Below, one piece after another: positions 1-64,000 of a DNA stretch of 64,000 nt (positions within the stretch are counted from its first letter, which is position 1; each line of letters begins with the position of its first letter). Position numbers and translations under genes: made by a program. The notes beneath the pieces are model-generated. The model saw nothing but the letters and a program-made list of their open reading frames with translations. It did no database searches and had not been told where the DNA came from. Source of the stretch: Carpediemonas membranifera BICM (lineage: Eukaryota; Protista; Fornicata); NCBI GenBank assembly GCA_019828565.1, contig JAHDYR010000067.1:402244-466243 (forward strand), written 5' to 3'.

Positions 1-577
1 AATGGACAACCTCGCCGTTTACTTGTTATATGCCTCAACGCAGGGTATGTATATCATTTGCAAGGCAGTAATTGTACTTCAGATGAGCTTTATCACGCTC
101 TCCCACGCCTTTCTCCTGGCCAAGTCCAGAGTCTCCGCGGTTAAGTGTGCCATGAAGGCTCGCACCACGTCGTACGAGATGAACCCCCTATCCAGGCCTG
201 AGATCAAGTGGTGAGGCATTAGCGCTGGTCAGCTGACTGTAGTGCGTAGTAGATAAACACTAGTTGACGCCATAGCTCAGTAGACGCGGCCATCGTCCCG
301 TGAGCGGAGTGTCACTGTGACATGTCTCACAGTCGCGGTGACCGGGGTCTGCTGGGATTTGATGGGGGTTGCTGTGGGTAGATTGTCGCTCTGTCACCCG
401 AGAGTGGCTGGTGTATCCGCGAGATCGTCTCACAATTTGGAGATATCGTCGCGTCCATTTTTAGATGGAACTCAACCAGCGTGCATGGTCGGACAGAACG
501 AATTTCTAGCTATCATAGGGTTATCTTCTGTGGTTTCGTGCTTCTCAATGCTCCCTTTGTCATCATTTAGGTCCCAC

Positions 578-2902
578 ATGCCACTGTTCGGCGAAGACAG
601 CGATGTTGACGTCAACGGTGTTCCAAGCGTGCTCTTTGTCGCCGTGGGTCTTCTTCTCGTACTTCTCACTCTATCGTGCTGCTTCTGTGCCGTCTCTTCT
701 GTCGTGAGCTATGCTCTTCTCTTCCTTCTCATCAGATACAAGCGACTGAAGCGCAGGAACGCAGTCACGCCGCAAGAGCGGCGCTGGCTGGACGCTGCAC
801 GAGCTGCGATCCTTCACAAGGACTGGTCAACTGACAACCGACAAGAATTCGTGGACGAGGTTGAGCACGTGAAGAAGCTCATTGACGCCGCCACCACTGC
901 GAACAACACCGTGCTCAACTCGCACATCCCCAAGCTCCACAAGCTTCTAGAGATCCATCAGCAGACCATGGACCTCCTAAACGCCGTCCCCGAGGGCTGG
1001 AAGGTCGCCCTTGACCCGCAGGACGAACATGCCATCAACGCCCTCCACAACCTCAAGGCCCGCGGATTCGCCGACGCAGAGGTCCCCCGCGCTGCCATTG
1101 ACCAGCTCTGGGCCGACCGAGTGGCCGATCTCCTCGCCAGGGAGCTTTGCTGGTCTCTAAGCCGAAGGGGCGAGCTCACTCGGTTCATCCAATACGTCAG
1201 ACGCATGCTTGAGTTCGGAGAGAAGGTAGCTGAGTCCTATGCAGCTGCTAAGGGCAGGCTGGTCGTGCTTTACAACGAGCTGGCCGGGGTCCAGCAGATA
1301 CTGGCGTCTGTCCCTGCTGACATCGACACAGAGCTACAGCGGCTGGATGTGGCGATCGTTGAGGCACGGAAACGGTACAAGATCACTGAGATCTCCACGC
1401 CCGACGACGCTGATGCAGTCCAGGCATCCCGAGACAACTACCGCGCTTCGACCAGCCGCAAAGAGCGCCTCCTCATCTCCCTCGCCGAGCTCAAGGCGGC
1501 TGGGTTCGCCGACGCCCCTGTACTCCCACCCCTGGACGTGCGGTGCAGCAGCATGACCCTCGCCATGTTCGACGACATCCAGCCGATGAACCGGAGCAAC
1601 CACGGCGTCGAGAGCGCCACTTACGAGGGCCGGCCGGTGGTGCTGAAGTCGTACAGCAGTCTGAATGAGAAGGATCGGAGGAGCATGTACAACGAGCTCA
1701 AGACGCTGGATGCAGTCTCACACCCGAACGTCGCAAAGGCAATCTTCGCGTTCAGTGAGGATAAGCTCTTTTACATAGTGTACGACCACTATATGTACGG
1801 ATCCCTGCTTGACTGGAAGGACGCGATGCAGAAGGCTGGTACGCTGGTCGAGGCAGACGTCATCTTCAGCGCAAGGAAGATTATAGAGGCTGTTGCCGCG
1901 CTCCATGCACAATCTGTGATACATTGTGACATCAAGCCGGAGAATGTTTTTGTCACTGGGAACGGTTCGCCGATCTTGGGCGATTTTGACGTGTCAAAGT
2001 CCGCTGAAGGGCGTACGATGACATGCACCGTTGCCGGAACTCTGGAATACATGGCGCCGGAACTCTACACGCGACAAAACGCCGAGGGCAAGCCCCCGAG
2101 AGCATCGGTCGTAACCGACATCTACTCCCTTGGCCTCACTCTGCAGAAGCTGGCACGCGGGGTGACAACCGCACTTGACGAGGCGATCTCCCAAATGGTC
2201 CAAGCGGATCCGGAAGCCAGACCCAGGCTCGCCGACCTCCTGGCCCTGCCGATATTCGTGGAGGACGAGAAGAAGGCGGTCAGTGTGGTGGCCGAGCGGG
2301 TGGCGCTGCTTGAGGAGCGCAGGCTGGAGATCGAGCAGTTCGCCGTGGATCACCGCGAGAAGATGCTCAGCGAGGCAAACGCTAACCTGCGCAAATTCGA
2401 GGCTGAGGCTGCAGAGCTCCGGCGGCGTCGGCTAGAGCTTGCCGAAGAGACTCGTAGAATAGAGTCACTCAAGGAAGAACGGTTATGTGCCGCGTGTGTT
2501 GAGCGAGTGCCAACCCACGCGTACGTCGACTGTGGCCATGTCTGCCTCTGCTCCGTCTGCGCTGCCAAGCGAGCTAAACGCTGCCCCGTCTGTCATAAGA
2601 AGTCCAAGCGTGTATGCTACTCGATCCGCCAGTCTCTTGTTGAGATGAACCTCGGCACGCTTCAGGCCATGTCCCAGGAGCAGCGTGCGGATTCTGTCCT
2701 TGCCTGGGCCGAGGAGAATGGCTTCATCAACACCATGATGACTGCCTTTGAATTAATCAACGACTATCCACAGGCCCCTTTCCATGGCATGCGTGAGGAC
2801 CTTCTCGTCGGTGCGCTCAAGTTCCTCGGGACACACGGGCTTGCGACAGTCGTGTGCGGGAGTAGCTTCGGCGTCGGCGTCAAGTTCCACAGATCGGGGT
2901 AG
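578..2902 (+). CDS. Membrane-anchored Ser/Thr kinase with coiled coil, RING finger and C-terminal Vps25-like winged-helix domain
   Basis: Hydrophobic N-terminal segment; kinase motifs VVLK, HCDIKPEN, DFD, GTLEYMAPE, DIYSLG; RING CAAC..CGH..LC..C...CPVC; C-terminus WAEENGFINTMMTAFEL..FHGM..ALKFL..GVGVKF resembles the Vps25 C-terminus. ATG at 578 preferred to the GTG at 317. Confidence 0.85.
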   Translation: MPLFGEDSDVDVNGVPSVLFVAVGLLLVLLTLSCCFCAVSSVVSYALLFLLIRYKRLKRRNAVTPQERRWLDAARAAILHKDWSTDNRQEFVDEVEHVKKLIDAATTANNTVLNSHIPKLHKLLEIHQQTMDLLNAVPEGWKVALDPQDEHAINALHNLKARGFADAEVPRAAIDQLWADRVADLLARELCWSLSRRGELTRFIQYVRRMLEFGEKVAESYAAAKGRLVVLYNELAGVQQILASVPADIDTELQRLDVAIVEARKRYKITEISTPDDADAVQASRDNYRASTSRKERLLISLAELKAAGFADAPVLPPLDVRCSSMTLAMFDDIQPMNRSNHGVESATYEGRPVVLKSYSSLNEKDRRSMYNELKTLDAVSHPNVAKAIFAFSEDKLFYIVYDHYMYGSLLDWKDAMQKAGTLVEADVIFSARKIIEAVAALHAQSVIHCDIKPENVFVTGNGSPILGDFDVSKSAEGRTMTCTVAGTLEYMAPELYTRQNAEGKPPRASVVTDIYSLGLTLQKLARGVTTALDEAISQMVQADPEARPRLADLLALPIFVEDEKKAVSVVAERVALLEERRLEIEQFAVDHREKMLSEANANLRKFEAEAAELRRRRLELAEETRRIESLKEERLCAACVERVPTHAYVDCGHVCLCSVCAAKRAKRCPVCHKKSKRVCYSIRQSLVEMNLGTLQAMSQEQRADSVLAWAEENGFINTMMTAFELINDYPQAPFHGMREDLLVGALKFLGTHGLATVVCGSSFGVGVKFHRSG

Positions 2903-3547
2903 ATTTTGTATCATAAAGATTCGCTCCCGACCTTCTTACAACTACAAAGACTGGCGTTGATTTATATAGCCCATTGTAGCGCGAAGGGTTGTAGTTATGT
3001 GTAACTGATGTAGCCCCAGATCAGCACGATAGCGGATTGTAAGACGCCCGACTGACGGGCCACCTGACCCACTACGTATATAAGACTACCAACGGGGGGG
3101 AAGAATATTTAGCAAGAAACTCCTGTTTCTAGGTAAACATTCGCTGACTTATTGCCGTGCCAGGCTCCTGGGTAAGTCGTGGGCCCTCTCTTACTCGTGA
3201 GGGTGACGCTCTTTTGGAGCGCGGTCTTGCAGCGCCGAGCTGCGAATCTCCTGGCATTCTGCCTTATCCTGCACCGCAGGCGGGTTTTGCCTATTGGCGC
3301 GCCGAACGATCTGAGACCGTCTCCGTCTCGCCCCGTCGCCCATGCGACCATACTGGGGTACTAACCAATAGATTGTAGTATCTTAAGTCGCATAGCAAAG
3401 ACATCTAGAGGTCAGCGCGCAGTTTTGTGGGGACCACATTGGTCTTCCAGTGCCACCTAGGCGTGGCGAGTTGATTGGATTTGATATGGTCAGGGTTATT
3501 CGGAATTTAGATCTCAGACAAATCAGGACTATTGCAGAGTAGAGAGA

Positions 3548-3853
3548 ATGAGTGATCCGCAGGCAGATGCAGCCGCGGTCACTCCAGAAGCACTCAAGAC
3601 ACTCCAAGAACAAGTGCAGGCACTTACTGATCGCCTCAACGGCCAGATCGCCTGCGACGAAGGCGAAGACGACAACCCGCAAGAGAGCGAAGAGGAACCC
3701 CAATCTCAGGACAACGACCACCTTGAAGACGACATCGACTTCTTCGACCCATTCGAAGCTCTCACAAGCCTCCCGTCACGCTTCGGTCTCCGCGATGAGG
3801 CTCGCTGGCTATATACGCTCGAAAGAGACCTCGTTGCTGGCCGTTTGTCCTGA
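3548..3853 (+). pseudogene. Unknown ORF (coiled-coil/acidic, possibly a gag-like TE ORF) truncated by a LINE-tail insertion
   Basis: ATG-initiated 101-aa ORF whose stop codon is formed at the junction with the (GAA)7 tract at 3852. Confidence 0.35.
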
Positions 3854-4053
3854 AGAAGAAGAAGAAGAAGAAGTTTAGGTGGTGCTGTGATTCTCACCCC
3901 GGGCCTTCTTGCTCCCATTTTCCTGGCCTAAGGTTAACCGGGGCACTCCTGACTCTCTCAGTGCTGGGTTACACGCTCTGAGCCAGCCACCTTACTGCGT
4001 CGGCTTTGATTCGGTTCCAATCAGTCTACGAGCTCTTCAGCTCTCTCCGTACT
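3852..4053 (-). mobile_element. 5'-truncated LINE 3'-end fragment with (TTC)7 tail
   Basis: (GAA)7 at 3852-3872 followed by ~180 bp that is colinear and similar to the sequence following the GAA repeat at 4322 (e.g. ggtgctgtgattctcaccccgg vs ggtgcttggattctgaccccgg). Confidence 0.55.
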
Positions 4054-4814
4054 GTGCTCGAGAGGACGGAAAAACAACTTGGTGCTTTTGTCAAAGAGAA
4101 GTCGACACAACAGTGTCGACCGGAATGGCGGATCGAATCGCCAATCAAATAAAATATTTGATTGGCACACTGCCACACTACCTCCCCAGAGGCGGAGCCC
4201 GAGACCTTCAAGAGCGGTCAAAGCTCATTTCCGCCTGGCGACAGGCGCACAGCGGGTCCTGCAGCAGGACACGGGCGGACATCTTGGCCGGGCACACCTT
4301 CCCTCAAGGCTCTGACGGGTGGAAGAAGAAGAAATTTATGGTGCTTGGATTCTGACCCCGGACTGAGCTTGTTTCCCGTTGTCTTGGAGCTGAGTGCCCC
4401 GGGGTACTGCCTATTTCCCGTGGCAAACTGGTCAGCAGCGTTTGCCTTGGGCTTTCGGTGCTACTGTCTCCGCGGAAAGCCGATTCCAATCGCCCCAGAG
4501 GCCCTGCGGCCATCTCCGTGCAAATATGCTTTCCTGTCTCCCTGAAAGTCCGGCAACTATCCGGGGAGCCTGGGGGTCTGTCCTCGGGGCATTGACAGGC
4601 AGGATCGTCCTGCAGAACCTTGACTATGACACTCCTTGCTTCCCTGCAGTCCTTGTAGAGCCGTTCAGCCACGGCACCCTCTCGTCTGTCCGGTTCCCCA
4701 ATTCCATGCCCCCTCGACTCTGTTAAGAAGCCTACCCGAAGGCGGGGAAAGTGACTAAGTCCATGCTGTCTACCCCGGTTAGGTGGCGTGGGTCAGGGCA
4801 TGGGTGGTGTACCC

Positions 4815-4869
4815 TGTGACCCTAAACTGCGGGAGTTGGTTGCATAAAACTCATTCGTAACACGGCACA
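4815..4869 (+). repeat. 5' LTR of Gypsy 1 (55 bp)
   Basis: tgtgaccc...cacggcaca, identical to 9622-9676. Confidence 0.95.
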
Positions 4870-4889
4870 ATATCGATATTACCGGTGAA

Positions 4890-7800
4890 ATGAAGCAATT
4901 CACGACTAATGATCCAGAAAGCGCAATCCAGGCGCTCGCGGATTACACCACTGCAATTATCCACGAGAGAAACCCAACTTCTTTCATCCAAACGCTCACA
5001 GCGGACACGGTCGCGAAGTTAAAGCGTGATTGGCGTCCGACAGCGAAATTTCCCACTCTTGAGAGCCTCCAGACCTCCATTATGTCTGACGCCGAAGCCC
5101 GAGCTCAGGCCCGTTCGGACGAGGCTCCGCAAGCTATATCCCACAATCCCACCGCAGATGCAATCGCCAAGCGTTTCGCTGCTGCCTTTGAGGCGGCCTG
5201 CAAGCGAGCGCAGTACGCAGAGTGTGTGCGGGTCTCTTCAAACTTCAAGGACCCGGCCCTCACCAGCCTGACAAAGGAGTCAATCTCGGCAGAGATACAA
5301 CGCGCAATCCCGGAGGCCACTGAGAAGGCCAGGACATTCATCACCTCGTACATGAAGGACCCCGCGGCCAACAGATGGTCCGACCTCTTCAGCGCCGCAA
5401 CCCCGACTGTCCCCGTGCCTGACGGGACCGACATGACACTCCCAGATTTCTCTGACAAGGTCCCGGAGCCCACCATAGATGAGAAGCCCGACCTGGCCGC
5501 CTGGCCAAAGCGTGCTGATTTCCCCGACGTTTACGCTTACCTCCGCGCCGAGGCAAAGGCGATCATCCCCTACATCGTTTATACGCTCCTACCGACCCTC
5601 GACATGGGATCGAGACTGAAGATGGTGCGCGACAAGGCATCCGGCCTTAGATTCTTCGGCCCAGCCGTCGAGCACCGACTCGCCGTCTTCAAGCTACGTA
5701 GGATCCTCAACGCTTACGATCCATGCGTCCCAGACATCGAGGCACTAACCTACAACTCGACCGAGCGCTTACTGGGGTCGATCTTCCTCAAGGGCTATAG
5801 CAAGGACGCCGAGGCTCTTTACGAGGACATCATCGAGGACCCAGCCGAGTCAATCGACGATCTTCTTTCTCGCCTCGAGAACCTCGACGTCGATCACGAC
5901 GAACGCGTTATTGTCCCGTGGCGGGCGTTCGCGGTAACATCCCAACCCGCCGACCAGAAAGACAGCGGCCGTCGCGCCCCTGGCAAGCAAAAGCCGACAG
6001 TACTGCCCCATACAAGCGATCCCTATCTCCAGTTCAAAGACAAGCACAAGTATGCCATCCCACAGCACTTCAACAAGTGGTGCAAGTCTCATGGGTGGAA
6101 CAGTAACCATACGACAGAGTCATGCAGGTTCCTCGCACGGCAGAAGGACAACCAGTCCAAGGGCACCTCCGGCTCCTCTCAGCCGCGGAAGAACGACCAG
6201 AAGCAGACCAGCGGTACGCAGTCCGACCGTCGGGCCGGCAACATGTTCCTGAGGGACTCCTCAAAGCTTCGCAACTCGCGCGGCCAGCGCGACATCCATG
6301 AAGTCGACAACAACGCCTCAGATGACGCCGAGTCCGAGGACGAAGGTGACGTCTATGAGGTGGGGGCTGTTGAGATCGACAACGACCCCATCAACGTCCC
6401 GGCCACGATCAACGGTGTCCAAATCAAGACGAAGTTCGATATCGGAGCCTGCGTCTCAGTCATCTCGGAGCCCGCACTAGCGAAGGTCCCGAATTACCAG
6501 CTCATCGACACCTCAGTCGAGCTCTTCGGCGCCGGCGACGAGGTCATCTCCATCGGTAAGGCCGCAAAGGTCGACATCACTCTCCCGTCTATCGATGGCA
6601 AGACCGTGCAGGCCACCGCATTGCTGATGGTGATCCGCGCCAAACGCCGAAAGGTCCTGATCGGCCGCGACCTCCTCAGAAGGTTGGGCTACCTCATGAA
6701 CGACAGACTGCTGATCCCGTCATCCGCCACCATCTCCGACAACGACAATCTGCCTCCACACCCGTATCTCGACTCCTGCACAGATGAGATTGATGTTGAT
6801 AACGAGTGGAAGAAGGTCCGAATCCCTTACGATGACAATCCAGACCTCACTAAGTGGCTCGAAGGCTTCCTATACGAACGCCGCGAGCTCTTCGGCGAGC
6901 TGCCAGAGGACGGCAGCGAGTTGCGTCCACACAAGATCACCCTGAAGCCTGGCGACCACAGGCTCCCGAAGGCAAGACCACGCCCCCTTAAGGGTTCCCA
7001 AGCGTCCAGCGCCGCCGCTGAAATCGACAAGATGCTCCAACAATTAGTCATCCGCCCAAGTGACTCGCCGTACTCATCCCCACACGTGATGGCGAAGAAG
7101 AAGAACGGTGAGGACAGGTTCTGCGTCGCGTATAACGTTCTGAATGAAGCCACCGAAGACGATCGCTACCCGACACCAGATATCCGCTCCTTCGTCCATG
7201 AGGCAAGCGGCTGCTCACTCTTCGGCACGCTCGACCTCCGAAGCGGCTACTGGCAGCAACGTATGGACCCCGACAGCGTCTCACTCACCGCCTTCACTAT
7301 CCCAGGCGGTCATTACGAGTTTCTTCGTACCCCCTTCGGGCTCAAGAATGCCCCGGCCAAGTTCCAGAGAGCGATGGACGAGGTGTTGGAAGACTGCAAG
7401 AGCTCCAAAGCCTACGTCGACGATATCTTCACTTACTCGCACACGGAGGAAGAGTTCAAGAGCGCCATCACGGATCTCTTCGATCATCTACTGGCGGCCA
7501 ACGTCAGACTGAAGGCCGACAAGTGTGCCCTCGGCCTCTCCGAGGTTGAGGTGTGCGGCTTCATCGTTAACGAGATGGGCAGATCCGTTGCCCCCGCTCG
7601 AGTCCAGGCCATCCGCGACCTCTTTCCTCCGACCACCACGTCGGAACTCCGTCGATCCCTCGGCAAGTTCAACTACTTGTCGAATTACATTCCCCATCTC
7701 GCCGACGCCGCAGCACCTCTCAACCGGCTGCTTAAGGGCTCTCCGGGGAAGTCGTCCCCGTGGCCTGGGGCGCCGAGCAGGACGCCGCTTTCGCTAAGAT

Positions 7801-9601
7801 GAAAGACCTGGTCACCGAACACACGGCGCTCGCCCTCCCAGACTTAGACAAGCCCTGGACCTTGGAGACCGATGCCTCCTCAGTAGCGATCGGCGGGGTC
7901 CTCTGGCAGGGCGAAGGAGTTGAGAAGGTTCCCCTCGCTTTTTATTCCAAGACCTTGGACGAGACTCAGCAAAGGTGGTCGACCGTCGAACAGGAGCTTT
8001 ACGCGATCATCCACTGTGTAACTCGACCGGAGTTCTCAGCCCTCCTTAAGATTAAGCCGTTCTCTCTCAGAACCGATCACCGGAACCTTATTTGGCTCCT
8101 GAGAAAGACGGACGAGGAGGGCACGAAAAAGCTTACTCGCTGGCGCCTGACAATGACCGAATACCCCTACTCCATCGCCCACATCAAGGGCGTCCACAAC
8201 GTCGTCGCCGACTCGCTGTCCCGTCCTAGCAGCGTCCCAGAGGACCGAGACGACCTCAAGGCCGCTATCGAACAGGTCTCCAGTTCTCACCGTCACCTCA
8301 TCAACCAGGCCCACGCCGGTGCACAGGGCCACGTCAGCGTCGCTCAGACGATGGCAAATCTCCGCAACGCCGGGCAGTCTTGGCCCGACATGAAATCGGA
8401 CGTCCGGGAGACCCTCAGAAGTTGCGCCGTCTGCCAGAAGGTTAGACCCCCTGCCCGCGAGAAGACGAAGTGGCACTCCACGCAGCGACTCAAGCCCTTC
8501 GAGACGGTCCAGCTTGACACAATAGGCCCCCTTCCGGAAGAGGCCGGCATGTCCTACATCATCACGATCGTGGATGTCTTCTCCAAGTTCACGATCCTCC
8601 GTCCGGTCGCTACTACAAAGGCCGAAGAGGCTGCAGCAGCGATGCTGGATGTGTGGTCCACGTTCGGAGTCCCAAAGGAGATTCAAACCGACCAGGGCAC
8701 TCAATTCCGTAACGCCCTCATTGCCGAGTGTAACGCCATCATCAGTCTTCAGCACAGGTTCTCAACCCCTTACCATCCGGCCAGCAACGGAGTCGTTGAA
8801 CGACTCAACGGCACGATCATGTCTCGCATGAGAGCGCTCCTCCTAGACGCAGAGGACGGCAACTGGCCCGCCTATTTACCGCTCGCTCAACACGTCATCA
8901 ACTCTACCCGCCACGCCACCACCGGTCGCTCCCCTTTCGAACTGCTGTTCGGCAAAGAATCGACGCTACGGGTCGCCCCGATCGCTCTGGCAAACGCCAC
9001 GAAGAGCTGCACCCCTGGGAGCGTTGATGAAGGTGAGATTGTCCGCTTCCAGGAGGACGTAGCCGCTCTACAAGCCCTCGCCCGCGTCAAGATTCGCGCG
9101 TACGAGGCGCGCAAGGCCAAGGCCACAGCAGACACTCATGCGTGGGAGAGAGAACAATACGTTCTCCTGCGCTACCCGGGCAAGCCCCCGGCTAAGATCT
9201 ACACCCCCCTGCGCGGACCCTTCCGCATGGAGGGGAAGGGCGAACACCCGAACACCTACCGCGTCCGTGACCTCGTCACAAGATGCGTCAGCACGGTCCA
9301 CGCCGACAGACTGGTCCGATTCGAGACCGATTTATCCGACACCGAGCTCGAGCGGATCGCCGCTTTCGAGCAAGGCGAACAGCCCGTCAAGGAGATCGTC
9401 GGTCACAAGAAGAAGAAGAACGGCTCATTGGAGCTCCTCATCCGTTGGGAAGGCCTCACACCCGACGAAGACTCCTATGTACCCTATAACCGGTACTATG
9501 ACCAGCTAGCGGCTCTCGATGATTACCTCGTCGCTCATCCAGAGCATGAAGCCGCGTTCGCCGCCGCCAAGAAGAAGTTCCGCAGTTCCGGGCGCCGTTA
9601 A
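4890..9601 (+). CDS. Gag-Pol polyprotein of Gypsy 1 (one frameshift near 7757)
   Basis: CHHC knuckle WCKSHGWNSNHTTESC; protease FDIGA; RT LDLRSGYWQ..YVDD; RNase H ETDAS; integrase QLDTIGP..TDQG..VERLN, GPF motif; chromodomain VKEIVGH..LLIRWEG. Adding one C to the cccc run near 7757 restores a single ORF. Confidence 0.92.
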
Positions 9602-9621
9602 TGCGTCCGCATGGGGGGAAG

Positions 9622-9676
9622 TGTGACCCTAAACTGCGGGAGTTGGTTGCATAAAACTCATTCGTAACACGGCACA
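9622..9676 (+). repeat. 3' LTR of Gypsy 1 (55 bp)
   Basis: Identical to 4815-4869 and preceded by the PPT. Confidence 0.95.
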
Positions 9677-10096
9677 ACCCCCAGGCACTAGGCCTGGTTG
9701 TCCTGTTACCCCTTACAACATTTCGCTTGCACTACATGTCCTTGGTTTCCCATGTCGTTAACAAGGGCGGCAGGGGCACCTGTGCCCCTCCGACCCCCGT
9801 GGCCAGTCCCTGCAGTTTCCTTGGGGTCCCAACGAGTGGTGCAACCATATGAATATGGATTTCCTTGACCTTATCCTTGCTCTGTCCTTGTTGCATGTCC
9901 TTTCTTTCTTATTTCTGGTCTGTCCTTCCTGTTATTTCCTTGCAGTCGTTCCTTCCCTTGCTTTGGTTCCTGGCTACCGGGATACGTGGGGCCTTTCCTC
10001 ACTGATCCCAGGAGCTTAGCACCAGCGAGGGTGGTCCATGGCTGATTCCTTGTCCATCCCTTCCCGGTCCTGGAGTCAGGGGTTCATGACATGCTT

Positions 10097-13000
10097 CTAT
10101 TCCACCTTGAAGCTGTTGTAAACCTTTGCCAGTTCCCGTAGTCCTGCCGTGAGGCCTTCCCAAATGTCCTCCGAGCCCCATATTATTAGTTGCTGTAATT
10201 CTAGGATGGGTCTTTCCTGGTACCATTCGCCCTGGGGGCCCTGCCTTACTTCCAAGTCCTTAGTTTTGTGCTTCGCTGCTGTCCACAGCTTTGTCCAAGC
10301 TTCTCCCCTGTCTACTGCCGGGCATTCACAGATTATGTGCGCTGCCGATCCTAGCCTCTGGCCCTCTGCCCACTCCCTGATCATTTCCTGCTTCCTTGCT
10401 GGTCCTGGCTTTTCCCTAATGATCCTGTAGAACAGGCTCACCTCCGACTCCTCCGAGCATAGGGGGCATAGTCTGCTAATTTCTCTCTTCAGGTCAGCGC
10501 CTTGGGCCAGCTCTGTGATGGCTCTCATAGGGCCCTCCCTCTCTCTGCCGACGATGGGGATGGGCTGACATTGGCTGCAATGGATACAATTCTCTTCCAT
10601 TCCGCCCTGCTTTGCCCCTTCCCAGCCTTTCGGTCTACCGTAGGCTTACCTTGCAGACACTTGCTTAATTTCCTTGTCCCCATGATTTCCATTAGTCCTA
10701 GTGCCGTACGGCTTTTGCACCGCTTCATCCACCCCCTCCTGATCGTTTCCATGCCATAATCCAGTAGCGCTGGTTTAGGGGCTCCCTCTCTGGTGCCCTC
10801 CAGTAGATGCTGCACTCTCTCCCTAGCTTCCCACATAACCGTGCCCCGCCCCCATTCTCTGTTTCTGACTGGTATATCCTGGTCCCTGTAGTTGACTATC
10901 CTTTTGACTGCCAGCCATTCCATGTGTGCCTGGAGGTCCACCCATCCATTCATCAGCCTCATGGCTGCGCCCCCTCCCGGTCCTGTTCCTGCCATGATTC
11001 CCTGCCAGTCATTCCAGATCCTTCTACCTCCCGGTGCGTTCCCCCACACCTCGACTCCGAAGAGGATCCTGGGCCATATATATATTTCCAGTAGTAGCCT
11101 GCTCGATAGTGCTGGCATGTTTGCCCTGGTCCACCCTGCCCATCTCACCAGTCTCTTGTACCTTTCGCTCTGCTCCTGTTTCCGCCTTATGCAGGCCGAC
11201 ATAGGGTCCTTCCCACTTGCGATCCATAATCCCAGGTATCTCGCCTCCTTCTCTGGCAGTAGTGTTACCCCCTCGATCCTGACTAGGGCTGTTCTGTCCA
11301 CGCTAATCATTACATTCTTCTGGGCGTTCACCCTCATTTCATGCTCTCTGATTATGTCCACCATTATGTTGGCGACCATCTGGCTATGCTCCGGTTTGCT
11401 CCCTGTGACCGCAGTGTCATCCACAAACATGGTAAGTGCTGCCGGTAGTCGGTCGCTGAGGTGGCTCGTGGTCCTTGGCGGTTCTCTGATGTCGTACCGT
11501 TCTCCCTTGATTTTCTTTCTGGCCAGGTGGGGCCAGTTAGCCATGAACAGCACAAACAGTGTCGGTGCCAGGACGCACCCTTGCTTAACTCCCCTGTTGG
11601 TTCTTTCCCATGCCTTTGCCCCCTTGACTGATATCCAGGTTTCCTTTATTGTGCCTTGAATTGCCCTGATCAAGTGCTCCTCCACCCCCATACCCTGTAG
11701 CTTATCCATGAGAATGTCCCTTGGTACCGTGTCATATGCCTTCTCGATGTCCAGAAAGATTGACGTGGTCTCACCCCCCTCCTGGTGCCGCTGCACAATG
11801 TACTGTATCTGCTGGATGACGTCCCTGTCTGACTGGAAACCAGCCTGTTCTCTTGGTATGAACCTTTTCGTTGCTGCTTCCAGACGTATCTTGAGCAATC
11901 TACCATAGACCCTGTACAGCAGTGGTGTCAAGGATATTGGTCTATATGATTCCGGCTTGACCCTTGGCTTCCCTGTCTTGTGTATGGCCGACACTGTGGC
12001 ATACTTCCATGCTTTGGGTACGTCGCCCTCCCTGTAGACCCTGTTGATGAGCCTCGTCACTTCCCTAAGGCCTTTCTCATCCAGCTCTCTCAGCATGTCT
12101 CCAGATGTGAGGTCAGGCCCTGGTGCGGTGTCCCTCCTGATCCTTTTGATTGCGGCTTTGACCTCGCTTTCCTTGAACTCATTTCCGTCCCTGCCCCTCC
12201 ATGTCTTCCAGGTGGGTTCCCTGCCTCTGCTGACTCTAGCATACTGTTGCAAGAGGATCTCGCTGATGGCCGCCTTGTCCGTGGTTATCACTCCGTCCTT
12301 GAGGAGGCTCTCCGGCATTCCCTTGTATTGGTTGTCACACCACCACCTTCTGATGGCAGCTTCCACTGAGGCCCTTGAGGCCCTATACCCCCTTTTGCAC
12401 TTCTGCTGATGTCGGCCACCCATTTGGCCCTGCGCTCTCCCCAGTATTTCTCCAGCTCCTCTTTCATCCTTTCCTTCCTGGTCCTGTTGCCTATTTCTGT
12501 CCATGGGGTTCGCTGGAGTTCGCTCCACACTCCGTTCCCGAACACTTTGTCCCTTGCCTTTGCTCCCCTGTTGTTCACTGGGTCGCCCATGCATGCTCTT
12601 ATAGTCTCTTCCCATTGGTCCGAGCTCTTGATCCTGTTCAGCTTTGAGACTGTGACTGGCCCCTCCTTCTTTTTCATGGGCCAGGTGTGCACCTCGGGTA
12701 TGGCCAGAGCCACGTCTCGCTCACTTCTGCCATAGTACCGTTGTTCCTTCCATGCTAGTGTGATTCCATTGTGTGCTGAGCCCCATACCCCGACCTTCTG
12801 AGACTCTACCACCTCAATCTCCGCCCCCTGGATTCCTGGTGTTGTCACTGCAAAGTCCGGGGTTGATGTTCCTGATGTGAGCGTCCCAGACTTGGGTATG
12901 ATGGCTTTGAGCCTGTGCTTCTCCATCATATCCTTCCACCGGGTGGATCTTTCCATCTGGCCTGGGTCGATGTTCCAGTCTCCCATAATTATGGCCTCCA

Positions 13001-13532
13001 TGCTCCCTTTCATGTCCATGATCTTCTGTATAGTGTCCCTGAATCCATCCTTCTCCTGCTTGCTGTGGCCGGATGGAGGGCCATACACGTTGATGACTAG
13101 TATGTCCCTGCCGGTTCTCATTATGCTGGCTTGCACTCTTCCCGATAGGCTGTCCGTTATGCCGATGTCCCACTTTGCAGTTGCGTGTGGGCTCACTATC
13201 GTGCCGATGCCTTCCCTTGTTCCCTTCCATCTTGGCGCAGGTTCGTCATTGCCTGCTATGCCTAGTTGTCGGTTGATGCGGTGCTGACTTTTGACATCCG
13301 CCTTTCGTTTTTCGTTGGCTAAGACCAGGTCCTCTTCCGTCTCCCTCCCTGCTAGTGCGTAGTCAAGGTCCATGAAGCAATGAACCCTCGTATTCGCCGT
13401 TCTCCATGTCTCTTGTATGAGTACTGCCTCTATGTCCTTCAACCTTAGCTGAATCGCCGTTGCCATAGACGCCGTGAAGTCCTTTCCTCTTCCTATGTGT
13501 CCCTCTGTGTTCAGACTAAGTATCTTGTTTCC
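10097..13532 (-). CDS. LINE polyprotein: AP endonuclease - reverse transcriptase - CCHC zinc knuckle (two frameshifts, ~12360 and ~10600)
   Basis: APE motifs KILSLNTEG (upstream of the annotated ATG), LIQET, NVYGP, MGDWN, PDF, SAH; RT motifs PGPD, SYRPISL, QAGF, FLDIEKAYD, GVKQG, FVDD, RYLG; C-terminal CPLC...HIICEC. Confidence 0.9.
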
Positions 13533-13836
13533 TTATCCTGCGAATTCCCAGAATTTGGGAGCCCCAGCTTCCCGCTCCTCTACTTCTATCCTTGTCCTAA
13601 CAAGGGGCCTAGATGCCGGTCTCGGTGACCCTTGTCAGGCCAACCTTGTTACCACCTGGTGACCTTCCATTCTTCGGGCAGGGTACTTAGGAGGGGGACG
13701 ATATGACGTGACCCCCCCTTTGGCTGCCGCTACAGCCTACCGGCAGTGCATTTCAGCTAATGCCGGGCCCTGGGTGGGAGCCAGGGCTTGTGAATTATAA
13801 AGAAAATGTTGCTTGTTCCTTGAAAGAATACCATGC

Positions 13837-13889
13837 TGTCCCAATCAATTGATTAAACCTCTTTCGCTAGCTGTTCTATCCATACCACA
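13837..13889 (+). repeat. 5' LTR of Gypsy 2 (53 bp)
   Basis: tgtcccaatc...ccataccaca, identical to 18309-18361. Confidence 0.95.
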
Positions 13890-13901
13890 GTGATCACTGT
13901 C

Positions 13902-16900
13902 ATGGTTTTAGTCAGCAACAGCCGTTTAGACGAGTATCGTCTTCATGTTGCAAGCAAAAAGCAGCCGTCTAGCATCCTCTTTTTCCTCGGGAGCGAGAAA
14001 CTAGCCGAAATCCGCGCGGCGTTCATCCCGACAACGAGATTCCCAACATTCGAGGATTTCCAATGCTTCTTTGAGACAGAGATCCGTCCTCCCATTCATA
14101 AGCCTTCCGAGCAGAATGAACCCGAGAAGAACGACGACGACAAATCGGCCGAGGAGCTCAGCGCTCTCCTGGCCAAGCTCAAGGATATAGACACCCAAGC
14201 GGCCTCGATCGCTTCAGACGAGCTGAAGCAGGCCTTCATCACCGCAGCCCTCAAGGCGGTCAGTCCGCCACCGACGGCCCCAGACACCTCGACCAACGCC
14301 TCAGAGCGCCTCTCGAGGGAGGAGCTCCGCGAGCGGGCGGACCTCTTGCTCACCTACACCGCGTACTTCGAGCTGACACCCGCCCAGCGGGCCAACCCAG
14401 CCGCTCGCGCGGCGGCGATCCTGGAAAGGACCACGCTCACAGGTGGAGACATCACCTCTATGCAGAAGATGTTCCTAGCTTTCGGCAAGCACTGTCGCCA
14501 GCTGAACCCCAAGTTCCCGACAGAAGAAAACGGTTACACGCCCCTCACCGAGAAGAGGCTGATATCCACGCTTTTCCGCGTGCTGACCCGCGGTTTTGAC
14601 GTCACCGAAGCCGCCCTCGCCTTCGAGGATTTCGCCGACGGCGCCACCACCATCGATGACGTCCAGCACCGCATCCTGGCTTTGCCAACTAACTCCGATG
14701 GGACGATCGTCACGCCTTGGTCCTTCTGCCAGAGGACCTCCGGTCCCATGGCAGGCGCCAAGGTCCCCGCTACACCGGGCAACGGCCGCAAGACCTGCCG
14801 CGTCCACGGTCCCGGCGGCCACTCTACTGAAGAGTGCCGGCTGCTGAAGCGCCAGAGTCAGGCTAACAGAGCCACACCGGCGGGCCGCCAACCTCAAGAT
14901 CCCCGCCAGGGCCAGGCCTCTCAACGCACACCACACCAAGCCTCAGCCGCCCAGCAGAACCAGTCACGCCAGCCGCAGGCAGGTTGGTCCCCAACGACAG
15001 GCCGCTGGACAACCACAGCAGCCCCAGCAACCATCGACGTCGAAGGGTCCTTGGCAGTTCAGGCAGAACCCCAAGCAGGCCACACCATTCACACCGACAC
15101 CCCCCAACAAGCCCCAACAAGGCAGCGTTCAGAACGTAGAGCATGCCGAGCACGCTTACTCGCCGGGCCGGCTTCTCCGGATTCCAGTGACGATAGGTGA
15201 CACGCTTATCTCAGCGACGGTCGACCCTGGCTCCGTAGTGTCCACCATCTCGCTGGACCTCGCCAACGCACTCGCCCAGTTTGGCAGGAGGGGCCCCGAC
15301 ATGGTCCAGCTGACGGGCCCTGACGACCAAGGTCTCCAGCAACACGGCACCTTCGAGACAACGCTGGTCGCGGACCGCTTGGGCGACCGCCGAACGATCA
15401 TCGATTGGCCCCTGCACGTCATCAGCGGCAGGGCCGATAAGGTCCTCATCGGCTCGGATATATTGTGGTTCTTAGGCCTCATGTCCGACGAGGGCATCAT
15501 GCTTCGCCTCCGCCCGCAAGTTCACGACGGCGAGGACGAAGGCCTCCCCGACGACCAGACCGATGACTTCCACGCAGTCAACAACATCGTCAGCGACGAC
15601 GCGGGCCCACTTGGCACACGCATCGCAAGCGACTTCCCGCTCAAAGCCGAGATGGCTGATGTCATCCGCCGGCACGCACCGGTATTCGGCGAGCTGCACC
15701 CTGACGGCGCCCAGATCGCCGCCGCAACGATTGACATCGTGCCAGGCGCACCCCTACCCAACCATGCCCCTCGACCGCTCACGGCATCCACCGCCGAAAG
15801 AGTGCACGAGATTATCGACGACATGGACAGACAGGGCATCGTACGCGATTCCTACAGCCACGTGGCATCCGCAGCCGTCATCGTAGTGAAGAAGTCAAGC
15901 GAGTCACGACTTTGCGCCGACTACCGCGAGCTTAACTCGGTAACTACACCAGACAGGTTCCCCCTCGCAGATATCCGCACCTTCACCAACGACTTCATCG
16001 GTGCCAAGTACTTCTTCGCTTGTGACCTCCGGTCAGGTTTTCATCAAATGCCAGTACGCGAAGACCACAAGTACCTCACCGCTATAACGCTGCCAGGCCG
16101 GTTCAAAGAGTACAACTTTGCACCCTTTGGTCTTCGTAACCTACCGTCACAGTTCCAGCGGGCCATCCAGGCAATCCTTGCCCCTGTGCGCGCCGACGGT
16201 ACGAAGAACTACATCGATGACATCTTTGGTCGAGCCAAGACACCTCAGGAGCTTCTAGACCACGTCGACCGCCTACTCTGTATCGCAGAGGAACGCAACG
16301 TCCGCCTCCGCGGCGACAAGTGTGTCTTCGGGGCGACGTCTATCGAGATCCTCGGCGATATCGTCGATGGCAAGGGCCGCCGCATGAGCCCTACTCGTGT
16401 CAGATCCATGCAGGACCTCGCCGCACCTCACTCGGTCAAGGACCTACGCATGATCATCGGTATGTTCACATACCTCAGTGACTATATCCCCGACTGCCAG
16501 ACACGCCTCAAGCCGCTCCAGGCCTTGGTCAGCAAGGTCCCACCCTACACCTTCAACGACTGGGACGACACGCTTCAGGCTCTGTTTGATCAGCTCAAGC
16601 AGGCCGTGACAGACGAAGAGGTCCTCGCCCATCCGGACCAGAGCAGGCCCTGGCGCCTCGAGACCGACGCCTCTCTCGAAGGCATCGGCGGTGTCTTACT
16701 GCAGCTTGACTCGGACAACACATGGCGCGTCGTGTCATTCTTCTCAAAGGTCTTCAACGACACACAGTCGCGTTGGTGCACGTACGACCAGGAGCTGTTC
16801 GCGATCATCTACTGCCTCACTCGGCCTGACCTCTCGCCCATCTTTAGAGTCCACCAGGACCTGACGATCTGGACGGACCACCGCAACTTGGTCTACCTGC

Positions 16901-18324
16901 ACTCCAAGGCTGGCCAGGAAAACCGTAAGCACCTCCGCTGGCTGCTTATGATCCAAGAGTTCGAGTTCGTCATCAGACACATCGCAGGCGCGCAGAACAC
17001 ACTGGCCGACGCACTCAGTCGATACAACCCGCAGGCCACAGTCACGCAGGTCAACAACGTCTCAGAGGCCGAGCTCGACGAAGACGCCAAGCGCAAGATC
17101 GTGCAAGAAGCTCACCGATACCACGAGGGCGAGCAGGCCACCATCAGGAACGTCCGCCAGCTTGGGCACGATTGGCCAGGCCTCCACTCCGACGTGCACG
17201 CAGTCGTGTCAACCTGCGTGTACTGCGCTAAGGCACGCCTCTCCGCTTTCATTAAGACCACAACGCAGTCTTCTCTGCGCGACCGACCCTTCCAGACCAT
17301 CGCTGTAGACACCATGGGTCCTTTCCCTGTCGACTCCGAGGGTTTCAGATACATCGTGGTGGCAACCGACATGTTTACCCGCTTCACGGAGCTCATCCCC
17401 ACAGCTTCCAACAACGCGACGACGGTCGGGCTGGCACTTTGGTCCATCATCGGACGCTACGGTGTGCCTCGCGAGTTCCTTTCGGACAACGGCCCCGAGT
17501 ACCGCAATCGGATGATAGAAGCTTTCCTTGATCGCTTGCAGGTCACGTACCACCGGACAATCCCTTTCCACCCTCAGTCAAACGGCCTGGCCGAGAGACG
17601 CAACCAGGAAGTCAAGCGACACTTACGTGTGCTCTGTCTGATGTTTGACCGTTACGACGCCTGGGCCTCCGTGGTCCCATACGTCCAGTACATCCTGAAC
17701 ACTACGGTCCACTCCGTCACCGGCGTCGAACCCATTGCTCTCTTGATGGGCAAGCATGCCTCCGCTCGCGACTTCACGATCGCACCCAAGGAGGAGGGTA
17801 GAGTTCATACTCCCCTGGACGACATAGCCTCCTACATCGACGCGCTCACCGAGCACCTCCAGATCCTCGCCGACCAGGCCCTCAACCGCCAGCAGGCAAT
17901 GACAAGGACCGCAGAGCCGACGCCCCCGATCGAGCCGGGCACTCTGGTCCTTCGTAAGAACGAGAGCCCCACGAAGCTACACGGCCACCGCGGCCCATTC
18001 CGCATCACAGCCGCCGACGGTTACGCAGCGGAGATCACGCCGCTCACTGGCGGCAAGAGCCGCCGGGTCCACCTGAGCCAGTTAATCCGCATCTGCCAAG
18101 GCCCCCTCAGCGACGCCGAACTGTTGCGCATCGCGGCTACCGACGACGAGGAGTATTACGTCGAGAAAGTCCTAGAGGTCGACGACGAGACTGGCGACCT
18201 CCTCATTAAGTGGCTCGGCTTCCCTGAGGCTAAGGCCACGTGGGAGGGTCCCAACTCTGACGCCGCCCGCACGTCCGTCGTGCGCCGTCACCTCGAGGAG
18301 AGGGGTAGTGTCCCAATCAATTGA
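13902..18324 (+). CDS. Gag-Pol polyprotein of Gypsy 2 (+1 frame change near 14985)
   Basis: CHHC knuckle CRVHGPGGHSTEEC; protease VDPGS; RT YIDD; RNase H ETDAS; integrase AVDTMGP..SDNG..AERRN; chromodomain YYVEKVL..LLIKWLGF..ATWE; stop codon lies inside the 3' LTR. Confidence 0.92.
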
Positions 18325-18361
18325 TTAAACCTCTTTCGCTAGCTGTTCTATCCATACCACA
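18309..18361 (+). repeat. 3' LTR of Gypsy 2 (53 bp)
   Basis: Identical to 13837-13889. Confidence 0.95.
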
Positions 18362-18420
18362 CATGCAGTCAATTCTGGTACCTTTTCTGGAACAAATAGT
18401 TCCAGAATTGGTTCCAGAAT
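18362..18420 (+). repeat. Terminal repeat of element A
   Basis: CATGCAG-N6-CTGGTAC...TTCTGGAAC-N5-GTTCCAGAAT-N2-GTTCCAGAAT; same spacing as the TIRs of B. Confidence 0.7.
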
Positions 18421-19137
18421 GCCAGAAAAAATGGCATTTGCAAGAAAAACTAAACGCGTTCAAACAATTTAGCGACGCCTTGCCATGGGATGTAAAGCAA
18501 TATGCAACTAATACTGGGCCCAAGGAACGTTGATACGTACTGCTCTCATGAACTCACTCACTTTTCAGCAGAGCTCGACCAAAAACTAACAGAGGCTTGC
18601 CCGAGGTGTGCTTAAGCCAGCTCCAACTCTCTCTCAGTCTGTGACAGCTCCCCCAAAAAATTATTCTTGCTCAAAGTTGAGGTTTTCGGGAAATACTGCC
18701 AAAAAGTTTGCTTCTGCTCAAGAACGGGGGATGCGCGTTGGATACCGACACCGTTACGTAACAGTTTAACATTCATTATAACAGCGCTAGCCTCCAGATT
18801 TCCTTGCGCACGCCTTTATCTGGAGAAAATAGCACAAACTTTCGCAAGCAAACGCAAATCGATAGAAAAATATGTTTCATGTCCAACGGAGCTAAAACTG
18901 AGCACAGTGTTATTCATCCTTCTATTCTACTAGTTTATCACTTCAAAAGGATCTGAACTTCAGTATTGATGGTGTTATAGGCACTGGTTCGGTTCGAGTC
19001 AAAACTGACTAAACTGTGACGACGGCTAGGTGTTGAAACATGCCATACTCACTCGTAGCGTGGCGCTTAATAGTGCCAGAATTGCTTCACTGCCACAAAT
19101 CAATGGAGGTTCATGTTTGTGCATAAAGTACACAAAC

Positions 19138-19299
19138 ATGAGAAGACACGAATTCGTCACTGAATTAGAGACGATGCGCATAAGAATCAAAGATTTGGTT
19201 CAAATAGAGGAATACTACCTCTTTGCAGACGATATCGCGAAGGAATACCTTGATGTTGCGTCCATATACCTGATGAAGGCAATCCTACGTTCTCAGTGA
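19138..19299 (+). CDS. Conserved 53-aa small protein (or last exon of a spliced gene) of element A
   Basis: 26/53 identical, gap-free, to the ORF at 50242-50403(-), at the same distance from the terminus. Confidence 0.7.
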   Translation: MRRHEFVTELETMRIRIKDLVQIEEYYLFADDIAKEYLDVASIYLMKAILRSQ

Positions 19300-19670
19300 G
19301 GCAACTAGCAAACATGAACCGTATCAAGAGACAAATATTGAAGCACTCCCCGTCCACATCATGTTTGATAAATTTTCTGGTGTCATTCTGCTGTTAATAT
19401 CAGACAAGCAAACAACGTAGTGATGCGGAGAGACCGCGTGCTGCTAGAATACGCAGGGCATGATGCACCTGTTGATACCAGGAGCGCTGTCTGGTATGAT
19501 GATTAATTGCAACGAACGCGATCACCGGAAATTACCTTACCTTACCTTACCTGCAGGTACCATGGGTGTTCGTTTTCGTCTCCAAACGCCATCGTGTAAG
19601 AGCATAAAGAGCATTTTCTGTTTACTGTGCCGTTGGGGGATTGATGGCGCTGGCGTAGGGGTGCTGTGTA

Positions 19671-19951
19671 GGCGCCAGGGATGAGGCGCCAGGATGAGGC
19701 GCCAGGGATGAGACGCCAGGGATGAGGGAGCCAAGATGAGGGCGCCAGGGATGAGGCGCCAGGGATGAGGCGCCAGGGATGAGGCGCCAGGATGAGGGAG
19801 CCAAGATGAGGGCGCCAGGGATGAGGCGCCAGGGATGAGACGCCAGGGATGAGGCGCCAGGGATGAGGCGCCAGGGATGAGGCGCCAGGGATGAGGCGCC
19901 AGGGATGAGGCGCCAGGATGAGGGAGCCAAGATGAGGGCGCCAGGGATGAG
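19671..19951 (+). repeat. Minisatellite with 14-bp unit GGCGCCAGGGATGA and variants
   Basis: ~20 tandem units with a recurring GGGAGCCAAGATGA variant. Confidence 0.9.
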
Positions 19952-20312
19952 GAGTACAGTATTTGAACCCCGAAAACGCCATATTACCAGCACCAATGAG
20001 CTTCATCAACGAAGATGCGCTCACTGGTGCCTGTTATGGCGTTTTCGGGGTTCGTCGATCATTCTGCTCCCAAATCTGCACCTGTATTTTCGTGAGCATG
20101 CCCGGGAGCTGGGCCAGACGAGTGGTGCCACAGGGACTAAGCTCCGCTGCTCAGCCTCTGCCAGGCGACACTCGTCTGAATTCTGCACGAAAAAATTCAG
20201 ACGACGAATGATGGGCAAGGGCCGCGAAAACGCTGAAGTACCAGCGCAAGTAGAGCGGTTTGCAATAAAATAGCTTACTTGCGCTGGTGCTGGCGTTTCG
20301 GGGCCTGAATTG

Positions 20313-21060
20313 CCCCGGGCGCTCTCCAGGCTTCTCTCCGGGCTCCTCTCTCCCGGGCGCTCTCGGGCTTCTCTCTCCGCGCTCTTCTCCCCGGGCGCTC
20401 TCCGGGCTTCTCTCTCCGGGCTCCTCTCTCGGGCGCTCTCGGGCTTCTCTCTCTCCGGGCGCTCTCGGGCTTCTCTCTCGGGCTCTCTCGGGCGCTCTCG
20501 GGCTTCTCTCTCCGCGCTCTCTCGGGCGCTCTCGGGCTTCTCTCGGGCTCTCTCTCCGGGCGCTCTCGGGCTTCTCTCGGGCTCTCTCGGGCGCTCTCGG
20601 GCTTCTCTCTCCCGGGCTCCTCTCTCCCGGGCTCTCCCGGGCTTCTCTCCCCGCTCCTCTCTCCCGGGGCTCTCCCGGGCTCTCTCTCCCGAGCTCTTCT
20701 CCCCGGGGCTCTCCCGGGCTCTCTCTCCCCGCTCTTCTCCCCCGGGCTCTCCCGAGCTCCTCTCCCCGCTCTTCTCCCCCGGGCTCCTCTCCCGGGCTCT
20801 TCTCCCCGGGCTCTCTCCCGAGCTCCTCTCTCCCGAGCTCTTCTCCCCGGGCGCTCTCCCGGGCTCCTCTCTCCGCGCTCTTCTCCCCGGGCGCTCTCCG
20901 GGCTCTCTCCGCGCTCTTCTCCCCGGGCTCTCTCCGGGCTCCTCTCCGCGCTCTTCTCCCCGGGCGCTCTCCCGGGCTCCTCTCCGCTCTTCTCCCCGGG
21001 CTCTATCTCCGGGCTCCTGTCAGCGCTCTTCTCCCCGGGCTCTATCCTCCGGGGCTCCTG
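20313..21060 (+). repeat. Degenerate C/T/G tandem repeat (CTCTCCCCGGGCTC-like), almost A-free on the + strand
   Basis: ~750 bp of reiterated ctctc/cccggg/cgctct motifs. Confidence 0.9.
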
Positions 21061-22101
21061 TCCCCAGCGCTGTTTCCCAGGCGCTCTGCTCTCTCCAGCG
21101 TCCTCACTCGTAAATGTACGTTGCTGTCTTGTCTGCTTGATCTGATTTCATTTAGTGTGCACTTTAGGGGATAGTTTCATTGCAACGCCAAAATGGCGAG
21201 TTCAGGTTGTAGCAATGATCTGATGCGCGGAATGTACTAGAAAACATTGCAATTACAACGCAAAGCAGCGAAAAGCGGAGAAATCAACATCAATAACAAC
21301 ATCAACACCAAAAGAACAGTATCCCAAAGAATTGTGGGCGTTGCTGCGCCAAAGAGCAATAAATGACCACAAAGCATTCGCTTATGCACAATTAGCTGCC
21401 AGAAAGAACACTACACCGTTACTTTGGATCATCCCAGTTCGCCGGAGATGACGCAGGTCCAGAACGCTGCCTTGGAGGGCTGGTGAAGCGGTTGTGTAGC
21501 GCTTACTCGCCTGGCCTTTGGGGCTCTCTCAACATCCTTCCAGACTACTGCATTGTCATTCACCGGAGGAGCAGGCCAGAGTCACTTGCCATCTGGCGCA
21601 TCATGAGGAGATATTGGAATGTGATGATGTGTTTATTGACTAAATGAGCTGGAATTAGGCGGGTTTGATGTTGCTTACATGTTCTGTGGCATGCCTGATG
21701 TCCAAAGATGTATTTTGGCACAGTGATGTTGTTTAGTGTGCTCATTGCTGACCGCATAGTTATCTGACGTCAATGTGTCGTGTTGATGGCAAGAAATCGA
21801 TGGTAGCTCGCACGTTTGAGGTAGTTGCTTGTTGCATCGATGCAACGCACTTTAAGGATTAACCACCTGCACCCCATAGCCGTTTCCTAAGGCCAGATAC
21901 GGTCCTCTGTAGCGTATATACACGCGTGAATTGGGACTAGATGGGACTAGATGCAGTGTTGTGGCATGCCCGGTCTAGCTGAATCCACAAATGTGGATCG
22001 GCTCGGGCTGCCGTATAGGTGGCCTGCTCTGGACTTATGGCTGGAGATACAGTTGGCAGGTAGTTGACTCGTACATGCTCATATGGACAACCGACGGCCA
22101 T

Positions 22102-23489
22102 TTACTTCTGGTGCTTTTCCTGCTCTCTCTTCTCCATCAGGTCGTCATACTCGGCCCTCGTCAGCCTCACAGTTGTCATCCCGGCATCACGGATGTGCTC
22201 AAAGGCCTCAACGGGCAGCTTCGGCATCCCGTCGTCGCTGTCGCTGCTGCTGCCGAAGTCTGACTCGCTCTCGTGATAGCGGCGAAGGCGAATGCGTCTG
22301 CTGGGCTCCCTGGTCTTCATAGAGTCATAGAGCGGAGCGAGCCCACTTCCATTGGTCCCGCTACGGACACCCTCATCGGTATCTCTCTCAGACATATCAC
22401 ACTCAACCTGTTGTGACTGAACAAATGACAGGTTGTCGACGAGGCTATCCTCGGCATCGCTGTCTGAACTCTCCTCATCCTCCCACTCTCCTTCCAGCAT
22501 CTCCAACCCGGCCTCATCGTCAGACTCGCCCTCCACCGCGGTCTCCGGCATCTCTGCCTCGCCAGCTGTCTCGTCAAACAGCGCCTCATCGTCAGACTCC
22601 CCCTCCCCGTGTCGTCCCCCTCGGGCTTACGCTGGTCGTGGAGCTGGACCATCCTAATCCTGAGCTTGTTGTAAAGCCAGTCATCGAGCGTCGGCGGCAC
22701 CAGGTCGGCAGAGCTTCGGATCTCCGGGTTGAGATCGAGGATCGTTGGGCGTCGCGTGGTCGTTAAGTGACTGGACGCCAACTGGCGCCTGAACTGCTCA
22801 TCGGTCAGGCTGATGCGCTTGTCCTTAATGACCTTACGAACCTTGGTCGGATCCCTGGGCCTGCCCGTCCGTCTCTGTGTCTCAATCACCCGCTTCTTGA
22901 GCTGATTGAGATCGACATGCACAGTGGGCGCATAGCGAAGCTGGTTAACACTCAGCCCGACCGACTTGAGAGCCTGCGAGAAGGTGCTAGGCATCACAGC
23001 GGACATCGCGGATGGTGCCCCGGTGAATAGCAACCAGTCAGCGAGTTCCGGGGGAATCTGGAGCTCGCTCACATCAATATCGCGGGCTGATGTGGCAGTC
23101 ATGCCTGTGTGGCTGATGATAAGAGCCAGCGCATTGTAGGGGAAGACTAGTCGGACAATAGCTTCCGATGCGACAGGCTCAAACTGCCCAAGCGGCTTGA
23201 CATTGTCTCTGCCGGAGTTTCGGAATGAGTTGACGGCACTGAGAGTGACAGCAGCGGTTGCCTTGCTCAATGATGCAGCAAAACCGGGCACAAGCGATCT
23301 AACCTCCTCGGACCGGATCACGGAGAGCGCTTCGTCCTCGGTACTCCCTCGCTCACGTTGTACGAATTGAACGAACCGCGAAAGGTTGTTTGCGGCCGCT
23401 TTCCGGGAAGATTTCTTGCTGATGGTGCACAACCAAGCATTCTTCACGTCTTGCATGCTTGTTTCCATCTCCCGCGGGCTTCCTTCCAT
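22102..23489 (-). CDS. Degenerate tyrosine-recombinase-like fold + kleisin-like segment + acidic tail (frameshift ~22605), element A copy
   Basis: SLSKATAAVTLSAVNSF, ALALIISHTGMTATSA, ALKSVGLSVNQLRYA, then KVIKDKRISLTDEQFRRQLASS...LDLNP; homologous to 39825-41066. Acidic ORF 22102-22551 joins across a G-run. Confidence 0.65.
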
Positions 23490-23944
23490 CGATATACGGA
23501 TTTCAGACTTTCGTCATGCACAAAAATTCGAATCTCTCCAAATGCCCAAAACAGTGGTCAAACCGTGTTCAGGGGTACAAAAGAGTGCCATAGGCACGTT
23601 CTTGCATTCAAAATATTCTAGAGGTCGTTCATAAATTCTCAGATGGCCAACAGTACGAAAGTCTGAAATCCATTTATCATGAGACCCGACAAATTTGAAA
23701 TCCATTTATCGGGTGGATACATCACTGTAGAGGGTATTCATGGATATAGGTGCCTTTTCGGTGCCGAGGGGAGTCAACATTTGAGGTCGTGCAGGCAGAA
23801 AGTCTGAAATCCGTTTATCTCACCACTGCTTAGTGTTCTGGCAGACAACGGCTTCCTGGCGACGCCTGGGGTGTAAGGATTCGCTTGCCTCTGTGTTGTC
23901 GCATCAGCTTCGCTGAAAACGGGGGAACTGACCCGCGCATTCGC

Positions 23945-24447
23945 GCACTTTATGCTCGCAACGAGACTGAAATGACGAACTGAAGAATAGGAAGAATACT
24001 GGCGGCTTTAACGATACAGGCATGCACATATCACTAAGAAACATCAGTATGCGGGCGCAGAGCATCATTAAAGCAACAATTATCTCTAAACAACATCAAG
24101 TACCAAAAGTCCATCAGGACGAAACGATATGAACTATAAATGGAGCACAGAGCAGTACAGATGATTTGAGAGTACCAGGCATGGCCAGAATACCGTAATT
24201 ATCGTCCGTTCATCCACGTGACCTCCATCTTGGTCGGTATCCAGAGAACGCCCGTCAGACGCTTGCAACGGAACATTTAGGGGGTGCATCCTAAATGGGT
24301 CCAGATTTGAGGCACCCTTGGTCTGACATGCCATGACCGAGCACTCTAGGGGCCTCCACAGTGCGTCCCGAGGTACGTTAGAGCACCACAGACCTTCCCC
24401 CAAAAGCTGACTCCTGGACCCCTTGGCCGGAGCTCGCCCGAAGCGTG
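23945..24447 (+). repeat. ~500-bp non-coding block shared with 41486-41987
   Basis: Direct repeat, roughly 90% identical by eye, lying between the same divergently oriented gene pair in both elements. Confidence 0.9.
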
Positions 24448-24721
24448 CCTCGGCTTGAACTAACGGCAAGAGAGCATAAAATCAGCCCTTTCGAACCGTG
24501 TTTTATGCTCTGCTGCCGTTATAGAATTATTCAAAGGGCCCTCTCTTTGCGCTTTTTTCTGGTTCGTGGGACGAAGTAGGGACGGACAAAAAAGCACATA
24601 CGGAAGGTATTGGAGGTACTGAGGCCGCCTAGGTACATAGTTGCCGTGTGGATGGTTTCAGTTTATTACTTTTGGCACTCTATGTCCATTTTTTTATGCT
24701 CTCTTGCTGATAGTGCCGAAC

Positions 24722-24960
24722 ATGGACTTGCTAAAGTGGATTGAGAGCGCTAGCAAGGAACAGTACGATGCGATATTGGCTGCATACACCAAGGCAACCA
24801 CCAATCATGCCAAATGTGCTGTCCTTCGCGCGGTTTTGCTGGATGAACGGAAACTGCTCGATCTAGTCATCAGGAAGCGTTTGTAGTCATAGCAATGCTT
24901 ATATAGGAATCAACCTGAACCATATCACCACGAAATTCCGCCTCACGAAGGACGAGAAGG
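24722..24960 (+). pseudogene. 5' remnant of a homologue of the 42255-43973 gene, interrupted by Gypsy 3
   Basis: MDLLKWIE..AKCAVLRAVLL..YIGINL..ITTKFRLT aligns with MLDLFTWLE..GKCDVLRALLL..YTGVNL..IATFFRLT; two in-frame TAG stops. Confidence 0.8.
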
Positions 24961-25081
24961 TGTCGTGGGTCTTACCCAATATTTACATAGTTGTATTATT
25001 TACATCGTCTTCAGGTTTCTGTCGACACATTTGGTGTCGTCTCTTTTCCCTGTAAAGCTTTCTTGTCCCTAACGGACTACA
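24961..25081 (+). repeat. 5' LTR of Gypsy 3 (121 bp)
   Basis: tgtcgtggg...ggactaca, identical to 30981-31101. Confidence 0.95.
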
Positions 25082-25099
25082 TTTCTAGAAATTCAAGCC

Positions 25100-28000
25100 A
25101 TGAACGATAAGAAACGCCTTATACCTCCTCTACTAACGGTTCCGTCAGTTGAGGCTCTCATCACTTTCGCCGAGGCCTTCCGCGACTATCGCGCTTACGG
25201 AGGCCATCGGGATATCTCAGACTTGATTGATAGCTCGGTACAAGACCTCATTGCCACGATCCTATCCACTACGCAGGACGAAGACGACGATCACACTCCC
25301 CTAGTAGCCTCAAGGAAGAACATCCGCGATCTGAAGGATCAGAGAACTCTCAAGCGGCTCGGACAAGCCCTGCAACCCAGAACCAAGACCTCACGCCTCC
25401 AGCTGTTCCGTCTAAGAGCCAACAGCTTCGACACGGTACAGGTCGCACGCGTCAATCGGAAGTTCACTCTCCTCTTGTCCCTGTTCGATGGGAAGTCCCT
25501 CAACGAGGACAACCTCAAGGAGGCGTATACGCGTGCCTTTAAGAGCAACCCCAAGGCCATGTACCGCATCCAAGAGCTCATCGAGGACCAGCCTCTGGAA
25601 AAGGCTATGCCCGCCGTCCTAGCCCTAGCACGTGAAGTCCAAGAGTCACGGGATCTACTAAGCGCTTTCGAAGACGCTCCCTCTCGTCAACCCTACACGT
25701 CCCGCCATGACCGCAGACACGACTCGTCTGTGATCCCGAAGAAGCCCTCGTCCGATAACCGGTCGGCTGAAACCAACAAGGGCCACAAGGCAATCAAGAA
25801 GGAGAAGCCGGCAAAGGACTACTCTAACTACACCTGCTATAACTGCGGTGGCAAGGGTCACTCGGTGTTCAAGTGTAAGAAGCCCAAGCACACATGTAAG
25901 AAGTGTGGTCGTGTCGGCCACCTGGAGGATTACTGTAAATCCTCCAAGTGCGTGTGTGTTTTAAGTTCCAAGGAGTCACCGGCCGAGGGCGAACCGTCAA
26001 AGACTAAGGGCGAGACCGAGACTAAGCCATCTGTTCCCTTGATCAAAGTCCAGATTAATGGTCACAACCTCACTGCTCTACTTGATTCAGGTGCCGGAGT
26101 CACGATCATTAAGAGCACGTGGGCGTCCAAGCTGACAAAAGTTAGCTCCGAGGTTATTCCGATCCGTACCGCCAACAAGGGTATTCTTCACGCGCAAGGC
26201 GCTGTTGAAGGCGACGTAAGACTGCTAGCGTCAGCGTTTACACCCAAGGCGTGCTCCTACAAGCCACGTATGCTGCTACTTGACACTGAGTTCGACATGA
26301 TTATCGGATATCCAGACATGGTAGCACTGGGAATCCTTCCCCAAGCCTACACCGACGAGCAAGATGATGACGAGATCGAGATTCCGGACGTGTACAAGTA
26401 TCAGGCACCATTGTTTTCTTTGTCGCAGACCAGCATCGACCGGCAGGCCGAGCTCATCAGACGTTATAGCGACGTGTTCGAGGACCGTAGCGAACCCAGC
26501 CGCCTCGAGCCGTATGACCTCATCCTACGCGAGGACCGAGTGGTCAACGCCAGACCATACTTCGTCCCACCAGCCAAGGTCGACATAATACGGGAGCACA
26601 TCGACGAGCTGTCCTTGAAGGGGTTTATCGAGAGAAGCAACTCACCGTACGCATCCCCGGCCATGACGGTGCCGAAGAAGGGCGGGAAGTCGCGCTTCGT
26701 CGTGGATTTCCGGCAGATCAACGAGATCACCCCCACTTTCGACTACCCGATCCCAATGATCGACGAGGTGATCGCCCAACTACCCAACAAGAAGATCTTC
26801 GCCACACTAGACCTGTCGTCGGGTTATCACCAGGTCGAACTGACCAAACGCTGCCGCAAGTACACTGCGTTCACCACCATTCTAGGTCAATATCAATACA
26901 CTAGGATGCCCTTCGGGCTAAGGAACGCAGGAGCTCACTTTCAGCGTGCCATGGAGTCGGCTTTCGCCGAACTGGTTGGTCACGCCTGTTATATCTATAT
27001 CGACGATATCATTGTCTTCGGGGAAAACGAGGAGGATTACCTCAAGAACCTGGAGAGCGTGCTGCAGCGTACTAGACAGATCAAGTTACAACTCAACCGT
27101 GACAAGTGCCAGTTTTCGAGGGCCGAGGTCGAGTTCCTGGGCAGGGTCATATCCCATGGCTGTCAACGCATCGCAGCGGACCGCATTCAAGACATCCTGG
27201 ATCTCGAAATGCCTAAGTCGGTCAAGGGAATGCAAGCGCTCGTCGGATTTCTTAACTATTTCCGGGATCATGTCCCTGGTTTCGCAGAAGTAGTACACCC
27301 CTTAACTCAAGCGATGGCCTCCAAGATCCCGCTGGGTGGCGACGAGCAAGAGCAAGCCCTACGCAAAGTCAAGACACTCCTCGCCCAAGCAGAAGCACTC
27401 GCCATCTTCGATGCGTCCAAGGAACACACCATCATGACCGACGCGTCAGGGAGTAGGCTACGGCGCTGTGCTATTGCAGGAAGGCCAACCCGTGTGCTTT
27501 ATGAGCAAGGCCTTTGACCAAGTGCAATCGCGATGGTCGGTCGGAGAGAAGGAGGCATTCGCCATCGTCGCCGCCATTAAGCGATGGAACAAGTACCTCT
27601 CCTGGGGAAAGTTCACCCTTCTCACGGACCATCGCAACCTGATTTACATGTACAAGTCGACTAACGCCAAGGTCCGCAGATGGGCTGAGGCTATGTCCGA
27701 CATGGACTTCGACGTCAAGCACGTCGCTGGCCTTGATAACGGTGGGGCAGACGGCTTATCGCGAGTGTACGTTATGCAGTCCGCATCAGAAGATGACGTT
27801 GAAGCAGAACACCTCACCGCCGGGGCCCACCTCTCCCGACGTGTAGTTACTGAACGACTCAAGGACCAAGGCAAGTCAGTATCACGTGAGACTGTCAGCA
27901 AGGTCATCGAAAACTGCCCGGTGTGCCAGGTGATTAGACGCCCTCCGGTTGACAGCCCGTCAGGATTGCACACAGCCGTAGATCGCCCGTTCCGTAGGGT

Positions 28001-29051
28001 GGCAGTTGACACGATGGGGCCTTTCCCCTCCGTCGACGGCAAGGCTTACATCACAGTCATGATCGACATGTGCAGTCGGTGGACTGAGCTAGTCGCATCT
28101 TCGAGTACCACCGGCGCGGCAGCAGCGGACGCCCTGGTCAACAACTGGATATTGCGTTTCGGGTGCCCTGAGGTTCTCCAATCCGACGGAGGACCAGAGT
28201 TCAAGAACCAACTCTTCAAGCGCATCGCAGATGAGATGGGGTTCAAGATCCATATTACCACGGCTCACCACCCGCAATCCAATGGGATGGTAGAGCGCGC
28301 CAACCAGCAAGTATTACGCATCCTCAAGGCGCGTAAGTTTCAGCTCAGAGGGTCAACCTGGATCGAGAATCTACCTGTCGCCCAGTTCATCGTTAATTCA
28401 TCCCCGCGCACGTCTACACGCCTGTCACCAGCCGAGATAGTTCTCGGGTACGACCTGAGAATACCACAGAACGTGTATGTGACTGATTCTAGTACAGCGA
28501 GCGCGAGTGAGTCTCACAGGGAAGCGGCCGCAGCGGCTGTCCAACTCGCCAGCAGCCGAGTCCAGGCGATGAGAGAGGACGCCCTCGCAAAGGCTACTGC
28601 CTCGAGGAATGAGATTATTAGCAGGTTCGTCCTAGTCAAGTACCCCTCTAGACCACCGAACAAGTTGTCACCTGGATGGAGAGGGCCAATGCGAAGGCTC
28701 GCCGGAGTGAAACAACACGGTGTCGTTGTCGCGTATAAGGTTTTAGACCTAGCTGAGAAGGACAACTCGAAAGCGATCACGGTAGACGCATCGAGAGTTC
28801 GGAAGTTCAATCCCGGCAGGCTGACAGAAGATCAGATCAAAGCACTCGCAGCCACGGCTGACGACGAGTGGGAAGTTGAGCGAATCAGTCGATCTCGAGG
28901 TCGAGGCCCGATGTCCAAGCGGGAATACCTCGTCCATTGGGCTGGGTGCGAAGACGAAGAGGCCACGTGGCAAGACTATTCGTCAGTCAAGGACCTAGAG
29001 GCGCTAGACATATTCCTGAAGTCAGACGAGGCCAAGCGAGCCGGTCTGTAA
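25100..29051 (+). CDS. Gag-Pol polyprotein of Gypsy 3 (frameshift ~27449)
   Basis: Two CCHC knuckles; LLDSGA; YIDD; MTDAS (removing one G restores DASGVGYGAVLLQ); AVDTMGP..SDGG..VERAN; chromodomain WEVERI..YLVHWAG..ATWQ. Confidence 0.92.
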
Positions 29052-29124
29052 ACCTTCAGCAGCTACTCAATCCAAACCTTTATCTCACTCCAAAACACCC
29101 CCGCTGAGAGCACCGTTCGCGTCC

Positions 29125-30330
29125 TCAGACCGGGTACAATAGCGAACTAGCTCGGGATGAGCAGCAAAGAACTTGACCCCCAGCCTGACTATCACGGATT
29201 GCCTCGGTTGCCAGGATAATCGAGCTGTACTCGCGTCGAGCATAGTGCACGAGCAGACGCAGGGAATTCTCATGCAGATGGTGGCCAACGATTGCCTCAA
29301 GCACATACACACGACGTGGCTCGTTATGATCGAGCGCGACGGGCAGGACGTCATTGCTGGGGACATCGAACAGGAAGTTGTCCATCAAAGAGTGGCGCAC
29401 ATGACCGAAACCAGTGGGGGTCCGGATTGCTTCAATGTATTGGCGGCTGAACTCTCGCACGTCAGCAGCGTCTAGGATGCCCTGCGCGTGGCCCACGACC
29501 ATCATGTCATACAGGTCTGGGTCATTACCTAACATTATGGCGCGACGCAGATGAGGGGTCATGACGGTGTAACCACGCCCCGAGAGAAGCTGAATACGCT
29601 CGCGCAAACCCTGATGACAGAGCGTACGCGAGGTCGCGTCGAGGCGGCGGAGGTGCAAAGCCACCAGATCCTGATCGGTGGGATCGCCAGGCCGACCACA
29701 CATAGCCCGAGTGTGGTACTCGCGCGATAGCGCCAGCAACACGAGACCATCGCGACAGATGTCACGCGCAACGGAAGAAGAGTTCTCCGTTGCGGCGAGA
29801 TGCCCATATGAGTTGAGCATCCCGGCGCGGAGCGCCCGCAAGGTACCAGACATGTCTAGAGTGATGTAACTCACGCCCTCTGCGGCAACAGCGGTGATCA
29901 TCTCCTCCAGAGAGAAGAGCGGCGAGACCTCGGTTTCCTCACCCGACCCCGAGTCGCCGTGACCCGTTGGCCGGGATTCATCATCGCTACGAGCGGTCTC
30001 GGCCTCGCACGAGTCACCACGGTTCTCACGTGGAGAGCCAGCATCACCACTCACCGTCTCAGCCTCCTCCGGGCTTTCGTCACCGCCCGGCGTCGGCGAA
30101 CGCACACAAGAAGTGACCGGAGCACTCGTAACGCTCTCAGTAGAGGTGTCCCGGATAGATGTCACGTTTGTAGGAGCAGGTGCGCTGAACAAAGCGTGGT
30201 AGTCGCTGGCTGAGTTGAAAAAACGGGCACGATCGAGATAGCGGTTCAAGAAGCGTTTGAAGGCCTTTCGGGCTTTCTCCTCATCAAATAGCGCCAGCAT
30301 CTGCGTAATCTGCTCACGTACGTCGGACAT
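29125..30330 (-). CDS. Antisense ORF of Gypsy 3 (~400 aa) with a possible divergent C-terminal chromodomain
   Basis: Long open frame between pol and the 3' LTR; YVLEAIVGHHLHENSLRLLVHY resembles the chromo beta-strands. Confidence 0.65.
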   Translation of the reverse strand: MSDVREQITQMLALFDEEKARKAFKRFLNRYLDRARFFNSASDYHALFSAPAPTNVTSIRDTSTESVTSAPVTSCVRSPTPGGDESPEEAETVSGDAGSPRENRGDSCEAETARSDDESRPTGHGDSGSGEETEVSPLFSLEEMITAVAAEGVSYITLDMSGTLRALRAGMLNSYGHLAATENSSSVARDICRDGLVLLALSREYHTRAMCGRPGDPTDQDLVALHLRRLDATSRTLCHQGLRERIQLLSGRGYTVMTPHLRRAIMLGNDPDLYDMMVVGHAQGILDAADVREFSRQYIEAIRTPTGFGHVRHSLMDNFLFDVPSNDVLPVALDHNEPRRVYVLEAIVGHHLHENSLRLLVHYARREYSSIILATEAIRDSQAGGQVLCCSSRASSLLYPV

Positions 30331-30980
30331 TGCTCGTTCGTCACTTCCCGTTTTCACTGAGAAAACAACAACTCGAAAGAAGTAGCAACCAACCTCAATG
30401 GAACTTGAAAGACACTGTTTTACGGCTAATTCAAGCCCGATTGATGTTATTAAGGATGAACGCGGCCTTTTGCAGCCGCGAGAGAGAACGTCGCACCGTC
30501 GAGAGCAAAAAACGCGAGAACTCGCGTTTTCCGCCGAATTGAGGCTTCTAATGACGTTTTTCGATCTCTATGTAATAAGGACGGCGACGTGAAGTACATA
30601 CCAAGAGAAACACAAAGATCATCACAGTGAGCAGTTTTAGGCGCTCATTTGATCTAATCAATATTCAAACGGCCGTTTTACGACCGTGGAGGGGCGGAAT
30701 GCCTCACGTAAGATCATTCTAATTACACAGCGCGCTAACAAGTGGTACCACGATAGGATTTTGAGATCCGCAGATATTTTCCGAATCTTTCAGATTCACC
30801 CCGCCAATTCTGGCTCCCGACTTGAACAAGGCATTCACCCTGTACCCTGCCATGGTACAGAGTCTCGTAGACCAATGAGTGGCATCGGAGGTCTCGGGAC
30901 TGGTCAAGTCCCTCATCGCACATTCGTTCGAGTGGCATACGCCTGAGGCCATGGCCCCTTTGGGGTCCATGGAGGGGCGG

Positions 30981-31101
30981 TGTCGTGGGTCTTACCCAAT
31001 ATTTACATAGTTGTATTATTTACATCGTCTTCAGGTTTCTGTCGACACATTTGGTGTCGTCTCTTTTCCCTGTAAAGCTTTCTTGTCCCTAACGGACTAC
31101 A
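30981..31101 (+). repeat. 3' LTR of Gypsy 3 (121 bp)
   Basis: Identical to 24961-25081. Confidence 0.95.
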
Positions 31102-31162
31102 ACATGCTGCGTTTTCCGGTACTCTAACCGGGACTTAAAGTCCCAGAATCAAGTCCCGGAAT
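31102..31162 (+). repeat. Left TIR of element B
   Basis: acatgctgcgttttccggtactctaaccgggacttaaagtcccagaatcaagtcccggaat; inverted match to 51123-51182. Confidence 0.85.
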
Positions 31163-31615
31163 CCTTGATTGATTTTGATCGATGTCGTCGGATCATCCCC
31201 AAAGTGGGTGACAGTCTTCTACTAGCCTAGTTCTACCTCTGGAAACATTATTAGCGCATGTCGATGTCACAAAAAATATTTATGATCGTTTTCCGTATCG
31301 TCAGTGCAGGATAAGGTCGCATGACTTGGCCAAAGTCGCTCTTCAGAACTCGATCGTCTGACACATACAAACGCTAAAAGTGGTTGGCAAAGATGCATTA
31401 GACCTTGTATATGACGTGTATAGACAAAATTTCGGGTGTTGCACTGTCACCTCTGAGGGGTATCCTCTCAAAAAGTGTTGAAACTCCTACTGTAACATCC
31501 CCTTGCTGTCCTAGCAACGGAATAGTACTTTATTTACTTCAACTTTATCCCATTCGATAAAGAAAAGTCAAATTGTGTGAGCAATCTTCAACCTTAAAGT
31601 GCACATACAGGCATC

Positions 31616-32803
31616 ATGGAAAAGACCCAAAAACGAGAAATCCTGATTGCAATTGCAAAAGAAGTATTCTACTTTCAACGCGATTGTGCTCAAGCCATGC
31701 CTGTTGCGGTTTCAGAGGTGTGCTGGGCTATTCTGCCAGATGATATCCGAGCTCTCTACAAGAAGAAGCAAGCGATGGCTTGTTCTCTTCGTCATGCCCT
31801 TATCCACGCTCTGGATGGACTCGCCCCCTCGTCTTACCAGATCAACACCGAGGGTAAGGTCAAGGGTGTGTTCCTCAAGGACTTCGGCGAGATCAACCTA
31901 TCAAGGCTGCAGGACAACCTGCAGGCAGCATCAGGTACCACTAGCACTGTGGTATGGCAGCCTCCGGTTTCGCGCTACATCAGCATCCCCTTCCAGACCT
32001 ATTCGAAGAAGAAGGACAAGAGGGCTCGGAAACAGTCTCAACCCGCCCCTCAGTCGGTCGTAACTGTTCGTGACAATCTGGCCAGTGAACACAGACAGCG
32101 GGAAGCAGCGCACATCGACCAAGTCGCTTCCCAATTTTCCACATGTGTGGCGCAGGCAACGGCACTTATCCAGACAGGAATGAACCGGCGCCACGCACTC
32201 GACAACTTCACTTATCAGCAGCTACGAAACTCATTGCGCATGTGTTGTGGGGTCTGTCACGATCCGATGAATCTGCTGCTGAAGATTGAGGACGACAACT
32301 CCCTGCAGTGCCAACAATGCGAGAGGTACTTCCATTATAGCTGTGTCAGTGGCTACTTGGAGGAGCGAATGGCATACCCGGCATCTAACAGGGCCGATAA
32401 GCAGAAGATATCCATCTGCGATGACTGTAAGGCAATCAATGGTAACGACGAGTGCTTTCATCGTACACCTCCAACCGAGACCACCCAAGCAGCGGACTGT
32501 GGTAGAAGTATTAAGGATGGACCCAGCATGCTCTGCTACTTTTGTTCCAACTGGTTCTGTCCGGATCATATCGCGGACACCGTTTTTGACACTGGAACTG
32601 ACATGTTGAAGCGTCCTTCTCGTCGTGTTCCGGTGTGCGTGAATTGCTTTCCTCGCATTCAGAGAGGCCAGCGACAGTTCAACGGTGAGTATACCAACGC
32701 TGCCCGCGCTATTACAGAGCCATTGACACTCGCGGATGACGAGGCTCGTGATGATGTCAGTATCCGCGAGGAGGTGAGTGATGAGGAGGATGACCAAGAG
32801 TGA
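31616..32803 (+). CDS. PHD-finger protein with a second Cys/His zinc-binding domain
   Basis: CGVC...LQCQQCERYFHYSCV...ICDDC (C4HC3); CYFCSNWFCPDH...VCVNC. Confidence 0.8.
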   Translation: MEKTQKREILIAIAKEVFYFQRDCAQAMPVAVSEVCWAILPDDIRALYKKKQAMACSLRHALIHALDGLAPSSYQINTEGKVKGVFLKDFGEINLSRLQDNLQAASGTTSTVVWQPPVSRYISIPFQTYSKKKDKRARKQSQPAPQSVVTVRDNLASEHRQREAAHIDQVASQFSTCVAQATALIQTGMNRRHALDNFTYQQLRNSLRMCCGVCHDPMNLLLKIEDDNSLQCQQCERYFHYSCVSGYLEERMAYPASNRADKQKISICDDCKAINGNDECFHRTPPTETTQAADCGRSIKDGPSMLCYFCSNWFCPDHIADTVFDTGTDMLKRPSRRVPVCVNCFPRIQRGQRQFNGEYTNAARAITEPLTLADDEARDDVSIREEVSDEEDDQE

Positions 32804-33123
32804 TAAGTGGAATAAAATGAACGAATGACTGATGCGGCACATTCTGTTTACGCTATACGACGATTTTAGAGAGCGCCAGAGAGGTGCTGCAGGGAGAGAG
32901 CTTGTGCTTGCGTATCCTGAGGGATGCGGGATGGGAGGGGCCGACGTAATTGGCCAATCCACGTTTGTGGATCACCTGGTGTCGTCCATACCGGGCGTCT
33001 CTCCGCCACAGGCTGTGTTGCTGCGCATGGAAAGCAGTGTTAACTGTGTTCTATTGCACGATAGCACGGGGTTATTGACTGATGCGGCACCTACCTTAAA
33101 TTGCTCGTCATCCACAGTTGTGG

Positions 33124-34131
33124 ATGGACCGATATCGCGCTAAGCATCGCCAAGCACCTCTCAAAGGGCAATCATCCGCTCGACAAGATCATCACCTGTT
33201 CATTTCACCATGGAACGATGAGCAGCTCCGCATCCTTGGCGATAATGCGCGAGTTCTTCAGCTGCTCGCCATGATGGTCCCTTGGATGCGGAAGATCTTG
33301 GCCTCGCCTGCATTTAACCCCGGGTGCAAGCCCAATAGCACCGAGAAGGACCTCCTCGGCAAAGAGCTCGAACAGGACGTGGATTCATCAAGAATCCTTC
33401 GTGAGATGTCCAATCGAGCGGCGTACAACAAAGCCCATGCCAAGATCATTCGTGATCTCGTTGAGTACCGGAACCGCGCAGCTCACAATGAGCTTGAGCC
33501 CGACACCCTGCCCAAGGTCCTGGAGCTGGTCGAGAGCTTGGCCCAGGCCTTCTCGGTTCCATTGCACGATAACGTCAGGGCGTTCATCGCGCTGCTTAAG
33601 TCGCCAGTGTCGCTCGTTGCGACAAGTGAACATCATGCTCTGACGAAGAAGGTCAGCATTCTTGAGGATGAGATTGAGAGGCTGCGTAGCGGCGGCCGTA
33701 AGACCATGCTCAGGCTGCCAGGTGTCAGGTCTCAGCCGGAGCCCACCACTTTGGAGCAGGCAACGATGACGACTTCGGACGTCGGAGACCTGGATGAGCC
33801 GAGGCCCAGGCCCGAAGACACGGGCAAGACGCGCGGTACGCTCATGTCCCGCACACTGACTGCTAGCCAGGTGGACCAGCTAGCTATGGCCAGAACGCAT
33901 GACCCCCCGCTTGTCCTGTCAGGACGTTGCATCGTGTGCGGGGGCTCATGCGAGACCTCAGAGTGGGCTTGCCGTCGTACCTCAACGACGACACCCAAAG
34001 ATCCTTGCCGAACGTTGATTCGGAAGGTTAGGACTGGGAATACTCGCGACGTCTCTGTCTACCTCACAGATGAGGCATTTGAGTGGGTCAAACGTCGCGA
34101 TCAGACAGGCAAGAGAGCGAGACAGGAATAA
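33124..34131 (+). CDS. HEPN-like (Swt1-type) domain protein with coiled coil and C-terminal Cys cluster
   Basis: D-x-S-x-ILREM ... IIRDLVEYRNRAAH (R-x4-H) in a helical context; CIVC..C..C..C near the C-terminus. Confidence 0.7.
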   Translation: MDRYRAKHRQAPLKGQSSARQDHHLFISPWNDEQLRILGDNARVLQLLAMMVPWMRKILASPAFNPGCKPNSTEKDLLGKELEQDVDSSRILREMSNRAAYNKAHAKIIRDLVEYRNRAAHNELEPDTLPKVLELVESLAQAFSVPLHDNVRAFIALLKSPVSLVATSEHHALTKKVSILEDEIERLRSGGRKTMLRLPGVRSQPEPTTLEQATMTTSDVGDLDEPRPRPEDTGKTRGTLMSRTLTASQVDQLAMARTHDPPLVLSGRCIVCGGSCETSEWACRRTSTTTPKDPCRTLIRKVRTGNTRDVSVYLTDEAFEWVKRRDQTGKRARQE

Positions 34132-34152
34132 ATGAATGTATATGTGCATGTC

Positions 34153-34525
34153 TGGGCCTCAGCGCTGTCGTTCAGGCCAATCCACGTTTGTGGATCCGTG
34201 CAGTTTATGGCTTATCGACCGGACATCTCCTGAACTGAGCGCCAGGGGGCGGAGGTGGCGTTGGCGTGGGGCGTGGAGGCGCTGGGGGCGGGGGTGGCGT
34301 TGATATTGGGCAATTACATAAAGTGCACGGTGCTTGGAATTTCATTCCAACCTCAAAATGGCGGGAAAGCATTATTGGAAGGAACTAGTGGCAGCTATGC
34401 GGTTCTTTATACTGCAAAAGCAACCAGCTGTCGTCAAAAGCGCGCCATCTACCATCAATAACCAACATCTGCGTTGCACTCCACTGTTCTCGGTCGTTAA
34501 TGCACAAAATCACTAAACAACATCA
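34153..34525 (+). repeat. R module copy 1 (~375-bp dispersed repeat)
   Basis: Starts tgggcctcagcgctg; hairpin ATCCAC-GTTT-GTGGAT; G-rich tract; ends ctaaacaacatca. Confidence 0.95.
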
Positions 34526-34564
34526 GAAAGGAACAAAAGATAGATACTATAGACGTCCGTTTAC

Positions 34565-35293
34565 CTATTCAGCCAGGCGCAGGTACTGACGCGCCGTCTC
34601 TCGGGCAGAAGATATACCATGGAGGGATGCGTTCTGGGCAAGGCGCTTGAACGACACAACGAACAGCGGAAGTCGCTCCCACTCTCCTTGGGCCCAGTAG
34701 TGATGGTCGTACTCGAGTGATAAATATTCGTAGGGGTGAATTGTTCGAACGCACACGAAGAAGAGAAGCGGGAGCAGTTTCGTCTCATCAGCAGCAACAC
34801 GAACAAGAACGTGACCAATGTGGCACTGCACATTGGTCACGACCGGGTTGTCGTTGATGCGATGGACACCGATTGTTTCAGGGTTGGCGCTGACGCAAAA
34901 CTGGGTTCCATCGATGAGGTAGTCGTAGTTACCATTTGACTGGCGCTCATGGATGACCTCACCAGCATAGACACCGACCAGAGAACCGACGTCGATTCGG
35001 TGCGACGAGATGACCCCTTGGCCAACATCGGTGCCCATGAGGGACTTCTGTGGCTCAAGAAGGATCCCATCTGCGGTCTTAGCGATGCCGTTCTCAAGTA
35101 GTTCTTCGCCTGCATGCTCAGAGTCCGCCTTCTTGCCACCTGCACCGAGGAACTGCTCTCTATCCTCCTTAGAGAGCTTTTTCAGAGACATCAATTTCTC
35201 GTAATCATCTAAAGACATTGTAATGTTCTCCTCTTCCTCTGATCCATCTGTAGCAACATGCGGGATCATGATAGTGTGCATTCCTGTTGTCAC
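34565..35293 (-). CDS. SET-domain protein (putative lysine methyltransferase)
   Basis: GQGVISSHRI..G..VGVYAGEVI; HRINDNP..TNV; RTIHPYEYLSLEYDHHYW. Confidence 0.85.
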   Translation of the reverse strand: MTTGMHTIMIPHVATDGSEEEENITMSLDDYEKLMSLKKLSKEDREQFLGAGGKKADSEHAGEELLENGIAKTADGILLEPQKSLMGTDVGQGVISSHRIDVGSLVGVYAGEVIHERQSNGNYDYLIDGTQFCVSANPETIGVHRINDNPVVTNVQCHIGHVLVRVAADETKLLPLLFFVCVRTIHPYEYLSLEYDHHYWAQGEWERLPLFVVSFKRLAQNASLHGISSARETARQYLRLAE

Positions 35294-35347
35294 TCACAAT
35301 TGCGAAACTCGCTCTCTGTTCCATAACCTGCACATCGGATTTGAACG

Positions 35348-35950
35348 ATGACGACAGACAGCCAACAGTGGATCGCATTTGAGCATCTTGCGGCTCTATA
35401 CACCACTATAAAGCGTGGTAAGATAGAGACCGCAAGTCAATGCATCAACATGATCGAGGATTCCTGTGTGGAACGATTTGTGATGTTCTGGCTAACTACA
35501 GAGAACGCGGCGACGATTTACAACGAGAAAACGGCTGCTCTGCAGGAGAGCTATGGAGACGGAGTTGTGCGGTGCTCGGGTACGGACAGCATCACGAGAA
35601 CAATATCATCTTCCTCTCGTGGTGTCGAGCATGTATCGAGCATTGAGCGAGCATCAAGCGTCATGCAGCGTCACTTGGAGTTCCTGCATTGGGGCAAGAT
35701 CGCCCTTTCCTGTAGCGGCAGGACGCTAGCTGACTTTGCGACTCAGCACTTCCCCTTCCGTGTCTCTGATATTGAACGCAAGATTGTCTTCGTGATGGTC
35801 ACCGTTCCCAATGAGTTCATGGTTTGGTATAAGGCGCTTGTTGACGAGAAGATCGATGAAGAAGAGTTTACCTACTACATCATTTATCGTCTTAACTCCA
35901 GCGCGAAGGATCACATGGTTGTTAATGCCCTAACCTTCAAATATGAATGA
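35348..35950 (+). CDS. Hypothetical protein (200 aa), divergent from the SET gene
   Basis: ATG-initiated ORF filling the cassette up to the next R module; no motif recognised. Confidence 0.6.
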   Translation: MTTDSQQWIAFEHLAALYTTIKRGKIETASQCINMIEDSCVERFVMFWLTTENAATIYNEKTAALQESYGDGVVRCSGTDSITRTISSSSRGVEHVSSIERASSVMQRHLEFLHWGKIALSCSGRTLADFATQHFPFRVSDIERKIVFVMVTVPNEFMVWYKALVDEKIDEEEFTYYIIYRLNSSAKDHMVVNALTFKYE

Positions 35951-36013
35951 TCAGAGAGAGTGATGTGGTTAAATGGATTGCAAATGAGTCTTTTTAATGT
36001 CTCACCACCTGTT

Positions 36014-36480
36014 TGGGCCTCAGCGCTGTCGTTCAGGCCAATCCACGTTTGTGGATCCGTGCAGTTTATGGCTTATCGACCGGACATCTCCTGAACTGAG
36101 CGCCAGGGGGCGGAGGTGGCGTTGGCGTGGGGCGTGGAGGCGCTGGGGGCGGGGGTGGCGTTGATATTGGGCAATTACATAAAGTGCACGGTGCTTGGAA
36201 TTTCATTCCAACCTCAAAATGGCGGGAAAGCATTATTGGAAGGAACTAGTGGCAGCTATGCGGTTCTTTATACTGCAAAAGCAACCAGCTGTCGTCAAAA
36301 GCGCGCCATCTACCATCAATAACCAACATCTGCGTTGCACTCCACTGTTCTCGGTCGTTAATGCACAAAATCACTAAACAACATCAAAAGGACTGTTCAT
36401 ACGTTATTAAACATTGCTTGCTACTTCTGTTTCATCTTATTGTCGTTTACAGCTGTGTTGTCCTCAACAAATGCCAAGAC
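36014..36480 (+). repeat. R module copy 2 (with 3' extension)
   Basis: Identical core to copy 1; 44-bp upstream leader shared with copies 3 and 5. Confidence 0.95.
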
Positions 36481-36852
36481 AGATCAACGAGGCGTTCGCG
36501 GCTTCCCGTTGAAGACTTGCCATTGCCAGAGAGAGTGCCATGCCTGGCACGTCTCTCTTCTTGTCTGCCGCGTGAAGGAATCGACCAGGCTGGATTCATG
36601 TGCAGCTTATGCAGCAATGGACACTCTGGAGTCAGAACTGCATTTGCAGCAGCTTATTGCTGCTATTGAGCTTACTTGTGGCCCTGTCCCATCAGAAAGA
36701 AACAACAGACAGGCCCGAAAGATCGCCGCGGTCATTTCTGGTGAGTTTGACAGAGCATTCGACCGTTTCTTGCGCGATCTCTTCGCCGACAGCCCGTCTA
36801 TCATGAAGAGCTAGATCTCCTGGCGGAGATTCCCCAAGAGCCCATTGAAGAT

Positions 36853-37785
36853 GTGCCTGTCGCGGTAGGAGAAACCGCCAAGCCTGCATCCAAGCTTCAG
36901 CCCAAGACCACCAAGTCTGCGAAGAAGAAGGTGCAGACAAAGAAGCTGAGACAGCTGGCGCCGCGACGCGCTGGTACGCCTGCCCCGACACAACAGCAGG
37001 TCATCGTACCACTCAAGAACCTCAGCCGCCAGGAAGAGACAAGCCTTGAAACGTGGATTCGCAGCGTGCCGAAAAACTCTGCCATTACCATCGATATCTC
37101 TGGGATGGATGGTTTCAACGCCAGTGAGTCGACCCTTCACGAGCTGGAACACTCATTCCAGGAGAACAACGTCCGAGTTATTCGGGCCTGGATTGCTTAC
37201 CAGCTTTGTCTCTACGACTGTTTGTCAAGCCAGAAGATTAAGTATAACGAAAACGTGGCCCCCAGCGACGCCCTGCTCTCAGTGGCTCTTCAGCAGCAGA
37301 GGATCTTTGTCCAGGCGAACAAGCAAGGTGCACTTTCCACACGCCTTAACATAACGAAGACCCCCTTCTACAACAACGTTGTGGAGCGTCTGAAACTGAT
37401 GGGTGAGACAGAAAGCATGATGTCAAAGTTCCACAACATCATTGGTGTCATCATCATCCACTTCGCCGACTTCACTTCCTTGCTGAAGAACCGAATGATC
37501 CCGAAGGATAACGATACAGTCAGGGGCTTGAGCACCCTCATTGTTCACAGTCATCTGTGCATGGTTTACTCAACGGCGAAAGATATCCGTCCTGAGATCT
37601 ACAATGCTCTGACGACAAGCAGTACATTCCCGCCAGACCTTATGGCGTTTGCAAGAATGGCATTTGGTCTCGGACAAACCGCGGCGGTGACCCATGAGTC
37701 GCCCGAAAAGCAGAAGCATGCGGACAACACAATAGAGGATGATTCAGAGATCGAGACAAGTGGTAAGAGGGTGAGGACTGAGTAA
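36853..37785 (+). CDS. Hypothetical protein (~310 aa) with basic N-terminus
   Basis: Long ORF; Lys-rich N-terminus; start uncertain (GTG); may join upstream ORF 36440-36814. Confidence 0.6.
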   Translation: MPVAVGETAKPASKLQPKTTKSAKKKVQTKKLRQLAPRRAGTPAPTQQQVIVPLKNLSRQEETSLETWIRSVPKNSAITIDISGMDGFNASESTLHELEHSFQENNVRVIRAWIAYQLCLYDCLSSQKIKYNENVAPSDALLSVALQQQRIFVQANKQGALSTRLNITKTPFYNNVVERLKLMGETESMMSKFHNIIGVIIIHFADFTSLLKNRMIPKDNDTVRGLSTLIVHSHLCMVYSTAKDIRPEIYNALTTSSTFPPDLMAFARMAFGLGQTAAVTHESPEKQKHADNTIEDDSEIETSGKRVRTE

Positions 37786-37826
37786 ATGGATTGCAAATGA
37801 GTCTTTTTAATGTCTCACCACCTGTT

Positions 37827-38244
37827 TGGGCCTCAGCGCTGTCGTTCAGGCCAATCCACGTTTGTGGATCCGTGCAGTTTATGGCTTATCGACCGGACAT
37901 CTCCTGAACTGAGCGCCAGGGGGCGGAGGTGGCGTTGGCGTGGGGCGTGGAGGCGCTGGGGGCGGGGGTGGCGTTGATATTGGGCAATTACATAAAGTGC
38001 ACGGTGCTTGGAATTTCATTCCAACCTCAAAATGGCGGGAAAGCATTATTGGAAGGAACTAGTGGCAGCTATGCGGTTCTTTATACTGCAAAAGCAACCA
38101 GCTGTCGTCAAAAGCGCGCCATCTACCATCAATAACCAACATCTGCGTTGCACTCCACTGTTCTCGGTCGTTAATGCACAAAATCACTAAACAACATCAA
38201 AAGGACTGTTCATACGTTATTAAACATTGCTTGCTACTTCTGTT
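37827..38244 (+). repeat. R module copy 3
   Basis: Identical core to copies 1 and 2. Confidence 0.95.
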
Positions 38245-38358
38245 ACATCTCCTTAGGACATTTACTTCTGATTCTGTTTCTGCTCTCTCTTCTCCAGCAC
38301 CTCTGCCATCTCGAGACCTGTCAGCAGCATTGATCTCATTCCTGCATCACAGAAAGTA

Positions 38359-39660
38359 TCAATCTCTTTTCGTCCGCTCAATCATTGCAATAAACTGCCT
38401 GTGCAGTCTTCCGCGCACACCTTTTGCGCACTTATTGGTGCTCACCTGCCTGTATCCCTTGTGGCATGTGTCACAGCTGACGTTCTCGCGTCCATGAAGG
38501 TCTCTACCACACACTATGCAGCGCCGATAGAAGACTTGACCCTCAAACCCTCGCTGACAGCAGTCGGTCAGTCTCTTTCGCTGAGCTGCAGACAGGGTGA
38601 CCTCTTCTGTATCATCTAACAGAAGCGGACTCGGCTTGGCGACGCATTCATGCACGCGCATGATGACCTTGAGCTTGTCAAGACATTCGGCAGCAGTGGG
38701 ACGCTTCGTTGGGTCGAAGTGGAGCATCTGCATTGCCAGGTCGTACAGGCTGAGACAATTAGGTGGCGTGGTGCCGCGAATCGGGAGCTCAGAGTTCACG
38801 TTGACACACTCGAGGCAATCTTTGAAATGTGTCTGTGCCTGAGGTGACAACTGCAACTGCCCACCATAGAATTGGCACCAGTTCAGCAAGCTACCAAGCT
38901 TCAGCATCTTCTTCTTCTTGTTGTCGATCTGCGCCATGTTTGCACCCATGTCAGTCACCTTCGCGGCAAAGGGGGACTTAGAGAGACCGTTAACGAGCAT
39001 CATAATGACAATACCGCAAGAGTAAATGTCCGATGCAGGTGTCACGACATAAGAAGTGACGGAAAGAGCCCCTGCCGTCATGCGCGCGAGCTTGGAGGTG
39101 TCGCGTGCAGCAGGAATCACTGAGCGCGAGACAAGGTACTCGTAGAAAAGCTCTGGGGGCAAATATCCATGGGTGCCGCGATACTCGGATGCGAATCTCA
39201 GTTGTATGGCCCACCTGTCGTCGCCATTAGCCGGCTTCCTCATTGCAGACCCAAAATCAATGAGGTATCCCTTCTGACTCTTGCTGAAGAGGAAGTTGTC
39301 TGGCTTAATATCGCAATGGACAACCCCGTGGTCATGCATGTAGCATACTGCCTGCAGCAGATGCGAAACATAGCGGAACTGCACGCTGGAGTGAGCCTTG
39401 CAGATGCCAGCGAAGGGGGTACAGTTGACCAAAGGAGCCATGAAGGCTGGATCACGGTCGACAAAACCTGTATCGACGACAGGGAGGACATGCGGACTGT
39501 CCTTGAGCGCTAGCAGGGTGGGAACCTCCATATCGTAGTGCTCATCAATCTTGATCACGACCTTCAGCTTGTCAGCTCCAAACTCGTGCAGATATTGTCT
39601 ACTATTACCAGGTAAGGAAGTAAGTCGCTCCAGCTTGTCGCTATCTAGCTCGAACACCAT
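38359..39660 (-). CDS. Ser/Thr protein kinase (non-RD; Cdc7-reminiscent) with C-terminal Cys-rich domain
   Basis: VVIK, HCDIKPDNFLF, LIDFG, GTHGYLPPE, DIYSCG, DPTKRPTAAECL; CIVC...CDTC tail. Confidence 0.9.
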   Translation of the reverse strand: MVFELDSDKLERLTSLPGNSRQYLHEFGADKLKVVIKIDEHYDMEVPTLLALKDSPHVLPVVDTGFVDRDPAFMAPLVNCTPFAGICKAHSSVQFRYVSHLLQAVCYMHDHGVVHCDIKPDNFLFSKSQKGYLIDFGSAMRKPANGDDRWAIQLRFASEYRGTHGYLPPELFYEYLVSRSVIPAARDTSKLARMTAGALSVTSYVVTPASDIYSCGIVIMMLVNGLSKSPFAAKVTDMGANMAQIDNKKKKMLKLGSLLNWCQFYGGQLQLSPQAQTHFKDCLECVNVNSELPIRGTTPPNCLSLYDLAMQMLHFDPTKRPTAAECLDKLKVIMRVHECVAKPSPLLLDDTEEVTLSAAQRKRLTDCCQRGFEGQVFYRRCIVCGRDLHGRENVSCDTCHKGYRQVSTNKCAKGVRGRLHRQFIAMIERTKRD

Positions 39661-39824
39661 GCACAGGTAGCTGTGTGAAATTCGGTCTTAAAGTGCATTT
39701 CGCGACAGCTAGCTGTGCGTCGCAACGAGAGAAGTAGCAGTGGAAAACAAGCCAGGACTGGCTTATGAATGGTGTTTATGGACATCAGCTATGCTCCAAT
39801 CATAAACTCTTCCTCTTTACAATG

Positions 39825-41066
39825 TCAGATGAAGGAAAAGACGATACTGTCGGCAGTATCGCTCTCTGAGCGCTCCTCATCAATCACATTCTCTTGAATC
39901 TCCCCATCACCATCTCTGCCCGCCACCTCCCCGCCATGCTCGTCGTGGTCGATCTTTGGTTCCTCATCGGCACTCTTGCATAAGTCCACCTCCTCACCAA
40001 AGGCGCCCTCCTCGCTCTCCTCGCGAGCTGGCACCTCGTAGTGCATCCACTCTGCCTGGTAAGCTGGCTCGTCGGACACCGCCTCCTCGTCAGTATCGCC
40101 CTCTCTCTCGCCCTCTGGCATCTCTGTCTCGCGAGTCAGCGAGCCGAACTCCGCCTCCTTGTCAGCCTCGCTCTGCCTCTCTTTCTTCTTAGTATCGTGA
40201 AGCTCGATCATTCTGGCCTTGAGCCTGTTGTAAAGCCAGCCATCGAGCATCGGCGGCACCAGGTCGGCAGAGCTTGTGATCTCCGGGTTGAGATCAAAGA
40301 TCGTCGGGCGCCGCGTGGTCGTTAAGTGACTGGACGCCAACTGGTGCCTGAACTGCTCATCGGTCAGGCTGATGCGCTTGTCCTTAATGACCTTCTGAGG
40401 CTTCTCCTGCGGTCTGCCGCGGCGCTCTAGCGTGCCGATAGACTGCATCCTATCGGTGGACACGTCGATCCGCTGCGCAAAGCGAAGCATGCGAACCGTC
40501 AACCCCTGAACCTTGAGCGCCTCCGATACAGCACTGGCCTGCGGGAATCCCGATTTGAGCGTGCCAAAGCCCATCCAGCTCGGGCACGAGGTAAGGTCTA
40601 TCGCATCGGGGAGATTACCTTGGAGATACGAATACTCCCAGCCCGTCTGGTTGAGCAGAATGGCAATGGCGCCATACGGGCTGGGGAGACTCTCAACTGA
40701 TGCAGGGGACACCTCTTCCTCCTCTTTCCAGGACAACGGCTTCGCAGGGTGTGGCAAGTCGAAGTTCCGGAAAGACTGAACAGCCGAAACGATCCTCTTA
40801 GCCATAGCAGGCGTCTTTGTAGCGAAATAATGCGCCAAATAAGTCGTAACGTTGTCGCTTCGGACAATCTCGATGCCCTTCTGCATTTCAGCGCCTGTTT
40901 CCTGGCAAATGCTGGCCAAAACGTCCTCCAGGTGCTTCTTGTACACACTACGCGTCTTCACTGAAACTCTATCAGACCAGCGCTTAACAATATCGTCGTT
41001 ATTTGCAGCTAGAACCTCCATAACACGAGTTTTCTGTTGGTATTGCAATTTCAGAATTTCGTACAT
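39825..41066 (-). CDS. Degenerate tyrosine-recombinase-like fold + kleisin-like segment + acidic tail, element B copy
   Basis: SVKTRSVYKKHL..VTTYL..TPAMAKRIVSAVQSF; AIAILLNQTGWEYSYL; ALKVQGLTVRMLRFA; KVIKDKRISLTDEQFRHQLASS..FDLNP. Confidence 0.7.
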   Translation of the reverse strand: MYEILKLQYQQKTRVMEVLAANNDDIVKRWSDRVSVKTRSVYKKHLEDVLASICQETGAEMQKGIEIVRSDNVTTYLAHYFATKTPAMAKRIVSAVQSFRNFDLPHPAKPLSWKEEEEVSPASVESLPSPYGAIAILLNQTGWEYSYLQGNLPDAIDLTSCPSWMGFGTLKSGFPQASAVSEALKVQGLTVRMLRFAQRIDVSTDRMQSIGTLERRGRPQEKPQKVIKDKRISLTDEQFRHQLASSHLTTTRRPTIFDLNPEITSSADLVPPMLDGWLYNRLKARMIELHDTKKKERQSEADKEAEFGSLTRETEMPEGEREGDTDEEAVSDEPAYQAEWMHYEVPAREESEEGAFGEEVDLCKSADEEPKIDHDEHGGEVAGRDGDGEIQENVIDEERSESDTADSIVFSFI

Positions 41067-41485
41067 ACAAAATTATCAAATACTTGGATTCGACCTAAAC
41101 TTGGCTCAGATCCGCAATCCTGAGCTGGAGTGGGTTCATGGGAACTTTTTAAAATTTTAAAGTAGTCATGAACATCCAAATTCTAAGACAATCTCCGGTA
41201 CTGGAAGTAATTCTGAAATTGCAATACCAACACAAGTTATATTTCTGAAAACCGAATACACGGTGATACTGTTATCTATTAGCTCCAGTAGGGACCCAGG
41301 CCAGGTTTTGTACACCCTACCCGCTTGCCTCGGAATTCGGACATGCCGAAATTCTGAAATTCGAATACCACCGCCCATTTTTGACGTATGAGATCAGTAT
41401 CCCATGCCAAACCTCAGGACCGCATTCGTGTACCTTTTCCTGCCCTGTATCCATTATATAACCACCCAATTTCCTTTCACAATGT

Positions 41486-41987
41486 GCACTTTATGCTCGC
41501 AACGAGACTGAAATGGCGAACTTAAGAATAGAAAGAATACTGGCAGCTTTAACGTAGTAGGCATGCACATATCACTAAGAAACATCAGTAAGCGAGCGCA
41601 GAGCATCATTAAAGCAACAATAATCCCTAAACAACATCAAGTACCATAAGTCCACCACGTCCATACGATATGAACTATAAATGAACCACTGAGCAGTACA
41701 GATGATTTGAAAGTACCAGGCATGGCCAGAATACCGCAATTATCGTCCGTTGATCCACGTGACCTCCATCTTGGTCGGTATCCAGAGAACCTCCGTCAGA
41801 CGCTTGCAACGGAACATTTAGGGGGAGCATCCTGAATGGGGCCAGATTTGAGGGACCCTTGGTCTGACATGCCATGACCGAGTACTCTAGGGGCCTCCAC
41901 AGTGCGTCCCGAGGTACGTTATAGCACCACAGACCTTCCCCCAAAAGCTGACTCCTGGACCCCTTGGCCGGAGCTCGCCGAAACGTG
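41486..41987 (+). repeat. ~500-bp non-coding block shared with 23945-24447
   Basis: Direct repeat, roughly 90% identical by eye. Confidence 0.9.
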
Positions 41988-42254
41988 AAAATCGGCGATG
42001 ATTTCTCCGTATAACGTCATAGGGGGTTATATGGGGCTCTTTTCAGCCGCAGATAACGTCTCTTGGCCATATTAAATTTGCGAAAGGCCCCGGCTCGCTG
42101 GCCGGACGATTTAATCAGCATCGGCGAGAATGGACGTGTGGGTAGGGCTAGGGGTGTGATGACGGCTGGTGGTAGTCACGGTGTGAGTTCTTACAAGCCG
42201 CAGGCGATATACATAAACTTTTAGTAACCATTTAACGTCTCTTGGCGATATACG

Positions 42255-43973
42255 ATGCTAGACTTGTTCACTTGGCTGGAAGAAGCCACTGAGTTCGAGA
42301 AGAAGGAGCTAATGACCAAGATCAATGCAGCTGCAAGCGCTAAAGGCAAATGCGACGTCCTTCGCGCGCTTTTGCTGCCTAGGCGCGATTTACTCGCTAC
42401 TGTGATCAAGGAACGTACGTTACTGAGCGAAATTGTTTACACAGGTGTTAATCTCAAGCGTATTGCCACGTTCTTCCGCCTCACGCGCCAGGAGACAGAA
42501 GATATGAAGAAGGACCTTAAGGCGCAGTTTATGGCGACGATGAAATTGAATGAGGGTGAAAGGGTCACAGGGGAACACAAGAAAACACTGAAGCAGGTCC
42601 TCGGCGGGGATACCTTCACGCACCTGTACGACGGCGAGGTGGAGAGCGCGCGTATTCGGGTGAAGAAGAGCATTCGTGAGGCTAGAATGAAGACAAACGC
42701 TAGGCTTGAGTGTGAACTCGCGAAGGAGGAGGACGAGGACATCAGGGATTGTACTCGGGTTCAGATGATGAAGCTGGCCGATGAGGAAGACCGAAAGGAG
42801 TTGGAAAAGGAGATGGAATACACGCGCGAGTCCAAGTATGACGTGGTATGGGAGCGAGTGTACGATGAGATCTGCGGTACTCGTCGTGTGCGGGCCCGCA
42901 GGGATAACGCCCCCTGTCCCGGCGAGGATCACGCCGACCACGTGCTTCAGCGCTATCTCTGGGCCGACCAGATCGATACTCAGGCGCTTACTGGCGAGAA
43001 GACGTTGACCACGAGACTCCCTGCTGAAGCTCGAGTCGTACGTCGCGTGACAGCCAGTCTGATCTCTGCTCAGAAGACGGAGATCCAATCTCTCAAGGAG
43101 CAGGTCGAGCGGCTGAAGAAGCAGGTGACTGACGAGAGAAGAGACCACTTTCTTGAGTGCAGGCGTATCCATCATGAGCATGACGTTGGGTACCTTGCTT
43201 CCTGCGATGTTTCGTTCGCCGCCAGCCCCATGCCGCCACAGTCTGGCACGCTCTCCAGGACTTCCTGCCCCCGACGCGCTACGAACGAGCCCGAGGCCTC
43301 CATGTCTGTGAAGCGCAAGGCCCTCTTCATCACGCCCGAGAAGGCCAGGCCTGAGGACTCAGAGGAGGAGACAGAGGAGGAGCAGGAGGAGGCGAAGGAG
43401 AAGAGGGGTGAGGCAGAAGAGGAGACGGTGAACACATGCGACGCCTGCATCCAGACTGAGCCGGAGACTCAGACTCGCATCACCTCTGAGGCCGCGGTGC
43501 AGACGTGCATCAACGCGGAGGCTCTCACGGCTGGCTGTACCGCGATTCATGTCAAGAGTGACGGCAACTGCGTTGCATATTGTCTCCAAGCCATTGAGTT
43601 GGGTGGCCGAGTTGATGGCGACTTCGAAAAGTGGCAGCGTGGCCTCTGCCAGTCAGTGAAGGCCAAGTACTGGTCTAAGAAGAATGTCACGGAGCGTAGC
43701 CTGACAGATCCGGACTCCGGCTACTATAACTCGAACGCCATCCGAGTCTGGGCGAGGAAGCAGAAGCGGAACATCCTTGTTGTCCAGTCATACGACGGAT
43801 ACAACGGCATGCAAGGCATCTCCGCCATCTTATACCTGTTTGATGGCACCACCATGCTTGCACCCGATGCAGACTTGTGGGGGTTGACAGATAATTTCGC
43901 TATTGTCATCGAAGGCGATCCGGCTCACGCCACGCTGTACCAGAAGAAGTGCGAGGTCGTTGAGATTGAATAA
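42255..43973 (+). CDS. Coiled-coil protein with C-terminal OTU-like cysteine protease domain
   Basis: HVKSDGNCVAYCL ... IVIEGDPAHATLY (D-G-N-C ... H arrangement). Confidence 0.75.
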   Translation: MLDLFTWLEEATEFEKKELMTKINAAASAKGKCDVLRALLLPRRDLLATVIKERTLLSEIVYTGVNLKRIATFFRLTRQETEDMKKDLKAQFMATMKLNEGERVTGEHKKTLKQVLGGDTFTHLYDGEVESARIRVKKSIREARMKTNARLECELAKEEDEDIRDCTRVQMMKLADEEDRKELEKEMEYTRESKYDVVWERVYDEICGTRRVRARRDNAPCPGEDHADHVLQRYLWADQIDTQALTGEKTLTTRLPAEARVVRRVTASLISAQKTEIQSLKEQVERLKKQVTDERRDHFLECRRIHHEHDVGYLASCDVSFAASPMPPQSGTLSRTSCPRRATNEPEASMSVKRKALFITPEKARPEDSEEETEEEQEEAKEKRGEAEEETVNTCDACIQTEPETQTRITSEAAVQTCINAEALTAGCTAIHVKSDGNCVAYCLQAIELGGRVDGDFEKWQRGLCQSVKAKYWSKKNVTERSLTDPDSGYYNSNAIRVWARKQKRNILVVQSYDGYNGMQGISAILYLFDGTTMLAPDADLWGLTDNFAIVIEGDPAHATLYQKKCEVVEIE

Positions 43974-44108
43974 AGATTTGGATATGCCTTTGTAGTGCGT
44001 TCGACTGTGTACGTTTAGGAGAAGGCTGAGACGGAGAAGAAGGAGGACAAGGAGGTGGAGACAGAGGAGAAGAAGGGTAAGTAGGCAGACGAGGAGGAGC
44101 CTGACACG

Positions 44109-44733
44109 GTGGTGCGTGGGCCGGAAGATGACGACAATATGTCAGTCGTGTCGATCAGTGACAACGAGCATGAGCCTGAGCTGGTCTTCGACGTACAAAC
44201 CGCGATCGACAGGATCCTGACCTGCCCTGCCAAGGAGATTCACCGTGACGGAGCCTGCATCGCTCATTCGCTCAACGACATTAAGCACGGCCAAGTACTG
44301 GGTAAGAATCGAATCAAACATTTCAAAAAATCATCTGAGAGAACACACCGAGGAATCCATGGCCAAAAAGGCCGAGGGCCAGGTCAGGGGCACATGGTGG
44401 GACCCTTCCGAGCTGTTCAACGGCCAGGGCTGGCTGACAAGCACTGCTATCTCGGCTTGGACGCATCTTGAGAAGGAGAAGGTCATGGTCCTGCAGCGCA
44501 GAGAAGAGGAAGATGGTCGCATAGTCAACTCAGCGACTGTTTACGACAACGGAAGGGTCTACCCTCAGGATTTCAGAAGTCTGACTCAACTCAGTGATGC
44601 CATCAGGGAGACGGGCCACGAGAAGGTCATTGTCATTACGGGTAATCATGCCACGGTGTATCTCGTGGCGGAGCTTCTGTCAGATGGCACTGGTGAAGAG
44701 AGTGTGCCGAAGACAAGGAAGGGGAGGAAGTAA
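44109..44733 (+). CDS. Second OTU-like protease domain (frameshift in A-run ~44328)
   Basis: EIHRDGACIAHSL ... VIVITGNHATVY, paralogous to the upstream OTU-like domain. Confidence 0.6.
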
Positions 44734-44817
44734 ATGGTTTGATGTGTTCGGCTGTCTTTCATCTGTGAAATGAGAACAGGCGTGAGTGTCATGGACACAG
44801 ATGGCCCGGACAGCGTT

Positions 44818-45290
44818 GCCTCCGTCTTGGCATTTGTTGAGGACAACACAGCTGTAAACGACAATAAGATGAAACAGAAGTAGCAAGCAATGTTTAATAA
44901 CGTATGAACAGTCCTTTTGATGTTGTTTAGTGATTTTGTGCATTAACGACCGAGAACAGTGGAGTGCAACGCAGATGTTGGTTATTGATGGTAGATGGCG
45001 CGCTTTTGACGACAGCTGGTTGCTTTTGCAGTATAAAGAACCGCATAGCTGCCACTAGTTCCTTCCAATAATGCTTTCCCGCCATTTTGAGGTTGGAATG
45101 AAATTCCAAGCACCGTGCACTTTATGTAATTGCCCAATATCAACGCCACCCCCGCCCCCAGCGCCTCCACGCCCCACGCCAACGCCACCTCCGCCCCCTG
45201 GCGCTCAGTTCAGGAGATGTCCGGTCGATAAGCCATAAACTGCACGGATCCACAAACGTGGATTGGCCTGAACGACAGCGCTGAGGCCCA
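44818..45290 (-). repeat. R module copy 4 (inverted)
   Basis: Reverse complement of copies 1-3. Confidence 0.95.
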
Positions 45291-45311
45291 GACATGCACA
45301 TATACATTCAT

Positions 45312-46319
45312 TTATTCCTGTCTCGCTCTCTTGCCTGTCTGATCGCGACGTTTGACCCACTCAAATGCCTCATCTGTGAGGTAGACAGAGACGTCGCGAG
45401 TATTCCCAGTCCTAACCTTCCGAATCAACGTTCGGCAAGGATCTTTGGGTGTCGTCGTTGAGGTACGACGGCAAGCCCACTCTGAGGTCTCGCATGAGCC
45501 CCCGCACACGATGCAACGTCCTGACAGGACAAGCGGGGGGTCATGCGTTCTGGCCATAGCTAGCTGGTCCACCTGGCTAGCAGTCAGTGTGCGGGACATG
45601 AGCGTACCGCGCGTCTTGCCCGTGTCTTCGGGCCTGGGCCTCGGCTCATCCAGGTCTCCGACGTCCGAAGTCGTCATCGTTGCCTGCTCCAAAGTGGTGG
45701 GCTCCGGCTGAGACCTGACACCTGGCAGCCTGAGCATGGTCTTACGGCCGCCGCTACGCAGCCTCTCAATCTCATCCTCAAGAATGCTGACCTTCTTCGT
45801 CAGAGCATGATGTTCACTTGTCGCAACGAGCGACACTGGCGACTTAAGCAGCGCGATGAACGCCCTGACGTTATCGTGCAATGGAACCGAGAAGGCCTGG
45901 GCCAAGCTCTCGACCAGCTCCAGGACCTTGGGCAGGGTGTCGGGCTCAAGCTCATTGTGAGCTGCGCGGTTCCGGTACTCAACGAGATCACGAATGATCT
46001 TGGCATGGGCTTTGTTGTACGCCGCTCGATTGGACATCTCACGAAGGATTCTTGATGAATCCACGTCCTGTTCGAGCTCTTTGCCGAGGAGGTCCTTCTC
46101 GGTGCTATTGGGCTTGCACCCGGGGTTAAATGCAGGCGAGGCCAAGATCTTCCGCATCCAAGGGACCATCATGGCGAGCAGCTGAAGAACTCGCGCATTA
46201 TCGCCAAGGATGCGGAGCTGCTCATCGTTCCATGGTGAAATGAACAGGTGATGATCTTGTCGAGCGGATGATTGCCCTTTGAGAGGTGCTTGGCGATGCT
46301 TAGCGCGATATCGGTCCAT
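45312..46319 (-). CDS. Identical duplicate of the HEPN-like gene
   Basis: Same translation as 33124-34131. Confidence 0.7.
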   Translation of the reverse strand: MDRYRAKHRQAPLKGQSSARQDHHLFISPWNDEQLRILGDNARVLQLLAMMVPWMRKILASPAFNPGCKPNSTEKDLLGKELEQDVDSSRILREMSNRAAYNKAHAKIIRDLVEYRNRAAHNELEPDTLPKVLELVESLAQAFSVPLHDNVRAFIALLKSPVSLVATSEHHALTKKVSILEDEIERLRSGGRKTMLRLPGVRSQPEPTTLEQATMTTSDVGDLDEPRPRPEDTGKTRGTLMSRTLTASQVDQLAMARTHDPPLVLSGRCIVCGGSCETSEWACRRTSTTTPKDPCRTLIRKVRTGNTRDVSVYLTDEAFEWVKRRDQTGKRARQE

Positions 46320-57460: not shown

Positions 57461-58771
57461 ATGAACGTCGAGCTCGCGGACGGCGAGGAGCTCCCGGTCG
57501 CCATGCACACGCTGAACCAGGGCGCGGTGTGGGCGTGTCTGGTGGGTGGCGGGGCCAACCCCGACCTCGAGGACAGGGTGCTGGAGGAGGCTCAAGATGA
57601 GGAGCCACACACTACCAGGATGCACGACAAGATCCGCAACGCTCTCGCCCCTGAGGCCAAGTGCCTCTGGTTCCTCTGCCGCAAGTTCTTCTTCTCGCTG
57701 AATGTGGCAGAGAAGGACGGCGAGAGCTATCAGTGGAATTGGCACGACATATGCCACCACCGCATGTACATGGGCCGACTCTTCATGCTCAGTACTGCCA
57801 ACCACACCGCCCTCACCAGGGCCAGGATGCCCAGGGCCCTCGAGGTCGAGAGCAACGTGATCACCCACATCGCCAGGACGCCCAAGGGCATGTGGGGCTG
57901 GGGGTATAGCGGAAATGGTCAGCTGGGGTTCAAGTCATCTGGGTTCAACGACCCGACCCGCCTCACCTTCCCCGCCTGCGCCGAGGTCGCCGAGCTCGAG
58001 GCCAGCCTGCCCGCCTGGGAGAAGCACTGGATGGTGACTGATGTGTCGCTGATTTGTGATCGGACGTTCATCCTCTCTTCGGTCGGCACTGTCATGGCTG
58101 GTGGACATCCAGAATGGTATGTCGGCCCAGTCGTGGAGGAGAACAGACCCCTCTTCCACCCAGTCGCTGTGCCATCTGGCTTTGTCCCAGATCACATCAT
58201 GCATGTGGGAAGTTTATTTATCGCGACTGTCATCCTCTCCATGGGCGATCGGCAGGTGATCAGCGGGAGAAACGATTATGGCCAGCTGGGACTCGGGCAC
58301 GGCAATGGTTTGTCTGGATTCGTTGACCTGCCCTTCTGGGTCGACCGGATCATAACAAGCAGCTTATTCTTCGTCTTCCTCAGTGGCCGCCAGCTGCTCT
58401 TCGCTGGCGAAGTTCCCATCCATATCGCCCAGTCGGGCCTGCTGCCTTGTTTCAGCGAGGATGACTTCTGCATCACAGCCACCCCGCTCCGGTTCCCAGA
58501 GAGGGTCAAGGGGTTCTGGTGTGACGATTATCAGATCGTCTGGGTGACCGAGGGTGCCACCCACTTCTTCCACCATGGGAAGCTTACCGTGGTTCCTATT
58601 GAGGCGACAGCGTTCAGTGAAGACCTGTACATTCGCTTCTGCGACTCAACCGGCCAGTGGTTCAGGGTGGTGGGTGAGTCAGATGGGGTGGCTGAGCTGG
58701 TCGAGTGCGAGGCGCCCAGAAGGCCGAGAGACATCATTCCCGTCGATTTCGACCCAAGCCCTCAATCATAA
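57461..58771 (+). CDS. RCC1/BLIP-II-like repeat protein
   Basis: WGWGYSGNGQLG and SGRNDYGQLGLG repeats. Confidence 0.8.
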   Translation: MNVELADGEELPVAMHTLNQGAVWACLVGGGANPDLEDRVLEEAQDEEPHTTRMHDKIRNALAPEAKCLWFLCRKFFFSLNVAEKDGESYQWNWHDICHHRMYMGRLFMLSTANHTALTRARMPRALEVESNVITHIARTPKGMWGWGYSGNGQLGFKSSGFNDPTRLTFPACAEVAELEASLPAWEKHWMVTDVSLICDRTFILSSVGTVMAGGHPEWYVGPVVEENRPLFHPVAVPSGFVPDHIMHVGSLFIATVILSMGDRQVISGRNDYGQLGLGHGNGLSGFVDLPFWVDRIITSSLFFVFLSGRQLLFAGEVPIHIAQSGLLPCFSEDDFCITATPLRFPERVKGFWCDDYQIVWVTEGATHFFHHGKLTVVPIEATAFSEDLYIRFCDSTGQWFRVVGESDGVAELVECEAPRRPRDIIPVDFDPSPQS

Positions 58772-59694
58772 ACGTTCTGAAGCTACAGTGAGCTCCTTGC
58801 ATGTCTCAGGCAGGACGCTGTCCTCGCATGACCAGAGAAGGTTGAGCGACCAAGGAGATGCTGCAGCCCAGGGCAGACTGTCGGCCAGAGGCCCCGGGCG
58901 GTGTCAGTCGCGCGAAACCGGCCGCGCACTTTTGCAGCTTTTTTCACGCAAAAAAGTCAGAGGGCCGAAGCGCCGCGAACTGAGCGTCTTGCTCGTTCTC
59001 ATGCTTCGGCGCTCGCTAATGCTTCTGCCTTCAGCCCCTGCATGGGCTGCGCGGCGAGGCACTTAGCGAAACGCACGTGAACTCCACGGCTGCGAATGCC
59101 TTAACGCATCGGGGCTACTCAGACACACGGTATACGCCATCTTTCAAACAACATCAACACGACGTCGGAAGCCCGTGCCAGGGCGCGCGAGCGCTCGGGA
59201 AGGTCTGAGTTCGACAGTGAGCTGCGAGAGGCAGTCGGCACGAAAGCGCCGCTGCAGGCACTAGAAAGCACCGCCGCTTGCTCGTTGGCAGATGAGGCCC
59301 CGGCCGATGCTTAGAGCTCGCGGCGCTGGAAGCCTGCAGAAGTATCTATCAGTCAAATGCACGGGGCTGCTGGGCTCTCCCAGTAGAAACACAATTCAGA
59401 CTACTCTCCGACGTCATCGCTAACCAACATCATCGCACCTCTAAATGCCGCCTGCCGTTGTTGCCCAGAATGGGTCACGCGAGAGCACACCAAGACGGCC
59501 GTTGGAGTCGGATGTGCGGCACGATCATCTGCTGGGCCCTAAGCTGGTCAAAGACCATGATGTCATCGATCATGGAGGGGATTGCCCGATGACAACACCG
59601 CGCCATGAACTACGGAGCCACAGGTTGGGCTGGGCTAGCTAAGGTAACGAACAATATTTATAAATACAGCATGACATCGATCAATTGATCACAT

Positions 59695-62600
59695 TCACCT
59701 GCGCCGCCTCTGATTCGGCACATACCCCATCGCCTGCCCCATGCCTTGTCCGGCCATCATGCCATGGTGGGCCATAGCCTGTTGCTGCTGGGCAAGCCGC
59801 ATCTGCTGCTCTTGGAGCTCAATGGCCTTGCGACGGAGCTCCTCCTGGCGACGGGTCTCCTCCTCCGCCTCCAGCCGGGCCTGCATCATCCTGTCATGCT
59901 GGGCTCTCCGCGACGCGTCCATCTGCTGCCTACGGAACATCTTCTCCTGCTCGACGGACCGGCCGGACCGAGCAGCGGCAGACCGCAACGCCTCCTGCTC
60001 TTGGTCCCGCTTCCTTTGCTCGTAGCGACGGCGCTCCTTCTTGCCCATGCGGCGTATAGCCTCGCGCTCCATCTCCGCCTCCTGCGCCCGTCTCATCGCG
60101 TCCATCTGCTCGTGTCTGGCCTGTTCCTGTCGCTGCATCTCTCTAGCCTGCGCCAGTGCCGCCCTACGAGCCATCTCTTGCTCGTACCTCTGCTGCTCTT
60201 GGGCCAGTCGACGCTGCTCCTCCATCTGCTTGCTGATCTCGGCCTGGACGCGCTTCTGTTCCTCCGCGAGGGCCCTCTGTTGCTGCAGAGACAGCTCACC
60301 CTGCTCTCTCTGGGCGTTGATTTGATCCAAAGCTTCCTTCTCCTTCTCTAGGGCACGCTCAACGTCCTTTTGCTGCTTCTGACGCCTCTTCTCTATCTTC
60401 GCGCGTCTGGCCTCGAGCTTCTTGACCTGTGCCTCCTCGCGATCTCTGAGCTTTCTAAACTTGACCTGCTGGACGGCCATCTTACTGAGACCAATAGTGG
60501 AGTCGTCCTTGACGAGTAGCTGGGTGAAGTCGCCGCTCTCGTTCTTGATACGTTTGAGCTCGCGTACAGCCTCATTGAAAGCGGTATCTTTGGCGTTCTT
60601 GACAGCGAAGGCGGCGTCACGCTTCGTGCGGTCGAATCTCTCGTTCTGAGAGCTCAGCTGACCAGAGGCAACCCGATAGGATGAATAGAGGAAGTACAGA
60701 GTGACCCCGAGCAGGGCGAGAACGATGAGCAGGAAGATCGGCTGGAGGAAGAGGTCGATCCATCCATTGAGATCTGATCCGCCCAACTTGAATGTGTTGA
60801 GGTAGTACAAGAGGGCCTCGTAGCCGCCCCCGTGGGCAGTGAAAGGACCGCAATCATCCGGGTCGTTGCCGAAGGTGGTGAGGAAGACCACCATGGGGAT
60901 CGAGCAGACGGCGAATGTGAGGCAGAGGAAGAGGACAAAATACTGCGAGAGACGGGTCGCGCCGATCTTTTGGACGCCGGGCTGACAGAAGCGGAGTTCC
61001 CACCGCTTGATGTAGAACACGAGGATGAATGAAAGAGCCCCAAGTACAGCGATGCCGGGGGAGATAAGGAGACCGATCCAGATGATCGCCTGACGGAACA
61101 TGACTTGGATGGTGTTCGGAAGGAGTTCAAAGGTAGTAATCTTACCGCGGCGTTTCTTGACCAAGCTGATAATCGGCAGCCTTATGCCGCTGGAGAGGAG
61201 GGTGCGAACAGTGTCCATCATTAGAATCATCCACAGCACCCGGCCGATGTTGAGAGCAGGACATGTCTGGGACTCCGACCTGATGCTCGTAGCGTCCGTT
61301 GTAGTCAGGGTAGAAAAGGCGGGGGAGAACAGGAAGTAGACGATGAGGGCGATGATGGCCATCTGCATCGCCCAGGATCGGCCCACGGAGTAGTACAGCC
61401 GATCCCGGGGCTTCTTCCAGCGCTCAAAGGCCGAGATCCGCGTGATTGCGACGGGTATGACAGCCACGGAGAGCACGGTGCCCATTGAAAAGATGAACAC
61501 AGATGCCGTAATGAAGTCGTCGCCGACTCGTACGATGAGCTGGACGAGGACGAGCGAGATGGCCACGATGACGCCGGCAATGAGGGTGCTGGCACCGAAG
61601 CCGGCAACCTTCCACAGAGTGTCGATGAGAAGCTCCTTATGTGTGCGGTGGCAGACCGCCTGCTGCACGCGATACTGCGATGCGAGCTCTCTGATGTTGT
61701 TGACAATCGACGCTCTTACAAGTGCAGCACTCTTCTTCTTGTTGAACGAAAAATCCCAGGTTCCATAAACCAGTGAGCCCGCAGGATAGGCGTCGTCTCT
61801 TCGTACAACAGTGTCATCGCCAAGGCCGAGCACTTTGTTTCTGACCCATCTTATGAGGACAACGGTGGTTCCTACGAAGGTTAGCAGGATGAATAGCACC
61901 CAGAGGAGATCAAAGGGGATGTAGAATCCGTCGGGAGCCTTGGACGTCGTCTTCTCGCCAAGGAGCCAGGAGTAGTCTGCTGCAACTGCCTCGTTAGGGT
62001 ATGAAGGGAAGAACATGGGTGTGTGTACGAGCCAGGAGCGCTGAATCCACCACGATGCAGTGTGGTCCTTAAAATGCTCCCTCCATGACTCACGAAGCCA
62101 CATGGGCAACATGAGGAGGAGTGCCAACATGGCCATGGCAACGTTCATGAAGATCAACGTCCGAGTGAACGAGAAGAACGCCTCCACACTGGATCCGAAC
62201 TTGCCGTCGATGCGTCTGAGGTCTTTCTTCCACAAGGGAACGGGATCTCGCCAACGAGTGATAACCCACTTCCCCATTGCTACGAGACGCATCGGATGCA
62301 GCTTACCGCGGCGACGGGAGCGGCGTGAGTTCCCGTGCTTGAGCTCGACGTTGTTCTCTCGCACGGCCCTGCGAAGTGATGAGGCCCACGCGTGCGCTTG
62401 GCCCGTGACAAGCAGTGTATGAAGAGAGTCGACCTCGACCAGCGATGTCTGAAGGCGAAGCATCTCTGCGTTCTTGCCTACAGTTGTTCCTTTGCGGAGT
62501 GTCTTCTTTCTCGGTGATTTCCTGGGCGACTGCTTGGGGGATGGTGGGAGGTCCTCCTCCTCGACTGCCTCCTCCTGGATCGATTTGAGGGTCATCCCAC

Positions 62601-63372
62601 GCTTCAGATCAGCCATACTGGGTGGCTGCTGGCCTCTCTTGAGGGTTCCAACGATCATGTCCGCTGCTTTGAGCGTGGCGTCCTCGAGAGAAGTATCCTC
62701 ATCCGCAGTGACTGTCTCGAGGACAGCCTTGATCTGGTCATCATCGAGGTTAGCGAAGAAGGAGAACAGGTCGTCGTTGGCGTCCAGGACATCCTCGTTC
62801 ATCGCACTGGAGTCGGCGATGGAGCTCTCGAAGTCGTCGAGGTAAATGGAGTCGGAAACGACGGAGGTTGGCTCGTCCACGAGATCTGGGATGAGAGAGG
62901 GCTCGATAGCGATGGAGGGCAGGTCGGTCTCGGCTGAAGTCGAAAACTGCGCGCTGGGAGGCTCTGTCGAGTAGGCTGGGGGTGACGGAGCAGCGGCGGG
63001 AGTCGGTGGTTCCACAGAGCCATCGGTGGCGTCGGTTACTGTTGTCTCGAGGACCTGGGCCTGCTCCTCTTCGGGCGTTTCAAGGGCAAGTGGTGAGGTA
63101 GGGGACTTCCAGTCGACTGAACCTTGGTCAAAGGCGCTCGATACAGCGTTATTGAACTCGTTGGCGGTTTGTGCAAGAACAGAATCCCAATCGTCGTCGT
63201 CAATTGTGGCCATACGCTCACTGGGCACAAAATTGCTCGGCATTTCCGCGTGACGACTTTGTGAAGCAGAATTTGTCGGGTTGGAGCTCAGTTCACTGGA
63301 CGGGACATCATCATCGCTGACGTCCTCGAAGTCCAGGTCAAAATCGCCGTTTGGCCGGCTCCCTGAGCTCAT
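59695..63372 (-). CDS. Transmembrane channel-like (TMC) family protein
   Basis: LRRIDGKFGSSVEAFFSFTR.L..MN, TWDFS, FE....TIQVMFRQAIIWIG..ISP, CGPF; ~10 hydrophobic segments; acidic N-terminus and coiled-coil C-terminus. Confidence 0.9.
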   Translation of the reverse strand: MSSGSRPNGDFDLDFEDVSDDDVPSSELSSNPTNSASQSRHAEMPSNFVPSERMATIDDDDWDSVLAQTANEFNNAVSSAFDQGSVDWKSPTSPLALETPEEEQAQVLETTVTDATDGSVEPPTPAAAPSPPAYSTEPPSAQFSTSAETDLPSIAIEPSLIPDLVDEPTSVVSDSIYLDDFESSIADSSAMNEDVLDANDDLFSFFANLDDDQIKAVLETVTADEDTSLEDATLKAADMIVGTLKRGQQPPSMADLKRGMTLKSIQEEAVEEEDLPPSPKQSPRKSPRKKTLRKGTTVGKNAEMLRLQTSLVEVDSLHTLLVTGQAHAWASSLRRAVRENNVELKHGNSRRSRRRGKLHPMRLVAMGKWVITRWRDPVPLWKKDLRRIDGKFGSSVEAFFSFTRTLIFMNVAMAMLALLLMLPMWLRESWREHFKDHTASWWIQRSWLVHTPMFFPSYPNEAVAADYSWLLGEKTTSKAPDGFYIPFDLLWVLFILLTFVGTTVVLIRWVRNKVLGLGDDTVVRRDDAYPAGSLVYGTWDFSFNKKKSAALVRASIVNNIRELASQYRVQQAVCHRTHKELLIDTLWKVAGFGASTLIAGVIVAISLVLVQLIVRVGDDFITASVFIFSMGTVLSVAVIPVAITRISAFERWKKPRDRLYYSVGRSWAMQMAIIALIVYFLFSPAFSTLTTTDATSIRSESQTCPALNIGRVLWMILMMDTVRTLLSSGIRLPIISLVKKRRGKITTFELLPNTIQVMFRQAIIWIGLLISPGIAVLGALSFILVFYIKRWELRFCQPGVQKIGATRLSQYFVLFLCLTFAVCSIPMVVFLTTFGNDPDDCGPFTAHGGGYEALLYYLNTFKLGGSDLNGWIDLFLQPIFLLIVLALLGVTLYFLYSSYRVASGQLSSQNERFDRTKRDAAFAVKNAKDTAFNEAVRELKRIKNESGDFTQLLVKDDSTIGLSKMAVQQVKFRKLRDREEAQVKKLEARRAKIEKRRQKQQKDVERALEKEKEALDQINAQREQGELSLQQQRALAEEQKRVQAEISKQMEEQRRLAQEQQRYEQEMARRAALAQAREMQRQEQARHEQMDAMRRAQEAEMEREAIRRMGKKERRRYEQRKRDQEQEALRSAAARSGRSVEQEKMFRRQQMDASRRAQHDRMMQARLEAEEETRRQEELRRKAIELQEQQMRLAQQQQAMAHHGMMAGQGMGQAMGYVPNQRRRR

Positions 63373-63558
63373 CTGTTAGTTGTTGCCAAAAGTGCACGCC
63401 AAATCGGGCTGGCTGAATGTAGTGACAAATAGTCCGCAATATGGCGCCATATCGTCTGTGGATCGGCGTGGCTCCAACTGCCTCTCGGAGCCGCGCCGTA
63501 ACCTGCGTTGCTACCAAAAGGTGACGTGGACGTTGTTGTCATCAGACGAAAGATAGCC

Positions 63559-64000
63559 ATGGGAAAACAAGCATTTGAACTTAAAGCCACTCTCGAGAAC
63601 GTAGGATCTCTTGTAGTTTCCCCGGATATGCCCTACAACGTTCAAATCAAGTGCTCTCTCTGTGGCGAGATCCACCAGAAGACTGTGCAGCTCACCGAAG
63701 ACCATCTGGAGCCCATTCCTCCGAAAAACCGCAGTGAAGGTATGTTTTATCTCCAAAGCACCATATTCTTAACCAGCACACTTCGTGATGAAATGCAAGG
63801 GCTGCGGCCGCGTCAACTCCCTTAGCATCACCAAAGTGACGCCATACACCCAAAGCGAGAGCTGGCAGATGGTCTGTGAGCTCGAATGCCGCGGATTTGA
63901 GGTGAGCGAGTGGTATCCTCGGCACTTTGTTGGGACTGGCATCGAGGGCGCCGAGGAGGCGAAGTACGAAGTTGAGCTAGAGGACGAGGAGGGGTGGGCC
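63559..64000 (+). CDS. CXXC zinc-binding protein DUF866/UPF0587 (CZIB/C1orf123-like), 3' incomplete, intron 63740-63776
   Basis: LKATLENV..IKCSLCGE; splicing the 37-nt GTATG...TAACCAG intron gives AHFVMKCKGCGR...LECRGFE..EWYP. Confidence 0.9.

Follow-up and report, generated by a model that had tools for sequence, protein, structure and literature searches.

What does a mobile element gain from a gene that joins a recombinase-like domain to a piece of the host's own cohesin? This question is raised by two related genes, copy A and copy B, in the window, that is the whole stretch of 64,000 nucleotides of Carpediemonas membranifera BICM DNA analysed here. The initial annotation had described both as a catalytically dead, miniaturised tyrosine recombinase fused to a Rad21/kleisin-like segment. 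Both genes are real, since the open reading frame of copy B and the frameshifted paralog were recovered (Table 1), and the motifs TG[W/M] and GL.V..LR.A are found in both copies. The main reading frame of copy A (22317-23489, minus strand) encodes 390 residues, and another frame carries on to 22102. The frame changes within a run of C at about 22605-22608 that is one base shorter than the intact copies imply, so that the shift may be a homopolymer assembly error. Copy B probably starts at Met16 (position 41021) because copy A has an in-frame Met close to its beginning that falls at the same alignment position and because the family member P0003 begins at this residue.

The fusion family consists of 25 C. 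membranifera proteins, which form nine clusters on 15 contigs (best identity 99%) and are all unnamed or misnamed ('retinal rod') in the databases. Outside C. membranifera, no relative of the fusion was retrieved by a word-based protein search or by a profile search of 1,835,955,588 proteins. Moreover, none of the 159 pattern matches in viral contigs and none of the 596 in metagenome contigs was confirmed as a relative.

Table 1. Features of the two fusion genes and of the elements that carry them (positions in the window)
Feature	Position	Strand	Remarks
Copy B, fusion gene	39825..41066	-	413-aa ORF with a type B N-terminus and an acidic tail of type beta
Predicted tyrosine-recombinase core-binding (four-helix) domain, copy B	40731..41003	-	aa 22-112; model pLDDT 78-92 over most of it
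Putative cut-down catalytic-domain remnant, copy B	40470..40730	-	aa 113-199; weak structural matches, residues assigned by eye
Captured alpha-kleisin middle segment, copy B	40191..40394	-	aa 225-292, homologous to J8273_2889 aa 287-354; Scc3/STAG-binding region
Acidic low-complexity tail, type beta, copy B	39828..40190	-	related to tail alpha
Three 13-mer sites (ATTTCAGAMTTTC) upstream of copy B	41048, 41207, 41348 (within 41048..41360)	+, -, -	spacing 159 and 141
Copy A, fusion gene	22102..23489	-	N-terminal type A, tail alpha; one-base frameshift near 22605-22608
Kleisin segment, copy A	22632..22835	-	47/68 identical to host J8273_2889
Three 13-mer sites upstream of copy A	23500, 23657, 23798 (within 23500..23810)	+, -, -	spacing 157 and 141
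Left TIR, element B	31102..31168		cut by right LTR of a Gypsy element
Right TIR, element B	51117..51186		outer end reads CACTA; interrupts ORF 51157-52008
Left end, element A	18362..18469		73% identical to right TIR of B; abuts Gypsy LTR
782-aa ORF	47600..49948	+	likely DDE transposase; candidate D339, D422, MH at 520-521, E691
Protein-kinase cargo gene	38359..39660	-	Pkinase E 1e-23; directly downstream of copy B

Copy B is harboured by a stretch of about 20 kb between inverted repeats (element B), and copy A by a truncated sister element that starts near 18362 (element A). The CACTA start of CACTA/CMC terminal inverted repeats is present at the right end of element B, and its left flank has been replaced by a Gypsy element. 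The 782-aa ORF has no match in Pfam, NCBIfam or PHROG; by eye only, it fits what we take to be the DDE motifs of the CMC/CACTA type. The fusion gene travels with the element, since the accession numbers of the kinase gene and of a 572-aa gene adjoin those of fusion family members at other loci. In being a large element with terminal inverted repeats and host sequence as cargo, element B resembles Pack-MULE-type capture and the giant cargo elements (PMC6431247). By comparison with Pack-MULE-type capture, the fragment described here is in frame, sharply bounded and a protein-interaction module; the word 'cohesin' is absent from the text of that review (PMC6431247).

Several further features of the elements may be recorded. 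Other cargo comprises PHD-like and HEPN-like ORFs, whose matches stay below the cut-off, and a weak SET-like ORF (EHMT1, E 0.13). The cargo in 31616-32803, 34565-35281, 38359-39660 and 42255-43973 points to chromatin and signalling (PHD-like fingers, the weak SET-like domain and the kinase), and one ORF of this set ends in what is presumably an OTU-protease-like motif. An inverted duplication of 1.94 kb (32592-34532 / 44912-46851, 99.9% identical) carries a HEPN-like ORF, and a repeat of 380-550 bp lies between the cargo genes like cassette boundaries (34149-34532, 36010-36483, 37823-38250, 44821-45294, 46900-47454). Just past the kinase gene and out of frame with it, a remnant of the end of the alpha tail is found (38256-38353, minus strand, 77% identical). 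Arrays of two kinds are found in element A (19657-19966; 20300-21056), one with a 14-bp tandem unit and the other CT-rich with 39/25-bp units. Two different Gypsy elements (13837-18361; 24959-31101) end beside CATGC, at nearly the same position of the left terminal inverted repeat. A duplication of CATGC accompanies the first, and the flanks of the second are unmatched; therefore, elements A and B have been joined through Gypsy, either by recombination or by assembly. The window also holds a complete Gypsy element that has a chromodomain and LTRs of 56 bp, and a non-LTR element with endonuclease and reverse transcriptase (4815-9677, 10525-13466), both of them ordinary.

Where does the kleisin-like segment come from? 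The initial annotation had proposed a comparison with the host Rad21, and the kleisin origin of the segment is borne out by the host's own proteins. A profile of the first 286 alignment positions of the family, run against the 1,835,955,588 proteins, gave six matches, all from Carpediemonas, of which four are family members or a fragment. The two others are matched over the kleisin segment only: P0026 (aa 279-355, E 2.4e-24), which is J8273_2889, a protein of 578 residues annotated as hypothetical, and P0028 (aa 214-259, E 5e-6), which is annotated as Rad21-like. Over the 68 residues aligned with aa 287-354 of J8273_2889, copy A is identical at 47 and copy B at 45 positions (66-69%), and the local alignment score of 223 compares with 29.4 +/- 4.4 (maximum 48) in 1000 shuffles. 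For P0028, the score is 121 against a shuffle maximum of 58. The host residue is present at 38 of the 49 positions that are invariant in 22 element copies. The homology to the host kleisin is limited to these 68 residues and ends on both sides of the segment.

Both host proteins carry the Rad21_Rec8_N signature (J8273_2889 with E 0.0096, below the cut-off; P0028 with E 1.8e-7) and they align to each other at both ends. Furthermore, a profile of the two matched five of 177,635 PDB sequences, all of them Rad21. This profile aligns the first third of the segment with human RAD21 at about 321-343 and with S. pombe Rad21 up to residue 388, stretches that are not significant alone (i-E 24 and 280). 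RAD21 contacts STAG through residues 321-345 and 356-395, which together make up about 70 residues (PMC7266993), and the helix at 383-392 is required for STAG binding (PMC3709894). The Rad21 string given in the initial annotation agrees with the human RAD21 chain in the HMMER output and with the peptide named in PMC7266993. The last helix of the segment (WLYNRL) resembles the end of the 356-395 peptide by eye only, and no tool aligned the second half of the segment to RAD21 356-395. Single-sequence phmmer searches of the PDB with the whole ORF, the segment or J8273_2889 returned 0 sequences at E <= 10, and a segment-only profile found one chance match and no Rad21 there. Word-based searches likewise missed the host kleisin, and no relative of J8273_2889 was among the 7995 candidates scored.

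Judged by this homology, the 68-residue segment is derived from a host Rad21-type kleisin. The host-to-element direction follows from the segment sitting at its canonical place in two full kleisins; the order of events is not settled by a tree of the segment, built from 18 rows after removal of duplicates and of incomplete rows, in which the host branches are long. The published cohesin table of the organism (PMC8516963, supplement 6 part 5) lists two Rad21-like loci, one STAG, Smc1, Smc3 and Eco1, and neither Pds5 nor Rec8. J8273_2889 was not found in the 10 searched supplements of that paper, and the protein is likely a second alpha-kleisin type of Carpediemonas that is missing from the table and was the donor of the segment. 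Pds5, which had been considered as a partner beside Scc3, is unlikely because none is listed for the species.

The central Scc3/STAG-binding segment, present in the fusion by homology, is what it has in common with the alpha-kleisins Rad21/Scc1 (J8273_2889, the Rad21-like J8273_2448/2470 and human RAD21 321-395). In contrast to these, and as far as domain profiles can tell, the fusion lacks the N-terminal Smc3-binding and the C-terminal Smc1-binding domains, and it is joined to a recombinase fold and present in multiple copies within a mobile element. No Rad21_Rec8_N domain was matched by Pfam in the fusion, in which that region is predicted to fold as a recombinase domain, and no Smc1-binding winged helix was matched by Pfam in either tail. 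The alignment of the two tails to J8273_2889 is not above shuffles (247 and 459 of 1000 shuffles reach the score).

For the N-terminal half, a structure model built from five aligned sequences (pLDDT 65.5, pTM 0.55) was compared with 48,161 chains. The top 11 rows are recombinase core-binding domains (Z 6.5-8.3; the next, unrelated row has 5.9), ten of which superpose on model residues 7-97 with an rmsd of 2.5-4.5, the Z values being middling for a helical bundle. Such domains make up 20 of the first 22 rows, and 13/13 first rows in a repeat comparison; the top rows include Ndc10, SroF and MrpR, which are non-catalytic. In the Foldseek check proposed earlier, Xer recombinases take the first four places, but the best E is only 0.064 (prob 0.82) and none reaches E <= 0.001. 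The named ESM Atlas clusters for the front half are integrases (0.93). No Pfam or NCBIfam recombinase family matched above the cut-off (best Phage_int_SAM_1, E 0.049), and 0 of 33 matches in a viral fold library had E <= 0.001.

The following part of the model (residues 98-184, pLDDT 43-76) matches catalytic cores weakly, with Z 4.4-4.9 (4.7-4.9 for topoisomerase IB); the match to the lambda Int catalytic core, residues 177-315, is likewise weak (Z 4.5, rmsd 3.2, 86 residues aligned). Residue 315 of lambda Int, at which the alignment ends, lies four residues past the second Arg in the usual numbering, which fits R195 here. Tyrosine recombinases use the catalytic tetrad R-H-R-Y. In copy B, the box-I Arg is replaced by E144 and HxxR reads RxxR (192-195), as assigned by eye. 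In the family alignment, also read by eye, the first Arg has become E, K or T and the His has become R or N, while the second Arg is kept. The structural alignments end at model residue 184, and the Tyr region is replaced by a linker and the kleisin segment. Thus, the structural matches of the five-sequence model give moderate support to a tyrosine-recombinase-like fold that would have lost its catalytic residues, as had been proposed.

Such a reuse of the recombinase fold for binding DNA or protein, with loss of catalysis, is also seen in Ndc10/Cbf2 of the budding-yeast CBF3 complex, in MrpR and SroF of SPbeta-like phages and in DUF3504 proteins. Ndc10 and the DUF3504 proteins are described as having lost the catalytic site, and MrpR as a repressor that binds a repeated element in the genome of its own phage, to which the fusion may be likened. 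Compared with these four, the fusion has a shortened catalytic domain whose end is replaced by a host kleisin piece, it is carried by a putative DDE-type element and it lacks a sequence-level match. A separate tyrosine-recombinase-like frame was observed outside the element (53095-53838, plus strand), in which the box-I Arg, HxxR and Tyr motifs are recognisable by eye. It has one in-frame stop (53203-53205) and no Pfam or PDB match, is preceded by a 52-bp inverted repeat (52659-52767) and did not resemble the fusion in a profile comparison (prob 0.2%).

Candidate DNA sites for the recombinase half are found directly upstream of both genes. The core of the 13-mer has six exact matches against 0.05 expected, all in the upstream regions of A and B, the pattern having been derived from the very sequences in which it was counted; with two mismatches allowed, seven matches compare with 2.4 expected. 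The order +,-,- is common to both copies, the spacers being otherwise 45-60% alike, and the first 13-mer is separated by 11 and 27 bases from where the fusion genes are likely to start. The 13-mers could also serve a host transcription factor.

The proposed binding of the segment to Scc3/STAG was assessed by docking, with an animal-like STAG from a metagenome contig as a stand-in partner (one of 120 loci; Pfam STAG, SCD and HEAT_SCC3). A 75-residue segment reached a score of 0.41, compared with 0.11 for the best of three controls, and the runs agree in at least 90% of the contacts, with a partner pLDDT of about 60. The docking mark is reached by 51/78 solved and 2/108 mismatched pairs. However, scores of 0.60 or under comprise only 5/78 solved complexes yet all four passing mismatches, and a low pass is usually wrong, except for a guess that was likely from the outset, as it is here. 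Moreover, the docking may show likeness only because a like complex is already solved. The predicted contact with STAG lends the binding weak support.

What the protein would do can be put together from these parts. We give a slightly better than even chance to the reading that the cargo gene, a dead recombinase fold joined to the Scc3/STAG-binding segment of a host kleisin, encodes a DNA-tethered trap for Scc3. In a first step, the recombinase half would bind the three 13-mers upstream of its own gene. The segment would then bind the host Scc3 (J8273_8643) as a true kleisin does; the host has the partner and the ring genes, with one STAG, Smc1, Smc3 and Eco1 listed (PMC8516963 supplement). 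Because the fusion is devoid of SMC-binding ends and would fill the groove of Scc3 that the host kleisin uses, Scc3 would be kept apart from the ring. Held at the element outside cohesin, it would add its non-specific DNA cradle and may alter, at this place, how cohesin is loaded or released; a turnover of Scc3 on chromosomes has been reported (PMC4175184). The last and weakest step is that the element would be favoured, for instance if the repair of excision gaps were steered or the chromatin state changed. The initial annotation had proposed an adaptor that recruits or decoys cohesin subunits. Recruiting needs care, given the missing SMC ends and the shared groove, and holding Scc3 off the ring is simpler.

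The similarity of the segments between the two copies bears on this reading. As had been noted, 165 of 175 nucleotides (94.3%) are identical between 22661-22835 and 40220-40394, whereas the recombinase halves are diverged (32% protein and 45% DNA identity over 192 aligned codons). The homologous piece exceeds this stretch and comprises 68 codons (40191-40394 in copy B). Where both copies have the same residue, the codon is also the same in 52 of 57 cases within the segment and in 22 of 61 within the recombinase half; pN is 0.089 and pS 0.171 (pN/pS about 0.5), which suggests selection on the segment between A and B that is mild at best. Each N-terminal type (A or B) is found with each tail (alpha or beta), the four pairings comprising 4, 6, 4 and 7 proteins (one reassigned by eye; four more are truncated). 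Because of the near-identical synonymous codons and the four pairings, the segment is a crossover or conversion hub, and the 94% DNA identity is explained mostly by recombination between paralogs. Therefore, this identity alone does not argue for function, as had been supposed. A second homogenised block, 503 bp in length and devoid of long ORFs, shows 93% identity between the two elements (23945-24447 vs 41486-41987). Better evidence for function is the match of the segment edges to the Scc3 footprint and the retention of the whole segment in frame in 22 of the 25 proteins; in P0003, 37 residues of the segment are deleted, and several other copies are truncated.

These data would also fit a kleisin piece that is a mere passenger, captured in frame behind a dead-recombinase self-repressor of a CACTA-like element and kept alike by recombination, with no Scc3 binding in the cell. 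The pN/pS value, the copy that lost half of the segment and the precedent of dead recombinase folds that repress their own element, such as MrpR, fit such a capture. We nevertheless consider it unlikely, since the homology spans the Scc3 footprint and ends at both of its edges, since 22 of 25 proteins retain the whole segment behind two N-terminal types that are only 32% alike, and since there is the docking pass, weak as it is.

Somewhat less probable again is a true cohesin recruiter, in which the held Scc3 would be a landing pad or be passed on to SMC-kleisin rings, so that cohesion would be programmed at sites of the element. If its excision gaps were repaired from the sister chromatid, a cut-and-paste element would gain copies. 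The anatomy that speaks for the trap speaks equally for a recruiter, but the fusion has no SMC-binding ends, its segment and the host kleisin would be rivals for a single groove, and the 13-mers lie at the gene promoter and not at the ends of the element. The Scc3-kleisin pair is a non-specific DNA-binding module that is needed to recruit cohesin to chromatin (PMC6120753). Moreover, a selfish element that recruits cohesin has a precedent in the yeast 2-micron plasmid, whose Rep1/Rep2-STB system likewise combines selfish DNA, repeated sites and own proteins that engage cohesin (PMC2174020). In contrast to the fusion, a single polypeptide that bears the copied cohesin interface, the Rep proteins are not described as kleisin copies in that text, and the plasmid is episomal.

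Alternatively, the protein could be a diffusible decoy that sequesters Scc3 everywhere in the nucleus and impairs cohesion or homolog pairing genome-wide, its DNA binding serving only to autoregulate the dose. With 25 copies facing one listed STAG gene and 13-mers that flank the start codon of the gene like operators, a decoy is conceivable; we regard it as improbable because a global cohesion defect would harm host and element alike and because a fixed fusion to a DNA-binding fold is more simply explained by local action. That the segment is no kleisin but the C-terminal tail of a Crypton/Ndc10-type recombinase, as NDC10_II, DUF3435 and DUF3504 clusters of the ESM Atlas (0.83-0.90 for residues 205-300, with no Rad21 cluster among the named clusters listed) might suggest, is highly improbable: these scores are at lead level only (73-96 of 256 features common), and 66-69% of its residues are those of a full host kleisin, where the segment occupies the canonical position, and it is present in the paralog of this kleisin as well. 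The Crypton reading is outweighed by the direct sequence match to two host kleisins. The Crypton/Ndc10 profiles NDC10_II and DUF3504 had no Pfam match, and the Ndc10 N-domain (Z 7.3) was tied with Xer domains.

In the literature searched, which did not extend to subscription journals, no description of a recombinase-kleisin fusion was found. There is precedent for each ingredient, namely fragment capture, dead recombinases as binders and selfish DNA that uses cohesin. A mobile element would here encode a copy of the binding interface of a cohesin subunit, which amounts to kleisin mimicry by theft. It would also provide a natural test of how Scc3 behaves on DNA when it is tethered there in the absence of an SMC ring, and of the idea that transposons interfere with cohesin so as to direct repair or evade control. 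Tentatively, and with clearly less confidence than for the trap itself, a eukaryotic transposon may have built its own sequence-specific cohesin handle, in which a dead recombinase reads a three-site array and a copied kleisin interface puts Scc3, and so cohesin activity, under the control of the element. Such a handle would parallel Ndc10/CBF3 and the 2-micron STB, in a protist that is reported to be without several canonical replication and segregation complexes. The fusion of a dead recombinase to a host interface shows a possible origin of centromere-type adaptors such as Ndc10.
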